DNA of 64,000 nt, taken from Chloroflexota bacterium (GTDB lineage Bacteria; Chloroflexota; Anaerolineae; Anaerolineales; UBA4823). The first letter of the stretch is position 1, and every line of letters begins with the position of its first letter. The stretch covers positions 298,467 to 362,466 of the forward strand of contig JAKOUW010000096.1 of the NCBI GenBank assembly GCA_029782365.1, read 5' to 3'. Shown one piece after another: positions 1 to 64,000 of the stretch. Both the position numbers and the translations under genes were made by a program. The notes below the pieces were generated by a model that did no database searches, was not told the DNA's origin, and saw nothing but the letters and a program-made list of their open reading frames with translations.

Positions 1-43
1 ATTCTTCATTAGCAATCTGAGTGGGCACTTAAGCCTGTACGCA

Positions 44-1843
44 ATGAATCATGGGGGAAGTGTTCCCGAACCTTTACTGCCGCCGCACATTGCCTTACAA
101 AACCCACACCTTACTGGTCGGGCGTTCAAAGTTTTTCCGAAGTTGGGCAAAATTCTAGTCATGCTCGATCATGACGGTGATGAAAACTACCAACCGATGC
201 TGATTCCCCTGGATGGCGGTTTCCCGGAGCCGGCGTTCAACAATTTCTTTGCGCCTTACCGCGCCAGTTTAGGTGAATGCAACACCGCCACCAACCAGCT
301 CCTGATCAGTTGCGATTCGCGCACCGAATCGAAACGCTTTGCTTTTATCGGTGATCTTGAAACAAATACGCTGACCCAGATAGCCGAATCTCCTTGGGGC
401 GCTTTCCCCGATGGAGCCACCGAAGATTTTTCCAGGGTCATTATCGCTGACAGTTATACCTTGGGTGATAATGTCTTGTTTTATTGGTCGAAAGAAAACC
501 CGAGATTAAACCTCTTGTACGGTAAACCGATTGAACAGCGCAAACCTGGAGAAGAAGTGCCGCTCACCTCCATAGGCAACAGCCATTTTGTCGACCACGA
601 ACGCAGTTTGCTGGTCTTTAATTCAATCTTTGATGACGCCTATTCTTTGGGAGTGTTTGATTTAGCCAATCCTGCGAGCATCGAGCCAGTGACTATCTCT
701 CGCCTGCTGCACACCGGTAAAGGCGAATTCAATGGCATTGGTCACCTCAAGGACAACCGTTATCTTTTGTTTTATAACGTTGACGGCTGTTCGTGGGTGT
801 ACGAGGGTCATTACGAACACGCCTCCCGCACGTTCCATGTTTCGACCGCACTGGTTGGTCAGGGTGAGCTTTCCAATGGGGTGCTTGAATCGATCGATTA
901 CGATAAAGCAAGTGACCGATTTATTTTAGCCTTCTCGACAGCAATTTCTCCAACTCAAATCTACAGCCTCGAAGGACCCCAAAACAAAACCCTCATTCGC
1001 CATACCAATGAGCGCCTGCTCGGGATTCCTGCCAATCTGCTGTCTCCTGGCGAAGACGCTTCCTATATTTCGCATGATGGCTTGCGCATATCTGCCCGCT
1101 TGTATCTTCCAGCCGAAAAACTGGGCTTTAAAGGTCAGCGCCCATTGGTTTATTATATCCACGGCGGACCCCAGTCCCAGGAACGGCCCGATTTTGCCTG
1201 GTTTTCCATGCCCATTATTCAATTCCTGACATTGAATGGATTTGCTGTTTTTGTTCCGAATGTGCGTGGCAGTTCGGGTTATGGCTTTTCTTACATGAAG
1301 CATGTAGATAAAGATTGGGGAGGCCAGGATAGGCTGGACCATGTTTACGCAATGACCGAAATTCTCCCGGCAGATGCCCGCTTGGACGTCTCCCGAGCCG
1401 CAGTTGTTGGCCGTTCGTATGGCGGCTATATGACCCTCACTTTGGCTGGCCGCCATCCAGAATTGTGGAAAGCCGCCTGTGACATGTTCGGCCCATATGA
1501 TCTGCTGACATTTATGGAGCGCATTCCCGAAACCTGGAAACCTTACTTCACCCTGGCTTTGGGAGATCCCTCAAAGCCTGAAGAACACCAATTCCTGGTT
1601 GAACGTTCACCCAAGACGTATCTCCACCAGTTAGCCTGCCCGATGCTCGTGATTCAAGGCGCCAATGACCCACGTGTTATCGAACGCGAATCGCATGATC
1701 TTGTCGATCAACTCAATGCCAAGGGAAAGGAAATTGAATACCTGATGTTTGACAATGAGGGCCATGATGTATTGAAGTATGAAAACCGCGTGCGCTGCTA
1801 CAACGCCATCACCGACTTTTTTACGGAAAAACTGAAACCTTAA
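44..1843 (+). CDS. S9 family serine peptidase (prolyl oligopeptidase / acylaminoacyl-peptidase-like). The reading frame is open upstream to position 2, so the true start may lie before the window.
   Basis: C-terminal alpha/beta-hydrolase catalytic domain with GRSYGGY nucleophile motif and HGGPQ oxyanion region. N-terminal beta-propeller-like region. No in-frame stop between position 2 and the first ATG at 44. Confidence 0.8.
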   Translation: MNHGGSVPEPLLPPHIALQNPHLTGRAFKVFPKLGKILVMLDHDGDENYQPMLIPLDGGFPEPAFNNFFAPYRASLGECNTATNQLLISCDSRTESKRFAFIGDLETNTLTQIAESPWGAFPDGATEDFSRVIIADSYTLGDNVLFYWSKENPRLNLLYGKPIEQRKPGEEVPLTSIGNSHFVDHERSLLVFNSIFDDAYSLGVFDLANPASIEPVTISRLLHTGKGEFNGIGHLKDNRYLLFYNVDGCSWVYEGHYEHASRTFHVSTALVGQGELSNGVLESIDYDKASDRFILAFSTAISPTQIYSLEGPQNKTLIRHTNERLLGIPANLLSPGEDASYISHDGLRISARLYLPAEKLGFKGQRPLVYYIHGGPQSQERPDFAWFSMPIIQFLTLNGFAVFVPNVRGSSGYGFSYMKHVDKDWGGQDRLDHVYAMTEILPADARLDVSRAAVVGRSYGGYMTLTLAGRHPELWKAACDMFGPYDLLTFMERIPETWKPYFTLALGDPSKPEEHQFLVERSPKTYLHQLACPMLVIQGANDPRVIERESHDLVDQLNAKGKEIEYLMFDNEGHDVLKYENRVRCYNAITDFFTEKLKP

Positions 1844-2730
1844 TGACTGAAATCCCAACTCTCGCTCAAGCCGGAGACATTATTCTCCTGGTGAGCTCCC
1901 AAAAGAAACGCTATATTGTTCGCCTTGATCCTCTGGCGACGATTCAAACCCATCGCGGTGTTCTACCGCACACCGATTTGATCGGCAAGCCCTATGGCAC
2001 GCGCGCCTTCAGCCATCTCGGCTCGCCATTTTTACTTCTGCAGCCCTCCATTGCCGATTTGATTACTGAGCTGAAACGCAATACACAAATTATGTACCCG
2101 AAAGAAATCGGTTATGTATTGATGAATCTTGACATCGGCCCTGGGCGCAGGGTTCTGGAAGCAGGCACAGGATCAGGCGGCCTCACAACCGCATTGGCTT
2201 ATATGGTCGGACCGCAAGGCGTAGTCTATTCGTATGATTATCGCGGGCAAATGCAAAACCTGGCGCGCAAGAACCTGGAACGGATTGGATTGGCTGACCG
2301 TGTTTTCTTCAAAGAACGTGAAATCAGCCAGGGTTTTGATGAAACCGGTTTGGATGCTGTTTTCTTGGATGTGCCTAATCCATATGATTATGTCGAGCAA
2401 GCGCGTTCTGCTTTGAAAAGCGGTGGTTTTTTTGGCTCCATACAACCTACGACGAACCAGGTGTCCAGGCTGATCATCGCCCTTCGACGCGCCAATTTTG
2501 GTTTCATCGATGTTTGCGAAATCCTACTGCGCTATTACAAACCAGTTGCCGAGCGTTTGCGCCCGGTTGATCGCATGGTAGCGCACACCGGTTACCTGAT
2601 CTTCGCCCGCTCCTTGATCGACATCATTGAAGAAGATGGCATTCCACCAACTGAATATGCCCTGGCTGGTCAAGTCTTTGAAACCGATGATATTTCCTCA
2701 GCCAGCCAGCGTGAAGATCCAGAAGATTAG
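1843..2730 (+). CDS. trmI: tRNA (adenine-N1)-methyltransferase TrmI/Gcd14 family
   Basis: SAM-binding motif LEAGTGSGGLT. Overall Gcd14/TrmI-like architecture. Start ATG overlaps the upstream stop (TAATGA). Confidence 0.8.
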   Translation: MTEIPTLAQAGDIILLVSSQKKRYIVRLDPLATIQTHRGVLPHTDLIGKPYGTRAFSHLGSPFLLLQPSIADLITELKRNTQIMYPKEIGYVLMNLDIGPGRRVLEAGTGSGGLTTALAYMVGPQGVVYSYDYRGQMQNLARKNLERIGLADRVFFKEREISQGFDETGLDAVFLDVPNPYDYVEQARSALKSGGFFGSIQPTTNQVSRLIIALRRANFGFIDVCEILLRYYKPVAERLRPVDRMVAHTGYLIFARSLIDIIEEDGIPPTEYALAGQVFETDDISSASQREDPED

Positions 2731-2738
2731 CCTGGCGG

Positions 2739-3374
2739 TTGAATATGATAATCCAGAACCTGTCTCCTCAAGAAATCTCGGCTCGACTGGCAGATCCAAC
2801 GCCTATTGATTTAGCGAACCAATTTGAAATGACTGCATTTCCAACAGCTGCTCGTCCAGCCGCCGTATTGATTGCCTTCCAACCAATGGAGAACCACTCA
2901 AGTCAATATCAGATTATTTACACCCGGCGGACAGATCAGGTTGCCGACCACAAAAAACAGGTGGCTTTTCCTGGAGGCCGGGCAGAGGATGGCGACAAGT
3001 CAATTGTGGAAACGGCATTGCGTGAATCCAAAGAAGAGATTGGCATAACTCGAGAAGATGTCACCATTTTAGGCACCCTTGACCCAATTCGCACGATCAG
3101 CAATTATCTGGTGACCCCTGTCGTCGGCTTGATTCCAATGCACTACCAATTCACGCCTGAGCCAAGCGAGGTTGACCGGGTATTTACCATCCCCATTTCC
3201 TGGTTATCAGATCCAAACAACTTCGAAATCCGACAGCGCGAAGTAGGATTCCCCCCCTTTTCCATTCCCCAAAAACTGCGGGTAATCTATTTCAATTCAT
3301 ATGATGGCGAAACGCTTTGGGGGGTAAGCGCAGAAATTACTCTTAGACTGCTGTACAAATTGAAATTACTCTAA
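2739..3374 (+). CDS. NUDIX hydrolase (CoA pyrophosphatase-like)
   Basis: Nudix box GGRAEDGDKSIVETALRESKEEIG (GX5EX7REUXEEXGU). Confidence 0.8.
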   Translation: MNMIIQNLSPQEISARLADPTPIDLANQFEMTAFPTAARPAAVLIAFQPMENHSSQYQIIYTRRTDQVADHKKQVAFPGGRAEDGDKSIVETALRESKEEIGITREDVTILGTLDPIRTISNYLVTPVVGLIPMHYQFTPEPSEVDRVFTIPISWLSDPNNFEIRQREVGFPPFSIPQKLRVIYFNSYDGETLWGVSAEITLRLLYKLKLL

Positions 3375-3410
3375 AACCCCTCCCGGCTAAACACAGGAGG
3401 GGTTTTCATA
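3374..3410. terminator. Bidirectional rho-independent terminator between convergent NUDIX and L25 genes
   Basis: Inverted repeat AAAACCCCTCC...GGAGGGGTTTT with T-run, seen directly in sequence. Confidence 0.7.
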
Positions 3411-3446
3411 TATCTCTTCTTCGAAAAACAGGATTCGGAACCAGCA

Positions 3447-4085
3447 CTATTTGGCTGGCACTTCCTCTTTCTTCTTCTTTTCAATAACCTCGGGTTCCGC
3501 TGAAGCTGCTTCGGTAACTTCTTTCTCCTCGGCCTCTGGAGCAGTGATCACTACAATGATTTCGTTCGGGTCATCTAAGATACGCACATCGCCAGGGAGA
3601 ACGAGGTCCTTAACATGGAAAGCGGCACCGATTGTCGCCAATCCAGAAATATCGACAACGATCTTTTCTGGCAGGTCATTAGGCAGCGCCTCGACTTCAA
3701 GTTCATCCAGGTTATCGAAGACGATGCCAGAATAATTCTTCACCGCCGGTGAAACACCGATAAACTCAATCGGCACATTGGCGCGCAGCTTTTCTGTGGC
3801 AGACACCACCAGGAAATCAATGTGCAGCAGCTTACCGGTTAAGTAATTGCGCTGCTTCTCGCGGATCAATGCCAGGTGGCTTTCTCCGCCCAATTCTATG
3901 GTTACCAGGGCTGATTGGGTCAGGTGATCCAAAACCATATTCGCGTTGTGAGCATCCACCCATGCAGTGGTTGGAGCCAGATGGCGACCATACAATACAA
4001 TGGGCAATTTACCTTCTCGGCGTTGGGCTTTCACCTGTTTTCCGATCAAATCGCGGCTTTCCGCTTTTACAACAACTCTTTCCAC
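3447..4085 (-). CDS. rplY: 50S ribosomal protein L25 / general stress protein Ctc
   Basis: L25/Ctc N-terminal domain (KAESRDLIGKQVKAQRREGKLPIVLYG) plus acidic C-terminal tail. GTG start at 4085 preceded by GAGGAAGG RBS. The longer ORF to 4175 has no RBS. Confidence 0.8.
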   Translation of the reverse strand: MERVVVKAESRDLIGKQVKAQRREGKLPIVLYGRHLAPTTAWVDAHNANMVLDHLTQSALVTIELGGESHLALIREKQRNYLTGKLLHIDFLVVSATEKLRANVPIEFIGVSPAVKNYSGIVFDNLDELEVEALPNDLPEKIVVDISGLATIGAAFHVKDLVLPGDVRILDDPNEIIVVITAPEAEEKEVTEAASAEPEVIEKKKKEEVPAK

Positions 4086-4204
4086 AAATACCTTCCTCGA
4101 GCGCCTCTCACAGAAAGACCACCTCTCCATTACCTTCGCTCTGATTGAAATTTCGGGAATTTTCCCGACGCACAATTTTAGTCGGGCGGCGCCTGAATGT
4201 CAAG

Positions 4205-5314
4205 CTAATCTCCAAAACAAATCCCTAAGTCACGCGCTGTTAGCATTGTATCGCAGTCTAGTGGGACAAGTTTCATCCTTCGTGTTGCCTCTTCCAGGGG
4301 TACATAGTTCACAACCGGAGGATCCAGTGCCACCATAACACTGCGCCTCCCTTCGTCAAGAGCCCGCACCGCGGCTGCCCCAAAGCGCAGTGCAATCAGG
4401 CGGTCAAACCGTGAAGGCGCTCCCCCTCTTAATAAATGACCCAATACCACCACTCTGGTCTCTTTTCCAGTAAGCTCTTGTAAATCAGCCGCCACTTTTT
4501 CGCCGGCTCCGCCTAAACGTTCTGCCCGGCCCACCTCCCGGCTGACTACCGATAGATCCCCACCAGCTGGTTTTGCACCTTCTGCGACGATGACAATAGA
4601 AAATTTATGGCCTTGGCTTTCTCGTTCAAGAATCTTTTCTGCTACCTTATGAATATTGTAAGGTATTTCGGGGATTAAGATTACATCTGCTGAGCCAGCC
4701 ACACCGGCTTCCAATCCAATCCAGCCGGCATACCGCCCCATCACTTCAACCACAATCACGCGTTGGTGTGATGCCGCAGTGGTATGCAGGCGGTCCATGC
4801 ACTCAACGGCAAAACCCACCGCCGTGTCGAATCCAAATGTGATCACTGTCTTTTCAAGGTCGTTATCAATTGTCTTCGGTACGCCGACTACCCACAAACC
4901 TTTTTCTGCCAGCGCATTGGCAATTGTCATGGAACCATCGCCTCCCACCGAAATAAGGGCGTCGATACCGTGCAGTTGGAACGAACGCACCAGCTCATCC
5001 AACCGGTTGACTTCGGTAATAGTGCCATCAAAATTCTTGACAGGATATTTCATCGGGTTGCCGCGGTTGGTTGTTCCAATAATCGTCCCACCCAGGTGGG
5101 TGATGCCTCGCACACGTTCACGTGTGAGGCGAATTAACCCGCCTTCCACATATTCCTCCCTCATTAACAAACCATTATAGCCATCTCGGATACCATATAC
5201 TTCCCAATCGCGTTTAATCGCCGCCAGAGTAGCTGCTCGGATAACTGCATTCAATCCTGGAGCGTCCCCACCGCCTGTGGCGATCGCTATTTTTTTGATC
5301 TTCTGTGTGGCCAT
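4205..5314 (-). CDS. pfkA: 6-phosphofructokinase (ATP/PPi-dependent PFK family)
   Basis: N-terminal IAIATGGGDAPGLNAVIRA and GGDGS motifs. ATG at 5314 preceded by GGAGG RBS. Confidence 0.85.
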   Translation of the reverse strand: MATQKIKKIAIATGGGDAPGLNAVIRAATLAAIKRDWEVYGIRDGYNGLLMREEYVEGGLIRLTRERVRGITHLGGTIIGTTNRGNPMKYPVKNFDGTITEVNRLDELVRSFQLHGIDALISVGGDGSMTIANALAEKGLWVVGVPKTIDNDLEKTVITFGFDTAVGFAVECMDRLHTTAASHQRVIVVEVMGRYAGWIGLEAGVAGSADVILIPEIPYNIHKVAEKILERESQGHKFSIVIVAEGAKPAGGDLSVVSREVGRAERLGGAGEKVAADLQELTGKETRVVVLGHLLRGGAPSRFDRLIALRFGAAAVRALDEGRRSVMVALDPPVVNYVPLEEATRRMKLVPLDCDTMLTARDLGICFGD

Positions 5315-5394
5315 AGTACCTCCATTTACAATTAGTATAGCCCAATTTTCCCTTTGTATGCAGACGTTCAATTTTATCGGCTATAATTCCCGCC

Positions 5395-8193
5395 ATGGAA
5401 TCAATTGTTGCCCTGGACCTTGAGACAACCGGCCTCGACCCACTGAATGACGCAATTATCGAAGTTGGAGCAGTGCGATTTAACGACCGCCGGGTTGAAA
5501 ATGAATTTTCCACTTTGGTCAATCCTGGCCGACCAATACCGCCAGTCATCACTCAGCTTACCGGAATCAATGACCAGATGGTGCGCTCCAAACCTTCTCT
5601 CCCGCAGGTTTTGACCAATTTACGTACATTTATTGGCGACAGCCCAGTCTTAGGTCATAATGTTCGCTTTGACCTGGGTTTCCTGCAAAAGCATAGGTTG
5701 TTCCAAGAAAACGAAAGCATCGACACGTATGAGCTGGCATCGGTTTTGATGCCGACAGCCAACCGCTACGGTCTGGCGGCGTTGGCCGCTCAACTGGGCA
5801 TCCCTGTGCAAACTTCTCACCGCGCCTTGGAAGATGCCCAAACGAGCCGCTCAGTTTACCTCAAGTTGATTGAGTTAGCTCGCCAGCTTCCTTTGTCGGT
5901 GATCGCTGAAATCGTTCATTTTGCTGAAAAAGTAGAATGGAGCGGTTACAGCACTTTCCAAAACATATTGAGAGCGCGTTCCAAGGAGCAGTTGTCTGCC
6001 AGGCAGGCCAAATCTGGCCCGTTAGGCCCGTTGTTTGAAAATTACGAGACCCGCAACCAGGCCGCGCTTTCGCCGAATTCCGAGCTGTATGCGCTTGATC
6101 CAGAAGAAGTCGCCTCCATTCTAGAGTACGGCGGCAGTTTCTCCCAGGCTTTCCCAAACTATGAATTCCGGCCTCAACAGGTCGAGATGCTGCGCGCCGT
6201 GACTGAAGCGTTGAACGAAGGACATCATTTGCTCGTAGAAGCTGGCACTGGTACGGGCAAATCGCTTGCCTATCTTATCCCAGCCGCTCTGTGGGCTGCG
6301 CAAAACAAGACGCGGGTTGTTGTATCCACGAACACAATTAATCTTCAGGAACAGCTCATTAAAAAAGACATTCCAGATTTACGCAAAGCGCTTGGTCTGG
6401 ATTTGCAGGCAGTTGTGGTTAAAGGCCGCTCGAATTATCTTTGTCCCCGCCGACTGGATAATATGCGCCGTCGGGGTCCCGAATCAGCAGATGAACTGCG
6501 CGTTTATGCAAAAATCCTTGTCTGGTTGCAGAATTCCCAAACCGGTGACCGCTCGGAAATCAACCTTAACAGCCCCACCGAGCGGGATATCTGGCTTCGT
6601 TTTTCCGCCGAAGACGATAATTGCTCTGGTGAAACCTGTCTTAAGCGTACCGGCGGAGCCTGTCCCTTTTATCGAATCAAGCAGGCGGCCCAGGCGGCTC
6701 ATATTTTGATTGTCAATCACGCTCTCCTGCTGGCGGATGTAGCTACTGGAAGCCGAGTGTTACCCGAGTACCAGTATCTGATCGTCGATGAAGCACATCA
6801 CATGGAAGATGCGATTACCAATGCCTTGGGATTCTCCACCAACCAGCAATCCACCGAGCACTTACTGCGCGAATTGGGCGGCGTCAAAGGCGGGGCCTTG
6901 GGTCGGTTGCTCACAAACTTACAGGGCGTGATTGTGCCTTCCGATTACGCTTCTGCTGAAGCGCTAGTCAATCAAGCCACTGACCAGGCGTTTCACTTTC
7001 AGGATGTAGCCAGATCGTTTTTCAGCGCGCTTGAAAGGTTCATGATTGAACAGCGTGAAGGAAAGAACCTGGGTGGTTACGCCCAGCAAGAAAGAATCCT
7101 GCCAGCTACGCGCACCCTGCCATCTTGGATGGATGTCGAAGTTGCATGGGATGATGCGGAGAAACCGCTCAAAGCCTTGATTGAATCCTTGACGCGCCTG
7201 GACTCCGCCATGGCAGATGTGCGCGACATGTTGGAAGAAGAAGGATTGGAAGCCGCATCAATCCTGGTAACCATCTTGCGCCGTTTTTCCGAACTTCAGC
7301 AGTCAGTCAACGGCATGGTGTTTCAACCCAATCCCGACACAATTTACTGGGTAGAGATGAGCGGCGTCACGCGCCGGATCGCTCTCAACACTGCGCCGCT
7401 GCATGTGGGCCCTCTCATGCGGCAGTATTTATGGAATGAGAAATCCTGCGTTATCATGACTTCAGCAACAATGACCGCCGCCGGCCAATTTGATTATTTG
7501 CGCGGCCGTTTATCGGCTGAAGAAGCCTACGAAATGGCTTTAGGCTCTCCTTACGATTACGAAAGCTCGGCAATGATCTTCCTTGCGAATGATATCCCCG
7601 AACCTTCTGATCGTCTTGGACATCAACGCTCTATTGAACAGGCGGTTTTGCAGCTTGCGCGCGCCACTGGCGGCCGCATGCTTGTCCTCTTCACCTCATA
7701 CGACCAATTAAAGAGAACCTCGCAAGCTATTAACTCTCAACTAGCCCGTTTTGATGTGCGTGTCTACGAACAGGGTGATGGCGCTTCACCGCACAGCCTG
7801 CTGGAAAGCTTCCGGGCAGACAGCCGCTCTGTGCTCTTGGGCACCCGTTCATTCTGGGAAGGTGTGGATTTACCTGGCGAAACCTTGCAAGTTTTGGTAA
7901 TAACCAAGCTGCCTTTTGATGTGCCCTCCGACCCGATTATCGCCTCACGCTCAGAGACATTCGAGGATCCCTTCAATGAATATTCACTTCCCGAAGCGAT
8001 TTTAAGATTCCGCCAGGGATTTGGCCGCCTGATCCGCTCGCAGTCCGATCGGGGCATTGTCGTGATACTGGATCGCCGCATTATGACGAAGAGGTACGGT
8101 CGTCTGTTCCTGACGTCTCTTCCTACCTGCACGATGAAAGTTGGTCCGATTGCAGAACTGCCCCAGGCCGCCCGGCACTGGTTGAACATCTGA
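5395..8193 (+). CDS. dinG: Bifunctional DinG-family ATP-dependent DNA helicase with N-terminal DnaQ-like 3'-5' exonuclease domain
   Basis: N-terminal exonuclease motif ALDLETTGLDP. Helicase Walker A VEAGTGTGKSLAYLIPA. DEAHH box. C-terminal helicase domain. Confidence 0.85.
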   Translation: MESIVALDLETTGLDPLNDAIIEVGAVRFNDRRVENEFSTLVNPGRPIPPVITQLTGINDQMVRSKPSLPQVLTNLRTFIGDSPVLGHNVRFDLGFLQKHRLFQENESIDTYELASVLMPTANRYGLAALAAQLGIPVQTSHRALEDAQTSRSVYLKLIELARQLPLSVIAEIVHFAEKVEWSGYSTFQNILRARSKEQLSARQAKSGPLGPLFENYETRNQAALSPNSELYALDPEEVASILEYGGSFSQAFPNYEFRPQQVEMLRAVTEALNEGHHLLVEAGTGTGKSLAYLIPAALWAAQNKTRVVVSTNTINLQEQLIKKDIPDLRKALGLDLQAVVVKGRSNYLCPRRLDNMRRRGPESADELRVYAKILVWLQNSQTGDRSEINLNSPTERDIWLRFSAEDDNCSGETCLKRTGGACPFYRIKQAAQAAHILIVNHALLLADVATGSRVLPEYQYLIVDEAHHMEDAITNALGFSTNQQSTEHLLRELGGVKGGALGRLLTNLQGVIVPSDYASAEALVNQATDQAFHFQDVARSFFSALERFMIEQREGKNLGGYAQQERILPATRTLPSWMDVEVAWDDAEKPLKALIESLTRLDSAMADVRDMLEEEGLEAASILVTILRRFSELQQSVNGMVFQPNPDTIYWVEMSGVTRRIALNTAPLHVGPLMRQYLWNEKSCVIMTSATMTAAGQFDYLRGRLSAEEAYEMALGSPYDYESSAMIFLANDIPEPSDRLGHQRSIEQAVLQLARATGGRMLVLFTSYDQLKRTSQAINSQLARFDVRVYEQGDGASPHSLLESFRADSRSVLLGTRSFWEGVDLPGETLQVLVITKLPFDVPSDPIIASRSETFEDPFNEYSLPEAILRFRQGFGRLIRSQSDRGIVVILDRRIMTKRYGRLFLTSLPTCTMKVGPIAELPQAARHWLNI

Positions 8194-8200
8194 GTCCTGG

Positions 8201-9364
8201 CTAAATTCTGGGCAACCGCACAAGAAATGTGCTGCCTTTTCCAAGCTGGCTGTCAACTTCGATTTTTCCTTTGTGCTGTTCGATCACCTGCCTGGCGATG
8301 GAAAGACCCAATCCCAGGCCGCGGAACATGTGCCCATTGACTTCTTCTAAGTGATAAAACCGGTCGAAAATGCGGTGCTTCACATCAGCAGGAATGCCAA
8401 CACCGTGATCAATCACCGCGATCCAGACCTGGGTGTCGTTCCGGCTGAGCTTTACATGCACTTCACCCCCATCCGGGCTGAACTTAATCGCATTATCAAC
8501 GATCGCGCCAATCGCCCGGGTCAGCGATTTTTCATCTCCATAAATTTTGGGCAAACCCGGAGGGATGCTTAGCCGCAGCCCAACTCCATTGCGTTCAGCC
8601 GCCTGGCGGAGACGTTCCACCACTCCTGCCGCCACCGCGCCGATATCCACCGGTAGGAAATCTGGCAGAATGATATCCATTTCCTGCAGAAGAAGGATGT
8701 CATTCACTAGCCCAATAATATCTTGAATATTTTTGCTGACCGTGTCTAAAGCAGAGAACAATGATTCTCCCTGCAATTTCTGAGCCCGGATTACTTGCAA
8801 AAAGCCATTGGCAATAGTTAACGGCGTGCGCAGTTCGTGGGCGATGGTTGTCAAAAATTCAGAGCGAGCGTATTCAATTTCCGCCAACTGCTGGTAGGCT
8901 TGCGCCAGCTCACCAGCCTTCATGCGCAAGTCTTCGATTGCCAGGTCGTTATTTTCTCTCAACCGCCGGCTGACTTCACGCACCATCGCCATCGATACGC
9001 TGCTGTTGCGTTTCACAAGATCATCAAACGCGTCTTTTGCCACTTCCAAGACCGAAACAGGTGATGTCGTAACAACTGTCGCAGCGCGTGGTGCATGTTG
9101 GATTAAGGCCATTTCTCCAAAAAAGCCTCCAGGTGATAAGAAACACAAAAAGCGGTCTTCCATATCGTTTATCATTTTCGAGACTTTTACTTGCCCTTCC
9201 AGAAGCACATAAAAGACATTTTCAATTTGACCCTCGTGACAGAGGGTTATACCATCAGAATATGCTTTTACAACACCGAGTGAAACCATTTCGCTGGCTT
9301 CATCCAGTGACATTTCTGGAAATGCTAATTGGATCGCTTTCGTTGGGTCAACTTTCTCCGACAT
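8201..9364 (-). CDS. Sensor histidine kinase with N-terminal cyclic-nucleotide-binding (cNMP/CAP-like) domain
   Basis: cNMP-binding fold (GGFFGEMALI...RAAT). HisKA H-box HELRTPL. HATPase_c G-boxes (DHGVGIP, GLGLGLSI). Confidence 0.8.
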   Translation of the reverse strand: MSEKVDPTKAIQLAFPEMSLDEASEMVSLGVVKAYSDGITLCHEGQIENVFYVLLEGQVKVSKMINDMEDRFLCFLSPGGFFGEMALIQHAPRAATVVTTSPVSVLEVAKDAFDDLVKRNSSVSMAMVREVSRRLRENNDLAIEDLRMKAGELAQAYQQLAEIEYARSEFLTTIAHELRTPLTIANGFLQVIRAQKLQGESLFSALDTVSKNIQDIIGLVNDILLLQEMDIILPDFLPVDIGAVAAGVVERLRQAAERNGVGLRLSIPPGLPKIYGDEKSLTRAIGAIVDNAIKFSPDGGEVHVKLSRNDTQVWIAVIDHGVGIPADVKHRIFDRFYHLEEVNGHMFRGLGLGLSIARQVIEQHKGKIEVDSQLGKGSTFLVRLPRI

Positions 9365-9376
9365 ACATGCTCCTGC

Positions 9377-9937
9377 TCAGGCTTTGCGATAAAACAATAC
9401 CAACGTACTGCCGTATTTCCTTTGGTCAAACTCTTCTAATGCTCGCAGTTCAACCGGTTCAACTTCGATCGGGTTGATCTGCACAATCACCCACCCATCG
9501 TCTGCCAGCCAGCCGGGATGCAAATCCACTCCCATCAGTGCTTTTTTCCACAATCCCTGGTATTGAGGCGGTGCGATGTAAATATATTCAAACGACTTGC
9601 TGGGCTGACCTTCTAATAAGCGAAAAGCGTCGGAACAACGCACTTCACCCCCTTCTAATTTCGTTTCCTGGAGGTTGTATTTTATCGTTTGCACTGGCAG
9701 GCGGTTTAAATCATTAAATAAGACATAACTTGCTCCTCTGCTCAACGCCTCAATCCCAATCGCACCAGTGCCGGCGAACAGATCTAACAAAGATGCACCC
9801 TGGATATCCCCTCCCAGGATATTAAAAACCGCCTCTTTCACCATGTCTGTCACCGGTCGTGTTGTATCTCCGGGCACTGAGCGCAGTTTTTTTCCCTTTG
9901 CCTTTCCGCCGATTACCCGCAAACCGCCTGCGGTCAC
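9377..9937 (-). CDS. rsmD: 16S rRNA (guanine966-N2)-methyltransferase RsmD
   Basis: LDLFAGTGAIGIEALSRGA SAM-binding motif. Small class I MTase of RsmD size. Confidence 0.8.
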   Translation of the reverse strand: MTAGGLRVIGGKAKGKKLRSVPGDTTRPVTDMVKEAVFNILGGDIQGASLLDLFAGTGAIGIEALSRGASYVLFNDLNRLPVQTIKYNLQETKLEGGEVRCSDAFRLLEGQPSKSFEYIYIAPPQYQGLWKKALMGVDLHPGWLADDGWVIVQINPIEVEPVELRALEEFDQRKYGSTLVLFYRKA

Positions 9938-10923
9938 GTGTTTACTGCCTGCCTGGCGGCCAATATGTTCGCTCGTGGCGCAGTGATCTCCATCACACAG
10001 CCAGTGCCCAAGATGAACCTGGTTTCGCCAGCCAATTGAATGGCATCCCTGGCCTCAGCCGTGATGGAAACCGGATTTCCTGTGATTATCCGCTCGCGCT
10101 GCAGTCCTCCGCAAAGGGCACCTTTGAATGATTTCCTGGCTTCCCTCAAATCCGGCGCGGTGTCACGATCATGCCAGTTGATTACCTGAACAGGATAATT
10201 GGCTACCTGCTGGAACATGACATCTTCGCCGTGCAAATGCAGCACGTTCAGCCATAAACTTTTACTTTCCTGAAGAATGTCCAGATCGAATAATTCACTG
10301 AATTCATGAAATTCCGCCTCCGAAAGGATCGCATAGCTGGCATGCTGTAGAGCATAAAAAATCCCGGCGATTCCGGTCTCGCGTGCTGCTTCGATGAACC
10401 GCCTGGTGCTTTCTACAATCACTTTCAAACCTTCAAGCACCGCTTCGGGGTACAGGCGGATATGCGTCACCAATGCATCCTTGCCAACCATGTTCTTTGC
10501 CTGTGCCAAAGGGCTAAAAATCGTTTGGATAACCGGCGCAGGGTCTGGACCTTTTCCTAATTCCTGGTTGATCAAACGCAGGCAAGCCAATTGTTCACCT
10601 AGGACTCCCACGTAGGGATCCAGAGGCCGCAATTTCAACCAACCCTCAGGGTTATTGATCACACTTTTTGAATACTCGCGTGTGCCCTCCGCTGATCCTC
10701 TCCAAATATCTGTCACACCCCAATCTCTGAGACAAAACGACGACGCCGGAGTCACCTTGACAAAGTCAAAATCATATTGGCGTTGAAAGTCAATTGTGGC
10801 GGCTGCCAGGCTCTCTGGTTGTTGATCGTCTACCGGAAAATGCCTCCACAAAGCGACAGGGGTTCGATCCGGCTTGTTTCCACTTAAGCTGGCTCGTAAT
10901 CGCTCAATCTTTGTGTGCGCCAT
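9934..10923 (-). CDS. Uroporphyrinogen decarboxylase (URO-D) family protein, MtaA/CmuA-like rather than canonical HemE
   Basis: URO-D fold features (PVALWRHFP, TIM-barrel-like layout). Start taken at Met13 to avoid overlap with the upstream TPR gene. Confidence 0.55.
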   Translation of the reverse strand: MAHTKIERLRASLSGNKPDRTPVALWRHFPVDDQQPESLAAATIDFQRQYDFDFVKVTPASSFCLRDWGVTDIWRGSAEGTREYSKSVINNPEGWLKLRPLDPYVGVLGEQLACLRLINQELGKGPDPAPVIQTIFSPLAQAKNMVGKDALVTHIRLYPEAVLEGLKVIVESTRRFIEAARETGIAGIFYALQHASYAILSEAEFHEFSELFDLDILQESKSLWLNVLHLHGEDVMFQQVANYPVQVINWHDRDTAPDLREARKSFKGALCGGLQRERIITGNPVSITAEARDAIQLAGETRFILGTGCVMEITAPRANILAARQAVNT

Positions 10924-11315
10924 CAGATTCTCTGCCAGATTTCTTTTTCTAAATCCCAATCACCTTTGGTGAGAAAATTTATTTCTCCCAGGGCAAGCCG
11001 CCTCAGCATATGAGCGGTGACCAGGTTCTCTTGTGGTGTATTATCCAATAAGTCGATCACTTTTCGGAAGGCCTGCTCCGCTTGGCCTTTATCGCCGGAG
11101 GCTTTCGAGATTAATCCTAATGCATACCAGGCGTCAACGCTTTGCGAATCGATCTGGACGGCTTGTTGGATATCATTACTTGCCTTTGGGAACATCCTGC
11201 GAGCATAATATGCCATCGCTCTTTTGAGGAAATCCTCCGCACGAATAGGCGCAGTGATTGTCTCCGGGTCAACAGGGACTGATTTTATTTTTACAAATTT
11301 TTTCTTGTTGTTCAT
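10923..11315 (-). CDS. TPR-repeat protein
   Basis: TPR-like helical repeats (AMAYYARRMF...AWYALGLI). Confidence 0.5.
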   Translation of the reverse strand: MNNKKKFVKIKSVPVDPETITAPIRAEDFLKRAMAYYARRMFPKASNDIQQAVQIDSQSVDAWYALGLISKASGDKGQAEQAFRKVIDLLDNTPQENLVTAHMLRRLALGEINFLTKGDWDLEKEIWQRI

Positions 11316-11347
11316 GATGCCTCTGATATGGTTAAGTCAAATTATGG

Positions 11348-12562
11348 TCAGTGAGTGATTGGATGAATTCCTTCTGATTTTATCAAACGTTGAAGTTCTT
11401 GTTCCTCTTTTTCTTGAGCGGCGAAGAATTCTTCCATAAATGTGGAACGGCGCATGCGCAGAGCCATCGAACAAACTGCGGCCAGGTCGGATAAACTCGT
11501 TTCGTCACGCCCATCCAAAGCGGCGTTTGCCCTGGCGGCCTCGAACAAACTGATTTCGGCGCGCGCCGAATCGATGTGCAAACTGCTGATCATCCGCAGC
11601 CCGACCGCAGCAATGTCGGCAGGCAGACTCACCTGGTGCATTCGGTCGCGAATACCCTGGATTTCCTCCGCTACCGCCTGGTTTTGAGCGGCGTATTCTA
11701 AGCTGATCCTCCTGGGGTTTTCCTGGTATGAACGGACTCTTTCGTAAACTTGGAATCGTTGATCGACGTCGGTCAGTCCGCGTACAACAACCCTCAAGCC
11801 AAACCTGTCCATGATCTGGGGGCGAAGTCGCCCTTCTTCCGGGTTCATTGAGCCAATCAACACAAAGCGCGAACGAAAGTTAACAGCCATTTGACCGCGC
11901 CGCACACTGTATCTTCCCTGCGCCGCCGCGTCTAGAATCGCATCCACAACTTCATTCGAGAGCAGGTTGACTTCATCGATATACAATAAATTTCGGTCTG
12001 CCTGTGCAAGGATGCCTTTATGCAATGATCTGCGCTGACCTGTTACACCTTTCTCTTCGACCTTCCCTAAAACATCATCCAGGCCCGCGTTCAAAGGCAG
12101 TTCGACCAAACGCACTTTATCCAATTGAGTTAATGGCTCACCCATTCCATACTTTTGGGCGCACTCCGGGCAAACTGCATCCATTCCCCCTGTTTCGATA
12201 TCTTCTGGCATACAACCATAATAGCATAAACTGCGGGGTACAGATGGTAACAAATCCGTTAACGACCGCACAGCAGTGGTTTTTCCGGTGCCGCGTGGGC
12301 CGATCAAGAGCACCCCTCCGATGGCAGGATTGACCAAATTCAACAATAATGCCAGTTTCAATTCGGTTTGCCCCACCAACGCCAGGAACGGAAATGGTGT
12401 AATATCTTCTATTCCACTATCTTCCAATTCACTTAGAGTCCAAAGTTCCTTCCGCGAAACTTTGTCAATTAACTCCTTAAGCGAGCGAAAAGGCGCTTCC
12501 CGAGATTGATTCACGGACGTTTCAAATGATTCTGGTGGAGGTTCGCCCGGATTAAGTCCCAT
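11348..12562 (-). CDS. ChlI/BchI-family AAA+ ATPase (Mg-chelatase subunit I-like) with Cys-rich insert
   Basis: FPFLALVGQTELKLALLLNLVNPAIGGVLLIGPRGTGKTT matches the ChlI N-terminus and Walker A. CxxC...CPEC zinc-ribbon-like insert. Confidence 0.75.
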   Translation of the reverse strand: MGLNPGEPPPESFETSVNQSREAPFRSLKELIDKVSRKELWTLSELEDSGIEDITPFPFLALVGQTELKLALLLNLVNPAIGGVLLIGPRGTGKTTAVRSLTDLLPSVPRSLCYYGCMPEDIETGGMDAVCPECAQKYGMGEPLTQLDKVRLVELPLNAGLDDVLGKVEEKGVTGQRRSLHKGILAQADRNLLYIDEVNLLSNEVVDAILDAAAQGRYSVRRGQMAVNFRSRFVLIGSMNPEEGRLRPQIMDRFGLRVVVRGLTDVDQRFQVYERVRSYQENPRRISLEYAAQNQAVAEEIQGIRDRMHQVSLPADIAAVGLRMISSLHIDSARAEISLFEAARANAALDGRDETSLSDLAAVCSMALRMRRSTFMEEFFAAQEKEEQELQRLIKSEGIHPITH

Positions 12563-12565
12563 TTT

Positions 12566-13048
12566 TCACTCAACCCCTGCTTTGGCGTTCTTCAAGCGTT
12601 CAGCCTGGCGTTTTTTTCCCTCTTCAATTCGCTGCTCGTCTTCTTCATTTTCCGCAGCCAACCCAGGGACCGTCGTGGGACTGCCCTTGTCATCCAGCGC
12701 AACGTAAACCAGGTAGGCGGTGTTGGTGTGGGTTCGAACACCTGTGATGGAATTTTCAGCAATGACCTGTACTTCTGCCTCCATCGAAGTTCTACCTGTA
12801 TAACTCACTTCTGCAGTTAAGATCACCAGGTGGCCAATCTGGATAGGAGACCGAAAGACCATGCGGTCCACAGCCACGGTGACAACCCTGCGCTGCGCAT
12901 GGCGCATGCAAGCCAGCGCGCCAGCTTCATCAACCAATTTCATGATCCACCCACCGTGCACATTGCCCTGGGTGTTGGCATGCTCGGGCTGCATGACTTG
13001 CGCCAGGCTGATTCTTGAGGCGGATGGAAATTTCTTTAGCACTTCCAT
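12566..13048 (-). CDS. Acyl-CoA thioesterase (hotdog fold, YciA-like)
   Basis: HANTQGNVHGGWIMKLVDEAG hotdog motif. Confidence 0.75.
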   Translation of the reverse strand: MEVLKKFPSASRISLAQVMQPEHANTQGNVHGGWIMKLVDEAGALACMRHAQRRVVTVAVDRMVFRSPIQIGHLVILTAEVSYTGRTSMEAEVQVIAENSITGVRTHTNTAYLVYVALDDKGSPTTVPGLAAENEEDEQRIEEGKKRQAERLKNAKAGVE

Positions 13049-13051
13049 GAA

Positions 13052-13423
13052 TTAATCCATATCTTCTCGCTCGCCGGTATCCAGTGTGGGCAGTAAATCT
13101 GGGGCATCGTGGAGTACATCGATCACGCCATTCGGAAGCTCGGCCATCAATGGAGCTAAAGGAGATGTGGAAGGTACCTGAATTTTCGAAGGTTTTACAG
13201 GGGGTTTGATGCGTGGCTGGTCAAATCCTTGGGCAATTTTCCGCAGCACGCGCGGACCTTTCTCTAAAAATCCTGCGTATTGGCCGTGAACAGAATAAAC
13301 CTGGCGATCGTCAGTCACCCACCCGATCCACTCACCAGCCAAATTGAACAAATACGGGAAAGCCAGGTAACCCGCCAGTTCGCCGCGCCCTGCATAAACC
13401 GGGTAAACAGCTCTTACCGCCAT
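13052..13423 (-). CDS. Hypothetical protein (short form; the long ORF to 13648 would overlap the upstream PLP-enzyme gene by about 190 nt)
   Basis: ORF only, with no recognisable domain. It is co-oriented with and 3 nt upstream of the thioesterase gene. Confidence 0.3.
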   Translation of the reverse strand: MAVRAVYPVYAGRGELAGYLAFPYLFNLAGEWIGWVTDDRQVYSVHGQYAGFLEKGPRVLRKIAQGFDQPRIKPPVKPSKIQVPSTSPLAPLMAELPNGVIDVLHDAPDLLPTLDTGEREDMD

Positions 13424-13461
13424 AGAATCCAGGTGATTCCCATGGTGTTTATTATACTTGA

Positions 13462-14658
13462 CTAACCAAGCGCCTGTGAAAGGTCTCCAAGAATATCCTG
13501 GATATCTTCGATTCCTGCAGAAAATCGGATCAATCCATCCGGAATGCCAAGTCGAGCCCTTTCTCCAGATGTGAGTGAACGGTGTGAACTGGTCGCTGGG
13601 TGGAGAACCAGGGAATATATATCTCCCAAGGTTGTTGCCGGCAGGCAAATCTTTAACTTTTCCATAAATCGAAATGCTGCTGCCTGGTTGGCGTCCTTAA
13701 TCTCGAAGGAAAGCATGCCGCCAAAACCGGTGCCGCCGAACATCTCTTGGGCAATATTGTGCTGGGGATGGCCGGGAAGTCCTGGATAATTGACTTTGGA
13801 AATTCTTGGGTGAGCCTGCAGCCAGCTCGCTGCCTGCGCTGCATTTTCACACTGCTGCTTCACGCGCAAGGGAAGTGTTTTTATGCCTCTCAGCGCTAAC
13901 CAGGCTTCGAAAGGTCCCAAAGTGCTCCCGACCAACTTGTTTATCTCGTACATTTTATTGCGATTCTCTTTACTGGAAACAACGACACCGGCCATCACAT
14001 CGCCGTGCCCGCCCATGTATTTCGTGGCTGAATGAATCACGAATTCCGCCCCCAGGTCAATCGGCCGCACTAAATAAGGAGTGGCAAAGGTATTGTCCAC
14101 CAAGAATTTTGCGCCAAATTTGTACGCAAGTTCAGCCAACGCTTTCAAATTGGCCACCTTCACCAATGGATTAGATATAGTCTCAACGAGCAGCGCCGCC
14201 GGCCGGTTTTCGGCAATCATTCGCTCAACGCTTTCTAGATTTGTCGCATCGACAAAATGGACCTGCACGCCGAGAGAAGAAAACAAAGAACGCAACAAAG
14301 TAAATGTAGCCCCATAGAGATCGTACGCAGCAACCACCGAAGTTCCAGCGTGCACGCCAGCCGATAACAAAGCGACATGCAGCGCCGCCATGCCGGTGGC
14401 AAAAGCATGCGCCGATTCGCCATTTTCCAGCTCTGCTACAGCCTGTTCAAAGGCAGTGACTGTCGGACTGCCATATCGTGGATAAACATAGCCGCTCTGC
14501 GCCCCTGCAAAAATTGCATCAACATCATCCATGCTTTCATAAAGGTAGCCAACCGACATATGAATCGGTGTTGCCACTGGGGTAAACCTGCCAGTCGCAG
14601 GGCGTTCTCCTGCATGCACTGCGCGGGTAGCCAGTGCAGATTTTTTTTCTTTGGTCAT
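13462..14658 (-). CDS. PLP-dependent trans-sulfuration family enzyme (O-acetylhomoserine sulfhydrylase / cystathionine gamma-synthase-like)
   Basis: SATKYMGGHGDV PLP-lysine motif. ATG at 14658 with GGAGG RBS. Confidence 0.8.
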   Translation of the reverse strand: MTKEKKSALATRAVHAGERPATGRFTPVATPIHMSVGYLYESMDDVDAIFAGAQSGYVYPRYGSPTVTAFEQAVAELENGESAHAFATGMAALHVALLSAGVHAGTSVVAAYDLYGATFTLLRSLFSSLGVQVHFVDATNLESVERMIAENRPAALLVETISNPLVKVANLKALAELAYKFGAKFLVDNTFATPYLVRPIDLGAEFVIHSATKYMGGHGDVMAGVVVSSKENRNKMYEINKLVGSTLGPFEAWLALRGIKTLPLRVKQQCENAAQAASWLQAHPRISKVNYPGLPGHPQHNIAQEMFGGTGFGGMLSFEIKDANQAAAFRFMEKLKICLPATTLGDIYSLVLHPATSSHRSLTSGERARLGIPDGLIRFSAGIEDIQDILGDLSQALG

Positions 14659-14749
14659 GCAGCCTCCGATGTCAGAATGATATTCAAGCAAGCCAAGTAT
14701 AATATAATCTTTATCTACCAATCCAATATTCCCACCAAAGGATAAATCA

Positions 14750-15175
14750 ATGGCGATCTGGTTTCTCTCCTCAGCATTGGAAGATATCGAAAAAATATTT
14801 CAAAACACCTTGGTCGATCACCTGGGTATTGAATTCCTGGAAATTGGCGATGATTTTATCAAAGCCCGCATGCCGGTTGACTCTCGAACCATCCAACCCG
14901 CTGGCATTTTGCACGGCGGCGCTTCCGTCAGCCTGGCGGAGACCATGGGCAGCTTGGCAGCGTTCCTGACGGTCGATCCCCAAAAAAAACGCTGTGTCGG
15001 CCTGGAGATCAATGCGAACCATGTTCGCCAGGTCGCAACCGGTTTTGTTTACGGAATTTGCAAACCACTGCACATTGGGGCGACCACCCAATTATGGGAA
15101 ATCAAAATCAACAACGAACAAGACAAGCTGGTTTGCATCGCCCGTCTGACGATAAGCGTTCTCTCATTGGAGTAA
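14750..15175 (+). CDS. PaaI/YbdB-family hotdog thioesterase
   Basis: LHGGASVSLAETMGS motif typical of the PaaI family. Confidence 0.7.
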   Translation: MAIWFLSSALEDIEKIFQNTLVDHLGIEFLEIGDDFIKARMPVDSRTIQPAGILHGGASVSLAETMGSLAAFLTVDPQKKRCVGLEINANHVRQVATGFVYGICKPLHIGATTQLWEIKINNEQDKLVCIARLTISVLSLE

Positions 15176-15214
15176 ATCGGCAGTCCTGTCTCTTATCGTC
15201 TTTCTTCTTGTATA

Positions 15215-16885
15215 ATGAAATCAAGCATGATTCGCCGCCGCTACCAAACGATTCTGTTCTTCTTTGCTCGCCTGCTGATCGGGTTGGCGTTTTGGGATAT
15301 TTTGTTGCCTCGAATAGGTTTCAAAAGCCTTTCACGCCGTTCTCGACCAGAACGATTGCGCTCCGTTGCAGTGCGGTTTCGCCAGATGGCGATTAAGCTC
15401 GGCGGAGTGATGATCAAAGTGGGCCAGTTCCTCTCAACCCGCGCCGATGTCCTGCCGGTTGAAATCACCAACGAATTAGCTGGATTACAGGACGAAGTTG
15501 CCCCCGAGCGTTTTGAGGACATTCGCCAGGTTGCTGAAGCTGAAATCAATTTACCCCTCGAACAAAAATTTGCTTTCTTTGATCCAAAACCGCTCGCCGC
15601 TGCTTCTCTTGGCCAGGTTCACAGCGCTCGCTTATGGCTGGTAAATGAGGAAATTGCCACAGATGAAGTCCCCGCCAGGCAGGTGTCTGTTGTCGTTAAA
15701 ATTCAGCGGCCCAATATCCAATCGATCATCGAAACTGATTTGGCGGCGTTGCATATTGTCGGCGACTGGTTAATGCGTTATCCGCCGATCCGGAAACGTG
15801 TGGACATCCCGTCTTTATTGACCGAGTTTTCCCGTATTTTGAAAGAAGAGGTCGACTACCTGGCTGAAGGTGTGCACGCTGAGACTTTCGCCGCCAATTT
15901 TGCAGAAATACCCGGTGTACGCGTTCCCCGGGTGGTTTGGTCTCACACCACGAGCCGGGTTTTAACACTTGAGGATGTGGGCGGCATCAAAATAAGCGAT
16001 CTCACAGCTATTCGCTCCGCCAGGATCGATCCGGGTGAAGTATCCAGCCGTTTGATTAATACATATCTAAAACAGATTTTCGACGATGGTTTCTTCCATG
16101 CCGATCCACACCCGGGCAATTTGTTTGTCAACCCTTTGCCCTCAGGTGGATGGGAATTAACTTTCGTGGATTTCGGCATGGTCGGGCGTGTTCCGGCGAA
16201 CACTCGCCTGGCTCTACGAGAAATGTTGGTTGGCGTAGGCACTCAGGATCCGGCGCGCGTGGTAAATTCATATAAAATGCTCGGCCTCCTATTGCCTCAT
16301 GCCGATCTTGAGCTGGTCGAAAAAGCCGAGAGCCGCCTTTTCGAGAAATATTGGGGCAAAAGCATGGGCGAGCTGCGGAATATTGACCCACGCGAATTGA
16401 CCGATCTTGCAAAGGAATTTCGTGAGTTAATTTATTCCCTCCCATTTCAGGTTCCCCACGACATTATTTTCCTGGCGCGTGCTGTGGCGATTCTGTCTGG
16501 CATCTGCACCAGCCTTGATCCCGAATTCAACATCTGGCATCACCTTGCGCCTTATGCAGAAAAGCTCGTTTCTGAAGAAACGATCGGCGCTGGACCAGAA
16601 GTCTGGTTGGGAGAGCTTTCAAGCCTGGCTCAACGCCTGGCATCCTTACCGCGCCGGGCTGAAGGAGTGCTCGACCGGCTCGAGCGGGGCGAAGTCGTTG
16701 TGCGCGATCCGTCTCTGGTTGAACAATTCCGCCAGTTAAAATCTGTTATGGTAAAGATGAGCGCGAGTATCATATTTGCCGCATTTTTTCTTTCAGCCAT
16801 CCAGCTTTACCTCGCTGATCAGCTGGCTCCGGCTATCGTCGTAGGCATTCTAGGGTTTGCTGCACTGGTGGCCGCCGTTCGCTGA
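15215..16885 (+). CDS. ABC1/UbiB-family atypical protein kinase with C-terminal transmembrane segment
   Basis: AASLGQVHSARL ABC1 motif. HADPHPGN catalytic-loop-like motif. Hydrophobic C-terminus. Confidence 0.8.
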   Translation: MKSSMIRRRYQTILFFFARLLIGLAFWDILLPRIGFKSLSRRSRPERLRSVAVRFRQMAIKLGGVMIKVGQFLSTRADVLPVEITNELAGLQDEVAPERFEDIRQVAEAEINLPLEQKFAFFDPKPLAAASLGQVHSARLWLVNEEIATDEVPARQVSVVVKIQRPNIQSIIETDLAALHIVGDWLMRYPPIRKRVDIPSLLTEFSRILKEEVDYLAEGVHAETFAANFAEIPGVRVPRVVWSHTTSRVLTLEDVGGIKISDLTAIRSARIDPGEVSSRLINTYLKQIFDDGFFHADPHPGNLFVNPLPSGGWELTFVDFGMVGRVPANTRLALREMLVGVGTQDPARVVNSYKMLGLLLPHADLELVEKAESRLFEKYWGKSMGELRNIDPRELTDLAKEFRELIYSLPFQVPHDIIFLARAVAILSGICTSLDPEFNIWHHLAPYAEKLVSEETIGAGPEVWLGELSSLAQRLASLPRRAEGVLDRLERGEVVVRDPSLVEQFRQLKSVMVKMSASIIFAAFFLSAIQLYLADQLAPAIVVGILGFAALVAAVR

Positions 16886-17082
16886 GCTGCCTTTTCCCTT
16901 GTAACCTTTCCCTGCCAAAATCATCTAATGGTATGATATGATTAACCCGGAGTACGGGAATACGTCTCCAGGGCTAAATCGAGAGAAAAAAACGGGTCAA
17001 TGCGCATCCATTAAGCTCGCCTGTGGAGTAATTGATCCTTGTTCTTTATCAAGAGATAATGCCCTGGGCGCTTTCGGAGGAT

Positions 17083-18063
17083 ATGATGTCTTTTTCGCTA
17101 TCAGGAATTTCCGCTGCCACATCCAATGGCCCCGCCCGGCACGTGAAAGTACTCATTTTAGGCGCGGGGCCTGCGGGCTTGTCCGCTGCCCTCTACGCCG
17201 CTCGAGCTGAGCTGGCGCCTGTCGTTCTAACTGGCACCCAGTTGGGAGGCCAGGCAGCATTAACCCACACCATCGAAAATTATCCAGGCTTTCCAACTGG
17301 CGTTGGCGGGGCTGACCTCGGCGAATTATTCCAAAAACAAGCCGAACGCTTTGGCGCGCAGATTGAATATGGCTCTGCTTCAGCGGTAGACCTTTCTCAG
17401 CGGCCTTTTAAAGTATCAACCGATTCGGGTGTTTTTCTTGCCGACAGCCTGATTATAGCAACCGGGGCTACGCCTACGCACCTGGAAATTCCCGGTGAAA
17501 TTGAATATACCGGACAGGGAGTTTCCTACTGTGCTACCTGTGATGGCTGGTTCTTCAAAGAAAAGCACGTAATTGTTGTTGGCGGCGGTGATAGCGCCTT
17601 GGAAGAAAGCCTGTTTCTCACTCGCTATGTGAAATCTGTGACCCTCATCCACCGCCGTGATGCGTTCCGGGCGGGCAAAATTCTCCAAAATCGCGTCTTT
17701 GCCGAACCTAAAATCAAGGTTATCTGGAACTCTGTATTGACCTCCTTGATTGGCAATCACAAAGTTGAAACAGCAGTTTTAAAAAACATCCAGACCGGTG
17801 AATCCAGCCAACTGCACATCGATGGCGTTTTTATCTTTGTGGGTCACCGCCCGAACACTGATATATTCAAACCCTGGCTCGAAATGGATGCCAACGGCTA
17901 TATCAAGACAGATAATTTAATGCAAACAAACATATCTGGCGTCTATGTGGCAGGCGAAGCTGGGGACCCTATCTTTCGCCAGGTAATCACATCCGCCGGC
18001 ATGGGTGCGGCCGCAGCCATGCAGGCCATAAAATTTCTGGAAGCCGAAACAATTGAAGCTTGA
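17083..18063 (+). CDS. trxB: Thioredoxin-disulfide reductase
   Basis: FAD motif ILGAGPAGLSAA. Redox-active CATCDG. NADPH motif VVGGGDSALEE. GGAGG RBS before the ATG pair at 17083/17086. Confidence 0.85.
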   Translation: MMSFSLSGISAATSNGPARHVKVLILGAGPAGLSAALYAARAELAPVVLTGTQLGGQAALTHTIENYPGFPTGVGGADLGELFQKQAERFGAQIEYGSASAVDLSQRPFKVSTDSGVFLADSLIIATGATPTHLEIPGEIEYTGQGVSYCATCDGWFFKEKHVIVVGGGDSALEESLFLTRYVKSVTLIHRRDAFRAGKILQNRVFAEPKIKVIWNSVLTSLIGNHKVETAVLKNIQTGESSQLHIDGVFIFVGHRPNTDIFKPWLEMDANGYIKTDNLMQTNISGVYVAGEAGDPIFRQVITSAGMGAAAAMQAIKFLEAETIEA

Positions 18064-18112
18064 AATCAACAAACCTGGCATAACGCATGTCAGGTTTGTT
18101 TCGAATAATTAA

Positions 18113-19066
<954 letters not shown>

Positions 19067-19090
19067 ATCTCGTTACCAAGGAGTTTCCAT

Positions 19091-20395
19091 ATGATTTTGG
19101 CAGATAAAATTTCCGCTCAGCTCCCCAGTTGGCGGGAGCGCACAAAAAAACTGAACAAAGAATTTGGCGAAGTCGTCATCGACAAAGTGACCATTTCTCA
19201 AGCCTTGGGGGGAATGCGCAATATCAAGAGCCTGGTCACGGATATTTCGTATGTTGACCCCGTCGAAGGCATCCGATTTCGTGGCTACACCATCCCCGAA
19301 TTAATTAACAAGCTCCCAAAACTTCGCGGCGCAGAAATGCCTTACGTGGGCGGGTTATATTACTTTCTACTGGTCGGCGAGGTCCCCACACGCGCCCAGG
19401 CAGTTGAAGTGGAAAACGAATGGAAGAAGCGCTCTAAGGTTCCTGCATATATCTTCAAAATGTTAAAAAGTATGCCTGCAGAGACGCACCCAATGACTCT
19501 CTATTCCATGGCAGTATTGGCATTGCAAACACAGTCGGAGTTCGCCCGGCAGTATCACGAAGGTTTAAAGAAAGATGATTTCTGGCTGGCAATGCTCGAA
19601 GATAGCCTGAACCTGACAGCCAAGCTTCCGGAAATCGGCGCCTATATTTATCGCATGAAATACAAAGGCGGCAAAGCGATTAAACCCAAGAAGAATTTAG
19701 ATTGGGGCGCAAATTTTGCTCATATGATGGGCGTCGAAGACCCAACCTACGCGGACTTATCTCGGTTGTACCTGATTATTCACTCCGATCATGAATCGGG
19801 CAATGTATCTGCACACGCCACTCATCTGGTTGGCTCCGCACTCTCCGACATCTATTATGCCACCTCTGCCGGTCTGAACGGCCTGGCTGGCCCTCTGCAT
19901 GGCTTGGCGAACCAGGAATGCCTGGGTTGGTTGTTGGATGTATACAAAAAATTCAATGGCGTCCCATCCAAAGATGAGCTTCGCCAATTCGCCTGGGACA
20001 CGCTGAACAGTGGGCAGGTCATTCCTGGCTACGGACACGCTGTTCTGCGCAAAACAGATCCACGTTTCACTGCCCAGGCTGAGTTTGGCAGCAAACACTT
20101 CCCGAATTCCGACATGTTCCGCCTGGCAATGATGGTCTATGAAGTCGTTCCGCCTGTCCTGGTAGAACAAGGCAAAGCAAAAGACCCATGGCCAAATGTG
20201 GATGCGATTTCTGGTTCTCTCCAGTATCACTATGGTGTGAAGGAATTTGATTTCTACACGGTTATGTTCGGTATCAGCCGTCTGCTTGGCGTCTCTGCAA
20301 ACGCTGTTTGGGCGCGTGCGCTTGGACAACCAATCGAAAGACCAAAATCCCTGACCACCGCGATGCTCGAAGCCGAGGCCGCGAAGGCCAAGTGA
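19091..20395 (+). CDS. gltA: Citrate synthase
   Basis: HSDHESGNVSAHATHLVGSALSD and LHGLANQE citrate synthase signatures. Confidence 0.85.
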   Translation: MILADKISAQLPSWRERTKKLNKEFGEVVIDKVTISQALGGMRNIKSLVTDISYVDPVEGIRFRGYTIPELINKLPKLRGAEMPYVGGLYYFLLVGEVPTRAQAVEVENEWKKRSKVPAYIFKMLKSMPAETHPMTLYSMAVLALQTQSEFARQYHEGLKKDDFWLAMLEDSLNLTAKLPEIGAYIYRMKYKGGKAIKPKKNLDWGANFAHMMGVEDPTYADLSRLYLIIHSDHESGNVSAHATHLVGSALSDIYYATSAGLNGLAGPLHGLANQECLGWLLDVYKKFNGVPSKDELRQFAWDTLNSGQVIPGYGHAVLRKTDPRFTAQAEFGSKHFPNSDMFRLAMMVYEVVPPVLVEQGKAKDPWPNVDAISGSLQYHYGVKEFDFYTVMFGISRLLGVSANAVWARALGQPIERPKSLTTAMLEAEAAKAK

Positions 20396-20400
20396 GACAA

Positions 20401-20440
20401 AGAAGGCGGAGGTGCGAGAAAACCTCCGCCTTCTTTATTC
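20401..20440. terminator. Bidirectional rho-independent terminator between citrate synthase and the convergent HD-domain gene
   Basis: AGAAGGCGGAGG-loop-CCTCCGCCTTCT followed by TTTATT. Confidence 0.7.
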
Positions 20441-21094
20441 CATGCGCCGCCTCAACGATTCAAGAGCAGCTTGTTTATTTTGATCAAAATACCGGCGCGC
20501 GGATTCGGTATGGTACCGATGGGTGTCCAAAAGCTTCAGCTCAATATTCAGCCACTCTCCATCGCTGAATGGAAGGCCAAATTCTGCCATTTCCATTCTC
20601 AAGTCGGTGCCGCGTTTCCAGAAAATGTCCACCCCTAATCCCAATGTAGCCAGGTCGGCGTCCTGCAGCACAGCTTCAGTGCCATTTTGGGGGGAAACCG
20701 AAACGCGCGTCGCCAGAATCAGGTCACACACCTTAATAATATCTCCTGGCTCGTATCCGAAGTCAGGAAGCACCTTCCTCGCAATTTCAGCGCCAAATTC
20801 CTCATGCCTGGAGCCCAGGGCATAAAATTCCGGATTGCACTGTGTGATGCGTATCCAACCGGTATCATGAAAATAGGCCGCTGTCATCAACAAGTCAAGC
20901 TCCCGGCCGTGAATTCCTTCTGAGTCAGCCAGTTTTTCGGTCCACGGCACAACTTCATCCTGGGTGTGTTCCCGGCTGTGATAATGCAGTTGAGGCAGCA
21001 AATTCTCGCTGAGCATGGTGAGTGCATACTTTCCTGCCTGGCGAGTATTCAATCGTTTCATACCGTTCTGTCCTCGCGGCATTATATCATCCAC
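20435..21094 (-). CDS. HD-domain phosphohydrolase. Start uncertain: Met1 at 21094 or Met12 at 21061.
   Basis: H...HD...H...D metal-binding pattern (HYHSREHTQDEV, YFHDTGW). Confidence 0.65.
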   Translation of the reverse strand: MDDIMPRGQNGMKRLNTRQAGKYALTMLSENLLPQLHYHSREHTQDEVVPWTEKLADSEGIHGRELDLLMTAAYFHDTGWIRITQCNPEFYALGSRHEEFGAEIARKVLPDFGYEPGDIIKVCDLILATRVSVSPQNGTEAVLQDADLATLGLGVDIFWKRGTDLRMEMAEFGLPFSDGEWLNIELKLLDTHRYHTESARRYFDQNKQAALESLRRRME

Positions 21095-21139
21095 GCGCGA
21101 ACTGGCCCTTTTCTGGGAATAATTTCACATCTTTGCCTT

Positions 21140-21166
21140 TTGAAAAAATTATATATAATGTATAAT
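21140..21166 (+). promoter_or_regulatory. AT-rich putative promoter region (TTGAAA ... TATAAT) in the divergent HD/GntR intergenic region
   Basis: Hexamers present but spacing is suboptimal (about 15 nt). Confidence 0.25.
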
Positions 21167-21212
21167 ATTTCCGTCTGGAGATTCTCACTCCAGGCTGCCC
21201 CTCTAATAACCT

Positions 21213-21971
21213 ATGGAAAAAATATCCGAACCCGAGTCCGAAATTGGTTTGTTGCAAAGAAAATCGCTCAAAGAAGAGTTATTTGAGATTCTTCAACACC
21301 AGATTATCGCTGGCAAATATGCACCTGGCGAGTGGTTGCGGCAGGAAGAAATATCCTCTCAATTTCATGTCAGCCAGACGCCCGTCCGCGAAGCACTGGA
21401 TTTACTTGTTTCTACAGGTCTTGCCGAACGAGTGCCTTACCGCGGTGTGCGCGTCATTCAACTCACTCAGCAGGAAATGGTAGATGCCTACATTCTCCGT
21501 CTGATTCTGGAAAGCATCGCCGCAGGTTTAGCTGCTCAAAATGCCGATGCCGACCAAACTGAATTCCTCTTCAAAACCTTGCAAGCCACCCGCGACTTAC
21601 TCAACCTACAAGACATGCCCCGCCTGCGCGAGCTTAATCGAGATTTCCACAAAACAATCGTCATGGCCGCTGGCAATGCATTGTTGTTTAAGTTGTATGA
21701 TTTGGCATCAAACACCTTTCCAGATTGGATGTTGTATGAAGCGATGTTTCGCCACCCGGAATTGCTCGCTTCCAGCCTGAACAATGAATATCACGAACAC
21801 CTTGAAATTGCCAACGCCATTGCCTCTCACCAGCCAGGCGAAGCAGCACGAACTGTTTGGCAGCATATTTACAACCTGGGCGCATCGTACAACGCGTTGT
21901 TGGCCATCCCTCAGGCGGAGATTTGGGAAAAAGAACGCCAGATTCTCGCGTTTTTATGTATTTCAAAATAA
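21213..21971 (+). CDS. GntR-family transcriptional regulator (FadR/FCD subfamily)
   Basis: wHTH VSQTPVREALDLLVSTGL. C-terminal FCD-like helical domain. Confidence 0.8.
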   Translation: MEKISEPESEIGLLQRKSLKEELFEILQHQIIAGKYAPGEWLRQEEISSQFHVSQTPVREALDLLVSTGLAERVPYRGVRVIQLTQQEMVDAYILRLILESIAAGLAAQNADADQTEFLFKTLQATRDLLNLQDMPRLRELNRDFHKTIVMAAGNALLFKLYDLASNTFPDWMLYEAMFRHPELLASSLNNEYHEHLEIANAIASHQPGEAARTVWQHIYNLGASYNALLAIPQAEIWEKERQILAFLCISK

Positions 21972-22007
21972 TCCATTGTTATCCCACCCCATATAAGGAG
22001 TAATTTT

Positions 22008-22658
22008 ATGACAACCGAACTGTTTTCCGCAATGGCGCAAAGCATCATCGACGGCGATGCTGACGTAGCGATCGAACTGGCCCAAAAAGCGATTGCCTCC
22101 GGTATGGACCCGCTTGAGGCTATCACTCAGGGGTATGTGGTTGGAGTCAACCAAGTGGGTGATGCTTTTAGCAATGGTGATGCCTTCTTACCCGAGCTGG
22201 TTATGGCAGGAGAGGCAATGAAGGCGGCTGTCGCCACCCTGGAGCCAGAAATGGCTCGCCGAGGAACTCAACGCGAAGTTTTTGGCAAAGTGGTTCTCGC
22301 TACGGTCGAGGGCGATATTCATGAAATCGGAAAATCCCTGGTGGGCACCATGTTATCAGCCTCCGGATTCCAGGTTTACGATCTGGGAGTCGATGCCTCT
22401 TCAGCGAAAATCCTTGCCAAAGTGCGTGAAGTAAACGCCGACATCGTGGCTCTTAGCGCCCTGCTCACCACAACCATGGTCAAGCAAAAAGAAGTGATCG
22501 AAGTGCTGACCCGGGAAGGCATGCATGGCAAAGTGAAAGTCATGGTGGGCGGCGCGCCGGTCACCCGTGAGTGGGTCAACAAGATTGGCGCGGATGGTTA
22601 CAGCGAAGATGCGATCGGTGCAGTTCATGTCGCCAAGCAGTTAGTCGGAAAAGAATGA
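22008..22658 (+). CDS. Methyltransferase cognate corrinoid protein (B12-binding, MtgC/MttC-like)
   Basis: B12-binding DxHxxG motif (EGDIHEIGKS). N-terminal B12 cap helix bundle. Confidence 0.85.
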   Translation: MTTELFSAMAQSIIDGDADVAIELAQKAIASGMDPLEAITQGYVVGVNQVGDAFSNGDAFLPELVMAGEAMKAAVATLEPEMARRGTQREVFGKVVLATVEGDIHEIGKSLVGTMLSASGFQVYDLGVDASSAKILAKVREVNADIVALSALLTTTMVKQKEVIEVLTREGMHGKVKVMVGGAPVTREWVNKIGADGYSEDAIGAVHVAKQLVGKE

Positions 22659-22671
22659 TCCGGTAACCACT

Positions 22672-24120
22672 ATGGCTGGAATGATTAAATCCATCACCGA
22701 TCCCAAACTGCATTTGGATATCCTCACACCCGCAGAGATCAAACGCCTGCATGAAGCCTCACTGGAGATCATTGAAACTGTTGGGGTGCGTTTTCCCTCT
22801 CACAGGGCTCTAGAAATCTGGCAGTCATTCGGAGCGCAGGTTGATTTCAAAACCATGGTCGTTAAAGCCAATGCCACATTAATCGAGACAGCTCTTCAAA
22901 AAGCGCCCCCTGCTTATTCGCTGGCAGCGCGCCGCCCAGAAGAAGACTGCTTGATGGATGGGAACCATGTGTATCTGGGCACAGATGGCTGCGGAGTCGA
23001 AATTCTCGATATCCACACCGGCCAGCGGCGCACCACCTGTTTACAGGATGTCGCAGACATCGTTCGGGTTGCAGATGCGGTTCCCGAAATTGGCTTCCAT
23101 TGGATTGCCGTTTCTGCCCAAGATAAACCTGTCGAGACACGTGGCCTGCACGAAATCCTGACTGCCTGGGAAAATTCAACCAAGCATGTGCAAACTGAGA
23201 GTATCTATCACGATCGTGAAGCACGCGCAGCTATTGAGATGGCCGCAATTGTAGCTGGGGGCAAGGATAAACTGCGCCATCGCCCAGTGCTTTCGTTGAT
23301 GCAGTGCACTGCCCCTCCGCTCGGACATGACGGCGGCAGCCTGGATGCGGCCCTATTGGCGGCTGAACATGGCATTCCCACCGGCTTTATGACTATGGCC
23401 TCTTGCCTGACCACCGGTCCCGCTACGATGGCTGGGACACTCGTGGTTGGCAACGCTGAGGTGATCTCAGCCACTGCGCTGCTTCAACTTGCCTTTCCAG
23501 GTGCGCCAGTATTTTACGCAGCAGCTCAAACCGCATCTGACTTGAGAACAGGTGCATACACCGGAGGAGGCCCTGAAGATTTTCTATTCGGAGCAGCGAC
23601 GAATGCCCTTGCCGATTATTACCATATTCCTCTTTCGATGGGCTCCTTTGCAACAGGCGCAAAAGAACCCAACTGGCAGGCTGGCGTTGAAAACAGCCTT
23701 TCCACCTTCATGGCCTCTGTCGTCATGTCGGATATGCTGCTTGGCGCCGGTTTGTTGCACGGCAGCCGTATCTGGTCATTTGCTCAAATGTTAATGGATT
23801 GTGAGATTTTTTCGATGATCCACAAAGTCATGCAAGGCATCCGTGTCGACGAAGAGTCACTCGCCTTGCAGGCGATCGCCAATGTAGGCCCAGGAGGCAA
23901 TTTCCTATCGCAAAAACATACCAAGGCTCACATGCGCGATTTGTTCTTGCCTCAATATATGGACCGCCGGCCTTACAACGAATGGGAAGCTAAAAAAGAC
24001 AACGCACCGGATTGGGCTTTGGAAAAGGCGCGTAAAATCCTGTCCACACACCGACCCGATCCCCTAGATCAGGGTATTACGCGGGAACTCAAGCGCATCA
24101 TCGCCGGTTTGGAAAAGTGA
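22672..24120 (+). CDS. MttB-superfamily methyltransferase paralog 1 (non-pyrrolysine; quaternary amine:corrinoid methyltransferase, MtgB-like)
   Basis: About 480-aa TIM-barrel MttB-family sequence. Uninterrupted ORF with no in-frame amber codon. Confidence 0.75.
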   Translation: MAGMIKSITDPKLHLDILTPAEIKRLHEASLEIIETVGVRFPSHRALEIWQSFGAQVDFKTMVVKANATLIETALQKAPPAYSLAARRPEEDCLMDGNHVYLGTDGCGVEILDIHTGQRRTTCLQDVADIVRVADAVPEIGFHWIAVSAQDKPVETRGLHEILTAWENSTKHVQTESIYHDREARAAIEMAAIVAGGKDKLRHRPVLSLMQCTAPPLGHDGGSLDAALLAAEHGIPTGFMTMASCLTTGPATMAGTLVVGNAEVISATALLQLAFPGAPVFYAAAQTASDLRTGAYTGGGPEDFLFGAATNALADYYHIPLSMGSFATGAKEPNWQAGVENSLSTFMASVVMSDMLLGAGLLHGSRIWSFAQMLMDCEIFSMIHKVMQGIRVDEESLALQAIANVGPGGNFLSQKHTKAHMRDLFLPQYMDRRPYNEWEAKKDNAPDWALEKARKILSTHRPDPLDQGITRELKRIIAGLEK

Positions 24121-25581
24121 GTGTCTATGCAGCCAAGAATTGAACAACTTACTCCCGATTTGCTGAATCGCATCCTGGACGAAGCATTTCAACTCATGCA
24201 AAAGCCTGGCATCAAAGTTCAATCAACAGAAGCGCGCAACTTGCTCGCCAGCGCGGGCGCTCAGGTTGATAAGGACACCGAGGTTGTCCGTATTTCCGAA
24301 GATCTGGTGCGTAGATCTCTAGCCACCGTACCGGCGTCCTTCAATTTGTACGATCGGTTTGGCAACTTTGCCATTACTTTCGGCGGCGACTCGGTCAATT
24401 TCGACCCGGGTTCTTCAGGAGTCCACATCCTTGATCCTGAGACATTGGAGCACAGGCCATCGTATGCCCCAGACTTGTTGAAGGTGATCCAGGTAGCTGA
24501 AATGCTGCCCCAATATGCCGCCCAATCTACCGCAATTGTATGCAACGAACTCCCGAAGGCAATTGGCGACCTTTACCGGCTTTACCTCGTTTTGTCTTAT
24601 TCTCAGAAGCCGGTTATCACGGGCTCATTCACAATCCACTCCCTGCAGACTATGTTTGATATGCTGGCGTTATTTGCTGGGGGGCGCTCAGCTCTGGCTG
24701 AAAAGCCCCAGGCCGTTTTTGATGTGTGCCCATCTCCGCCTTTAATCTGGAGTGAATTTGGCGCGCAAAATTTGATCGAGCTGGCCCGAGCCGGCGTTCC
24801 AGCCGAAATAGTCTCGATGCCGCTCGCGGGCGCCACAGCGCCGGTCACATTGCTCGGTTCAATCGTTCAGCATGCCGCTGAATGCTTGAGCGGTATCACA
24901 ATTCACCAACTGGCAAAACCCGGCTCTCCGATCGTTTGGGGCGGCGCACCAGCGATCTTTGACATGCGCAAAGGAACCACCCCGATGGGTGCGATCGAAA
25001 CAGCCATGATCGATGCGGCCTATGCCCAGGTGGGTAAATCCCTCTCCTTACCAACGCACACCTATTTGGGCGCTTCAGATGCCAAAATCGTTGATGCACA
25101 GGCTGGCATGGAAAGCGGCATGTCTGCCCTGGTAGGCGCCTTGGCTGGCATTAACATGATTTCCGGTGCAGGTATGCTGGACTTTTTGGCCTGCCAGAGC
25201 CCGGAGAAGCTGGTGATTGACGCTGAAGCGATTTCGATGGCTCTTCGCATGGTGCAGGGTATTCAACTGCGTACCAATACGCTTGCAGTCGAATTGTTTG
25301 AAGGGATCAATTTCAAAGGTGATTTTCTCAAACAGCGTTATACGCGCACCTTGTTTAGCCAAGAACAGGTGATTCCCTCTTTTGTCATTGACCGCGATTC
25401 AATCCGCGGTTGGCAGGAAAGTGGCAGCCTGGATACTTTCCAGCGCGCCATAAAACGCACCAATCAGCTCTTGCAGGCCTATCGCAAACCAGAATTCAAC
25501 CCGGCTGTCCTGTCAGAGCTTGATAACCTGGTTCTATCACTGGCTCGGCAAGCTGGTATGGACAAACTCCCGGTCGTTTAA
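24121..25581 (+). CDS. MttB-superfamily methyltransferase paralog 2 (non-pyrrolysine)
   Basis: Second 486-aa MttB-family ORF immediately downstream. Alternative ATG start at 24127. Confidence 0.75.
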   Translation: MSMQPRIEQLTPDLLNRILDEAFQLMQKPGIKVQSTEARNLLASAGAQVDKDTEVVRISEDLVRRSLATVPASFNLYDRFGNFAITFGGDSVNFDPGSSGVHILDPETLEHRPSYAPDLLKVIQVAEMLPQYAAQSTAIVCNELPKAIGDLYRLYLVLSYSQKPVITGSFTIHSLQTMFDMLALFAGGRSALAEKPQAVFDVCPSPPLIWSEFGAQNLIELARAGVPAEIVSMPLAGATAPVTLLGSIVQHAAECLSGITIHQLAKPGSPIVWGGAPAIFDMRKGTTPMGAIETAMIDAAYAQVGKSLSLPTHTYLGASDAKIVDAQAGMESGMSALVGALAGINMISGAGMLDFLACQSPEKLVIDAEAISMALRMVQGIQLRTNTLAVELFEGINFKGDFLKQRYTRTLFSQEQVIPSFVIDRDSIRGWQESGSLDTFQRAIKRTNQLLQAYRKPEFNPAVLSELDNLVLSLARQAGMDKLPVV

Positions 25582-25584
25582 ACC

Positions 25585-26766
25585 ATGGACAGCATGCTCT
25601 ACGCGGCGCAGCAAATCAAGGAACAACTGGTTGCCTGGCGGCGTGATATTCACATGCACCCCGAACTGGGATTTGAGGAAAAGCGCACATCAACATTGGT
25701 CGCAGACACTTTAGAAAGTTTGGGCTGGAAGGTACAGCGCGGTGTCGGTAAAACCGGCGTGGTGGCAGAATATGCCATACATCCTTCAGAAGGCCCTACC
25801 GTCGCCATACGCGCGGATATGGATGCCCTGCCTATCGAAGAAGCCAATGACCTTTCATTCAAATCCTGCTACCCAGGCGTGATGCATGCGTGTGGGCATG
25901 ACTGCCACACCGCAATGCTGCTGGGGGCGGCCAGCCTCCTGGTGAAAGAGGAATTCCCCGGAGTGATTCGCCTCCTTTTCCAACCCTCTGAAGAGCGCTC
26001 TGATCAGGAGGGCTTCTCCGGCGCCGCGCGGATGATACAAGATGGCGCCATGCAAGCTGTTGACCTGGTGTTGGCCTTACATGTCGATCCTTCTACCCCT
26101 GTTGGAATGGTGCGCATTTCTTCAGGTCCCTCGTCGGGCGGAGTCGATTCTTTCAGCGGTAGGATCATTGGCAAAGGCGGTCATGGAGCTCGGCCGCATG
26201 AAGCAATTGACCCTTTCTACCTTTCGGCTTTCGTTATACTGGCGATCAACGGAATTTTCTCCAGGCGCATTGATCCCTTCGACGCCAATGTGGTCAGCAT
26301 CGGAGCAGTGCACGGTGGGCAAGTCGCAAATGTAATTCCGGATCATGTCGATTTGACAGGCACGATTCGTTTCACAGAAAAACGAGTCCAACACAAACTG
26401 CATGCTGAAATCCGGAGGTGTTTTGAGGTGGTGCGGCCGCTCGGTGGTGATTATACATTGTCTTTTGAAATTGGTCTCCCGCCGATGATCAACCATCCCT
26501 CTGCCGCAAGACTGGTTCAACGCACAGCAAGCGAACTCTTGGGGCAGGCTAATGTTCTTCCGATGGAAAGAGAATTGGGCGCAGAAGATTTCGGTTTACT
26601 TTCCGAGGTGTGCCCGGGTGCTATGTTTGTCCTGGGTACAAAAATAGAAGGCGACCAGCGGTTTGGCCATAATTCCAGGTTTGATATTGACGAAAACGCA
26701 CTGCCGATTGGCACGGCTGTTTTGGCGCAGAGTGCTTTAGATTTCTTGCGCCATTCGAATAAATGA
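25585..26766 (+). CDS. M20D-family amidohydrolase (hippurate hydrolase / N-acyl-amino acid amidohydrolase-like)
   Basis: MHACGHDCHTAMLLGAA metal-binding motif of M20D. Confidence 0.8.
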   Translation: MDSMLYAAQQIKEQLVAWRRDIHMHPELGFEEKRTSTLVADTLESLGWKVQRGVGKTGVVAEYAIHPSEGPTVAIRADMDALPIEEANDLSFKSCYPGVMHACGHDCHTAMLLGAASLLVKEEFPGVIRLLFQPSEERSDQEGFSGAARMIQDGAMQAVDLVLALHVDPSTPVGMVRISSGPSSGGVDSFSGRIIGKGGHGARPHEAIDPFYLSAFVILAINGIFSRRIDPFDANVVSIGAVHGGQVANVIPDHVDLTGTIRFTEKRVQHKLHAEIRRCFEVVRPLGGDYTLSFEIGLPPMINHPSAARLVQRTASELLGQANVLPMERELGAEDFGLLSEVCPGAMFVLGTKIEGDQRFGHNSRFDIDENALPIGTAVLAQSALDFLRHSNK

Positions 26767-26792
26767 CAAACGTCACCTCTTATCGGTACAAT
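26763..26792 (+). promoter_or_regulatory. Putative internal sigma70-like promoter (ATGACA-18-TACAAT) upstream of the MtrH-like gene
   Basis: Hexamers read from sequence. A 119-nt gap precedes the downstream gene. Confidence 0.3.
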
Positions 26793-26885
26793 CAGGACAC
26801 TTTACTTGTTGTAAAATTAACCGATCCTCGAATCTGCTTAGAAAACAAGAATCCAGCCACGATATGATTTGACGAAGGAGATTGT

Positions 26886-27764
26886 ATGAACACTGTATTA
26901 AAGGGCTCACGGAAAGAAGTGAAAATTAGCATAGAGCGGCCATTTGTTATGATTGGCGAAAAAATCAACCCGACTGGACACAAGAAGCTGGCCGCTGCGC
27001 TCTCATCTGGCAATCTGGATTATGTGCGCGACCTAGCAAATCGCCAGCTTTCCTGGGGTGCCGATGTGCTGGATATTAACGTCGGAGTTCCGGGCTTGGA
27101 TGAGGTTGCCTTAGTGCGCCAGGTCGTGGAACTGGTCTCTTCCCTTACAGACGCACCGCTGTGCCTTGATTCCGCCAATCCGGCAGTTCTAGAAGCCGGT
27201 CTGGCGCTAGCCCCTGGTAAACCACTCGTTAATTCTGTCAGCGGTGAAGAGAAGCGTCTCGAGGCCGTTCTTCCCTTAGTGAGCGCGCGCGGTGCGGCAG
27301 TGATTGGTCTGACTATGGATGATAACGGAATTCCCCAAACTGCTGAAGAGCGGGTCGCCATTGCCGAGAAAATTGTCAACCGGGCAGCACAACTTGGCAT
27401 TCCGGCAGAAGATATCATCATCGATCCATTGGTGCTGACTGTGGGTTCAGATAGCAAAGCCGGCCTGGTAACACTGCACACAATCGAGCTGGTCCGCAAA
27501 GCCTTGGGGGTTAATATCAACTTGGGCGCTTCCAATGTCTCCTTCGGATTGCCTGACCGGCCAGTTATCAACCAGGCATTCCTTACTCTGGCGATTCAGG
27601 CCGGTGCTACCTGTGCCATCACAGATCCCTCCAAGCTGGGTTCCACAATTCGTGCCACAGATTTGCTCCTGGGCAAAGACGACTATTCAGCGCGTTATAT
27701 CAAGTATTTCCGGCAGGCGGAAAAACTGCGCGCTGCTGAAAGTGCTCCCACACCAATCGCCTGA
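26886..27764 (+). CDS. Methylcorrinoid:tetrahydrofolate methyltransferase (pterin-binding, MtrH/AcsE/MtgA-like)
   Basis: IGEKINPTG, LDINVGVPG and NLGASNVSFG pterin-binding signatures. Confidence 0.85.
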   Translation: MNTVLKGSRKEVKISIERPFVMIGEKINPTGHKKLAAALSSGNLDYVRDLANRQLSWGADVLDINVGVPGLDEVALVRQVVELVSSLTDAPLCLDSANPAVLEAGLALAPGKPLVNSVSGEEKRLEAVLPLVSARGAAVIGLTMDDNGIPQTAEERVAIAEKIVNRAAQLGIPAEDIIIDPLVLTVGSDSKAGLVTLHTIELVRKALGVNINLGASNVSFGLPDRPVINQAFLTLAIQAGATCAITDPSKLGSTIRATDLLLGKDDYSARYIKYFRQAEKLRAAESAPTPIA

Positions 27765-29621
27765 ATGAAATCAGAGCAGGTTGAAGTCATCCTACAGCCA
27801 GTTGGCCGGCGTGTGTTAGTCACTCCAGGCATTACTTTGCTTGAAGCTGCACGCCAGGCAGGCGTTGAATTGGTTGCCATCTGCGGTGGTGAGGGCATTT
27901 GCTCAGAATGCAAAGTGCGCCCGATGTCCGGCAAGTTTTCTCCTCCGACCTTGTCAGAGTCAGCAGAACTTTCCGCCGAGGAATTGGCTGGTGGTGTGCG
28001 CCTGGCCTGCCAGACTCTGGTGCTCAGCAGCGCCTTAGTTGAAATTCCACCAGCGTCTCTCACCACGCCTCAGCGCTTACAAATCGAAGGCCAGGAACCG
28101 CCGCAAGAAATTGACCCCACGATCACCGCCGTGGATGTCGTTGTTCCAACAGCCGGTTTGAACGATCTGCGTTCTGACCACTCTCGCCTTGTAAACACTG
28201 TCCAGGCTTGCGGTTTCTCTACGGTGAAGGCAAGCCTGGATGTGCTCGCCGAAATATCTCCAACTCTCCGCAAAAAAGGCCCCAACCAAATTATCCGTGT
28301 GCTGCTGCGCCGGCTCAGCCAACACAACACCACCGAAGTAGAGCTCGTCGCGCTCCTCGATCCTGCCTCACCCTATTTCGGCCTGGCGGTTGATATTGGC
28401 ACAACAAAGTTAGCCGCATATCTGGTTGATTTGACAGATGGAAAGACTGCCGCGCGCGCAGGTGCGATGAATCCGCAAATCAGTTACGGCGAAGATGTCA
28501 TCAGCCGCATCGCGTTTACAATCAATCAGCCTGACGGAGCCAGAACTCTCCAGGCCGCTTTGGTAAACACCTTGAACAACCTGGTTGATGAGCTGTGCAC
28601 ATCCGCCGGTGTGGCCCCCTCTTCGATCGTTGACGCGGTGATTGTCGGCAACACCTGTATGCACCATTTGTTTGCCGGCCTGCCGGTTCAGCAGTTGGGA
28701 GTGGCGCCTTACGTCGCCGCTCTGAGCGATGCTTTGATGTTCCCTGCCTCTCAGGTTGGCTTGAACCTGGCGGCAGGCGCTATGGTGTATCTACCGCCGA
28801 ATATCGCCGGGTATGTTGGTGCTGATCACATTGCTATGCTGATTGGTGCCGGGTTAATTTCTACTGACCAGGCGACGATTGCGTTGGATATCGGCACCAA
28901 TACCGAAATCAGTTTGTTTTATGCTGGTAACCATTGGAGTTGCTCTTGCGCCTCCGGACCAGCCTTCGAGGGCGCCCACATTACTAATGGCATGCGCGCC
29001 GCGGCCGGTGCCATAGAACGACTGCAAATCCATGGCGATAAAGTCCAAATCAAAACGATCGAAGATCAACCGCCTGTGGGAATCTGTGGCTCCGGTATTT
29101 TAGATACTGTTGCCGAACTGCGGCGCAACGGTTTAATCGATCACCGTGGCGTTCTGAAAGGCCAGCATCCCAACTTGCGTTTGCAGCCCGCCAGAGGTGC
29201 GCCGCCTTCGGCTTTTGTCCTTGCCTCTGCCGCGGATTCTGGATCCGGTCGTGAAATCCAAGTAACACGCTTGGATATAAACGAAATTCAGCTTGCCAAA
29301 GCGGCCATTCGGACCGGTGTTGAAACATTGCTTACAGAAGCTGGCTTGCAAGATGATGATATTGAACTATTCGTGGTTGCTGGCGCATTCGGCACCTATC
29401 TCAACCTGGAAAGTGCAGTCTGCATTGGTATGTTTCCAGATCTTCCACGTCAGGTCTTTACCCAAATTGGCAACGCGGCTGGAACTGGCGCTCGGCGGAT
29501 GCTCCTTTCTGCCAGGCAGCGTGTCCTGGCCGAACACATCAGTCAGAATGTCCGGTACGTTGAGTTGGCAGCCAACCCAGCATTCCACAAGCATTACATG
29601 AACATGCTCACCTTCCCCTAA
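27765..29621 (+). CDS. Corrinoid reductive activase (RamA/RACE type: N-terminal 2Fe-2S ferredoxin plus ASKHA/DUF4445 ATPase)
   Basis: CGGEGICSECKV plant-type ferredoxin motif. DIGTNTEI and ICGSGILD ASKHA motifs. Confidence 0.8.
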   Translation: MKSEQVEVILQPVGRRVLVTPGITLLEAARQAGVELVAICGGEGICSECKVRPMSGKFSPPTLSESAELSAEELAGGVRLACQTLVLSSALVEIPPASLTTPQRLQIEGQEPPQEIDPTITAVDVVVPTAGLNDLRSDHSRLVNTVQACGFSTVKASLDVLAEISPTLRKKGPNQIIRVLLRRLSQHNTTEVELVALLDPASPYFGLAVDIGTTKLAAYLVDLTDGKTAARAGAMNPQISYGEDVISRIAFTINQPDGARTLQAALVNTLNNLVDELCTSAGVAPSSIVDAVIVGNTCMHHLFAGLPVQQLGVAPYVAALSDALMFPASQVGLNLAAGAMVYLPPNIAGYVGADHIAMLIGAGLISTDQATIALDIGTNTEISLFYAGNHWSCSCASGPAFEGAHITNGMRAAAGAIERLQIHGDKVQIKTIEDQPPVGICGSGILDTVAELRRNGLIDHRGVLKGQHPNLRLQPARGAPPSAFVLASAADSGSGREIQVTRLDINEIQLAKAAIRTGVETLLTEAGLQDDDIELFVVAGAFGTYLNLESAVCIGMFPDLPRQVFTQIGNAAGTGARRMLLSARQRVLAEHISQNVRYVELAANPAFHKHYMNMLTFP

Positions 29622-29633
29622 TAATCCATCAAC

Positions 29634-29668
29634 AAATAGCCACCATCCGGTGGCTATTTGTTTTTCTT
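29634..29668. terminator. Bidirectional rho-independent terminator
   Basis: AAATAGCCACC-ATCC-GGTGGCTATTT followed by GTTTTTCTT. Confidence 0.7.
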
Positions 29669-30818
29669 AAGGCGTTGGCGTGGCTACTGGTTGGTTACCA
29701 CCGCCCATCCACACGAACACGCGTGGCTCGCTGGTGGAGCCTGCGCTTTCATAGACAGGTTTTCCAGACGCGTCTGTGGACGCTTGCCGGACGGTGGTTA
29801 TTTTCCAACGAAATACATGCGGCGCGTTCACTTTGGGTCGCAAAGATTGCGGCAAAATGTATTTGCTGTCGCTGACATAATCCACTAATTTAACATCCCC
29901 ACCGGTCGTCACGTCATCGATTGTCACCATATACAGCTCGTCACTGCGCAGGGTGCCCACAGAAGCCCACTGCAGAATTACATTATCGGTGCCGGAAAAT
30001 GCCGCACCATCTACGGGCAACAGCAGTGCAGGCGCCTGGTACGGGGGTGGCAGTGTTGGCGTGGGGGAAGGCCCAGGAGTGGCGAATCGCATGCAGAGTG
30101 GTATCGTTAATTTTTGGCCGATGTAAACAGAATTATTGGGTAATCCGTTATAGGTGCGGACCGCCTCCATTGGCACTCCGTAAGCTGCGGCAATTCCCCC
30201 CAATGTATCATTTTGCTGTACGGTGATATCCACTTTATCACAGGCGGCCTCAGTCTGCTCCGCCGAACTGAAAGTCGCTGAGGGCAGATCGGTAGCGGTG
30301 GGCGTCGGTTGAGGTATCAACAGCGGCATGTTCACATATAAGTCACAGTTGGTGGAAAGATTGTTCAACGAAACAATGCTTTGTACGGACACTTTGTAAA
30401 ACAACGCAATGCCAGTGCAGGTTTCATTTGCTTTGACCAGATGAGTGACTGGTGTTGCCGTGGGAGCGGGCGTAAACGTGGCAGTTGGAGGCACAGGTGT
30501 GGTGGTGATCGTAACCGTTGGAGTCGGCGTCAAAGTGTTTGTTACAGTAGGGGGAATCACGATGCTGGGTTTTTGTTTGAGGGCATAGAAAACGGTCACT
30601 GCACCGATCGCCAAAGCAACCATCACCAATAGTAATGCTATCGGCAGGCTCAATGTGACTTCAGGTATTCGGCTGGGCTGGAGCTGTTTGGTCGACGTCG
30701 CGGCTTTTTCAGCGCTGCTCAAATCGGCGCCACACACCACACATCGCGCAGCGTCGGCAGCCACCTTCGAGCCGCAGGTAGGACAAAGTTTTGTTATTGA
30801 AGGTGTATCAGGGGTCAT
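29667..30818 (-). CDS. Membrane-anchored protein with N-terminal zinc ribbon, Thr/Pro-rich linkers and two LysM domains
   Basis: CPTCGSK...CVVCGAD zinc ribbon. Single TM (LPIALLLVMVALAIGAVTVFYAL). TPTPT linkers. LysM-like motifs (DTLGGIAAAYGV, ETCTGIALFY). Confidence 0.7.
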   Translation of the reverse strand: MTPDTPSITKLCPTCGSKVAADAARCVVCGADLSSAEKAATSTKQLQPSRIPEVTLSLPIALLLVMVALAIGAVTVFYALKQKPSIVIPPTVTNTLTPTPTVTITTTPVPPTATFTPAPTATPVTHLVKANETCTGIALFYKVSVQSIVSLNNLSTNCDLYVNMPLLIPQPTPTATDLPSATFSSAEQTEAACDKVDITVQQNDTLGGIAAAYGVPMEAVRTYNGLPNNSVYIGQKLTIPLCMRFATPGPSPTPTLPPPYQAPALLLPVDGAAFSGTDNVILQWASVGTLRSDELYMVTIDDVTTGGDVKLVDYVSDSKYILPQSLRPKVNAPHVFRWKITTVRQASTDASGKPVYESAGSTSEPRVFVWMGGGNQPVATPTP

Positions 30819-31016
30819 AATTTTGAGGATTATACCAGATTAAATCTGCCATTTTCCTTCGCGGCATTTCGGCAAAGCGATCTGACATGCCTCCGATGGG
30901 ATGAAACTACATTTAAAATCCTGCGTAGATTAATTGGATTCGAATGATGCTCTCTTGAAGCAGAGTATAATGTGAAGAGTGGGATTGAGTTGTTCTACCT
31001 ATCCCAAGGAGAAAAA

Positions 31017-32984
31017 ATGGATTTTCTGATCATATTTATTTTTGCCCTGATCGTTATTTTGATCCTGGCAGGCTTGGTTGCGCTATCTGGTATCCGTATC
31101 ATCGGAAACAACCAGGTCGGTATTGTAGAAAAACGCTTTAGCCCCAAAGGCTCTGTGAAAAGCGGTTTCATCGCCTTGAATGGGGAGGCGGGCTTTCAAC
31201 CAAAGCTGCTGCGCGGTGGTATCCATTACTTGTTCCCGATCATGTACACCGTTCACCCGGCCCCGCTGGTGACAATTGCCCAAGGCAAGCTGGGTTACAT
31301 TTTTGCCCGCGATGGCGAACCGTTGGGTGCAACGCAAATCCTGGCGTCCAATGCCATGACCGCCAACTTCGAGGATGTTGAAGATTTTATCAAAAAAGGC
31401 GGTCAGCGCGGACCCCAGCGCCGGGTGCTGCGCGAAGGCACGTATGCGATCAATTTACTGCAGTTTGTGGTCATCACCGAAGAAAAAGTTTTTTCGATGC
31501 CTCTAAACAGAGATGAAGCCGAAGTGATCCGCCGCATGGCTGAATTCATCGCCGAACGGCGTGGATTCAGGCCTGTAGTTATCAAGGACAGCGATGACAG
31601 CATCGGCGTTGTCACAGTGCACGATGGTCCATCGCTTCCCCAAGGCGAAATCATCGCCCCGGTAGTCGGTGACGATCCGCACAAGCCGGAAGTTTACCAT
31701 AACAAATTCCAGGATCCAGATCACTTCCTGGCTGCCGGCGGCTTGCGTGGTCGCCAGCTTCAGGTGCTGGTCGAAGGAACGTATGCCATTAACCGGCTTT
31801 TCGCCACGGTTGAGATGATCCCTAAGACCACCATTGAAGTTGGTAATGTCGGCGTGGTTGTTTCGTACACTGGAGAAACTGGCATCGATCTATCCGGAGA
31901 ATCATACCGCCATGGCGAGTTGGTCGAACGTGGCAAGCGCGGTGTTTGGAGTGATCCGCTCTTACCTGGCAAATATGCCTTCAATACCTATGCCGGTAAA
32001 GTGATTTCGGTGCCAACGACGAACATTATTCTCAAATGGATACGCAGCGAAGTTGGCTCTCATCGCTTTGATGAAAACCTGAGTGAAATTTCGCTGATCA
32101 CCAAAGATGCCTTCGAGCCGAACTTGCCGCTATCGGTGGTCATTCACATTGATTATCAAAAAGCGCCCTTGGTGATCCAGCGCTTTGGCGATATCAAGAA
32201 ACTGGTGGAACAGACACTCGACCCAATGGTCGCCGCTTACTTCAAAAACATTGGTCAGACCCGCACACTGATCCAACTGATTCAGGAGCGCAACATCATC
32301 CAGCAAATCGCCAATAAGGAAATGCAGGACAAGTTCATGCACTACAATTTGCAGTTGGAGGAAGTTCTGATCGGCACTCCAACATCTCCCACAGGCAATA
32401 CCCAGATTGAAACTATCCTATCCCAGCTCCGTTCACGCCAGGTCGCCGAAGAGCAGGTCGAGACCTACTCACGCCAGGAAAAAGCTGCTGTGAAGGAGCG
32501 CGAATTACGCGAAGCCGAATCGCGCGCGGCGATGCAGGGCAAAATCACCGAATCAGAGCTGTCCATCACCGTCCAGACGAACCAGGGCAAAGCGGAATTC
32601 CAACGCTCACTCCAGCAGGCCGCCCAAATTCGCGCCCTCGCCGAAGCTGAAGCTGAGAAAGTCGCCCGTGTGGGTATCGCCCAGGCCATGGCAACCGAAG
32701 AGCAGGTGCGCGCTTACGGCGGACCCCAATTCCAGGTGACCCAAACCGTGCTCAACCGCTTCTCTGAAGCGATTCAGCAGTCGCGCGTTGATGTCGTTCC
32801 ACGTGTGATGGTTGGCGGCGGCGAAAATCAGGGAACTGGCAGCATCATGGAAGCATTGCTGACTTTACTGCTCTCCGAAAAGATGGGCGTTCAGGTGAGC
32901 GGCGAATCCACACGCTCTCCTGAAGTGGAAGCTATGCGCAAGAAAATCCAGGAATCTATGACGAAGGAAAATCCTCAACAATAA
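31017..32984 (+). CDS. Flotillin / SPFH (band 7) domain membrane protein
   Basis: N-terminal TM. SPFH domain. C-terminal EA-rich coiled coil (EAEAEKVARVGIAQA). ATG at 31017 with GGAG RBS. Confidence 0.8.
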   Translation: MDFLIIFIFALIVILILAGLVALSGIRIIGNNQVGIVEKRFSPKGSVKSGFIALNGEAGFQPKLLRGGIHYLFPIMYTVHPAPLVTIAQGKLGYIFARDGEPLGATQILASNAMTANFEDVEDFIKKGGQRGPQRRVLREGTYAINLLQFVVITEEKVFSMPLNRDEAEVIRRMAEFIAERRGFRPVVIKDSDDSIGVVTVHDGPSLPQGEIIAPVVGDDPHKPEVYHNKFQDPDHFLAAGGLRGRQLQVLVEGTYAINRLFATVEMIPKTTIEVGNVGVVVSYTGETGIDLSGESYRHGELVERGKRGVWSDPLLPGKYAFNTYAGKVISVPTTNIILKWIRSEVGSHRFDENLSEISLITKDAFEPNLPLSVVIHIDYQKAPLVIQRFGDIKKLVEQTLDPMVAAYFKNIGQTRTLIQLIQERNIIQQIANKEMQDKFMHYNLQLEEVLIGTPTSPTGNTQIETILSQLRSRQVAEEQVETYSRQEKAAVKERELREAESRAAMQGKITESELSITVQTNQGKAEFQRSLQQAAQIRALAEAEAEKVARVGIAQAMATEEQVRAYGGPQFQVTQTVLNRFSEAIQQSRVDVVPRVMVGGGENQGTGSIMEALLTLLLSEKMGVQVSGESTRSPEVEAMRKKIQESMTKENPQQ

Positions 32985-32993
32985 ATGAAAACC

Positions 32994-33036
32994 AGCGGGC
33001 GGCGGCTCGGGTAAGCCGCCGCCCGCTTTTTGTTTA
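32994..33036 (+). terminator. Rho-independent terminator after the flotillin gene
   Basis: AGCGGGCGGCGGCT-loop-GCCGCCGCCCGCT followed by TTTTTGTTT. Confidence 0.75.
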
Positions 33037-33053
33037 ACCAGTATAATTGCCGC

Positions 33054-34238
33054 ATGCAGCCGTACAGTCTGTATCTACATATTCCATTTTGCGTTCACCG
33101 CTGTGCGTATTGTGATTTTAATACGTACGCCAGCCTCGGCGATCTGATTGAGCCGTACACGCAAGCCCTGGTGCGGGAAATTGCTATTTCTGGCCATTCA
33201 GCTCAAGCCGCTTTCCACACCGCTTTACCTGTGCACACGGTTTTTTTCGGCGGCGGCACGCCTTCGCTTCTGAGTCTCGATCAGCTTGGTCGAATCATTT
33301 CAGCTCTGCACCAATCGTTTGATCTGCAGCCCGGTTGTGAGCTTACCCTGGAGGCCAACCCGGGTACATTGTCAGCCGATTTCATGTTTGGTCTCGAAGG
33401 ATTAGGAATAAATCGCCTCAGTCTGGGCATGCAGTCTGCGAATCCCTGGGAACTTAAGCTGCTCGAACGCCAGCACAACTTGACAGATGTGATTCAGGCA
33501 GTCTCTTGGACCAGGCAAGCTGGCATATCAAACATCAACCTGGATTTAATTTTCGGCTTACCCTACCAGAGTGTGCGATCCTGGGAAAACACACTGCACA
33601 TGGCGATCTCATTGCAGACCCCCCACCTTTCGCTTTACTCGCTGACTCTCGAACATGGCACTCCGCTGGCGAATTGGGTAAACCGCGGCCTGGTTTCCGA
33701 ACCAGATGGAAACCTGGCCGCAGAAATGTACGAACTTTCCATGCGCATCCTGGCCGAAAATGGCTATGCGCAGTACGAGATCTCAAATTGGGCCCGACCT
33801 GCCGCTGCAGCCTGCCGACACAATCTCCAATATTGGCGCGGTTATCCCTGGCTGGGGCTCGGCGCCGGCGCTCATGGCTATATTCCAGGTTTACGCACGG
33901 TCAATATTCTCGCTCCGGCAGCTTACATCCAACGTCTCTCAAATACAAGCACCTCTTCAGACCCTTTTCCTCTGACTCCTGCCACCCAGGATCAACGCCG
34001 CCTCTCCTCACAAGATGAACAAGGCGAATACATGATGATGGCTCTGCGCCTGACTGAGGCTGGGGTTGCAGATCATGAATTTACCAGCCGGTTTGGTATC
34101 TCTTTGCATTCTGCCTATTCACGCCAGATCCGGCGCTTGATTCGCAAAGGCTTAATCGAATGGACAGGCAGCGGCAATTTGCGACTTACATATACCGGAC
34201 GCATGCTGGGCAATCAAGTTTTTATGGAATTTATTTAG
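33054..34238 (+). CDS. hemW: Radical SAM heme chaperone HemW (HemN-like coproporphyrinogen III oxidase family)
   Basis: CAYCDFNTY radical SAM motif near N-terminus (LYLHIPFC). HemN C-terminal domain. Confidence 0.8.
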   Translation: MQPYSLYLHIPFCVHRCAYCDFNTYASLGDLIEPYTQALVREIAISGHSAQAAFHTALPVHTVFFGGGTPSLLSLDQLGRIISALHQSFDLQPGCELTLEANPGTLSADFMFGLEGLGINRLSLGMQSANPWELKLLERQHNLTDVIQAVSWTRQAGISNINLDLIFGLPYQSVRSWENTLHMAISLQTPHLSLYSLTLEHGTPLANWVNRGLVSEPDGNLAAEMYELSMRILAENGYAQYEISNWARPAAAACRHNLQYWRGYPWLGLGAGAHGYIPGLRTVNILAPAAYIQRLSNTSTSSDPFPLTPATQDQRRLSSQDEQGEYMMMALRLTEAGVADHEFTSRFGISLHSAYSRQIRRLIRKGLIEWTGSGNLRLTYTGRMLGNQVFMEFI

Positions 34239-34305
34239 CTCCTCATATCTGTACATTCCTCCCGTACTCTGCTTCCTCCAATTTTCCAACAATTACAATT
34301 TTCCC

Positions 34306-34333
34306 TTGACATGTCACACATTACCGCTATAAT
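34306..34333 (+). promoter_or_regulatory. Consensus sigma70-type promoter (TTGACA-16-TATAAT) for the Lrp/AsnC gene, with 10-bp palindrome TGACATGTCA overlapping the -35
   Basis: Hexamers and palindrome read directly. The Lrp start lies about 32 nt downstream. Confidence 0.6.
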
Positions 34334-34364
34334 TTGTAGGAAACGGAAATAAATAATAACTGCC

Positions 34365-34856
34365 ATGTATGAAATTGACAAAATCGACCGCGGAATCATA
34401 AATTTGCTCATGGAAGATGGACGTATGGCGGCGTCTGAAATTGCTCGCCGCATCGGCGAAATTTCCGAACGCTCCGTCCGTTACCGGATCGATCGAATGG
34501 TAGATGAAGGCGTGATGAAAATCAGCGCCATTCCCAACCCGAAGGCACTTGGCTACAGCGTCGTCGCCGATGTTTGGATGGAAGTCGATTCGGGTTTTAT
34601 TGCCAGTGTCGCTCAAAAGATTTCTGAGTTTAGTTGTGTCACCTATGTCGCAACCTCTATTGGTGAAAGAGATGTCAGCGTGCAGATTATCGCCCATAGC
34701 AATGAAGAAATCTACCGCATCGTGACAGAAGATTTTGGTCGCATCCCCGGTGTGCGTAAGACGAACACTTCGATTGTGCCCATCATTCTCAAAGATGTCT
34801 ATGACTGGCAGGTTCCAGAAAGTGTTTGCGCCCAGGATGTAAATCCTGCCGGTTAG
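34365..34856 (+). CDS. Lrp/AsnC-family transcriptional regulator
   Basis: IDRGIINLLMEDGRMAASEIARRIG HTH. C-terminal RAM domain. Confidence 0.85.
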   Translation: MYEIDKIDRGIINLLMEDGRMAASEIARRIGEISERSVRYRIDRMVDEGVMKISAIPNPKALGYSVVADVWMEVDSGFIASVAQKISEFSCVTYVATSIGERDVSVQIIAHSNEEIYRIVTEDFGRIPGVRKTNTSIVPIILKDVYDWQVPESVCAQDVNPAG

Positions 34857-34859
34857 GCA

Positions 34860-36407
34860 TCAATGAAAATAATCTTTCGACAGAGAGGCGATGTCAACTT
34901 CTGACAGAAAATGCGCCAAGATCCGCCAAAAATCCCTTCCCTGGGCGATTTCTCCCTGCATTTCCAGGTGATAAGCTTTCATGAACTCTTTGAGCTTCGC
35001 CTCTCCAATTTTCCTGCTTAGCTCACGCATAAAATAGGCTCCTCGCAAATAAACCGCATTCACGTACGACCGAAAACTGCTGAATTCGTAAACACTGCTG
35101 TTCACCCAGCCTTGCGGTTCAAAACGATCTGCTCGAAACGCCCACCACCAATCAACCAGGTATGGATATTCACCCTGGTAAAATAGAACCTCACTGTAAA
35201 TGCACAGTGTCTCATCCAGCCAGGGTTCATCAGCCTGGTCGTTGGCTACGCTGGCGTACCACCATTGGTGGGCTACCTCGTGGGCGCTGAGCATGGTCAG
35301 GTAACTCATCGGGTTTCCACGGTATTGCTGGAAATAATCCTGGCTGAGAAAGAAAAGACCGTCGTATTCCATCCCATCAAAAAATCCTACTTCGACGACG
35401 CTGAGTTGGTTCAGATGGATTGGCCCATACAAGGTTGTGAATAACTCGTAGGCTTGTCGGATTGTGCGTAATGCTTCTTTTCCGCTGTCCTCATCGCCAG
35501 GCAAGGTGTAAACCTTGTAGGTCATCTTTCCTGAACTGTCCTCCAACAGTTGAAAAAATGGACTTGCAGCCCAGCTTACATTTCGCCGCCCTTCTCCATG
35601 AAAATGAAGCCACTCGCCAGCGGTTTCCGCTGGCAGGCTGGTTGCAAATTTCAACAAATCTTCGCCTGCCTTTAAATACACATCGTAATTTGCCAGCGGG
35701 TACACCTGGGTTTCTCCAACCTGGCTGGCGGGATGAGTAACCCAGCCTTTTCGGGGTGTATAGGCCGCCAGGTATGGATACCAGTCTCCAAAATACGCTT
35801 GTTTCTCGTTAAATCCGCTGGGACTGCCGCCATATTTTATTTTCAAATCGTAATTTAGCGCAATATGAAGAGTCTCGCCTGGGTCAAGTTCAGCCTTCAA
35901 TGGCGCAGAAAGAACACCTGCCGCTAATGAATAGGTTGGGCTTGATTCACTTCCAATTTGCAAGTCAACCAACTGAAATCCGCCTTCGACTCGCTGGGCA
36001 TCGATCACTATCACTACATCTGCCAGTGTTTCACTGCTTTGGTTTGTGAATGTGATTTCTTCGTGAACAGATAATTTGTGTGCAGGATAATCAAACATCG
36101 CTCTGAGCAAGTATTGGGTTGGCAAAGAGACAGACGCCGGATAAGGTGTGGGACTGGGTTCAGGTTGAGGAGGCGGAGTATATGTTTTGTCCCGAGTTTC
36201 TGTTGGAAATTCAGTCGCTATTTGTTTTGTTATTTGGATGGAAGCCGAGGCAGGTGGCGCATTGGTGCCCTGGTTCAATCGCGCGGAAGCGCTGGCAGGC
36301 GGCTGTGATTCATGCACAACAAGTGTTGTTGGCTGGCTGCAAGAAGCCAAAATGAGCAGGCTCAAAATAACCGAATGGATTGGCCAGTTGTATTTCTGTG
36401 ATTTCAT
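34860..36407 (-). CDS. M1-family zinc aminopeptidase, predicted lipoprotein
   Basis: HEVAHQWWY...E zinc-binding motif (HEXXH-18-E). Lipobox LLILASC after Met40. Confidence 0.75.
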   Translation of the reverse strand: MKSQKYNWPIHSVILSLLILASCSQPTTLVVHESQPPASASARLNQGTNAPPASASIQITKQIATEFPTETRDKTYTPPPQPEPSPTPYPASVSLPTQYLLRAMFDYPAHKLSVHEEITFTNQSSETLADVVIVIDAQRVEGGFQLVDLQIGSESSPTYSLAAGVLSAPLKAELDPGETLHIALNYDLKIKYGGSPSGFNEKQAYFGDWYPYLAAYTPRKGWVTHPASQVGETQVYPLANYDVYLKAGEDLLKFATSLPAETAGEWLHFHGEGRRNVSWAASPFFQLLEDSSGKMTYKVYTLPGDEDSGKEALRTIRQAYELFTTLYGPIHLNQLSVVEVGFFDGMEYDGLFFLSQDYFQQYRGNPMSYLTMLSAHEVAHQWWYASVANDQADEPWLDETLCIYSEVLFYQGEYPYLVDWWWAFRADRFEPQGWVNSSVYEFSSFRSYVNAVYLRGAYFMRELSRKIGEAKLKEFMKAYHLEMQGEIAQGRDFWRILAHFLSEVDIASLSKDYFH

Positions 36408-36524
36408 CAATGTTAATCTTAGCAGGCTTTGTGAATTTTCTGGTGGATGTATCCTTGCGAAGCTGTCAGAAAGTTTTTGCATCCCAGGTGCTACAATTCG
36501 GTATATCCTGGAACGGAGGATCAA

Positions 36525-37550
36525 ATGCTTAAGTTTGGGTTAAGAATTTTACCTGTATTTTGCCTGTTTTTTTTTCTCTTCTTGGGTCCAGTTGGCTCGT
36601 TCGCTGGTCAGCCCATTTTGGTTTATCTTCCATTTCTCACCTACAGCAAACCCAGCCCTCAACTCGCAGGTTGCCCAATTTTGCCTTCGGATAATATTTG
36701 GAACACACCCGTTGATAAACTTCCGGTCTCTGGATACTCTAGTGCATATATCAATTCCATTGGCTCTTCGACAGGCCTGCACGCCGATTTTGGTTCAGGT
36801 ATCTGGCCGGATCCGGGTGGTTTTCCCATCGGTATTCCCTACACCCTGGTGCCTGGTGACCAACCGAAGGTCCCGATCACTTTCCAGTACGCATCCGAAA
36901 GTGATCCAGGACCGTATCCAATTCCCTCAAATCCCTTGATCGAGGGTAATCCTAACAGCGGCGACCGCCACATTTTGCTGTTAGATAAGGACAACTGCCT
37001 GCTGTACGAAATATGGAATGCCAGGAAACTCAACCCGGCCGGCACTCAATGGTCAGCGGGATCCGGTGCTATCTTCGATCTTCGCTCGAATGCTCTACGG
37101 CCTGATAGTTGGACTTCGGCTGATGCAGCAGGTCTGCCGATACTGCCTGGGCTGGTCCGCTATGATGAGGTGGCCAGCGGTGAAATCCGGCACGCCATCC
37201 GCCTAACCGTTCAAAACACCCAGATGGCTTACGTTTGGCCTGCCCGTCATTATGCTTCGGATCTGACCGATCTTTCATATCCGCCAATGGGCCAGCGCTT
37301 CCGCCTCAAAGCCTCGTATGATATTTCAGGGTTTTCACATGACGCACGCGTGATCTTACGTGCCATGCAGGTGTATGGGTTTATCCTGGCAGATAACGGC
37401 AGCGATTGGTATTTCACTGGAGTTCCTGATGAGCGTTGGGATAACGATGTGCTCCACGAGCTTGACCGCGTGACTGGGTCAAATTTTGAGGCTGTGGATG
37501 TTTCATCCTTAATGATCTCACCAGATACTGGGCAGGCACGCCAACCTTGA
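36525..37550 (+). CDS. Secreted hypothetical protein
   Basis: Signal-peptide-like N-terminus (MLKFGLRILPVFCLFFFLFLGPVGSFA). GGAGGA RBS before ATG 36525. No recognised domain. Confidence 0.6.
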   Translation: MLKFGLRILPVFCLFFFLFLGPVGSFAGQPILVYLPFLTYSKPSPQLAGCPILPSDNIWNTPVDKLPVSGYSSAYINSIGSSTGLHADFGSGIWPDPGGFPIGIPYTLVPGDQPKVPITFQYASESDPGPYPIPSNPLIEGNPNSGDRHILLLDKDNCLLYEIWNARKLNPAGTQWSAGSGAIFDLRSNALRPDSWTSADAAGLPILPGLVRYDEVASGEIRHAIRLTVQNTQMAYVWPARHYASDLTDLSYPPMGQRFRLKASYDISGFSHDARVILRAMQVYGFILADNGSDWYFTGVPDERWDNDVLHELDRVTGSNFEAVDVSSLMISPDTGQARQP

Positions 37551-37553
37551 TTT

Positions 37554-39017
37554 TTGAATCAGCGCGATAATAAATGCATGCTCATCAGCCTGATTCATAA
37601 CCTGCCTTTTATATTCTTCTTTTATGGATTAGCCTTCTTTTCAATGGGCTTGTCAATTTCGTTGGAAATTGGCAGATCCATGCACGAGAACGAATTCGCC
37701 TGGGCGCTTGCGCCTCTAGGTTTATTCGGGTTGGTGCACGGCGCGCATGAGTGGTTCGAAATGTGCTACATCCTGACCTGCGGTGTTCAAACACCAGCGA
37801 CAGCCTGGGTTTTCCTGTTGAGATTATTGCTGTTATCAACATCCTTTTTACTTCTATTGCTCTTCAGTTTTCGCCTGATTGTCGGGCGAGAAAAATCAAG
37901 GTTAGCCTCAAAGCTGTTGCTGGTTCCAGTTGCTGTCTGGTTAATCGGCTTTATTCTGATCTGGTTGCTGGCGCCAGGCGATACTGCCTCGAGCGATGTG
38001 TACACCCGCTATACACTGGCATTGCCTGGTTCAATCCTGGCCGCTTGGGGACTACTGCGACAACGCGAGCGGTTTATCCGGTCAGGATTGAGCAGTTTTG
38101 GCCAGGATGTCCTTCTGGCAGCCCTGGCTTTTCTCGTTTATGGGTTGGTTGGCCAGGTGTTTTCCAACCCCAGCCGGTTGTTTCCCTCAACAATTCTCAA
38201 TGCGACCGTTTTTGAAGAATGGTTTGGCTTTCCAATCCAATTGCTGCGCGCCGCCACCGCCTGCATGACGACGGTATTTATCGTGCGCTCACTGCGCTCT
38301 TTCGAAGTGGAATTTTCCCAGAAACTGGAAACACTGCAAGCCGAAATGCTGCGGCATGTTGTCCACGCACAGGAGGCAGAACGCCAGCGGATTGCCCGCG
38401 AACTGCATGATGAGACTGGCCAAACCTTAACCGCCCTCAGCATGGGGCTGCGCGGCCTGAGCGAAACCCTCACCGCCCGACCGGAGCGCGCCGCTGAGAA
38501 AGCCCAAAAGCTCGAAGTCCTCAGCACCAACGGCCTGGCTGAGCTCCAGCGAATGGTCAGCGGCCTGCGGCCGCCTCAATTAGATGACCTCGGTTTGCTG
38601 CCGGCATTGCGTTGGTTCGCTCACGATATTTCAGAGCGCTGCGGACTTAGAGTGATTGTCAACTCCCCATCGCGCCTGCCCGACTTATCGCCTGAGCTAC
38701 GCACAACGCTCTATCGCATCGCACAAGAAGCTGTGACCAACGCCGTTCGCCATGCCCAGGCCAGTCAAATCAACCTCAGTATTTCAGTCGAACATCCCAT
38801 TCTGACGCTTCAAATTCAAGATAATGGCAAAGGTTTCGATGTAGCTCAAACCCTCTCCACGACACGCGACAGGCCATGTTGGGGCTTGCTTGGAATGCAA
38901 GAGCGCGCCCGCCTGATTGGCAGCGAATTCCATATTGACTCACATCCTGGTAAAGGTTCTACCGTGCGTGTACTGGTCAACCTCGAGATTGTTCTCAAAC
39001 CTGAGGAAGCCCATTGA
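37554..39017 (+). CDS. NarL-type sensor histidine kinase (multi-TM N-terminal domain, HisKA_3, HATPase_c)
   Basis: H-box EAERQRIARELHDETGQ. ATPase G-boxes. About 6 predicted TM helices N-terminal. Start codon uncertain (TTG 37554 or ATG 37578). Confidence 0.8.
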   Translation: MNQRDNKCMLISLIHNLPFIFFFYGLAFFSMGLSISLEIGRSMHENEFAWALAPLGLFGLVHGAHEWFEMCYILTCGVQTPATAWVFLLRLLLLSTSFLLLLLFSFRLIVGREKSRLASKLLLVPVAVWLIGFILIWLLAPGDTASSDVYTRYTLALPGSILAAWGLLRQRERFIRSGLSSFGQDVLLAALAFLVYGLVGQVFSNPSRLFPSTILNATVFEEWFGFPIQLLRAATACMTTVFIVRSLRSFEVEFSQKLETLQAEMLRHVVHAQEAERQRIARELHDETGQTLTALSMGLRGLSETLTARPERAAEKAQKLEVLSTNGLAELQRMVSGLRPPQLDDLGLLPALRWFAHDISERCGLRVIVNSPSRLPDLSPELRTTLYRIAQEAVTNAVRHAQASQINLSISVEHPILTLQIQDNGKGFDVAQTLSTTRDRPCWGLLGMQERARLIGSEFHIDSHPGKGSTVRVLVNLEIVLKPEEAH

Positions 39018-39670
39018 GCGAGTTGATCCGCCTGCTTCTCGTTGACGACCACACGGTCGTTCGAACTGGCCTGCAGATGTTATTGGAAAGTGTCGAGGAC
39101 ATCGAAATCGTTGGTCAAACCGGCAGCGGAATGCAAGCCTTGGATTTGATCAAAGAGTGCAAGCCCGATGTGGTCATCATGGATATTACCCTGCCGGATA
39201 TCACAGGCATCGAAGCCACTCGCCGCATCAAGAGCCGCTTTCCCAATATTTCCGTCGTTGCCCTCACGATCCATGAAGACCAGGCATATTTCTTCGAAAT
39301 GCTGCGCGCTGGCGCTTCCGGATATGTACCCAAACGCGCTGCCCCAGAGGATTTGATCACCGCCATCCGCTCTGCCCATGAAGGTGAGATCTACTTGTAT
39401 CCTTCTCTGGCAAAAGATTTGGTGAATGATTTTCTGCACCGCGCAACCGTAGAGCCAGATATTCAACCGACCGAAGAGCTGACTCCCCGTGAACAGGAAG
39501 TGCTCGAACTGCTCGCTCAGGGCGCCACCAATGCCGAAATCGCCCAGCGGCTAATCATCAGCACACACACTGTTGCCCGTCACAGAGAAAATTTAATGCG
39601 TAAACTCCAACTTCATACCCGCAGCGACCTGGTGAAATTCGCCATTCGCAAAGGCCTGATCGAAGCTTAA
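39014..39670 (+). CDS. Response regulator, NarL/LuxR family (REC plus LuxR HTH)
   Basis: LLVDDH...D REC motifs. LTPREQEVLELLAQGATNAEIAQRLIISTHTV LuxR HTH. 4-nt overlap with the kinase gene. Confidence 0.85.
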   Translation: MSELIRLLLVDDHTVVRTGLQMLLESVEDIEIVGQTGSGMQALDLIKECKPDVVIMDITLPDITGIEATRRIKSRFPNISVVALTIHEDQAYFFEMLRAGASGYVPKRAAPEDLITAIRSAHEGEIYLYPSLAKDLVNDFLHRATVEPDIQPTEELTPREQEVLELLAQGATNAEIAQRLIISTHTVARHRENLMRKLQLHTRSDLVKFAIRKGLIEA

Positions 39671-39841
39671 TTCTTCCTTCGGTTGCTTCAACAACCACAA
39701 TTCAACAGCATTGAGATAGGGCGTTTAATTGGTTGAACACCCTATTCAAATCTTGCATGTCTCCAGGTATGATGAATTTAATAAAGCATCATGCAAGCTC
39801 TCGGAATTCTCAGCCGAACAGCTCACAGAAAGGAGATTTTC

Positions 39842-40138
39842 ATGAACCGCCTGTTTTGGATCACCATGTTTTGGACTCTGCTGATAGGGATACCGGCTAC
39901 TGCTCTTGCAGTCTTCCTCGCCGGCCTGCTTTCCCTGTATGGCCTCAGCGCCACCAATTGGATCTTCAATTGGGGCAGCCAGATCTCATATATTGGCAGA
40001 GCTTACTCTGTCGAAATATGGACTCGTATGCCTGAAGTTGCTGGCGCATTAGCCGGTCTGATTGTCATGTTGATTACGGTTTGGATTGCTCGCGAGCCTG
40101 CCAGCCAATCAAACGACAATATCCAACGGCGTAAATAA
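39842..40138 (+). CDS. Small membrane protein, hypothetical
   Basis: Three hydrophobic segments. AGGAG RBS before ATG 39842. Confidence 0.5.
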   Translation: MNRLFWITMFWTLLIGIPATALAVFLAGLLSLYGLSATNWIFNWGSQISYIGRAYSVEIWTRMPEVAGALAGLIVMLITVWIAREPASQSNDNIQRRK

Positions 40139-40149
40139 TTCTTGGCAAG

Positions 40150-40198
40150 TCGCCTGTGTGGGTGTTTTTTGACCAGCACAGGCGGCGTTTTTTTCTTC
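40150..40198 (+). terminator. Putative rho-independent terminator
   Basis: CGCCTGTG...CACAGGCG stem with long loop, followed by GCGTTTTTTTCTTC. Confidence 0.5.
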
Positions 40199-40212
40199 AA
40201 AACATATTATAT

Positions 40213-40326
40213 TATCACCATCCACTTGTGATTTTTTGAACTTATGAATAATGTCGTGAATCACTATGACTTTTGTCACTCGAATCAGTGTGACATTTAT
40301 CGCGATAATTGAGGTGAATAATTCAC
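40213..40326. promoter_or_regulatory. Cluster of palindromic GTGA/TCAC operator-like motifs upstream of hdrC
   Basis: ATCAC-N9-GTGAT at 40213-40231. GTGAATCAC at about 40255. GTCAC-N10-GTGAC at 40274-40293. ATCGCGAT at about 40298. Perfect GGTGAAT-A-ATTCACC at 40312-40326. Confidence 0.5.
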
Positions 40327-40365
40327 CGCTTTTTCCCTTTTTGCTTGATTGGAAAGGAGATAAAA

Positions 40366-40965
40366 ATGGAGAAATCGATATCAGACCGGCCGCCTACTTT
40401 TTTCGAGCAGGTGGTAGCGATGACGCCTGGGAAAGCAAATCTCGAAAAATGCATCCAGTGCGGCACCTGCGCAGGCTCCTGTCCTTCCGCATCAGATATG
40501 GATCATACGCCGCGAGCGCTTTTTGCTCTCGTCAAAGAGGGAGATAAGGAAACTGTCCTGAAAAGCAATACCTTTTGGTACTGCGTATCCTGTTACTACT
40601 GCATGGTGCGCTGCCCTCAAGATGTCCATGTAACGGATCTGATGTATTCTCTCAAACGATATTCCATTCGCGCTGGTTATTACACCCGCCCCGGCAGCAG
40701 AGCGGCTTCTGGATTTGCATCTACCTTTATCGATAATGTAGAAAATTTTGGCCGCAGTTTTGAGCTCGGCCTGGCTGCGCGCTATCACCTGGCGCACCAT
40801 CCTCTGGATATGTACAAAATGGCGCCTCTTGGGCTGGGGATGATGCGCAAGCGCCGGATGGATTTGGTTCCGCGCAGGATCCGCAGCATCGACAGTCTGA
40901 AAGCCATTCTCCAAAGAGCCAAGGAATTGGAAGAAGAAGATTTGAGCGCCCTGGAGGTCGCCTGA
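40366..40965 (+). CDS. hdrC: Heterodisulfide reductase subunit C-like (2x[4Fe-4S])
   Basis: CIQCGTCAGSCP and CVSCYYCMVRCP ferredoxin motifs. AAAGGAG RBS before ATG 40366. Confidence 0.8.
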   Translation: MEKSISDRPPTFFEQVVAMTPGKANLEKCIQCGTCAGSCPSASDMDHTPRALFALVKEGDKETVLKSNTFWYCVSCYYCMVRCPQDVHVTDLMYSLKRYSIRAGYYTRPGSRAASGFASTFIDNVENFGRSFELGLAARYHLAHHPLDMYKMAPLGLGMMRKRRMDLVPRRIRSIDSLKAILQRAKELEEEDLSALEVA

Positions 40966-40967
40966 GC

Positions 40968-41963
40968 ATGAAATATCCATATTACCCCGGCTGTTCATTA
41001 GAGAAAAATGCTTCCGCATATCATGTCTCAACATTGCGAGTCGCCAGGGAATTTGGCATTGAATTCTCTGAATTGGATGATTGGAATTGCTGTGGGGCAA
41101 CCGAATATATTTCCCTCAACGAAATGGCGGCTTACTCGCTGGTTGCACGCAACTTGGTTTTGGCCAAAGAGCAGATCAAATCCGGTGGTCACGTGCCGCA
41201 GTTAGTCGCCCCATGCAGCGCCTGCTTCTTGAATCTCAGCAAGGCGGAAGCTTACCTGACAAACAACCCGCCGCTTTCGCAGCGTGTCAACCTGGCATTG
41301 GAAGCTGGCGGTCTGCATTATGATCCAGGTGGATTGGCCGTCCGTCACCTGCTGGATGTTTTCGTCAATGATATCGGTTATGATGCCATTGCCGCCAAAG
41401 TGAAACGACCGCTGAAAAATCTGCGTATCGCGCCTTACTATGGCTGCCTGATCGTCCGACCCCGCTTTCAAGGCGTGTTCGATGATTTTGAATATCCAGA
41501 CACGCTTGACAGGCTGATGGCTTCGCTAGGCGCGGTGGTTGTCGATTATCCACTCAAAGCCCAATGCTGCGGCGGTCATATGACCCAAATAAGCGAAGAC
41601 ACAGCGATGGATATATTGAACCGTTTACTGCGCAGCGCCGCAGAAAAGGAGACAGATGTCATTGTGACATTGTGCCCAATGTGCCAATTAAATCTGGATG
41701 CCTATCAGGACGCGGTTAATCGTTACTATAAGACCAATTATCACATTCCCATTCTGTATTTCACTCAGGTGATGGGCCTTGCTTTGGGGCTGACGCCCGA
41801 GAGCCTTGAAATTGGCAAGGAATTTATTGATGCCCGGCCAGCCTTGTCCAAAATCGATCATGAGGCGGCGCAAGACGACCAGCCCGTCAAACCCAGGCGT
41901 CCCGGAAAAGAAGAATTGCCTATGCCGCGCATGCCCAAACCAGAACTGGCGAAAGAGAGGTAG
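40968..41963 (+). CDS. hdrB: Heterodisulfide reductase subunit B-like (two CCG domains)
   Basis: DWNCCGA and CCGGHM cysteine-rich CCG motifs. Confidence 0.8.
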   Translation: MKYPYYPGCSLEKNASAYHVSTLRVAREFGIEFSELDDWNCCGATEYISLNEMAAYSLVARNLVLAKEQIKSGGHVPQLVAPCSACFLNLSKAEAYLTNNPPLSQRVNLALEAGGLHYDPGGLAVRHLLDVFVNDIGYDAIAAKVKRPLKNLRIAPYYGCLIVRPRFQGVFDDFEYPDTLDRLMASLGAVVVDYPLKAQCCGGHMTQISEDTAMDILNRLLRSAAEKETDVIVTLCPMCQLNLDAYQDAVNRYYKTNYHIPILYFTQVMGLALGLTPESLEIGKEFIDARPALSKIDHEAAQDDQPVKPRRPGKEELPMPRMPKPELAKER

Positions 41964-41965
41964 CG

Positions 41966-43978
41966 ATGGTAACAAGACAGGTCGAGGAACGAATAGGGGT
42001 CTATGTCTGCCACTGCGGTTCAAATATTGCCGCCACGGTGGATGTCGCCGATGTAGCTCTCTGGGCTGAAAATGAGCTGAAATCGCGGGGTGTGGTTGTT
42101 GCGCGTGATTACAAATTTATGTGCTCCAGCCTGGGACAGGAATTGATCCAAAAAGACATTCAAGAGTTGAAACTTACCCGCGTCGTCGTTGCTGCCTGTT
42201 CGCCCCACTTGCATGAACAGACATTTCGCAACGCCTGCAAGAAAGCCGGACTGAATCCCTACCTGTGCGAATTGGTCTCGATCCGTGAACAGGTTTCATG
42301 GGTTCATACAGACCGGACAGCGGCTACGGCGAAAGCAAAAGCGGTGATTTCAGGCGGAGTGGAACGCGTTATTCACAATCAACCGCTCGATCCACTGCGC
42401 GTCAACATCCACCCAGCCACCCTGGTTGTCGGTGGAGGCATTGCAGGTATCCAGGCCGCATTGGAAATTGCTGACGCCGGATTTCCGGTTTATATGGTGG
42501 AGCGTGAGCCTTCCATAGGTGGGCACATGGCGCAGTTTGATAAAACCTTCCCCACCCTTGACTGCTCAGCCTGCATATTGACGCCTAAAATGGTCTCTGC
42601 TGGTACCCATCCCAACATCACCCTCTTGTCGTGGGCTGAAGTGGAGCACGTCGATGGTTATGTAGGCAATTTCAATGTTACTGTGCGTCAAAAACCCCGC
42701 TTTATCAATACCGAACTCTGCACAGGCTGCGGTATTTGCCAGGAAAAATGTCCAAAGAAAGTCATCGATGATATCTTCGAAGCGGGCTTGGGCTATCGCA
42801 AGGCCATTTACACACCTTTTCCCCAGGCGGTGCCCCGCTTCCCTGTGATCGATGTGGAGAATTGTACTTATTTTATCAAAGGCACATGCAAAGCCTGTGA
42901 GAAATTCTGCCCAACCGGGGCAGTGGATTTCAAACAACAAGAAACCCGCGTGAGCTTCGATGTTGGTAACATTATCCTGGCCACCGGTTATGATTTGTTC
43001 GACGCGCGCCGGGTCACCCAATACGGCTATGGCCGTTTCCCCAATGTCTTCACCAGCCTGGAAATTGAGCGCATGTGCAATGCGGCCGGCCCAACCAATG
43101 GAAAAGTGGTATTGCGCGATGGCGTTACCAATCCCCAGGCCGTGGCGATTGTACACTGTGTGGGCAGCCGGGATCGCAATTACAATAATTACTGCTCCGC
43201 CATTTGCTGCATGCAAAGTTTGAAGTTCGCCCACCTGATCCACGAGCGCACCGGCGCTGAAGTTTATAACTTTTACATTGACATGCGCACCCCAGGTAAA
43301 GGATATGAAGAGTTTTACCACCGCTTGCTGGAGGAAGGCGTTCATTTCATCCGTGGTCGTGTCGCTGAGATAAGCCAGACCGCACGCAATGTGCACGAAG
43401 ATGGTAAATTGATCGTTCAGGCCGAAGACACCCTGGTAGGCCGTCAGGAGCGTGTGCCGGTCGATATGGTTATTCTATCTGCCGGCCTTGAGCCTCGGCA
43501 GGATCACAAGGAAGTGGCCCGAATTTTTGGACTTTCCTGCTCCTCGGATGGATGGATGATCGAACGCCATCCTAAGCTGGACCCGGTGGCGACCATGACG
43601 GAGGGCATTTTCATCGCTGGTTGTGTCCAGGGGCCGAAAGATATCCCGGCCAGTGTTGCGCAAGGCGCCGCCGCGGCAGCCCGAGTTTTAGGGAAGATAA
43701 ACCAACGCCAAATTTTCCTCGAACCGTTTAACGCCACGATAGACTCCACCCGTTGTTCAGGCTGCCGCATTTGCAACAATTTGTGCCCCTTCAATGCGAT
43801 TACTTTTGACCAGGAAAAAATGGTCAGCGCAGTCAATCCCGCGCTGTGCCAGGGTTGCGGGACATGTGCGGCCGCCTGCCCGGCTGGTGCGATTTTCGCT
43901 TCTGGTTTCAGCAGCGATCAAATTCTGGCGCAAATTGAAGGTTTGCTCATGGCCAACCTGGCCCCGCTGGCTGGTTGA
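41966..43978 (+). CDS. hdrA: Heterodisulfide reductase subunit A-like (FAD, multiple Fe-S; electron-bifurcating flavoprotein)
   Basis: GGGIAG FAD motif. Several CxxCxxC clusters. N-terminal CHCGSNIA/MvhD-like motif. Confidence 0.8.
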   Translation: MVTRQVEERIGVYVCHCGSNIAATVDVADVALWAENELKSRGVVVARDYKFMCSSLGQELIQKDIQELKLTRVVVAACSPHLHEQTFRNACKKAGLNPYLCELVSIREQVSWVHTDRTAATAKAKAVISGGVERVIHNQPLDPLRVNIHPATLVVGGGIAGIQAALEIADAGFPVYMVEREPSIGGHMAQFDKTFPTLDCSACILTPKMVSAGTHPNITLLSWAEVEHVDGYVGNFNVTVRQKPRFINTELCTGCGICQEKCPKKVIDDIFEAGLGYRKAIYTPFPQAVPRFPVIDVENCTYFIKGTCKACEKFCPTGAVDFKQQETRVSFDVGNIILATGYDLFDARRVTQYGYGRFPNVFTSLEIERMCNAAGPTNGKVVLRDGVTNPQAVAIVHCVGSRDRNYNNYCSAICCMQSLKFAHLIHERTGAEVYNFYIDMRTPGKGYEEFYHRLLEEGVHFIRGRVAEISQTARNVHEDGKLIVQAEDTLVGRQERVPVDMVILSAGLEPRQDHKEVARIFGLSCSSDGWMIERHPKLDPVATMTEGIFIAGCVQGPKDIPASVAQGAAAAARVLGKINQRQIFLEPFNATIDSTRCSGCRICNNLCPFNAITFDQEKMVSAVNPALCQGCGTCAAACPAGAIFASGFSSDQILAQIEGLLMANLAPLAG

Positions 43979-43992
43979 GAAAGGCGGTAAAC

Positions 43993-44478
43993 ATGGACTC
44001 AAAATTTGAACCCGTCATTATTGGTTTCACCTGCAACTGGTGCAGTTACAGGGCTGCTGACATGGCCGGTACAGCGCGCGTGAAATATGCTCCCAATGTG
44101 CGGCTGGTGCGTTTGATGTGCTCCGGCCGTCTGGATCCAACTTTTGTGCTCAAAGCGTTGGCTGGCGGAGCTGACGGCGTTTTGATAACCGGCTGTCATC
44201 CAGGCGAATGCCACTATTTGGAACAAAACTACAAAGCCCTCCGCCGCTTTCATCTTCTCCGCCGCACTATCCAGGCGTTTGGGGTAGAACCAGACCGTGT
44301 CCGCCTGGTGTGGGCCAGCGCCGCTGAAGGGGTGAGGCTCGCTGAAGAAATTACACGCTTTGTTGAGGACATCCGCGCCCTCGGCCCATTGAACTGGCCC
44401 TCTCATTTGAAGACCACACCTTTGGATCTTTCTGCTCTGGAAAAAGCCGAATTGCCGCTCGAGGAGGTGCCGGTATGA
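43993..44478 (+). CDS. mvhD: MvhD/FlpD-type hydrogenase iron-sulfur (delta) subunit
   Basis: FTCNWCSYRAADMAG and ITGCHPGECHY motifs. Confidence 0.8.
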   Translation: MDSKFEPVIIGFTCNWCSYRAADMAGTARVKYAPNVRLVRLMCSGRLDPTFVLKALAGGADGVLITGCHPGECHYLEQNYKALRRFHLLRRTIQAFGVEPDRVRLVWASAAEGVRLAEEITRFVEDIRALGPLNWPSHLKTTPLDLSALEKAELPLEEVPV

Positions 44479-45464
44479 CTCTCAATGGTAAACCAAAATT
44501 CGCAATGTACTGGTCAGCTTCTTGCGGAGGCTGTGAGATTGCATTGCTGAACATCCACGAAAAAATCCTGGATGTGGATGCCAATTTCCAGGTTGTGTTT
44601 TGGCCTGTGGCCATGGACGCCAAGTACAAAGATGTCGAAGCCATGCCAGATGGTTCGATTTTGTTGACTCTTTTCAACGGCGCCATTCGCAACGAAGAAA
44701 ATGAACACATGGCGCACCTGCTGCGGCGCAAATCGAAAATTCTAGTTGCTTTCGGCTCGTGCGCCAATGAAGGTTGTATGCCAGCACTGGCGAACTTATC
44801 TCCAATTGAGGAAGTTTATCACACAGCGTATTCAACCCCATCCACAGATCCTGCGTTGGGCGGTCTGCCTCGTTCGGATTATTCCGCTCCCGAAGGCGAT
44901 CTTCATATACCGCGCCTCTTTCCTTACGTGCGCACGCTCGATCAGGTTGTAGATGTCGATTATTTCATCCCCGGCTGTCCGCCAGAATCACATCAGATAG
45001 CCGCGGTGATCGACGCCATCATCGCCGTTCTCAAAGGTAGTGCTGAGCTGCCTCCCGCAGGTTCAACCCTCGGGGCAGGCAGCTCTACAGTGTGTGAGGA
45101 ATGCCCTCGCAAGCGCGATGTCAAAGCCATTCACGAATTCAAACGTCTGCAGGAAGTCATGTTGGATCCAGCGGTTTGTATCCTGGAACAAGGCGTTGTC
45201 TGTTCTGGTCCTGCGACCCGCAGCGGCTGCAGCGCAGTCTGCCCAAAAGCCGGCTCCCCCTGCATCGGCTGTTATGGTCCGGCGGAAGGTGTGATCGACT
45301 ACGGAGCGCGCTTGATCACCTCGCTGGCCTCCGTGATAGAGGCAAACCAACCTGAAGAGATTGAGCAGATTATTGATGGAATTCCAGATCCGGCCGGTTC
45401 ATTCTACCGTTTTAACCTGGCCAGTTCTCTGCTGAAAGCTGCCCGGCCTGCAGTGAAAGGATGA
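44475..45464 (+). CDS. mvhG: [NiFe]-hydrogenase small subunit (group 3c, MvhG-like)
   Basis: N-terminal SASCGGCEIALL proximal-cluster motif. C-terminal Fe-S cysteines. GGAGG RBS. Confidence 0.8.
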   Translation: MTLNGKPKFAMYWSASCGGCEIALLNIHEKILDVDANFQVVFWPVAMDAKYKDVEAMPDGSILLTLFNGAIRNEENEHMAHLLRRKSKILVAFGSCANEGCMPALANLSPIEEVYHTAYSTPSTDPALGGLPRSDYSAPEGDLHIPRLFPYVRTLDQVVDVDYFIPGCPPESHQIAAVIDAIIAVLKGSAELPPAGSTLGAGSSTVCEECPRKRDVKAIHEFKRLQEVMLDPAVCILEQGVVCSGPATRSGCSAVCPKAGSPCIGCYGPAEGVIDYGARLITSLASVIEANQPEEIEQIIDGIPDPAGSFYRFNLASSLLKAARPAVKG

Positions 45465-46936
45465 GATCTATGCAGCGCATCACAATTGACCCAATTACCC
45501 GCCTCGAAGGCCATGGCAAGATCGAAATCTTTCTCGACCCGGAAGGAAATGTGGCGAACACGTACTTCCAAATACCGGAACTGCGCGGCTTCGAGCGTTT
45601 TTGCGTTGGTCGGCCAGTTGAAGAAGTGCCGATCTTAACAAACCGGATATGCGGTGTCTGCCCTGAAGCCCACCATCTGGCTGGCGCAAAAGCGGCAGAC
45701 GCAGTCTACCACGTCGATCCGCCCCGCACGGCAAAACTGCTGCGCGAATTAATGTACAGCGCCTTTTACTTCACCGACCATACCACTCACTTTTACGCCC
45801 TCGCCGGCCCTGATTTTGTCATGGGGCCGGATGCGCCTGTTGATCAGCGCAATATCCTTGGGGTGATTCATAAAGTAGGGCTCGAAATTGGCGCCCAGGT
45901 AATCCAGGCACGCAAGTATGGTCATCGCACGGTGGAAATCATCGGAGGGCGGAAAGTCCATCCATGCACTTCTATTCCTGGCGGTTTGACCAAAGGCATC
46001 ACATCAGATGAACGGCGCGAGATTGCCGGTATGGGACAATGGGCAGTCAATTTTGCCCGCTTCAGCCTCAACCTCTTCACAGACATCGTTCTTGGGAATC
46101 CTGATTACGTCAACTTGATCCTCGGTGATATCTACACGCATCACACCTACTATATGGGCACAGTTGACGATAACATGCACGTCAATTTTTATGATGGTCG
46201 CATAAGCGTCGTCGATCCAAACGGCAGACGAGTCGCCCTTTACAACCCCGCAGATTATTTGGACTACATTGCTGAGCATGTGGAACCCTGGACTTACTTG
46301 AAGTTCCCCTATCTTAAGAAGATCGGTTGGAAAGGGCTTGTGGATGGCGTGGATTCAGGTGTGTATGTCGCAAGCCCACTGTCGCGTTTGAATGCCTCCG
46401 AAGGGATGGCGACGCCTTTAGCGCAAGCAGAATATGAACGTTTCTATGCCACCCTGGGTGGTAAACCCGTTCATCAGCGCCTGGCAACGCACTGGGCGCG
46501 TCTGATCGAGCTGCTTTATGCTGCCGAGCGCTGGGTCGAGTTAGCCGCTGATCCAGAGATTATTAGTGACAATTTTCGCACTCTGCCCACCGAAAAACCC
46601 ACCGAAGGTGTGGGCTGCGTCGAAGCGCCGCGCGGCACCCTGACGCACCATTATTGGACAGATGAGAGAGGCATCACCACCCGAGTGAACCTGATCGTTG
46701 GCACCACCAATAATTATGCGCCGATTGCGATGTCCGTTCAGAAAGCGGCTTCCAGCCTGATCAAGAGAGGGACACCCATCACCGAAGGCTTGTTGAACCG
46801 GGTCGAGATGGCCTTCCGCGCTTATGATCCATGTTTTGGCTGTGCCACCCACACCCTGCCCGGGCAAATGCCGCTGGAAGTCACCATATACAACGCATCT
46901 GGTGATGCTCTGCAAGTGCTCAAACAATGCTGCTGA
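45461..46936 (+). CDS. mvhA: [NiFe]-hydrogenase large subunit (MvhA-like)
   Basis: N-terminal RLEGHG...RICGVCP. C-terminal DPCFGCATH Ni-binding motif with cysteine, not selenocysteine. Alternative ATG at 45470. Confidence 0.85.
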   Translation: MRSMQRITIDPITRLEGHGKIEIFLDPEGNVANTYFQIPELRGFERFCVGRPVEEVPILTNRICGVCPEAHHLAGAKAADAVYHVDPPRTAKLLRELMYSAFYFTDHTTHFYALAGPDFVMGPDAPVDQRNILGVIHKVGLEIGAQVIQARKYGHRTVEIIGGRKVHPCTSIPGGLTKGITSDERREIAGMGQWAVNFARFSLNLFTDIVLGNPDYVNLILGDIYTHHTYYMGTVDDNMHVNFYDGRISVVDPNGRRVALYNPADYLDYIAEHVEPWTYLKFPYLKKIGWKGLVDGVDSGVYVASPLSRLNASEGMATPLAQAEYERFYATLGGKPVHQRLATHWARLIELLYAAERWVELAADPEIISDNFRTLPTEKPTEGVGCVEAPRGTLTHHYWTDERGITTRVNLIVGTTNNYAPIAMSVQKAASSLIKRGTPITEGLLNRVEMAFRAYDPCFGCATHTLPGQMPLEVTIYNASGDALQVLKQCC

Positions 46937-47472
46937 AAACCTTGGTGCTTGGGCTCGGCAATCCAATCTTAGGCGATGATGGCGTTGGCTGGCGGGTTGT
47001 CGAAGCCTGCCAAAAAGCATTTTCAACCTCCGCCTCTGCGAGTGATGCCGATTCTTCCTCAAGCGCCCTCATTTTTCCTGACCAGGCGGTCGAATTCGAC
47101 TGTCTTGGAAGTGGTGGCCTCAGCCTGATGGAGCGTCTGATCGGCTATGATCGTGCGATTTTGGTGGATGCTATGCAGACAGGAAGCACTGATCCAGGCA
47201 GCGTTTGCTGCTGTGAGTTGTCCGATCTCGCCGACCCTCACCTCGGTCATTCAGCCTCGCCGCATGATGCCACTTTAAAAACAGCGATTGCCCTCGGGCG
47301 CAGCCTTGGCGCCAGCCTGCCAAGTCCTATCTGGGTTGTGACAATTGAAGCTCGGGAGGTGTTTGAATTCACTCCCGAGCTTTCGCCATTGGTTGCGCAG
47401 GCGGTTAAACCGGCTGTGCAGCAGGTGCGCGCGTTACTCATTTCCCTTTATTCACCGACCCCAGGCCGCTGA
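46927..47472 (+). CDS. Hydrogenase maturation endopeptidase (HycI/HyaD family)
   Basis: LVLGLGNPILGDDGVGWRV motif. Overlaps the large subunit stop. Confidence 0.8.
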   Translation: MLLKTLVLGLGNPILGDDGVGWRVVEACQKAFSTSASASDADSSSSALIFPDQAVEFDCLGSGGLSLMERLIGYDRAILVDAMQTGSTDPGSVCCCELSDLADPHLGHSASPHDATLKTAIALGRSLGASLPSPIWVVTIEAREVFEFTPELSPLVAQAVKPAVQQVRALLISLYSPTPGR

Positions 47473-48385
47473 CCGTCTTTGTCAGGTTCGGTTCCCCGTA
47501 ATAGGTGATTGAACCGACGCCGCTGATCTGTGCATTCAAGCTGTTTTTCACCTGGACCTGTGCGCTGCCGGTACCACTGACCTGGGCATCTGCTGTCTGG
47601 GTGGCCAGGTCTCTCCCGAGGAAACTGCCCGCTCCGCTGATTTTCACAACCAGGTCATTTGCGCTGCCGTTGGTGGTTACATTGCCAACGCCGCTCAATT
47701 GACATTCGAGCTTATCGGTTTTCAGATTCTCCAGGCGCAGACTGCCAGCTCCACTCACGTTCAATTCGAGTGCGTCCGTTTCCAGGTTTTCAAACCGCGC
47801 ATCAGCCGAACTCGAGAAACTGGCTTGATGCAACCGGGTGACTGTGATGGTAATCTTAACTGTCTGGCTTGGTCGGACGCGTTTGCTGCGGTTGGATTCG
47901 CTGTTTTCAATGACAAGTGAGCCACTGCGCACCTCGGTGCTGAGCTGGGGTATCAAATTGTCATCACCGACAATGGTCAGGCTTTCGCTGGTTCCCTGGC
48001 GGACAACAACCTCTGCAGGATATTCCACATCCAGAGCATCAAAACCGCTGATCGACCGGGTGACTGTGATGATATTTTTGGAGCCAGGCACCGCACCATC
48101 ATAACCACCGATATTAAAATTCCACTGTGGAGTATTCCATCCCAACTGCGGGGCGAATAGTATCGAGGCAATTACCAACAGAGCTGCGGCTGCCTGGCCA
48201 ATATTTCGGGATGGTTCCCAAACGCTTTTTGCGATCAAGCTCAGGCCTGCCAGAATCAACAAATATGGCCAGACGTGAGTGAGCGCCCAAAAGTTTTCGC
48301 CTGGCATATATCCAAGGGAAACAAGCAGCCACAATAAACCAACAACAATTAGAAAGAGAGGAAAAAAAAGGGATCGCTGTCTCAT
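47438..48385 (-). CDS. Membrane protein with DUF4097/DUF2807-like beta-helical repeats (LiaF-like/adhesin-head fold)
   Basis: Two N-terminal TM helices. Repeated xSGxGSxxV/L beta-strand units. ATG 48385 with GGAG RBS. Confidence 0.6.
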   Translation of the reverse strand: MRQRSLFFPLFLIVVGLLWLLVSLGYMPGENFWALTHVWPYLLILAGLSLIAKSVWEPSRNIGQAAAALLVIASILFAPQLGWNTPQWNFNIGGYDGAVPGSKNIITVTRSISGFDALDVEYPAEVVVRQGTSESLTIVGDDNLIPQLSTEVRSGSLVIENSESNRSKRVRPSQTVKITITVTRLHQASFSSSADARFENLETDALELNVSGAGSLRLENLKTDKLECQLSGVGNVTTNGSANDLVVKISGAGSFLGRDLATQTADAQVSGTGSAQVQVKNSLNAQISGVGSITYYGEPNLTKTVSGLGSVNKGK

Positions 48386-48565
48386 ATCAAACTCCAATCA
48401 AAGTAGTGTTTATTGAATTTACGTTCTTGCAGCCCAGCGGTTGCAGTACTATTGAATAAGCCAATCGTACCCATTTGCAGCTCTGTCAGCATCTGCCAAA
48501 CAGTCAGTTTTTCCCTGGCTATCTGGATAGGGTTTGCCCTTTAACTGTCGTAGGGCAATCGTTGC

Positions 48566-48594
48566 TTGCAAATTTCCTTTTTCTTCGCTAAAAT
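48566..48594 (+). promoter_or_regulatory. Sigma70-like promoter (TTGCAA-17-TAAAAT) for the SARP regulator gene
   Basis: Hexamers and 17-nt spacer read from sequence. Confidence 0.5.
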
Positions 48595-48683
48595 ATAATT
48601 AAGATATTTATACTCCGGTTAATGATCGCTTTGAGCGTCATTCCCAGCCAACGCAGGTGATGGCTGGACGAGGTTTTCAAATT

Positions 48684-49583
48684 ATGAATAAGCTCCGCAT
48701 TGTTTTGTTTGGAGGGGGACGAGTCGAATTTGCCGAGTCACAAAAGTACGAAGCGCTCACTACGACGACATGCGCCTTATTGGCTTTCCTGGTTTTTTAC
48801 CGCCAACGCACTCATCCACGGGAGGTTTTGTTAAATCTACTATGGGGTGAGCTGCCACCTGAACGTGCGCGCGGCTGTCTCAACACTGCTCTCTGGAGGC
48901 TGCGCCAGCGCATCGAACCCTTCGGAACTCCCTCAGGTACTTACCTGGTGACGAGTTCTTCAGGGGATGTTTGTTTTAACTGCCAGAGCGATTTCTGGTT
49001 GGACGTGGCGGCTTTCGAGAAGTCGGTCGAATCAGCCCTGGCTGTTTCACATGACCAAACTGATAATCAAGCTGCCCAACTGGAACAGGCAATCTCCTTA
49101 TACACCGGTGATTTATTGGAAAATAGTTACTGTGATTGGGTTTTACCTGAACGGGAACGTTTGCGCAATTTATGCCTTGATGCCCATGAATATTTGATGC
49201 ACCATTATCACACCCGCCTCAATTTCCACCGTGCTCTAGACCATGGCGCCCAAATCCTGGCTTTTAATCCCCTACGAGAAGATATCCACCGCCAGATGAT
49301 GCGAATCTATGTGGATAATGGTCAGCGCTCATTGGCTGTGCGCCAATATCAGATTTGCCAGCAAGTCCTCCACACCGAGTTAAATATCGAACCGATGCTC
49401 GAAACTCGCTTGTTATTGGAACAAGTCTCTGGAAGTTCTCTGATTTCTGAAAAATTCCCCATATCCGATCAGGTCACCAGTGAAGTGAAACAAGCCATGG
49501 AACGCCTCCAACTAGCTCTCGATGTTGTCAACCAGGCCCGCCAGGATCTTGAACGAGCTCTCAATCGCATTTCGAAAACCTGA
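48684..49583 (+). CDS. SARP/BTAD-family transcriptional activator (AfsR/DnrI/RedD-like). Alternative start at 48657.
   Basis: N-terminal OmpR-type winged helix (RIVLFGGGRVEF...LLAFLVFYRQ). C-terminal BTAD TPR-like domain. Confidence 0.75.
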   Translation: MNKLRIVLFGGGRVEFAESQKYEALTTTTCALLAFLVFYRQRTHPREVLLNLLWGELPPERARGCLNTALWRLRQRIEPFGTPSGTYLVTSSSGDVCFNCQSDFWLDVAAFEKSVESALAVSHDQTDNQAAQLEQAISLYTGDLLENSYCDWVLPERERLRNLCLDAHEYLMHHYHTRLNFHRALDHGAQILAFNPLREDIHRQMMRIYVDNGQRSLAVRQYQICQQVLHTELNIEPMLETRLLLEQVSGSSLISEKFPISDQVTSEVKQAMERLQLALDVVNQARQDLERALNRISKT

Positions 49584-49697
49584 TCAACTTCTGCCAGAAT
49601 GAGATTTTTCTGCCTTTTTCTCCAGCAGATCTATTGACGCGTCTGGAACAATCAAATTTCATCAAATTAAGGTATTTATTATCTTATTCTAATTAGT

Positions 49698-49752
49698 TGT
49701 GATCGAGGGGTGATTTTGCGGTGATCCCCCGGTGATTTGGTCATGGTATAAG
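49698..49752 (+). promoter_or_regulatory. Putative SARP-dependent promoter of the eCIS operon. Four direct GTGAT[C/T] repeats with exact 11-nt period. The last heptamer lies 8 nt from a TATAAG -10.
   Basis: tGTGATCgagg gGTGATTttgc gGTGATCcccc gGTGATTtggtcatgg TATAAG, read directly. Confidence 0.5.
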
Positions 49753-49819
49753 CAAATAGGAAGATTTCTTCCAACTGGCTACCGCTTTTACTTTCTCAAG
49801 GAGCATCCAGCCGATCAGA

Positions 49820-50041
49820 ATGCCAGGATTCAACACCCAGTCTTTCCTCGTTCGCATCTGGATCGAGCCGCGAGAAATTCAAGGGATGTCCATAGTTTGG
49901 CGGGGTATGGTGCAGATGGTATCCAGTGGTGAACAAATCTACTTCAAATCCTTTGCCGAGTTGAATATGTTCATCGCCGCAAAATTATCTATCCCCTACC
50001 CGCCAGAAAACGATGGCGTTATCCCTGGGAAGGAATCATAA
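49820..50041 (+). CDS. Possible small leader ORF (73 aa) ending 3 nt before the DUF4255 gene. Start uncertain.
   Basis: ORF tightly abutting the first eCIS gene. No domain recognised. No well-spaced RBS. Confidence 0.25.
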   Translation: MPGFNTQSFLVRIWIEPREIQGMSIVWRGMVQMVSSGEQIYFKSFAELNMFIAAKLSIPYPPENDGVIPGKES

Positions 50042-50043
50042 GT

Positions 50044-50640
50044 ATGGCTTTTTATACTGCCATAGCCGCAGTTGGTACCGCGATCGTCAATTTACTAAAA
50101 GATGCTTCACGCACAGAGTTTCCCCAGGCTGATTTCAAACTTCTTCAGGCATCTGACTTCACCCTCAACTCAGCTATACCTTCCCCTGAAGGCGCCAGTG
50201 TGTTTTTATACCGGGTGACTGTTTCCACCCAGCGCCGCAACATGCCTCCTCGCACAGACGAAATAGGCGTGCGCTTTCGTCCATCCCTGCCAGTGGACCT
50301 CTATTTCTTGATAACCCCCTGGGCTGCCGATCCTGAAAAACAGCTCCGCCTTCTTGGATGGATTATGCGCGTTATTGAAGACGCCTCGATCATCCCTTCC
50401 GCCTTATTGAATGAGCTTGAGCAAAATGGCAAAATCTTTTCCTCAGCCGAGAATATTGAGCTGTTCTATGAACCGCTCAATATGGCTGATATGTCAATCC
50501 TGTGGGAGAACTTGAAACAGGTAAAACTGGCGCCATCTGTGACCTATGTTGCTCGCATGGTGTTATTAGACTCGTCCTCACTGCTCAAAGTGTATGATCC
50601 GGTCCAGGCTCGCGATGTCCCCTTCCAGGAGATGAATTGA
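50044..50640 (+). CDS. DUF4255 protein (eCIS cap / tail terminator, Afp16/Pvc16-like)
   Basis: VFLYRV...VDLYFLITPWAADPEKQLRLLGWIMRVI matches DUF4255 hallmark motifs (SLFLY..., LYLITAW...DP). Confidence 0.8.
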   Translation: MAFYTAIAAVGTAIVNLLKDASRTEFPQADFKLLQASDFTLNSAIPSPEGASVFLYRVTVSTQRRNMPPRTDEIGVRFRPSLPVDLYFLITPWAADPEKQLRLLGWIMRVIEDASIIPSALLNELEQNGKIFSSAENIELFYEPLNMADMSILWENLKQVKLAPSVTYVARMVLLDSSSLLKVYDPVQARDVPFQEMN

Positions 50641-51497
50641 TGACTGAACCGTTGATCTTCGAACATCTAACGCGTGTCGCTCCATTGGGCTTACGTTTTT
50701 GGGATAGCGCATCCGGGCAGTTCATCTCAGATGGGCTCTTCGTCCAGGCAGTACCCAAGTTGCCATCTGGCGTTTACTTAGGTGCTCCTGTCCAGGCCAA
50801 CGCAAACCGCTCTGGTGTGTTTGTATTCAACCACATGCCAGGTTTGCAGGTCAGCGAGTTCGGCTCTGGCGACCAGGAATATTGGCAAACACCTCCCGCC
50901 AAAAAAGATTACACCATAACCGTATTGGACACACTCTTCAGGTTCCTGCCCTTTACGTTTGATGTTCAGGCGCCTGCTAAGAAAATCCTGGCCTTTGCTT
51001 GTTCAAATGGCAAACCCACACCTCTGCCGGACAAACAACCTTCTGGCAGTATTCCGTTGTATTCTGCGCCTGGGCGGTCTGTGCCAGGGGGCTGCGCAGT
51101 CATCCGGGCCTCCCTGGCGCGCAACCCTTTAAATCCCCTGCCGGCTGCCTGGGCTGTCGTAGAAGCCTATGTGGAAGGAGCCCTGGTTTGCCGCGGCCTT
51201 TCAGACGCCAAAGGCCAACTGGCCCTTTACTTTCCTTACCCCAAATTTGTACTGCCGAACCCGATGAGTAACCGTCCGCCGCTCACTCAGGCGACATGGC
51301 CAGTGGATATCCTGGTATTCTCGAGTCTGAGCCCACCATCGAGCAGCCCGCAAAACCTGTGTACGTTGTATGCACAGCCAGCCGCCAACCCGCTCAGGCA
51401 AGTCTCACCGGATCTGCCTTTACAGAAGCAAAACCTGGCCTACGGCCTGGAACTGGTAATCCAAACCCAGGACAAATCCGAATTATTCATTAGCTAA
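50637..51497 (+). CDS. Hypothetical protein within the eCIS operon (Pro/Ala-rich)
   Basis: ATGA overlap with the cap gene. No recognised domain. Confidence 0.55.
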   Translation: MMTEPLIFEHLTRVAPLGLRFWDSASGQFISDGLFVQAVPKLPSGVYLGAPVQANANRSGVFVFNHMPGLQVSEFGSGDQEYWQTPPAKKDYTITVLDTLFRFLPFTFDVQAPAKKILAFACSNGKPTPLPDKQPSGSIPLYSAPGRSVPGGCAVIRASLARNPLNPLPAAWAVVEAYVEGALVCRGLSDAKGQLALYFPYPKFVLPNPMSNRPPLTQATWPVDILVFSSLSPPSSSPQNLCTLYAQPAANPLRQVSPDLPLQKQNLAYGLELVIQTQDKSELFIS

Positions 51498-51514
51498 TCG
51501 ATCTGGAGGTTCAA

Positions 51515-53377
51515 ATGCCCGAATATTTATCCCCCGGTGTATACGTCGAAGAGGTTTCCTTCCGGAGTAAATCCATTGAAGGCGTCAGCACCACCACAAC
51601 TGGTTTTGTCGGTCCAGCCAGATTCGGCCCGGTCGACATCCTCCCAGATATCCTCACTAGCCTGGGAGATTTTGAGCGCACCTACGGCGACGGCCAACAA
51701 CTCACATTTGGCACTGGCACAGTCGTTGATAATTTCCTTTGGCATGCGGTGCGCGCCTTTTTCGAGGAAGGCGGAAAGAGGCTGTACATCTCACGCATCT
51801 TCAAGGTGAAATCCGGCGATACTGCCAATGGCATCGCCAGCGCCAAGGTGCCGTCTGCCGGGACAGATGCGCAAAAAATCGTCATGACTGCGCGTTTTCC
51901 TGGCTCGGGCGGCAATGTCCGTGTGAAATATTCGTTAAAGATCGGCCAAAACATCCTCACCAGTGCCGGGTTGAAATCTGTTGGTGATGGCGACATGGTT
52001 TGGGTTGGCAAAGGCAATGCCGGTAATCCACCTACCACTGGTGATTTCGAGAAGATTGTTTTCGACACAGTATCCCAAACTTATAAAATAAAAACATTTG
52101 CAGGCGCTGACACAACAGTTTCTTTCGCGTCCAAAGATGAAGTGCGCATTGTGACATTGACGGTTACCGTCACGCTGACTGATAATACACAGCTTGTTTT
52201 TGCTGGCCTGGCATGCGAGCCATCTCATAACAAAGGCGGGCAGGGTGATTCGCTCACTGCATATTTTGCTTCAATTCCGGCCAATGCATCACTGGCTCGC
52301 ACCTTGCCCCTGGTGATCACTGCCGGCACATCGTTGACCAACGGATTGTTAATAGCACAAGCCCTGTTCAGCGCAACCAGCGTGATAACAAGTAACGCCG
52401 CCATCCCAATCCCCGCAAATTTCACCTACGACTCAGCTGAAACGCTCCTTTCCGGCGGGAACGACGGCGACCGGCCAACCTCCACAGAATATGTTGGCAC
52501 AGCTAACGATACCACCGCCACCAAAACTGGCTTGAAAGCCTTCGAGGACCTGGAAGATATTTCCATTGTTGCTGCTCCAGGTTCAACCTTTGGCTATGAC
52601 AGCGGGGCAACCCAGCAAGCTGATTCAACTGCGACCATCAACGCGTTGATCACCCATACAACCAATATGCGTTACCGCATCGCAGTACTCGATAGTGGCA
52701 ATGGTCAGGCTGTCGCCGCTGTGCGTGCCATGCGCGCTCAATTCGACTCAAAATATGCCGCACTATACTATCCCTGGGTGCGTGTTCTAGATCCGATCAC
52801 GCGCAAAGAAATCTATTTACCTCCCAGCGGCTTTGTTGCAGGCATTTATGCTCGCAACGACATCGAGCGGGGGGTGATCAAAGCGCCGGCCAATGAAGTC
52901 GTTAATACCGCCCTAGGTTTCGAAGTCAATCTGAACAAAGGCCAGCAGGATGTGCTGAACCCCGAAGGCATAAACTGTTTCCGCTTCTTCGAGGGGCGCG
53001 GCAACCGCCTGTGGGGTGCTCGTACTATTTCATCCGATCCCGAATGGAAATACGTAAACCTGCGCCGTTACTTCGCCTACATCGAGCGTTCTATCGACCG
53101 GGGGACCCAGTGGGCGGTTTTCGAACCGAATGGCGAACAGCTCTGGGCAAATGTGCGCTCCACTATCTATGATTTCTTATTCAACGAATGGCAAAAAGGC
53201 GCTTTGTTGGGTGATAAACCTGAAAAAGCATTCTTCGTACGCTGCGACCGCTCGACCATGACCCAAAACGATCTTGACAATGGTCGCCTGGTTTGCCTGG
53301 TGGGTATTGCCCCGCTGAAACCAGCCGAATTCGTCATCTTCAAAATTGGCCAGTGGACAGCCGATTCTAAGGTTTAG
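51515..53377 (+). CDS. Contractile tail sheath protein (Afp2/3-like)
   Basis: N-terminal YLSPGVYVEEV...TGFVGPA. C-terminal sheath domain (IKAPANEV...NCFRFFEGRGNRLWGARTIS). GGAGG RBS. Confidence 0.9.
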   Translation: MPEYLSPGVYVEEVSFRSKSIEGVSTTTTGFVGPARFGPVDILPDILTSLGDFERTYGDGQQLTFGTGTVVDNFLWHAVRAFFEEGGKRLYISRIFKVKSGDTANGIASAKVPSAGTDAQKIVMTARFPGSGGNVRVKYSLKIGQNILTSAGLKSVGDGDMVWVGKGNAGNPPTTGDFEKIVFDTVSQTYKIKTFAGADTTVSFASKDEVRIVTLTVTVTLTDNTQLVFAGLACEPSHNKGGQGDSLTAYFASIPANASLARTLPLVITAGTSLTNGLLIAQALFSATSVITSNAAIPIPANFTYDSAETLLSGGNDGDRPTSTEYVGTANDTTATKTGLKAFEDLEDISIVAAPGSTFGYDSGATQQADSTATINALITHTTNMRYRIAVLDSGNGQAVAAVRAMRAQFDSKYAALYYPWVRVLDPITRKEIYLPPSGFVAGIYARNDIERGVIKAPANEVVNTALGFEVNLNKGQQDVLNPEGINCFRFFEGRGNRLWGARTISSDPEWKYVNLRRYFAYIERSIDRGTQWAVFEPNGEQLWANVRSTIYDFLFNEWQKGALLGDKPEKAFFVRCDRSTMTQNDLDNGRLVCLVGIAPLKPAEFVIFKIGQWTADSKV

Positions 53378-53387
53378 GAGGTAAATC

Positions 53388-53840
53388 ATGGCAGTCTTGC
53401 GTGACCGTCCGTATGTTCAATTCAATTTTCTGGTGGATTTAGGCACCGGAAATACCGAAGGGCCCCAAGCTGGTTTTCAAGAGCTTTCTGGGGTTGGCAT
53501 GGAAGTTACAGTTTCAGAATACCGCCCTGGAAATTCGCGTGAAAATAGTGTGATGAAAATTACAGGCCTTAATAAAGCCAGCGACGTGACTCTGAAACGC
53601 GGTGTAATTGGCTCGTTAGATTTGTATGCCTGGTTGGACCAGATTCGTAACGGCGACCAATCAGCCCTGCGCACGGTGACGATCAAATTGATGAGCGAAG
53701 ATCATACCAGCGTAGTCCAGACCTGGAAACTGCTGCGCGCCCGCATTACAAAACACACCAGCGGCCCATTTAACGCCAAGGGCACCGATGTAGCCATGGA
53801 GGAATTGGTGCTGGCTTACGAGAGGTTGGAGATGGAGTAG
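53388..53840 (+). CDS. Tail tube protein (T4 gp19 / Afp1-like)
   Basis: 150 aa. VQFNFLVDLG tube-family N-terminus. AGGAGG RBS. Confidence 0.85.
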   Translation: MAVLRDRPYVQFNFLVDLGTGNTEGPQAGFQELSGVGMEVTVSEYRPGNSRENSVMKITGLNKASDVTLKRGVIGSLDLYAWLDQIRNGDQSALRTVTIKLMSEDHTSVVQTWKLLRARITKHTSGPFNAKGTDVAMEELVLAYERLEME

Positions 53841-53843
53841 CAG

Positions 53844-56800
53844 ATGCCGGGTTTATCGAGCGCCGAAAACAGCTTGCAGTACCTGCCTGGGGGCGTCTCG
53901 CGCCTGCCTGGTATCCGTTTTGAGACGGTGCCTGCTCGTCAGCCGGCTGTTTTGCCACGCATGGATATCCCGGTGTTCGTGGGGTTTGCAGGGCGCGGCC
54001 CGCTCCATATTCCTGTCCCGCTCAAGGATTCGGCTGAGTTCAGCGAGATATTCGGCCCAGACCAGCCGCTCGCCTGGGACACTCAACGCGGTCGCCAGGA
54101 GTATGCCTATCTTGGACCAAGTGTGCGCTCTTTTTTCCAGAACGGTGGCGTGCGCTGTTGGGTGGTGCGTGTCGCGGACGAGTATAAAGCACATACAGCC
54201 TTCTATCCACTGCCAGGCCTGGCTGTCTTCGATGGCGCCGCTCTCTCCCCGGCTTTTGCCCCGGCGCGCTCCCCTGGTTCTTGGGGGGAAGCCCTGCAGG
54301 TCAGCACAGCGCTCGCCAGCCAGTCATTATCGCTGACAACTTTCAACCATAACCAGGCGAAAATCGATCTGACTCTCCCCAGCCCAGGTTTTGTAATCGT
54401 CGGGGATCTGCTCCGCTTGAACTATGATCAGGATGGCTGGTTTGCGCTTTTTCCAGTCAATTCGATTGAACGGCAAGCCATCGAAAAAGCCCCCAGCCTC
54501 GATCAGGCCCGCGCAGTCACACTGACCGCCAACCAGGTATTTTGGTTTCGCCCTGCGGAAGCGCGCAAACCCGCATCCTTGAAGGCCACCATGAAGGTCT
54601 ATACGCAAAACGCTCCCATCGCTGCCTTACAGGTTACCATTCCGCAGGGTTTTTGGCCCACAGACCCGAGTTCTGCTGCCGCTTTTGACTACGCTGGTGT
54701 GCTCGACCCGGCTGTTCTCGCTGCTTCCGACCAGGGCTCTTTGCTTCAATTCTCTTTCGCCGATCACTCGATCTTCTGGATGCTGGTTTCAAGCCAGGCC
54801 GCCAATGACACACAACCCAGCCTGCCCGGCGTTGGCGAATTCGAGCGCTTCAGCGGCTACGGCGTCTGGCAAATGCCTTCACCCCCCGACCTGGCTGCAT
54901 TTAAAAACCAGTTTCCGCGGCTCGAAAAATTGACATTCGACCTCGCCGTGCGATCTGCCAATTTCGCCCCTCAACGGCTAAAAGACCTCGCCTTTGGCTC
55001 GGAACATCCGCAGTATTGGGCCGCCCTGCCCAATGACCAGGATCTTTTCACCACGCACGCTCACCTGACAACCAGCGATGCTTCGTACCCTGACTTGCTG
55101 ACGAACCCCGCCTTCCTGACAAGCGCTGCCACCACAGCCATCGATCCACATGCCGCGCTATGGCAATCGGCTGCCAGCCCTCGTTTTCCCCTGGCAGGCA
55201 GCCGCGCCGGCCTGCTCTTCTTACCTTTGTTAATCCCAGCGTTCCCCACATTTTTTGCCAACCCCAGCGAACCAGCCGGCGATGCCTTAACACGCGACGG
55301 CCTGGATTCTTTTGACGCCAGCCTGTTTCTGGATTCCGCCCTGGCTGGTCAAACCAACGCCGCGCTCCTGGATATCGCCGATAGCTTGCGCTACTTGCAA
55401 GCCAATCCTCGGCCTTTGCGCGGTATTTTCGCCGCTCTTTCTGTCAGCGAAGCCACCGTTGTCTGCGTGCCGGATGCAGTTCACAACCGCTGGGAGAAGG
55501 GTTTGCTCGATCCAATGCCCCCACCTCAGCCATCTCCCCCGCCAGAAAGGCCGGTCTGGTGGCGTTTCTTGCCGTGCAATCCGCGCCCCCACTCCTTCCC
55601 CCGCACCAGCCAGCCAGAATGGGGCCAGTTTTTACGCTGCGGTTTGCGGATTATACCCGCTCCGGTGCTATCCATAACCCAGCCAGACCAATCCGGCACG
55701 TTTACCCTGTCTTGGACGAAAGTGGTTGATGTGGACCGCTATGTAGTGGATGAATCGCCTTATCCAGATTTTCGTTCATTTCACACAATTTATGATGGCC
55801 CAGACACAGGCCTGACATTGTTTGGCTATATCGAGGGTGATTATTATTTCCGCCTGCGCGCAGAGGCAGATGCTAAACCGGATGGCTTGGTAGAGACCAG
55901 CGATTACTCAAATTCTGTTGGCTTGCGGATTTCTCCTGACGCTTCTTTCTTGCTCTGGGAAGATAATCTCTACACCCCAAACACCCTGCTGGCTGTTCAT
56001 CGCTGCCTCTTGCGCCTATGTTCTGCGCGTGGCGATCTTTTTGCCTTGCTCAGTCTGCCTCGTCACTTCCGCTCTGCACCAGCCATCGCCTGCTCTCAGG
56101 CCCTGCGTTCACCCCTGGACCAGATCCTTACGGTGAATATTCCAAACATCGAGATGTCCGGTTCGTTGTCAGCCGTTGATATTTTGCCGATCTCTTACGG
56201 TGAAGCTGGCTGCCTGGCTTTTGGCGCCCTTTACCATCCCTGGGTGGTAACCATCGATGGACAGTCTCAAGAGGTGCGCATAATTCCACCAGATGGACCG
56301 GCAGCAGGGGTGCTTGCCCACCGCAGTTTGCAGCGCGGCGCATGGATTGCCCCAGCCAACGAGAAATTGCATGGTGTGGTTGGTTTACAACCGGTTATCT
56401 CTGCAGATGATTGGCTTGACATCCAAGAGGCGCACATAAACCTCTTTCGTGATGAAGCCCAGGGTTACCTCTCACTCTCTGCCAATACGCTCAGCGCGGA
56501 TCCGGATTGGATCCTAATCAACGTGCGGCGCCTGATCTCCTTGCTCCGCAGACTGGCGCTGCGCTATGGCCCAAATTATGTATTCGAGCCGAACAGCCCT
56601 GCATTTCGGCGCACCGTCCAGCGTGAGTTTAGCGCCATAATGGGGTTGATGCTCGCTCGCGGCGCTTTTGCCGGCGACACGCCGGAGACTTCCTTTCAGG
56701 TCAATGTCAGCGCCCTGCCGCAAGATATCGACGCCGGCCGACTGGTGATCGAGCTGCGCGTTGCCCCTTCTGTTCCTATGCGGTTTATTCTGGTGCGCCT

Positions 56801-56867
56801 CGTGCAGTCTGGCGACCAGAGTGCGATCACCGAAGCCAGCGCAGTGCTCGGCGCAGCGGGAGGTTGA
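53844..56867 (+). CDS. Large tail sheath paralog (Afp4-like) with internal FN3-like and proline-rich insertions
   Basis: N-terminus (LPGGVSRLPGIRFETVP...DIPVFVGFAGRGP) and C-terminus (IAPANEKLHGVVG...INLFRDEAQGYLSLSANTLSADPDWILINVRRLISLLRRLA) parallel the upstream sheath protein. The middle contains FTLSWTKVVDVDRYVVDESPYPDFRSFHTIYDGPDTG...YYFRLRA (FN3-like). Confidence 0.75.
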   Translation: MPGLSSAENSLQYLPGGVSRLPGIRFETVPARQPAVLPRMDIPVFVGFAGRGPLHIPVPLKDSAEFSEIFGPDQPLAWDTQRGRQEYAYLGPSVRSFFQNGGVRCWVVRVADEYKAHTAFYPLPGLAVFDGAALSPAFAPARSPGSWGEALQVSTALASQSLSLTTFNHNQAKIDLTLPSPGFVIVGDLLRLNYDQDGWFALFPVNSIERQAIEKAPSLDQARAVTLTANQVFWFRPAEARKPASLKATMKVYTQNAPIAALQVTIPQGFWPTDPSSAAAFDYAGVLDPAVLAASDQGSLLQFSFADHSIFWMLVSSQAANDTQPSLPGVGEFERFSGYGVWQMPSPPDLAAFKNQFPRLEKLTFDLAVRSANFAPQRLKDLAFGSEHPQYWAALPNDQDLFTTHAHLTTSDASYPDLLTNPAFLTSAATTAIDPHAALWQSAASPRFPLAGSRAGLLFLPLLIPAFPTFFANPSEPAGDALTRDGLDSFDASLFLDSALAGQTNAALLDIADSLRYLQANPRPLRGIFAALSVSEATVVCVPDAVHNRWEKGLLDPMPPPQPSPPPERPVWWRFLPCNPRPHSFPRTSQPEWGQFLRCGLRIIPAPVLSITQPDQSGTFTLSWTKVVDVDRYVVDESPYPDFRSFHTIYDGPDTGLTLFGYIEGDYYFRLRAEADAKPDGLVETSDYSNSVGLRISPDASFLLWEDNLYTPNTLLAVHRCLLRLCSARGDLFALLSLPRHFRSAPAIACSQALRSPLDQILTVNIPNIEMSGSLSAVDILPISYGEAGCLAFGALYHPWVVTIDGQSQEVRIIPPDGPAAGVLAHRSLQRGAWIAPANEKLHGVVGLQPVISADDWLDIQEAHINLFRDEAQGYLSLSANTLSADPDWILINVRRLISLLRRLALRYGPNYVFEPNSPAFRRTVQREFSAIMGLMLARGAFAGDTPETSFQVNVSALPQDIDAGRLVIELRVAPSVPMRFILVRLVQSGDQSAITEASAVLGAAGG

Positions 56868-56871
56868 GGCA

Positions 56872-57339
56872 GTGACAGATTTTGGTTATCCATTCACCAA
56901 TTTCAACTTTTCCGTGGAAATCTCCGTCCCCGGTCTAAAAGGCTTGCTGTGCAAAGCATCTTTCTCCGACTGTGATGGCCTGGAAATGAGCATGGACGTC
57001 AAAACCATCCGCGAAGGCGGCAACAACAATCACCAATTGCGTTTCAGCGGCCCCACGAATTTTGCCACCCTCACTTTGAAGCGCGGTATGACCACCGACG
57101 ATTTTGATCTCTGGAAATGGTTTTCCAGCGTGCAGTCCGATCCTTCGCTGCGCGCTTCCGCTGAAGTGGTGATTTTTGCCGCCGACGGAGCTACTGAGCG
57201 CGCCCGTTTTATCCTGGAGCGCTGTTTACCAGTGAAACTGAAAGCCCCGACTTTAAATGGTAAGGACGCGGCAGTCGCTATTGAAGAGCTGCAAATTGCC
57301 TACGAAGGATTGAGCATCAAACCCGGAGGTACAGGATGA
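56872..57339 (+). CDS. Second tail tube protein (Afp5-like), GTG start
   Basis: FTNFNFSVEISVPG tube motif. GGGAGG RBS 8 nt upstream of GTG 56872. The longer ORF from 56761 overlaps the preceding gene. Confidence 0.8.
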   Translation: MTDFGYPFTNFNFSVEISVPGLKGLLCKASFSDCDGLEMSMDVKTIREGGNNNHQLRFSGPTNFATLTLKRGMTTDDFDLWKWFSSVQSDPSLRASAEVVIFAADGATERARFILERCLPVKLKAPTLNGKDAAVAIEELQIAYEGLSIKPGGTG

Positions 57340-58073
57340 CAACCGCCGCCAAACTTGAAAAAGCCAGGTTGATCGAGATGGAGGCTGATTTTGCCAATCC
57401 TAAGAGTGGCGGCAAGACAACCATCGTGCAGTTCAACCCCGAATCCCTCAAAGTGACCTTTGCCAACCAGCTTGTTCAGCCGGGCAACGGTGGAGCCAAC
57501 GGTACGGGCGACCAGAGCAACCAGGCCGGGCGGCAGTTCGTCGGCGCAGGTACAACCAAGCTGGCCCTCCAATTATGGTTTGATGTTGGTTCGCAAGATG
57601 CAGACAGCGGGGACCGCAAAGCGGACGTGCGTGACTTAACGAAGGATGTAGCCTTCTTTATCACACCCAAGCAAGAAGGTTCAAATTACCTGCCGCCAGC
57701 CGTGCGATTTTCATGGGGCTCATTTCATTTCGATGGGTACTTCGACTCCCTCGAGGAAAACCTGGATTTCTTTTCCACCGATGGCATTCCTCTGCGCGCC
57801 AGCATGAGCGTGAATATGAGCCAACAAAAAATTCAAGAATTCAGCGGCAGCGGCGGCTCGCTCAATGCGCCGCCAGGAGCACCCGGTTTTTCCAAAGGTG
57901 GGCTGGGCACATCTCCATTGGCCGCCGCTCGTTCTGGCGCTTCACTGCAGAGCATGGTGTCGGCTGGACAGGATTGGAAAAGTATTGCCTCCGCCAACAA
58001 TATAGAAAATCCACGTTCTTTAGATCCCGGCCAGTGGATTAATCTCAATCTTCGCTCTGGCTCGAGCGGATAA
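57336..58073 (+). CDS. Tube-initiator/baseplate protein with C-terminal LysM domain (Afp7/Pvc7-like)
   Basis: Tube-like N-domain (TTIVQFNPESLKVTF...LALQLWFD). C-terminal LysM (DWKSIASANNIENPRSLDPGQWINL). ATGA coupling to tube gene. GGAGG RBS. Confidence 0.8.
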   Translation: MTTAAKLEKARLIEMEADFANPKSGGKTTIVQFNPESLKVTFANQLVQPGNGGANGTGDQSNQAGRQFVGAGTTKLALQLWFDVGSQDADSGDRKADVRDLTKDVAFFITPKQEGSNYLPPAVRFSWGSFHFDGYFDSLEENLDFFSTDGIPLRASMSVNMSQQKIQEFSGSGGSLNAPPGAPGFSKGGLGTSPLAAARSGASLQSMVSAGQDWKSIASANNIENPRSLDPGQWINLNLRSGSSG

Positions 58074-58083
58074 AGGAAAAATT

Positions 58084-58251
58084 ATGCCAGTCGTGATTAA
58101 TACAGTTGAAGTTACACCAGAACAACCCCGCAGCGCCATTCCCGAGCCCGCCGCCGGGCAAACAAATGCACCGGTGAAGCCTTCTCCTGAAGAAATTCGC
58201 CGCCAATTGGAATTGATCGCCAGCCGCCTGACGCGCTTGCAAGCTCATTGA
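58084..58251 (+). CDS. Small 55-aa ORF (MPVVINTVEVTPEQPRSAIPEPAAGQTNAPVKPSPEEIRRQLELIASRLTRLQAH) between the LysM and hub genes
   Basis: AAGGA RBS. Exactly fills the inter-gene gap. Below the 60-aa cut-off of the ORF track. Possibly Afp6-like. Confidence 0.4.
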   Translation: MPVVINTVEVTPEQPRSAIPEPAAGQTNAPVKPSPEEIRRQLELIASRLTRLQAH

Positions 58252-58258
58252 GGAATTT

Positions 58259-59344
58259 ATGCCTCCTACGAATGCGGTGAACACGGTTCTCTCAGCCCGG
58301 CCGGCAGTTTCTGTCAGCGGTCAGGATAGTCCGACTGCCAGCGCAGGTCTGCTCAATCTCGAAATCATCGAGACTGTCGAAGGTCTTTTTCGCTGCGAGA
58401 TAACACTGGGTAATTGGGGCGTGGAAGATAACTCCACAGGATTTCTTTACCTGGATCGAAAGAAAATAGATTTTGGCGATGAAGTCGAGATAACAATCCC
58501 TGGCGACCAACCCGTGAAGCTGTTTACCGGCCGTGTTATGGCCATCGAGGGGAAGTATCCCGAAGGAGAGGCGCCTCAAATCACTTTCTTAGTTGAAGAT
58601 AAACTGCAAGACCTGCGCATGACCCGCCGCACACGCTCCTTTAGTGATGCAACGGATGCGTCGGTTATTCAACAAATTGCGGGAGATCATTCGCTCCAGG
58701 CCCAGGTTGACCTGTCTGGCCCAAGCCACAAAATTCTGGCACAGGTCAACCAAAGCGACCTGGCATTTTTACGCCAGCGCGCTCGCGCCCTGGCAGCAGA
58801 AATCTGGCTGGATGGCACCACCCTGCATGTGGCGCCGCGCACAAATCGCAGCGGAGCGCGCGCCAACCTGACTTATAACGCCAATCTGACCAGCTTTATC
58901 GTGCTGGCCGACCTGGCTGCCCAACGCACAGCGGTTACCGCCAGCGGTTGGGATGTCAGCGGAAAGCAAGCCGCCACCCACGAAGCAGACGATTCCGTGA
59001 TCAGCGGCGAATTAAATGGACAAAAAAGCGGTCCTGCACTGCTTTCCGAAAAACTTGGCGAGCGCAAAGAATACCTGGCTCATACGTTGCCCTTCAGCAG
59101 CGACGAAGCCACCGCGCATGCCGAAGCCTATTTTCGTCTGATGGCGCGCCGCTTCCTGACCGGCAGCGGTGTGATCCAACCCCCACCGTATTTGCATGCT
59201 GGCGATACAGCCAGGCTTTCCGGTTTAGGCGGTATTTTTTCAGGCGAGTACTATATCACCGCGGTGCGCCACATATTCAATTTATCGCATGGCTTCCGCA
59301 CGGAATTTCAGGCGGAACGACCGTTCATCAGTGCAAGCGAGTGA
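58259..59344 (+). CDS. Baseplate hub protein, phage late control gene D (gpD)-like
   Basis: GpD family-like C-terminus (FSGEYYITAVRHIFN..GFRTEFQAERP). Size and position match P2 gpD / VgrG N-domain. Confidence 0.7.
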   Translation: MPPTNAVNTVLSARPAVSVSGQDSPTASAGLLNLEIIETVEGLFRCEITLGNWGVEDNSTGFLYLDRKKIDFGDEVEITIPGDQPVKLFTGRVMAIEGKYPEGEAPQITFLVEDKLQDLRMTRRTRSFSDATDASVIQQIAGDHSLQAQVDLSGPSHKILAQVNQSDLAFLRQRARALAAEIWLDGTTLHVAPRTNRSGARANLTYNANLTSFIVLADLAAQRTAVTASGWDVSGKQAATHEADDSVISGELNGQKSGPALLSEKLGERKEYLAHTLPFSSDEATAHAEAYFRLMARRFLTGSGVIQPPPYLHAGDTARLSGLGGIFSGEYYITAVRHIFNLSHGFRTEFQAERPFISASE

Positions 59345-59348
59345 GCAG

Positions 59349-60068
59349 ATGTTAACCGAAAAATCTCCCTTCGATCAGGTTTCTGACGGCCGCCAGGCGT
59401 CTGGCCTGGGCGGCCGTTGGTACGGCGTGTTTCCAGCCCTGGTCACCGACATCAAAGACCCCGACGGCCAGGGTCGAGTCAAGATCAAACTGCCCTGGTC
59501 GCCCGACTCCAGCGGCTCAGATTATGAAGCCTGGGCTCGACTGGCCACGATGATGGCAGGCAGCAATCGCGGCTCGTGGTTTGTGCCAGATACCAATGAC
59601 GAAGTCTTGGTTGCCTTCGAGGCAGGCGACCCGAGCCGCCCGTATGTGGTTGGTGGCTTGTGGAATGGGTCAGATTCGCCGCCCCAATCCATGGACGGCG
59701 GCGGCCAGAATAACATCAAATTGCTGCGTTCGCGAAACGGCGTCAAAATTACCCTCGACGACCAGAGCGGTCAGGAGAAGTTTATAGTGGAAACGCCAGG
59801 CGGCCAGAAGATCACACTCAAAGATGGTCCAGGCGTTGTAGAAATTGTTGATAGCAATGGCAACACAATTAAGTTGGAATCCAGCGGGGTGACCATCACA
59901 GCCTCAGCGAAGATGACATTGAATGCCAGCACTTTCGAGTTGAACGCCGGTATGGTCACGGTCAATTCGGGTATGTCTCAGTTCAGCGGGGTTGTGCAGA
60001 CCCCAACGATCATTGCCACCTCCGTAGTTGGCACGACCTACACCCCCGGCGCCGGGAATATTTGGTGA
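59349..60068 (+). CDS. Baseplate spike protein (gpV/gp5 OB-fold plus beta-helix; VgrG/Afp8 C-terminal equivalent)
   Basis: Phage_base_V-like OB fold (GRWYGVFPALVTDIKDPDGQGRVKIKLPW...EVLVAFEAGDPSRPYVVGGLWNG). Beta-helical repeats (KITLDDQSG.. KITLKDGPG.. TIKLESSG..). ATG 59349 lies 4 nt after the hub stop. Confidence 0.85.
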   Translation: MLTEKSPFDQVSDGRQASGLGGRWYGVFPALVTDIKDPDGQGRVKIKLPWSPDSSGSDYEAWARLATMMAGSNRGSWFVPDTNDEVLVAFEAGDPSRPYVVGGLWNGSDSPPQSMDGGGQNNIKLLRSRNGVKITLDDQSGQEKFIVETPGGQKITLKDGPGVVEIVDSNGNTIKLESSGVTITASAKMTLNASTFELNAGMVTVNSGMSQFSGVVQTPTIIATSVVGTTYTPGAGNIW

Positions 60069-60071
60069 TCT

Positions 60072-62084
60072 ATGAGTGACATTCTTTGGACATCCGCTCC
60101 TCAAACCTGGCCAACGGCCAACGGTTCTTTTGGCAAGCCCACCTTGCTGCGTTTTGCCAGCGACACTTTTATGAAGGATTTCATGAATATGCTGGACAGC
60201 CAGCCAGATATGCTTACCACCTACCAGGCCCGGCCTGAAAATTGGATGCGCCCCATGGACGCGCCCACACCTGTCAAGCTTACGCCCGCCCCGATCCGCC
60301 AACTGCAGCTGCGCCGTGCCGGCGTGCTCGGCGCGCTGGCTTCGCGCACCTTAATTACCCAGGAAGATCAGCAAACGGCCAGCGACATACCCTTTAAACT
60401 TTTTCAGCCGTCCCATCTGCGCTACTACCTCGTGACAGCCAGCCTGGTTTGCCAGGAAATCGGTATGCCCGACCGGGTGATCGATTCTACAGCTCAGGAA
60501 AAAACAAGCTTTGTTGTCCGCCGCATGATGCTGAAGAACCCAACCGCATTTGGGTTGAACAATCCTGCTCCCAGCCCAGATGAAAATCCATCCCTGTATG
60601 ATGAATATGCCTTCGTTGAAATAGGAGGCGCTAAAGCCTGGCAGAAGCTTACCAATGTGCAACTGCTGGCAACGAACGAGGAGCAAAATCCATTGTTCGC
60701 GGTGAACTTTACCCAAAGCGATACGCGCAGGCGCCGGCTGTTCGGCGGCCTGGTACCCACCGGCAAGCGTGACGCGTATCATGGAGCCGCCGCCAGCGCA
60801 GATGCGCAGGCAGCCTTGCCCGCCCCAAGCGGCCAAACACCGACCGTGCAAGATCCTCGCCTTGAATTTCAGGCGCGCCGGGTTTTTTTCGGCCCGTGGC
60901 AGCAGTTGGTAGAGAACATGTTCGACCTGGTGGATAAATGCGAGCAAGACCTGGCGCTTGATAGTTCGGGGAACAATCAAACTTCCCAGCGCCAATTGTT
61001 GGGTAAAACTAGGTTGCGACTGCAAGAATCCTCCTGGTATTTGCTATTAGATTTCGCCAATTTTTTAGCAGACCAACTCCCGAATTTAATTGCAGTTCTT
61101 GAGGCTGGTTCGAATGGCTCTTCCCTGACGTACGAAAAACCTTTATTTGACGCCTTGAATGCAGTCAAGCTCTACAAGGATTCAACCATTGATATTGCAC
61201 AGACACTTCAAGATCAATACGGCGTCAAACCGCTTGATTCGCTCGGTGCCGCGCTTGGCAAAATTCGTAAATTCAAACCACAGCTCGAAGCTGCCACCAG
61301 CGCATACAACAAATCAGGGCGAGGTGTGGATTGGCCTGATTTTCTCTTTCCTTTGGTCGATGTGGCTTCCGCGAACTGCGATGCAGGTAATGCCGCGCCG
61401 TACCTTTCGATTGTTGAACCTTCTCCATTTACTCCTTATGGTTCCACCATGGTGAACGCCGGTGCGTTCGTCAAAGAAATTGAGAGTTTGCTCACCGTGC
61501 TGCTTTCCGTCCTTCCATACAAATCCGCCACGCCTTTGCCGCCAGTTCCCCTGAACGGCCTCCAGCCCACACGCATCGCTGAAACTGGTTGGTTTGTCAT
61601 TCGCTGTGTATTCGAACGACCCAACTGCCTGCCCTCGCCTACACCTTTACTGAGCGACCCAACCTCGGCCTTCCAAATAGCCGGCTTTTTCGATCCAGAC
61701 GCGCCAGCGCGGCCTTTACGAATAGATCTGCCCATTGACACCAGCCCGGCTGGCCTGCGCAAGTTTGACAAGAATACAGCTTTTTTAGTTTCCGATATGC
61801 TGTGCGGACAGGTCAAACGCGCTCGCTCCCTGGGCCTGGGCGACCTGATTCGCTCCGTTTTGCCTTTTCCACTTCATAAGGATCTGGATGTATCCAATGA
61901 CCCGTGCCAGGATGGCGCGAATCCGATCGGTATGATTTGCTCCCTTTCGATTCCGATTATCACAATATGCGCCTTTATTTTGTTAATGGTAATTGTTTCT
62001 CTACTCGATTTTATCTTTCGCTGGATTCCGTATTTTATTCTGTGTTTTCCACTACCTAAGTTCACCGCCAAGGAGGGCTCATGA
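60072..62084 (+). CDS. Hypothetical 670-aa protein with C-terminal hydrophobic membrane anchor, embedded in the eCIS baseplate module
   Basis: Long ORF tightly coupled to neighbours (3-nt gap upstream, ATGA overlap downstream). C-terminal about 40-aa hydrophobic stretch (IGMICSLSIPIITICAFILLMVIVSLLDFIFRWIPYFILCF). No known domain. Confidence 0.65.
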   Translation: MSDILWTSAPQTWPTANGSFGKPTLLRFASDTFMKDFMNMLDSQPDMLTTYQARPENWMRPMDAPTPVKLTPAPIRQLQLRRAGVLGALASRTLITQEDQQTASDIPFKLFQPSHLRYYLVTASLVCQEIGMPDRVIDSTAQEKTSFVVRRMMLKNPTAFGLNNPAPSPDENPSLYDEYAFVEIGGAKAWQKLTNVQLLATNEEQNPLFAVNFTQSDTRRRRLFGGLVPTGKRDAYHGAAASADAQAALPAPSGQTPTVQDPRLEFQARRVFFGPWQQLVENMFDLVDKCEQDLALDSSGNNQTSQRQLLGKTRLRLQESSWYLLLDFANFLADQLPNLIAVLEAGSNGSSLTYEKPLFDALNAVKLYKDSTIDIAQTLQDQYGVKPLDSLGAALGKIRKFKPQLEAATSAYNKSGRGVDWPDFLFPLVDVASANCDAGNAAPYLSIVEPSPFTPYGSTMVNAGAFVKEIESLLTVLLSVLPYKSATPLPPVPLNGLQPTRIAETGWFVIRCVFERPNCLPSPTPLLSDPTSAFQIAGFFDPDAPARPLRIDLPIDTSPAGLRKFDKNTAFLVSDMLCGQVKRARSLGLGDLIRSVLPFPLHKDLDVSNDPCQDGANPIGMICSLSIPIITICAFILLMVIVSLLDFIFRWIPYFILCFPLPKFTAKEGS

Positions 62085-62470
62085 ACAACGCAGGTCTTTT
62101 TGGACGCAGCATCAGCTTCCCGCCTCGCGTTGGCGCCGATGGCCGTTGGGCCTGGTCGGAGGGTGAAGACAATATTCGCGAATCGATTCGTATTATTCTC
62201 CTCACAGAACAGCACGAACGGCTGATGCTGCCAACCTTCGGGGGAGGATTGAGTGGTTATTTGTTTGAGCCCAACATTGTCTCTACCCGCGCTTTGATCG
62301 CTGAGCGCATCAAAAAATCTCTGGCAGCCTGGGAGCCGCGGATTTCCGTGGAGACTGTTCAAGTGGAGCAAGATCCCCAGGATGCTCAGGTTGTTATCAT
62401 AACCCTGACTTACAAACTCATCGCCACCCAGGTGCTGGAGCGCATGAATTTAAGTGTCCAGTTAAAGTGA
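62081..62470 (+). CDS. Baseplate wedge protein gp25/GPW-like (Afp9-like)
   Basis: GPW_gp25 signature (WAWSEGEDNIRESIRIILLTEQHERLMLPTFGGGL..YLFEP). Confidence 0.9.
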   Translation: MNNAGLFGRSISFPPRVGADGRWAWSEGEDNIRESIRIILLTEQHERLMLPTFGGGLSGYLFEPNIVSTRALIAERIKKSLAAWEPRISVETVQVEQDPQDAQVVIITLTYKLIATQVLERMNLSVQLK

Positions 62471-62487
62471 TCTAGCAAAGGAACTGT

Positions 62488-64000
62488 ATGCCGATCAAAA
62501 TTCCAACCCTCGATGATCGCAATTTTGACCAGCTTCTAAAGGAAGGCCTGGCGCGCATTCCGGTTCACAATCCCGAGTGGACCAATTTCAATAAAAGTGA
62601 TCCGGGTGTCACACTCATCGAAGTTTTTTCCTTCATGACCGAAAGCTTGCTCTATCGAGCCAATCAGGTGCCAGAGCGCAACCGGCGTAAATTTCTCTCA
62701 CTGCTGGGCATGCCGCTGCAAACCGCTGCTTCTGCGCGCGGCATCGTTACGCTCACAAACGACCGTGGGCCTTTAACCACCATCACACTCAATGGTGGTC
62801 TGGAAGTATCGGCAGGAAAAGTGCCTTTTCGGACACAATCTGGATTGGATGTTCTGCCAATCGAAGCCCGTGTTTATTACAAACGCGCCATCAATAACTT
62901 AACGGAAACCCAGAAAGAGTATTACCGCCAACTTTATGCCAGTTTCTTTCCGGAAGATAAGCTCGATTCCAGCACATTAATGATGTACGACACCGCCGCT
63001 TTTCCAGATCCTACCCCTGCCAGCCAGGGCGTCGATCTCACTTCGCAAGATGTGGTGGACGGACTGTGGGTTGCACTTCTGGTGCGCTCGAGCGAGAAAG
63101 CCCCCAACGCTGTTACCCTGACCCGCCAGCAGATCGCCAACAAGACAATCAATCTGGGTGTCGTACCTTACATCTCGGATGCAGAACGATTATTGAACAC
63201 CATCGGTCAATCCATTCCCGACCAGGCGACACGCCTCCAATTTTCCATCCCTGCCGGCGGTTCTTTGGGAAAGGACCGCGTGCCCACATATCGCGCCCTG
63301 GCAGTCCAATCTGATGTGAATGTTCTTTCCCTTCCGGGAATTATACAGATCACCCTGCCGGATGAAAATGCGTTAAAAATGTGGGACAACCTGGATCCTT
63401 TGGATTTAGGCGTTGGAGCCTTTCCTCCGGCTCTGGACGACACCAGCCTTGACGCCCGCCTTGTCACCTGGTTGCATATCGTTGCGCCATCCGGCTTGCA
63501 AGCTGCAATCTACTGGTTAGGGATCAATGCAGTTGAAGTTACCCAGGGACGGCGGATCACGAATGAGCGGCTGCCCGCCGCAACCGGAGAGCCAGACCAG
63601 ACCACTACCCTGGGGCGCACGCCGGTGATCCCCGGTTCTGTCACCCTGGTTGTCAGCGAAGTCAGCGGAGACACCACCTGGACCGAAATCGATGATTTGA
63701 TCAGCGCTGGCCCAGAAGTCCCCACCGCCAACCCCATCCTTCCGCCCGGTGTTGCTCAGGTGAACCTCGCGCCGACCGATGTGTTCGTGCTGGACGCAGA
63801 AGCAGGTCTGCTCAAATTTGGGGACGGTACCCATGGCCGCCGCCCACCGGCTGGCGCTGTGCTGACCGCATCTTATACCTACAGCGTTGGCGCGGCTGGA
63901 AATGTGGGTATCGGTTCAATTAACGCCGGGCCAGCCCTGCCCTCCGGGCTCAAAGTGAGCAACCCTGTTTCTACTTGGGGAGGCGTCGATGCAGAAACAC
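62488..64000 (+). CDS. Baseplate J / gp6-like protein (Afp11-like), 3' end beyond window
   Basis: N-terminus LDDRNFDQLLKEGLARIPVHNPEWTNFNKSDPGVTLIEVFSFMTESLLYRAN typical of Baseplate_J. Frame stays open to the window end. Confidence 0.85.
   Translation, partial: MPIKIPTLDDRNFDQLLKEGLARIPVHNPEWTNFNKSDPGVTLIEVFSFMTESLLYRANQVPERNRRKFLSLLGMPLQTAASARGIVTLTNDRGPLTTITLNGGLEVSAGKVPFRTQSGLDVLPIEARVYYKRAINNLTETQKEYYRQLYASFFPEDKLDSSTLMMYDTAAFPDPTPASQGVDLTSQDVVDGLWVALLVRSSEKAPNAVTLTRQQIANKTINLGVVPYISDAERLLNTIGQSIPDQATRLQFSIPAGGSLGKDRVPTYRALAVQSDVNVLSLPGIIQITLPDENALKMWDNLDPLDLGVGAFPPALDDTSLDARLVTWLHIVAPSGLQAAIYWLGINAVEVTQGRRITNERLPAATGEPDQTTTLGRTPVIPGSVTLVVSEVSGDTTWTEIDDLISAGPEVPTANPILPPGVAQVNLAPTDVFVLDAEAGLLKFGDGTHGRRPPAGAVLTASYTYSVGAAGNVGIGSINAGPALPSGLKVSNPVSTWGGVDAET

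What the first reader, a model, noticed from the sequence alone, without database searches (positions are those of the whole stretch)
21213..29621. GntR-regulated corrinoid-dependent quaternary amine demethylation cluster with two tandem non-Pyl MttB paralogs
Corrinoid protein + two different MttB-family methyltransferases + MtrH/MtgA-like methylcorrinoid:THF methyltransferase + RamA reductive activase form the complete three-component system. This is the system used for glycine betaine, proline betaine, carnitine or related substrates in anaerobes. Neither MttB ORF contains an in-frame amber codon, so both are non-pyrrolysine types. Two distinct paralogs suggest two substrates or two successive demethylation steps.
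Basis: partly seen in the sequence, partly recalled or inferred. Interest (0 to 1): 0.6.

Follow-up and report, generated by a model that had tools for sequence, protein, structure and literature searches.

The report
Corrinoid methyl-transfer operon, two novel MttBs
This is a real seven-gene operon from an Anaerolineales-type bacterium that strips methyl groups off an unidentified compound using vitamin B12; its two methyltransferases lack the known substrate-binding residues and sit beside a peptide-bond hydrolase, so the substrate is probably not a classical betaine.

Summary
Window 21213-29621 (+) is one operon: GntR/FCD regulator, corrinoid protein, two full-length non-pyrrolysine MttB-family methyltransferases (25% identical), a pterin-binding MtgA/MeTr-like methyltransferase and a corrinoid activase.

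Three corrections:
- The activase is RACo-type, not RamA.
- The THF methyltransferase is MtgA/MeTr-like, not MtrH-like.

The betaine interpretation is not supported. Both paralogs are as far from MtgB and Pyl-MttB (28-33% identity) as those two are from each other. Neither keeps MtgB's four glycine-betaine-binding residues. That includes Arg312, which is reported as conserved in all characterised quaternary-amine demethylases.

In 80 Anaerolineales genomes the corrinoid-MttB1-MttB2 core is conserved. It is interleaved with M20 amidohydrolase, an S9 acylaminoacyl-peptidase-like enzyme, a third MttB subfamily and Opp/Dpp-type peptide ABC transporters. No betaine transporter appears.

My best reading is a standard corrinoid-to-THF methyl-transfer system with two uncharacterised substrate specificities. 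The substrate is probably an amide-linked or peptide-derived N-methyl compound, but it remains unknown. This is a new variant of a known kind, of moderate interest.

The parts
21140..21168 (+). Promoter-like site (TTGAAA, 17 nt, TAATAT) in the AT-rich gap upstream of the GntR gene
   Evidence: Consensus scan, 9 of 12 matches. This is a consensus match only, not shown to function.
21149..21165 (.). Operator-like near-palindrome TTATATATAATGTATAA that overlaps the -10 element; candidate GntR binding site
   Evidence: It is unique in the 64 kb window, with 0.01 matches expected by chance. With up to 3 mismatches it lies within -72 to +30 of the GntR ORF start in 40 of 49 GntR-bearing related loci. 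It was not found upstream of the corrinoid gene in GntR-less loci.
21213..21971 (+). GntR-family regulator with FCD effector domain (FadR subfamily type)
   Evidence: PF00392 at 61.5 bits and PF07729 at 63.9 bits. No NCBIfam equivalog reaches its cut-off. Orthologues lie upstream of the cluster in 44 related loci.
22008..22658 (+). Corrinoid (cobalamin-binding) protein, the methyl carrier
   Evidence: PF02607 plus PF02310. TIGR02370 scores 224 bits against a cut-off of 215. The sequence shows DxHxxG (GDIHEIG), SALL and VGG motifs. D103 and H105 are invariant in 62 orthologues.
22672..24120 (+). MttB1: non-Pyl MttB-superfamily methyltransferase (MT-I) of an uncharacterised subfamily
   Evidence: PF06253 at 294 bits, full length. 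TIGR02369 scores 429 bits, below its 525 cut-off. Best PDB match is MtgB 9yce/2qne at E 3e-71. Identity to MtgB is 33% and to MttB 31%. Pocket positions are G106-C107, S322, A327, L357 and S365, invariant in 87 sequences.
24121..25581 (+). MttB2: second non-Pyl MttB-superfamily methyltransferase (MT-I) of a different uncharacterised subfamily; probable start is the ATG at 24127
   Evidence: PF06253 at 291 bits. TIGR02369 scores 387 bits, below its 525 cut-off. Best PDB match is MttB 7xcl at E 6e-60. It is 25% identical to MttB1. Pocket positions are S98-S99, H313, A318, S348 and L356. The junction sequence is shown.
25585..26766 (+).
   Evidence: PF01546 plus PF07687. TIGR01891 scores 349 bits against a cut-off of 154. 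Nearest solved structures are ILL2, YxeP, SAPEP and N-acyl-glutamine aminoacylase. C103, H105, E136/E142, H166 and H362 are invariant in 35 orthologues. Orthologues occur in 32 related loci.
26886..27764 (+). Methylcorrinoid:tetrahydrofolate methyltransferase (MT-II), MtgA/MeTr type
   Evidence: PF00809 at 110 bits. NF005719 scores 302 bits against a cut-off of 259. Best PDB match is D. hafniense 4o0q/4o1e/4o1f at E 5e-46, followed by MeTr/AcsE structures.
27765..29621 (+). RACo-type ATP-dependent reductive activase of corrinoid proteins, with an N-terminal [2Fe-2S] ferredoxin domain
   Evidence: PF00111, PF17650, PF17651 and PF14574 all match. PDB 3zyy matches over the full length at E 7e-110. 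The Cys motif C39/C46/C49/C81 is visible in the sequence.
29631..29662 (+). Intrinsic-terminator-like hairpin that closes the operon
   Evidence: A 14-bp stem followed by a T-run, 10 nt after the activase stop codon. The next gene is convergent.

Best explanation
The region is a single, probably GntR-autoregulated, operon for corrinoid-dependent methyl transfer to tetrahydrofolate.

Shown by homology:
- Two different MT-I enzymes (MttB1 and MttB2) would each methylate the Co(I) form of one shared corrinoid protein.
- The MtgA/MeTr-like MT-II passes the methyl group on to THF.
- The RACo-type activase re-reduces corrinoid that has oxidised to Co(II), using ATP.

Inferred:
- MttB1 and MttB2 belong to two uncharacterised MttB subfamilies. 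Their pockets differ from each other and from all characterised members. Their substrates are therefore not trimethylamine or glycine betaine, and probably not the other known acidic quaternary amines.
- The M20D amidohydrolase lies inside the operon. In relatives an acylaminoacyl-peptidase-like S9 enzyme, a third MttB and Opp/Dpp-type transporters are interleaved with the same genes. I therefore infer that the methyl donor is an amide-linked or peptide-derived N-methylated compound, such as a methylated amino acid within or released from a small peptide or N-acyl amino acid.
- The amidohydrolase would either generate the true MT-I substrate or process its product. This parallels the way the MthK kinase prepares phosphocholine for MthB.
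- The GntR protein probably represses at the palindrome that overlaps the -10 element, until the substrate or a product binds its FCD domain.

My rough confidence by layer: core three-component mechanism about 0.9; neither MtgB nor TMA-MttB about 0.8; amide-linked or peptide-derived substrate about 0.35.
For: - Domain and family hits for all seven genes.
- Full-length matches to solved MtgB and MttB, to D. hafniense MtgA and to RACo.
- Corrinoid-binding motifs in the carrier protein.
- Tight gene spacing of 0-36 nt, apart from one 119-nt gap, with a terminator after the last gene.
- Subfamily separation and pocket residues: MtgB Y97/R312/H348/F356 correspond to G/S/L/S in MttB1 and S/H/S/L in MttB2, invariant within each subfamily. 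The roles of these residues, and the conservation of R312 across MtgB, MtcB, MtpB, MtyB and MthB, come from PMC13080624.
- Synteny in 80 Anaerolineales species. MttB2 follows MttB1 in 56 of 65 loci. M20 occurs in 32 loci, S9 in 43, a third MttB in 42 and an Opp-type ABC transporter in 21-23, all on the same strand and interleaved with the methyltransferase genes.
- L033 has exactly the window's architecture.
- The S9 enzyme is nearest to acylaminoacyl peptidases. M20 is nearest to aminoacylase-type enzymes.
- Conserved flanking families are housekeeping genes, not betaine transporters.
- Operator-like site.
- Precedent for an accessory enzyme that prepares the substrate of an MttB member: MthK (PMC12155760).
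Against: - No substrate has been identified. Everything about specificity rests on alignment at 25-33% identity and on gene neighbourhood.
- In MttB1 the invariant H363, R366 and W368 lie close to the F356-equivalent position. They could rebuild a carboxylate and cation-pi site, so an acidic quaternary amine is not excluded.
- The window's own cluster has no transporter, no S9 peptidase and no third MttB. The S9 gene at 44-1843 is not the orthologue (27% identity).
- One relative (L001) has a PotD-type transporter instead of Opp.
- I could not compare the paralogs with the E. limosum MtcB, MtpB, MtyB or MthB sequences.
- M20D enzymes have broad and poorly predictable specificities.
Confidence: 0.55

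Rival explanations
1. One reading: the cluster demethylates classical free betaines (glycine betaine, proline betaine, carnitine or similar). The two paralogs would cover two such substrates.
For: - The component set is the same as in MtgBCA and related systems.
- The MT-II is closest to D. hafniense MtgA.
- The corrinoid protein's best NCBIfam hit is MtgC-like, though below cut-off at 226 bits against 310.
- MttB1's best solved relative is MtgB.
Against: - The four glycine-betaine-binding residues are absent in both paralogs. They include Arg312, reported as conserved in all five characterised non-Pyl enzymes.
- Identity to MtgB is only 33% and 28%, about the same as MtgB versus Pyl-MttB.
- No BCCT, OpuA or ProX-type transporter appears in the window or in 80 related loci. 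Peptide ABC transporters and peptidases appear instead.
Confidence: 0.15
2. MttB1 and MttB2 (with MttB-III in relatives) remove successive methyl groups from one substrate, going from trimethyl to dimethyl to monomethyl. They would not serve separate substrates.
For: - The MttB1-MttB2 pairing is strictly conserved, with near-zero spacing.
- The pockets are distinct but each is invariant within its subfamily.
- A single shared corrinoid protein, MT-II and activase serve them.
Against: - Characterised non-Pyl members remove only one methyl group from a quaternary amine, and MtgB does not use dimethylglycine or sarcosine.
- Demethylation of tertiary and secondary amines is known only with pyrrolysine enzymes (PMC9842639).
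- Some genomes have MttB1 with M20 but no MttB2 (L022, L055, L079), or duplicated MttB2.
Confidence: 0.2
3. MttB1 and MttB2 form an obligate heterodimer that acts as a single MT-I.
For: - MtgB and MttB are dimers in which the C-terminal region of one subunit completes the partner's cavity.
- The genes are adjacent, in the same frame and separated by one stop codon.
- They co-occur in 56 of 65 loci.
Against: - MttB1 orthologues exist without MttB2 (L005, L022, L055, L079).
- MttB2 is duplicated in seven or more loci.
- Each subfamily conserves its own full set of pocket residues.
- No multimer model could be run.
Confidence: 0.12
4. The M20D gene is a metabolically unrelated passenger. The MT-I enzymes would act on small free methylated compounds of unknown type, which need not be amines.
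For: - M20D enzymes are common and versatile.
- The window lacks any transporter or S9 peptidase in the cluster.
- A 119-nt gap with a promoter-like site follows the M20 gene.
Against: - M20 starts 3 nt after MttB2 and lies between the MT-I and MT-II genes.
- Orthologues sit inside the cluster in 32 related loci, including variants where M20 directly follows MttB1.
- A second hydrolase (S9) and peptide transporters are interleaved in the same way.
Confidence: 0.15

Closest known systems
MtgBCA glycine betaine:THF methyltransferase system of Desulfitobacterium hafniense (MtgB PDB 2qne/9yce; MtgA PDB 4o0q/4o1e)
   Same: - It has the same component logic: a non-Pyl MttB-family MT-I, a corrinoid protein and a pterin-binding MT-II.
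- MttB1's best solved match is MtgB (E 3e-71).
- The MT-II's best solved match is MtgA.
   Different: - MttB1 is 33% and MttB2 28% identical to MtgB.
- Y97, R312, H348 and F356 are all replaced.
- There are two MT-I genes of different subfamilies.
- An M20D amidohydrolase sits inside the operon.
- The activase is RACo-type.
- The host is Chloroflexota.
Pyrrolysine-containing trimethylamine methyltransferase MttB with MttC (Methanosarcina barkeri, PDB 7xcl)
   Same: - Same superfamily and fold.
- MttB2's best solved match (E 6e-60).
- MttB1 keeps a Gly at the G110 position.
   Different: - There is no amber codon, and Pyl334 corresponds to Ala in both paralogs.
- Tyr364 corresponds to Leu in MttB1 and Ser in MttB2.
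- TIGR02369 scores of 429 and 387 bits fall below the 525 cut-off.
- The methyl group goes to THF through a pterin-binding MT-II, not to coenzyme M.
Eubacterium limosum quaternary-amine demethylases MtpB, MtcB, MtyB and MthB, including the accessory kinase MthK
   Same: - Several MttB-family MT-I enzymes of different specificity feed a corrinoid/THF system.
- MthK sets a precedent for an accessory enzyme, encoded with the MT-I, that makes the real substrate (PMC12155760).
   Different: - Those enzymes reportedly all keep the Arg312 equivalent (PMC13080624). Here it is Ser in MttB1 and His in MttB2.
- The accessory enzyme here is an amidohydrolase, not a kinase.
- No direct sequence comparison was possible.
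RACo (reductive activator of CoFeSP, Carboxydothermus hydrogenoformans, PDB 3zyy) and the activating enzymes of O-demethylases
   Same: Full-length homology at E 7e-110, with the same four-domain architecture.
   Different: Here it is encoded with an MttB-type methylamine system rather than with CoFeSP or acetyl-CoA synthase. It is not the RamA type found with methanogen methylamine systems.

Membership tests
MttB superfamily (PF06253) | Full-length match to the family profile above the gathering score | tested here: met
   MttB1 scores 294 bits over profile positions 21-493 of 500. MttB2 scores 291 bits over 28-492 of 500. The cut-off is 25.
MttB superfamily (PF06253) | Homology across the whole TIM-barrel and dimerisation region to solved members | tested here: met
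   phmmer against PDB: MttB1 matches MtgB 9yce over residues 16-478 at E 3e-71. MttB2 matches MttB 7xcl over residues 10-465 at E 6e-60. This is sequence-level evidence only; no structure was predicted.
MttB superfamily (PF06253) | Encoded beside a cognate corrinoid protein with the DxHxxG base-off/His-on motif | tested here: met
   The corrinoid gene ends 13 nt upstream of MttB1. The GDIHEIG motif is present. D103 and H105 are invariant in 62 orthologues.
Pyrrolysine-type trimethylamine methyltransferase MttB (TIGR02369) | In-frame UAG (pyrrolysine) at the position of Pyl334 | tested here: not met
   Ala occupies that column in both paralogs. It is invariant in 87 MttB1-type sequences and present in 73 of 79 MttB2-type sequences. 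Both ORFs are uninterrupted.
Pyrrolysine-type trimethylamine methyltransferase MttB (TIGR02369) | Score at or above the curated equivalog cut-off (525 bits) | tested here: not met
   Scores are 428.6 and 387.2 bits.
Pyrrolysine-type trimethylamine methyltransferase MttB (TIGR02369) | Catalytic Tyr364 and Gly110-Thr111 (PMC9842639) | tested here: not met
   Tyr364 corresponds to Leu357 in MttB1 and Ser348 in MttB2. G110-T111 corresponds to G106-C107 in MttB1 and S98-S99 in MttB2.
MtgB glycine betaine methyltransferase | Glycine-betaine-binding residues Y97, R312, H348 and F356 (PMC13080624) | tested here: not met
   MttB1 has G106(C107)/S322/L357/S365. MttB2 has S98/H313/S348/L356. All are invariant or nearly so within each subfamily. 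The R312 column is anchored by a gap-free P...K stretch.
MtgB glycine betaine methyltransferase | Close sequence relationship to D. hafniense MtgB | tested here: not met
   Mean identity is 32.6% for MttB1 and 27.9% for MttB2. MtgB against Pyl-MttB is 30.7%.
Characterised quaternary-amine demethylases MtpB, MtcB, MtyB and MthB | Arg equivalent to MtgB R312 that binds the acidic group of the substrate (reported as conserved in all of them) | tested here: not met
   The position is Ser in MttB1 and His in MttB2. The conservation claim is taken from PMC13080624 and was not re-derived here.
Characterised quaternary-amine demethylases MtpB, MtcB, MtyB and MthB | Phylogenetic clustering with one of these enzymes | not testable with these tools
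RamA corrinoid reductive activase (TIGR04270) | Score above the family cut-off, with the RamA architecture | tested here: not met
   The score is 151.6 bits against a cut-off of 500, and the match covers only the ASKHA region 206-615. The protein has an N-terminal 2Fe-2S ferredoxin domain.
RACo-type activase | Fer2, RACo linker, RACo middle and RACo C-terminal ASKHA domains, with full-length homology to RACo | tested here: met
   All four Pfam domains score above their gathering cut-offs. PDB 3zyy matches residues 6-613 at E 7e-110. The narrower AcsV exception model is below its cut-off, at 440 bits against 800.
MeTr/MtgA pterin-binding methylcorrinoid:THF methyltransferase | Pterin-binding domain, with a score above the NF005719 cut-off | tested here: met
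   PF00809 scores 110 bits. NF005719 scores 302 bits against a cut-off of 259. The best PDB match is 4o0q/4o1e.
MtrH family | Match to MtrH-family models | tested here: not met
   NF002142 scores 20.4 bits against a cut-off of 287.
M20D amidohydrolase (TIGR01891) | Score above cut-off, with conserved Cys/His/Glu/His/His candidate metal ligands | tested here: met
   The score is 348.8 bits against a cut-off of 153.75. C103, H105, E136/E142, H166 and H362 are invariant in 35 orthologues. Assigning them as metal ligands rests on general knowledge of M20D enzymes.
GntR/FadR-type regulator acting on this operon | wHTH plus FCD domains, with a conserved palindromic site upstream | tested here: met
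   Domains are shown. The site at 21149-21165 is unique in the window and co-occurs with the GntR gene in 40 of 49 loci. Binding itself was not tested.

The most novel reading that the evidence does not exclude
The cluster is the reduced form of an Anaerolineales-wide pathway. The full pathway would import small N-methylated peptides or amino-acid conjugates through an Opp/Dpp-type transporter. It would trim them with an acylaminoacyl-peptidase-like S9 enzyme and an M20D aminoacylase. It would then harvest the N-methyl groups with two or three dedicated non-Pyl MttB subfamilies. Candidate substrates include peptide-derived trimethyl-, dimethyl- or monomethyl-lysine and N-terminally methylated residues. 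That would be a new substrate class for the MttB superfamily. If the paralogs act in sequence, it would also be the first pyrrolysine-independent corrinoid demethylation of tertiary or secondary amines.
Probability: 0.2. Interest if true: 0.75.

Novelty: new variant of a known kind. Interest (0 to 1): 0.45.

Why it matters
Genes like these are routinely scored in metagenome surveys as "mttB" or "mtgB", that is, as trimethylamine or glycine-betaine use. Surveys of Chloroflexota and Anaerolineae do this.

The evidence here says the abundant Anaerolineales copies are neither. They form two or three separate subfamilies with different pockets, and they are wired to peptide uptake and hydrolysis. 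If that holds, inferences about methylated-amine cycling and competition with methylotrophic methanogens in sediments, wetlands and wastewater would need revising for this lineage. The MttB superfamily would also gain a new class of substrate.

The conserved GntR operator and, in relatives, the dedicated binding proteins offer direct experimental routes to the substrate.

Tried and rejected
- Exact look-up of the window's MttB1 on public contigs failed. Cluster look-up showed only that the proteins sit on one unnamed 786-kb NCBI contig. The source organism is therefore inferred from relatives only: 72-78% identity, all Anaerolineales/Chloroflexota.
- I tried to obtain the MtcB, MtpB, MtyB and MthB sequences or alignments from paper supplements. 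None was held.
- I considered the chloromethane dehalogenase CdmB as a possible MttB-superfamily precedent for non-amine substrates. It belongs to the UroD superfamily, so it is irrelevant here.
- I asked whether the S9 peptidase at window 44-1843 is the missing cluster peptidase. It is only 27% identical to the cluster S9, so it is not the orthologue.
- I asked whether MttB1 and MttB2 could be one gene read through a stop codon. They are in the same frame, but the stop is TGA and each protein covers the whole family profile.
- I looked for riboswitches or other RNA families (cobalamin, THF) across the window and found none at gathering thresholds. No tRNA or pylT gene is present.
- I checked the conserved flanking families in related loci for betaine transporters or C1-pathway genes. 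They were only housekeeping genes such as NDK, a TPR protein and a nucleoside phosphorylase.
- Literature searches for this cluster type in Anaerolineae found only generic "mttB present" statements.
- I did not run structure prediction. The tools return no coordinates, so pocket geometry could not have been examined.

Full report
**1. What is there**

ORF listing and profile searches show seven co-directional genes between 21213 and 29621:
- a GntR/FCD regulator (21213-21971);
- a corrinoid protein (22008-22658);
- two MttB-family proteins (22672-24120 and 24121-25581);
- an M20D amidohydrolase (25585-26766);
- a pterin-binding methyltransferase (26886-27764);
- a RACo-type activase (27765-29621).

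Gaps between genes are 36, 13, 0, 3, 119 and 0 nt. A promoter-like site lies in the AT-rich stretch upstream of the GntR gene. A hairpin with a 14-bp stem and a T-run follows the last stop codon. The next gene is convergent.

The corrinoid protein carries the DxHxxG motif as GDIHEIG, plus SxL and GG motifs.

**2. The two MttB paralogs**

Each covers the whole PF06253 profile (294 and 291 bits). They are two complete genes, not the fragments of an amber-interrupted one. They lie in the same reading frame, separated by a single TGA. MttB2 probably starts at the ATG at 24127.

They are only 25% identical to each other. Their best solved relatives are D. hafniense MtgB for MttB1 (E 3e-71) and M. 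barkeri MttB for MttB2 (E 6e-60). Both fall below the TIGR02369 equivalog cut-off (429 and 387 bits against 525).

I aligned 200 MttB-family ORFs from related loci with MtgB and MttB. Mean identities were:

| Pair | Mean identity |
|---|---|
| MttB1 vs MttB2 | 24.6% |
| MttB1 vs MtgB | 32.6% |
| MttB1 vs MttB | 31.4% |
| MttB2 vs MtgB | 27.9% |
| MttB2 vs MttB | 30.4% |
| MtgB vs MttB | 30.7% |

So both are separate subfamilies, as deep as the split between MtgB and MttB.

**3. Active-site positions**

The pyrrolysine column (Pyl334) is Ala in both paralogs. MttB Tyr364 corresponds to Leu in MttB1 and Ser in MttB2.

The four residues shown by mutagenesis and a ligand-bound structure to bind glycine betaine in MtgB are Y97, R312, H348 and F356 (PMC13080624). 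They correspond to G106(C107)/S322/L357/S365 in MttB1 and S98/H313/S348/L356 in MttB2. These replacements are invariant or nearly so across 87 and 79 orthologues.

The R312 column sits in a gap-free stretch anchored by a conserved Pro and Lys, so this assignment is reliable. The same paper states that R312 is conserved in MtcB, MtpB, MthB and MtyB, where it is thought to pair with the acidic group of the substrate. Neither paralog has it.

One caveat applies. MttB1 has invariant H363, R366 and W368 close by. These could form a different carboxylate and cation-pi site.

**4. The other components**

- The MT-II passes the NF005719 cut-off (302 bits against 259). It is closest to D. hafniense 4o0q/4o1e, the MtgA structures, and then to MeTr/AcsE. 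The MtrH model scores only 20 bits.
- The activase has Fer2, RACo linker, RACo middle and RACo C-terminal domains. It matches RACo 3zyy over its whole length (E 7e-110). The RamA model scores 152 bits against a cut-off of 500.
- The amidohydrolase passes TIGR01891 (349 bits against 154). It is closest to ILL2, YxeP, SAPEP and an N-acyl-glutamine aminoacylase. Its Cys/His/Glu/His/His candidate metal ligands are invariant in 35 orthologues.

**5. Relatives and organism**

Homologues of both paralogs at 72-78% identity are numerous. Where named, they come from Chloroflexota/Anaerolineales MAGs. A scan of one genome per species found relatives in 442 genomes. The best 80 are all Anaerolineales-type and include Ca. 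Villigracilis and Ca. Desulfolinea. The window's own proteins sit on an unnamed 786-kb NCBI contig.

An Hdr/Mvh-like NiFe hydrogenase cluster elsewhere in the window suggests an anaerobic or facultative lifestyle.

**6. Synteny**

I searched the ORFs of 86 loci with the window's proteins and clustered all ORFs into families.

- The corrinoid-MttB1-MttB2 core is nearly universal. MttB2 directly follows MttB1 in 56 of 65 loci with enough sequence, and several of the apparent exceptions are ORF-calling artefacts.
- Three downstream layouts recur:
  - MttB2-M20-MeTr-RACo, as in the window (L033 is identical in order);
  - MttB2-S9 peptidase-third MttB subfamily-M20-MeTr-RACo;
  - MttB2-Opp/Dpp-type ABC transporter-S9 peptidase-third MttB.
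- The S9 enzyme is nearest to acylaminoacyl peptidases. The third MttB is a genuine PF06253 member.
- Real exceptions exist. L022, L055 and L079 have corrinoid-MttB1-M20 without MttB2. L005 has a solo MttB1. At least seven loci have duplicated MttB2.
- Conserved flanking families are housekeeping genes, and no betaine transporter family recurs.
- The window itself has no transporter, S9 or third MttB in the cluster. Its S9 gene at 44-1843 is not the orthologue.

**7. Regulation**

The 17-mer TTATATATAATGTATAA at 21149-21165 is a near-palindrome that overlaps the -10-like hexamer. It occurs once in the window, against 0.01 expected by chance.

With up to three mismatches it lies within -72 to +30 of the GntR ORF start in 40 of 49 loci that have the GntR gene. 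Only 7 other matches occur elsewhere in those loci. It was not found upstream of the corrinoid gene in loci without GntR. This supports, but does not prove, autoregulated GntR control.

**8. Interpretation**

The core mechanism is standard and well supported by homology. MT-I methylates Co(I)-corrinoid protein. MT-II transfers the methyl group to THF. The activase repairs Co(II).

What differs from known systems is the identity of the MT-I enzymes and the hydrolases interleaved with them. The MthK kinase, which makes phosphocholine for MthB (PMC12155760), shows that MttB clusters can encode an enzyme that prepares the true substrate. By analogy I infer that the M20D enzyme, and the S9 enzyme in relatives, cleave an amide bond in the substrate or the product. 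The methyl donor would then be peptide-derived or an N-acyl amino-acid-like compound.

This inference is moderate at best, about 0.35. Whether the paralogs serve two substrates, act in sequence or form a heteromer cannot be decided here. The MttB1-only and MttB2-duplicated loci argue against an obligate heterodimer.

**9. Literature**

Surveys report "mttB" in Anaerolineae MAGs, or equate non-Pyl homologues with mtgB. I found no description of this paired-subfamily cluster with peptidases.

**10. Verdict**

- It is a new variant of a known kind.
- Interest is moderate (0.45). The MttB superfamily is already known to hold many uncharacterised members, but the conserved link to peptide uptake and hydrolysis and the loss of the hallmark Arg make a concrete, testable lead.

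Noticed in passing
window 40345-47472 (+): A heterodisulfide-reductase/hydrogenase-like cluster. It comprises a 4Fe-4S protein, a CCG-domain protein, an HdrA-like flavoprotein with ferredoxin domains, an MvhD/FlpD protein, NiFe hydrogenase small and large subunits and a maturation protease. It suggests an anaerobic, possibly electron-bifurcating, hydrogen metabolism in the host.
   Followed up: partly
window 48657-62084 (+): A contractile-injection-system (phage-tail-like) gene set. It includes Pvc16_N, tail sheath, gp19-type tube, CIS tube, a baseplate hub (GPD) and several large ORFs with no Pfam hit. A BTAD-domain regulator precedes it.
   Followed up: partly
window 9934-10959 (-): A URO-D family protein of 341 aa (PF01208 at 85 bits). 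This fold is shared by uroporphyrinogen decarboxylase and by the MtaA/MtbA/CmuA-type corrinoid methyltransferases. It sits next to an RsmD-like methyltransferase gene. I did not determine which function applies.
   Followed up: no
window 44-1843 (+): An S9 prolyl-oligopeptidase-family gene at the window edge. It is only 27% identical to the S9 peptidase embedded in related MttB clusters, so it is not that orthologue.
   Followed up: yes
L014, L024, L027, L037 and about 40 other related loci: A third MttB subfamily (MttB-III) always follows an acylaminoacyl-peptidase-like S9 gene (42-43 loci). It is about 29% identical to MttB1 and 24% to MttB2. A fourth subfamily occurs in four loci (L010, L047, L070, L086).
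   Followed up: partly
L038 1454-5969: One relative carries three to four further divergent MttB paralogs, next to Opp-type permease genes, just upstream of its GntR-corrinoid-MttB1-MttB2 cluster. This indicates a large MttB expansion in some Anaerolineales.
   Followed up: no
window 18128-20395 (+): Malate dehydrogenase and a citrate (Si)-synthase lie just upstream of the cluster. The synthase is of the type that scores best with the eukaryote-like model (NF007128 at 649 bits; TIGR01793 at 559 bits).
   Followed up: no
window 29667-32984: Two genes lie immediately downstream of the operon: a convergent gene for a zinc-ribbon plus multi-LysM protein, and a 670-aa SPFH/Band 7 protein with no NCBIfam hit.
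   Followed up: no

What the first reader, a model, noticed from the sequence alone, without database searches (positions are those of the whole stretch)
48566..49760. SARP regulator followed by a textbook SARP-box promoter aimed at the eCIS operon
A BTAD/SARP-family activator gene sits immediately upstream of the eCIS. Between them are four direct repeats GTGAT[C/T] with exact 11-bp periodicity (same face of the helix), at about 49699, 49710, 49721 and 49732. The last heptamer ends 8 nt before a TATAAG -10 (about 49747). This geometry matches known SARP-activated promoters, which have heptamer repeats at 11-nt spacing and the proximal repeat 8 bp from the -10. It implies pathway-specific transcriptional activation of a contractile injection system. 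The SARP gene has its own TTGCAA-17-TAAAAT promoter.
Basis: partly seen in the sequence, partly recalled or inferred. Interest (0 to 1): 0.7.

Follow-up and report, generated by a model that had tools for sequence, protein, structure and literature searches.

The report
SARP-activated promoter driving an eCIS operon
A small SARP-type transcription activator gene is followed by four evenly spaced GTGAT boxes and a -10 element that almost certainly form its target promoter for a phage-tail-like injection system, and the same layout recurs in dozens of distantly related bacteria.

Summary
GTGAT occurs at 49699, 49710, 49721 and 49732, an exact 11-bp period, and no shuffle of the window reproduced it. 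An extended -10 (TGgTATAAG, 49744-49752) starts 15 nt after the start of the last box, which is the published SARP geometry.

The upstream gene (48684-49583) is a true small SARP. It has a winged helix, a BTAD domain, and an added C-terminal heptad helix. Its best structural matches are AfsR and EmbR.

Comparison with 77 homologous loci from at least six phyla supports the interpretation:
- 52 loci carry 4x(GTGA-N7) just after the SARP stop, against 0.24% of control windows.
- No other period gives arrays of this kind.
- TAnnnT sits at the same offset in 30 of 52 arrays, and there is no -35 hexamer.
- Arrays flip strand when the eCIS genes are divergent.
- SARPs with Lys or Gln at the position of AfsR's base-contacting Arg92 have TTGA boxes instead of GTGA.

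The first promoter target is an unnoticed 73-aa gene from a large uncharacterised family; the eCIS genes follow it directly.

The link between BTAD domains and eCIS loci was already published, but I found no description of the operator. There is no experimental evidence.

The parts
48566..48594 (+).
   Evidence: Present, but sigma-70-like matches of this quality are as common in shuffles (2 found, 2.4 expected). Plausible, not supported.
48684..49583 (+). Small SARP regulator gene, 299 aa. It has an N-terminal OmpR-type winged helix, a BTAD domain, and a C-terminal heptad helix (residues 262-298).
   Evidence: Pfam BTAD 1.3e-24 and Trans_reg_C 25.1 bits. phmmer to the AfsR SARP domain and EmbR. 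AlphaFold2 model with pLDDT 90.5. Foldseek top hits AfsR and EmbR. Heptad pattern conserved in 37 homologues.
49699..49742 (+). Four 11-bp direct-repeat units. The GTGAT boxes lie at 49699-49703, 49710-49714, 49721-49725 and 49732-49736. This is the predicted SARP operator.
   Evidence: The same 4x(GTGA-N7) array follows the SARP gene in 52 of 77 homologous loci.
49744..49752 (+). Extended -10 element TGgTATAAG. The hexamer is 49747-49752, 15 nt after the start of the last box. No -35 hexamer is present.
   Evidence: TAnnnT lies at this exact offset in 30 of 52 comparator arrays, against at most 4 at any other offset. TG is present in 21 of 52. The best -35 match is 3/6 or less in 48 of 52. 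TG.TA.A is invariant in the alignment with four relatives.
49758..49759 (+). Predicted transcription start, a purine 6-7 nt after the -10
   Evidence: Inference from the -10 position only. No transcript data.
49820..50041 (+). 73-aa ORF ('small73'), the first gene after the promoter. Its stop lies 3 nt before the next gene.
   Evidence: A homologous ORF follows 43 of the 52 arrays. No Pfam or NCBIfam family. 930 cluster representatives at E <= 1e-3. AlphaFold2 model is a three-stranded sheet plus helix, pLDDT 77. No significant PDB fold match.
50044..62470 (+). eCIS structural genes. In order: Pvc16_N cap (50044-50640), 286-aa unknown, sheath (51515-53377), tube (53388-53840), 1007-aa sheath-like protein, two further tube proteins, gpD-like hub, spike (Phage_base_V), 670-aa unknown, gp25 (62081-62470). 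A further ORF runs off the window end.
   Evidence: Pfam hits. Translation of 62467-64000.

Best explanation
The 299-aa protein encoded at 48684-49583 is a small SARP-type activator. Its protomers bind side by side, one per 11-bp unit, to the four GTGAT(C/T) boxes at 49699-49742.

The two promoter-proximal boxes occupy the place of the missing -35 element and the spacer, about -38 to -17 from a start near 49758/49759. [quoted passage not shown] AfsR does this at the afsS promoter by sigma adaptation. The two distal boxes probably add cooperativity, possibly through the conserved C-terminal heptad helix.

The transcript first encodes a 73-aa protein of unknown function. It then continues into the eCIS genes for cap, sheath, tube and baseplate.

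Shown from sequence:
- the domain architecture and fold of the regulator;
- the box array and its geometry;
- conservation of the array across phyla;
- the strand of the array following its target genes;
- covariation between the recognition helix and the box sequence.

Inferred only: actual binding, activation rather than repression, the transcription start, the stoichiometry, and the signal that turns the SARP on.
For: **Array and chance.** The array is exact and absent from shuffles.

**Regulator.** It has BTAD plus an OmpR-type winged helix. It aligns over residues 30-240 with the AfsR SARP domain. The model (pLDDT 90.5) matches AfsR in 8k60/8hvr and EmbR best.

**Geometry.** It equals the published SARP rule, with the 3' repeat 8 bp from the -10 and an 11-bp spacing (PMC10936776).

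**Conservation.**
- In 1.11 Mb around 80 SARP homologues, GTGA x>=3 at period 11 occurs 59 times, 34 of them with 4 or more copies. Periods 8, 9, 10, 12, 13 and 22 give 0-1, and period 14 gives 5. Nearly all arrays lie just 3' of the SARP gene on its strand.
- 53 of 78 loci score at least 14/16 for 4xGTGA, against 6 of 2474 control windows.
- Positions between the boxes carry almost no information. The conservation is therefore not due to recent common descent.
- TAnnnT lies exactly 15 nt after the start of the last box in 30 of 52 four-box arrays, and also in the three-box variants. There is no -35.

**Orientation.** Where the eCIS genes are divergent (L048, L073, L053), an array lies on the opposite strand facing them.

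**Target genes.** 47 of 52 arrays are followed by a small73 homologue and/or eCIS genes.

**Recognition helix.**
- AfsR's base-contacting T88 and R92 align with T68 (invariant) and R72 (at least 90%) of this family.
- SARPs with K72 (L005, L017, L203, L204) or Q72 (L030) have TTGA boxes in the same architecture. R72 proteins have GTGA.
Against: - There are no transcript, binding or genetic data.
- The window's -10 hexamer, TATAAG, lacks the usually critical last T.
- Four boxes is more than the two seen in the AfsR structure, so the stoichiometry and the role of the distal pair are guesses.
- 25 of 77 homologous loci lack a regular array. Some of them have eCIS genes, for example the Chloroflexia clade L068 and L071-L076.
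- The K72/TTGA proteins share the helix SLNTALWKLK and may be one clade. The covariation may therefore rest on only two independent events.
- A reverse search of metagenomes for the bare 4xGTGA pattern returned mostly unrelated chance or tandem-repeat hits. The pattern alone is therefore not diagnostic in very large data.
- The source genome outside the 64-kb window could not be searched for further arrays.
Confidence: 0.85

Rival explanations
1. The boxes are the operator of a different OmpR/PhoB-type response regulator encoded elsewhere. Pho-box-like sites also use 11-bp direct repeats that replace the -35. On this reading the adjacent SARP is coincidental, or it acts on other targets.
For: The SARP DNA-binding domain belongs to the OmpR/PhoB fold, and there is a weak PhoB hit. 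The 11-bp direct-repeat grammar is shared by that whole superfamily (general knowledge). No binding data exist.
Against: The array travels with the SARP gene in 52 of 77 loci across at least six phyla, within about 0-300 nt of its stop. It occurs essentially nowhere else in 1.1 Mb of flanks. The box sequence changes together with the SARP recognition helix.
Confidence: 0.04
2. The SARP binds the boxes but represses or insulates, for example by occluding RNA polymerase or acting as a roadblock for read-through from its own gene. eCIS transcription would then need its removal.
For: The proximal boxes overlap the core promoter region. In about 12 comparator loci a terminator-like hairpin abuts the -10. 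This suggests that read-through control matters at this junction.
Against: There is no usable -35 hexamer: the best match is 3/6 or less in 48 of 52 arrays. The window's -10 is imperfect. Both are typical of activator-dependent promoters. The box-to--10 distance is exactly that of activating SARP sites. BTAD/SARP proteins characterised so far are activators (PMC10936776).
Confidence: 0.07
3. The periodic GTGAT repeat is a chance or neutral repeat with no regulatory role.
For: Only 5-6 of every 11 bases repeat, and Tandem Repeats Finder does not call it. Bare 4xGTGA matches are common in huge metagenome collections.
Against: No shuffle of the window gave a match. Arrays appear only at period 11. 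There is a 53/78 versus 6/2474 enrichment at one specific position. The -10 is conserved at a fixed offset.
Confidence: 0.01

Closest known systems
AfsR and the afsS promoter (afs box) of Streptomyces coelicolor. Cryo-EM structures 8hvr, 8k60, 8jke (PMC10936776, PMC11301090).
   Same: - The SARP domain has the same fold (TM 0.81 on the target).
- The base-contacting Thr and Arg of the recognition helix are conserved (T68, R72).
- 11-bp direct repeats replace the -35.
- The last repeat unit ends 4 bp before the -10, so the heptamer ends 8 bp before it.
- The directly activated gene is a small protein gene lying immediately 3' of the regulator gene (afsS is 63 aa, small73 is 73 aa).
   Different: [quoted passage not shown] This protein has only a 37-residue C-terminal helix after the BTAD.
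- There are four boxes (three in some relatives) instead of two.
- The box sequence is GTGAT, not the afs-box sequence.
- The host is a probable Chloroflexota, not an actinomycete.
- The downstream cargo is an eCIS, not antibiotic regulators.
- No sequence relationship between small73 and AfsS was tested.
Small pathway-specific SARPs of actinomycetes, such as ActII-ORF4, DnrI and RedD
   Same: The protein is of similar size, with a winged helix plus BTAD architecture. It is encoded next to the gene cluster it controls. It uses heptamer repeats on one face of the helix close to the -10 (rule quoted in PMC10936776; the named examples are from my own knowledge).
   Different: Sequence similarity is low: NCBIfam AfsR and BagI/FevR models score 43 and 29 bits, against cut-offs of 1430 and 500. 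The protein has an extra conserved C-terminal heptad helix. Its target is a phage-tail-like nanomachine rather than a biosynthetic cluster. The family is spread over many non-actinobacterial phyla.
BTAD as an eCIS 'shell' domain, and GerE/LuxR or RfaH-type eCIS regulators (Geller et al. 2021, PMC8213781)
   Same: That paper already lists BTAD (PF03704) among the domains recurrently encoded in eCIS loci. It draws adjacent GerE or BTAD genes as regulators in its model. The window is one such locus.
   Different: That paper, the 2026 review that cites it and my other literature searches give no binding site, promoter architecture or partner gene. The operator, its geometry, the small73 partner and the helix/box covariation were all derived here.
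PhoB and pho boxes (OmpR/PhoB response regulators)
   Same: The DNA-binding domain is a winged helix. Tandem protomers bind 11-bp direct repeats that substitute for the -35 (general knowledge).
   Different: There is no receiver domain, since the winged helix is N-terminal and is followed by BTAD. The protein is therefore not a two-component response regulator.

Membership tests
SARP family regulator | N-terminal OmpR-type winged-helix DNA-binding domain | tested here: met
   Trans_reg_C scores 25.1 bits, just below the gathering score of 26.2. The protein aligns to AfsR and EmbR over residues 30-240. The model shows a sheet, three helices and a wing at residues 4-106. Foldseek top hits are AfsR and EmbR.
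SARP family regulator | Bacterial transcriptional activator domain (BTAD) directly after the winged helix | tested here: met
   PF03704, E = 1.3e-24, residues 115-256 of the 308-aa ORF. The region 107-248 of the model is all-helical.
SARP family regulator | Base-contacting residues of the recognition helix (AfsR T88 and R92) | tested here: met
   They align with T68 and R72. T68 is invariant and R72 is at least 90% conserved in 37 homologues (contacts from PMC10936776).
SARP family regulator | Actinomycete host and control of secondary metabolism | tested here: not met
   The closest homologues are from Chloroflexota MAGs, and the adjacent genes are eCIS parts. This feature reflects the historical name rather than the mechanism.
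SARP-dependent promoter | Direct repeats spaced 11 (or 22) bp apart | tested here: met
   Boxes at 49699, 49710, 49721 and 49732. Only period 11 gives arrays in comparator loci.
SARP-dependent promoter | 3' repeat 8 bp from the -10 element, with repeats overlapping or replacing the -35 | tested here: met
   The heptamer ends at 49738 and the -10 starts at 49747. TAnnnT lies at the same offset in 30 of 52 arrays, and no -35 is present.
SARP-dependent promoter | Binding by the cognate SARP and SARP-dependent transcription | not testable with these tools
   Only indirect evidence exists: co-occurrence and helix/box covariation.
Extracellular contractile injection system (Afp/PVC-like eCIS) | Contractile sheath, inner tube, gp25-like baseplate wedge, spike and Pvc16/Afp16-type cap encoded in one operon-like cluster | tested here: met
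   Pvc16_N, Phage_sheath_1 and 1C, Phage_T4_gp19 (twice), CIS_tube, Phage_GPD, Phage_base_V and GPW_gp25.
Extracellular contractile injection system (Afp/PVC-like eCIS) | Afp15-type AAA+ ATPase, tail fibres and effectors present; T6SS membrane-complex genes absent | not tested
   The cluster runs off the window end at 64000, so the distal genes were not available.
OmpR/PhoB two-component response regulator | N-terminal receiver domain with a phospho-acceptor Asp | tested here: not met
   There is no Response_reg hit. The DNA-binding domain is itself N-terminal.
AfsR-AfsS type module (SARP plus a downstream small-protein target) | A small protein gene immediately 3' of the SARP gene, preceded by the SARP box | tested here: met
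   small73 at 49820-50041. Homologues follow 43 of 52 arrays, with a median of 88 nt after the last box.
AfsR-AfsS type module (SARP plus a downstream small-protein target) | The small protein is homologous to AfsS or acts as a second-tier regulator | not tested
   No AfsS sequence was compared. small73 has no Pfam or NCBIfam family and no PDB fold match.

The most novel reading that the evidence does not exclude
The SARP, the 4x(G/T)TGA-N7 promoter and the small73 gene form one portable regulatory cassette that has spread with eCIS loci across many phyla. It occasionally sits in front of other toxin-like or protease cargo. It would be the master on-switch of these otherwise silent nanomachines. 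small73 would act as an AfsS-like second-tier or feedback regulator, not a structural part. The recognition code (residue 72 reading box position 1) would be simple enough to reprogram.
Probability: 0.3. Interest if true: 0.75.

Novelty: new member of a known kind. Interest (0 to 1): 0.6.

Why it matters
Most eCIS loci are silent in the laboratory and their regulation is almost unknown. The literature I could search only notes that BTAD or GerE genes sit nearby.

A defined operator and promoter, conserved across phyla, gives a direct experimental handle. Expressing the cognate SARP should switch on the eCIS operon. The box motif can be used to predict regulon members in genomes.

The finding also shows that the SARP activation mechanism solved structurally in Streptomyces is used far outside actinomycetes, for a non-metabolic target. 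Finally, it flags a large uncharacterised small-protein family as the regulator's first target.

Full report
**1. What is in the sequence**

Between 49690 and 49760 the plus strand reads ttGTGATCgaggGGTGATTttgcGGTGATCccccGGTGATTtggtcaTGgTATAAGc.
- GTGAT starts at 49699, 49710, 49721 and 49732, an exact 11-bp period.
- The last heptamer (GTGATTT) ends at 49738.
- TATAAG occupies 49747-49752, 8 nt later.
- It is preceded by TG at 49744-49745, which makes it an extended -10.

The four-copy pattern is unique in the 64-kb window on both strands, and none of 100 dinucleotide-preserving shuffles produced it. The two-copy pattern occurs three times, all inside the array, against an expected 0.16. Four isolated GTGA-N7-GTGA pairs elsewhere in the window match chance expectation. 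Tandem Repeats Finder does not report the array, because only the box is repeated and not the spacer.

**2. The genes**

*The regulator.*
- The ORF 48657-49583 carries BTAD (E = 1.3e-24). It also has a Trans_reg_C match of 25.1 bits, just below the Pfam gathering score.
- Homologues start with MxxLRI, so the likely start is ATG 48684, giving 299 aa.
- phmmer aligns residues 30-240 with the SARP domain of AfsR (8hvr, E = 9.5e-9) and with EmbR.
- An AlphaFold2 model built on 37 homologues (pLDDT 90.5) has four parts: a winged helix (residues 4-106), an all-helical domain (107-248), a disordered linker, and a single long helix (262-298).
- Foldseek ranks AfsR in its transcription initiation complexes first (8k60, 8hvr; E about 1e-11, TM 0.81 on the target), followed by EmbR.
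- The C-terminal helix has a heptad pattern of hydrophobic positions conserved in all 37 homologues. Classical small SARPs are not described with this feature.
- NCBIfam models for AfsR and BagI/FevR match far below their cut-offs. The protein is a distant SARP, not an orthologue of a named one.

*The genes downstream of the promoter.*
- First comes a 73-aa ORF (49820-50041) with no Pfam family.
- Three bases later the eCIS genes begin: a Pvc16_N cap, a 286-aa unknown, a sheath, a tube protein, a 1007-aa sheath-like protein, two further tube proteins, a gpD-like hub, a spike, a 670-aa unknown and gp25.
- A further large ORF runs off the window end.

*Upstream.* There is a LiaF-like gene on the minus strand and an Hdr/Mvh-type hydrogenase cluster.

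**3. Comparative test**

A profile of the regulator recovered 80 loci from species-representative genomes, with 37-50% protein identity. They come from Chloroflexota (several classes), Desulfobacterota, Gemmatimonadota, Acidobacteriota, Acidimicrobiia, Alpha- and Gammaproteobacteria and Binatia.

*Period specificity.* These loci plus the window total 1.11 Mb, searched on both strands.
- GTGA repeated at least three times at period 11 occurs 59 times, 34 of them with four or more copies.
- Periods 8, 9, 10, 12, 13 and 22 give 0-1 arrays, and period 14 gives 5.
- Almost every array lies just 3' of the SARP gene, on the same strand.

*Enrichment.* I scored the best four-box match downstream of each SARP stop.
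- 53 of 78 loci (the window included) reach at least 14 of 16, and 30 are perfect.
- Only 6 of 2474 random control windows from the same loci reach that score.
- No other period exceeds 13 of 16.

*The -10 element.* Alignment on the first box shows almost no information between boxes.
- A clear TAnaaT appears at +48 to +53 (T 40, A 43, A 34, A 28, T 34 of 52).
- TAnnnT is present at exactly that offset in 30 of 52 arrays, and at no other offset more than four times.
- The four at +37 are three-box variants with the same distance from last box to -10.
- TG precedes the hexamer in 21 of 52 arrays.
- The best -35 match is 3/6 or less in 48 of 52.
- The -10 was not used to pick the arrays, so this is independent evidence for a promoter.

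*Close relatives.* I aligned the window's intergenic region with those of two closer relatives (57% and 64% protein identity) and two more distant ones. The invariant columns concentrate in the four boxes and in TG.TA.A. In three of the four relatives a clear terminator hairpin follows the SARP gene before the array.

*Orientation.* Where the eCIS genes lie divergently upstream of the SARP (L048, L073, L053), an array with the same architecture sits on the opposite strand and faces them.

*Targets.* Of the 52 comparator arrays:
- 43 are followed by a homologue of the 73-aa ORF, a median of 88 nt after the last box;
- 27 are in loci with eCIS markers detectable by tblastn;
- 47 have one or the other.

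**4. Link between the protein and the boxes**

In AfsR, T88 and R92 of the recognition helix contact bases (PMC10936776). In the gap-free alignment they correspond to T68 and R72 of this protein. T68 is invariant and R72 is at least 90% conserved in the family.

Among 120 homologues, four have Lys at position 72, within the helix SLNTALWKLK. I examined every such locus for which DNA could be read, together with the two genome loci that have the same helix. All have TTGA boxes instead of GTGA, in the same layout of four 11-bp units, then 4 bp, then TAnAGT.
- L005 and L017.
- L203.
- L204, which has three TTGA boxes and one GTGA box.
- L030, with Gln at position 72, has three TTGA boxes.

R72 proteins have GTGA boxes, with one mixed case, L004. 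The K72 proteins may be one clade. The number of independent events is therefore small, perhaps two. Even so, the direction of the change, loss of Arg together with loss of G, is what direct readout predicts.

**5. Mechanism**

The geometry equals the published SARP rule: direct repeats 11 or 22 bp apart, with the 3' repeat 8 bp from the -10 (PMC10936776). In the AfsR complex two protomers sit side by side on two 11-bp repeats that overlap the -35 and the spacer, and they hold sigma region 4.

By analogy, boxes 3 and 4 of the window would be the activating pair. They span about -38 to -17 if transcription starts at 49758/49759. Boxes 1 and 2 would be a cooperative upstream pair, possibly linked through the C-terminal heptad helix. 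The imperfect -10 (no final T) and the absent -35 fit dependence on an activator. Binding, activation, start site and stoichiometry are all inferred.

**6. Comparison with what is known**

Geller et al. 2021 list BTAD among the domains recurrently found in eCIS loci, and they draw adjacent GerE or BTAD genes as regulators. A 2026 review repeats this. None of my searches of the held library found a description of a binding site, a promoter architecture or a partner gene for these regulators.

The regulator meets the structural definition of a SARP, and the promoter meets the SARP promoter rule. I therefore file it as a new member of a known kind.

Three features are specific to this subfamily:
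- three or four boxes;
- a C-terminal heptad helix;
- a small-protein first target that recalls afsR-afsS.

The family is also widely spread outside actinomycetes.

**7. What did not work**

- A reverse scan of metagenomes for the bare pattern was swamped by chance and tandem-repeat hits.
- The source contig could not be retrieved, so the rest of the genome was not searched.
- The proposed promoter of the SARP gene is no better than chance.
- Rfam finds nothing.
- The 73-aa protein has 930 cluster representatives and invariant F9, W14, E16, W27, R28 and G29. Its predicted fold is a three-stranded sheet plus a helix. It has no family and no significant PDB fold match.

**8. Verdict**

Confidence is about 0.85 that the array is the operator of the adjacent SARP and drives the small73-eCIS transcript. 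Interest is moderate to good. The result is not surprising in kind, but it supplies the first concrete and testable regulatory code for a widespread group of eCIS loci.

Noticed in passing
window 49820-50041 (+): A 73-aa ORF is the first gene after the SARP-box promoter, and its stop lies 3 nt before the Pvc16_N gene. It belongs to a large uncharacterised family: 930 cluster representatives at E <= 1e-3, with invariant F9, W14, E16, W27, R28 and G29. The family has no Pfam or NCBIfam model and no PDB fold match. It stays next to the SARP gene even where the eCIS genes are divergent, which recalls the afsR-afsS arrangement.
   Followed up: partly
L008, L009, L012, L018, L024, L033, L035, L043, L047, L069 (about 0-30 nt after the -10); window 49759-49772: In about 12 comparator loci a perfect 9-10 bp hairpin followed by a T-run starts at the base right after the -10 hexamer, for example TAGAAT-GCTGCCACC-acatt-GGTGGCAGC-ATTTTTT. 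The arm sequences differ between loci but stay complementary. It could terminate read-through from the SARP gene, while transcripts started inside its 5' arm would escape. The window has only a weak version (GGAAGA-tt-TCTTCC) with no T-run.
   Followed up: partly
L040, L044, L056, L023; L038, L052; L020; L031; L004: The same SARP plus GTGA-array module sometimes precedes cargo that is not recognisably eCIS. Examples are a transglutaminase-like protein with several unknown proteins, a subtilase with a Tlde1 domain, a papain-family protease, a sigma-54 activator and a phospholipase C-like protein.
   Followed up: partly
L053, L057, L061 (both strands): These are three-box variants of the promoter, GTGA x3 followed by 4 bp and TAGAAT or TAGACT. 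The distance from the last box to the -10 is the same as in the four-box form. Separate arrays face small73 and the divergent operon.
   Followed up: partly
L068, L071-L076, L080 (about 8340-9100): A Chloroflexia and Thermomicrobia clade of SARP-small73-eCIS loci lacks the regular array. It has CGTGATTGTTGTGACACCGCCGTGTTCG, with box spacings of 9 and 11 bp, before a TCGAAT-like hexamer. Their recognition helices read HSFNTALWRLR or HCLNTALWRLN.
   Followed up: no
window 51515-53377, 53844-56867, 53388-53840, 56761-57339, 57336-58073: The eCIS encodes two sheath-like proteins, one unusually long at 1007 aa with only the C-terminal sheath domain recognisable. It also encodes three tube-family proteins.
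   Followed up: no
window 40968-47472 (+) and 47438-48397 (-): Directly upstream lies a heterodisulfide-reductase / Mvh-type NiFe hydrogenase cluster: CCG domain protein, HdrA-like protein, FlpD/MvhD, small and large hydrogenase subunits and a HycI protease. A LiaF-like DUF2807 membrane protein is encoded divergently from the SARP gene.
   Followed up: no
L001 about 8930-8960, L002 about 8925-8950, L201 about 3940-3975: Clear intrinsic terminators, for example CCGCCTTCGGGCGGTTTTTT, lie between the SARP stop codon and the box array in close relatives. The window has only a weak 5-bp stem followed by CCTTTTT at about 49590-49615.
   Followed up: no
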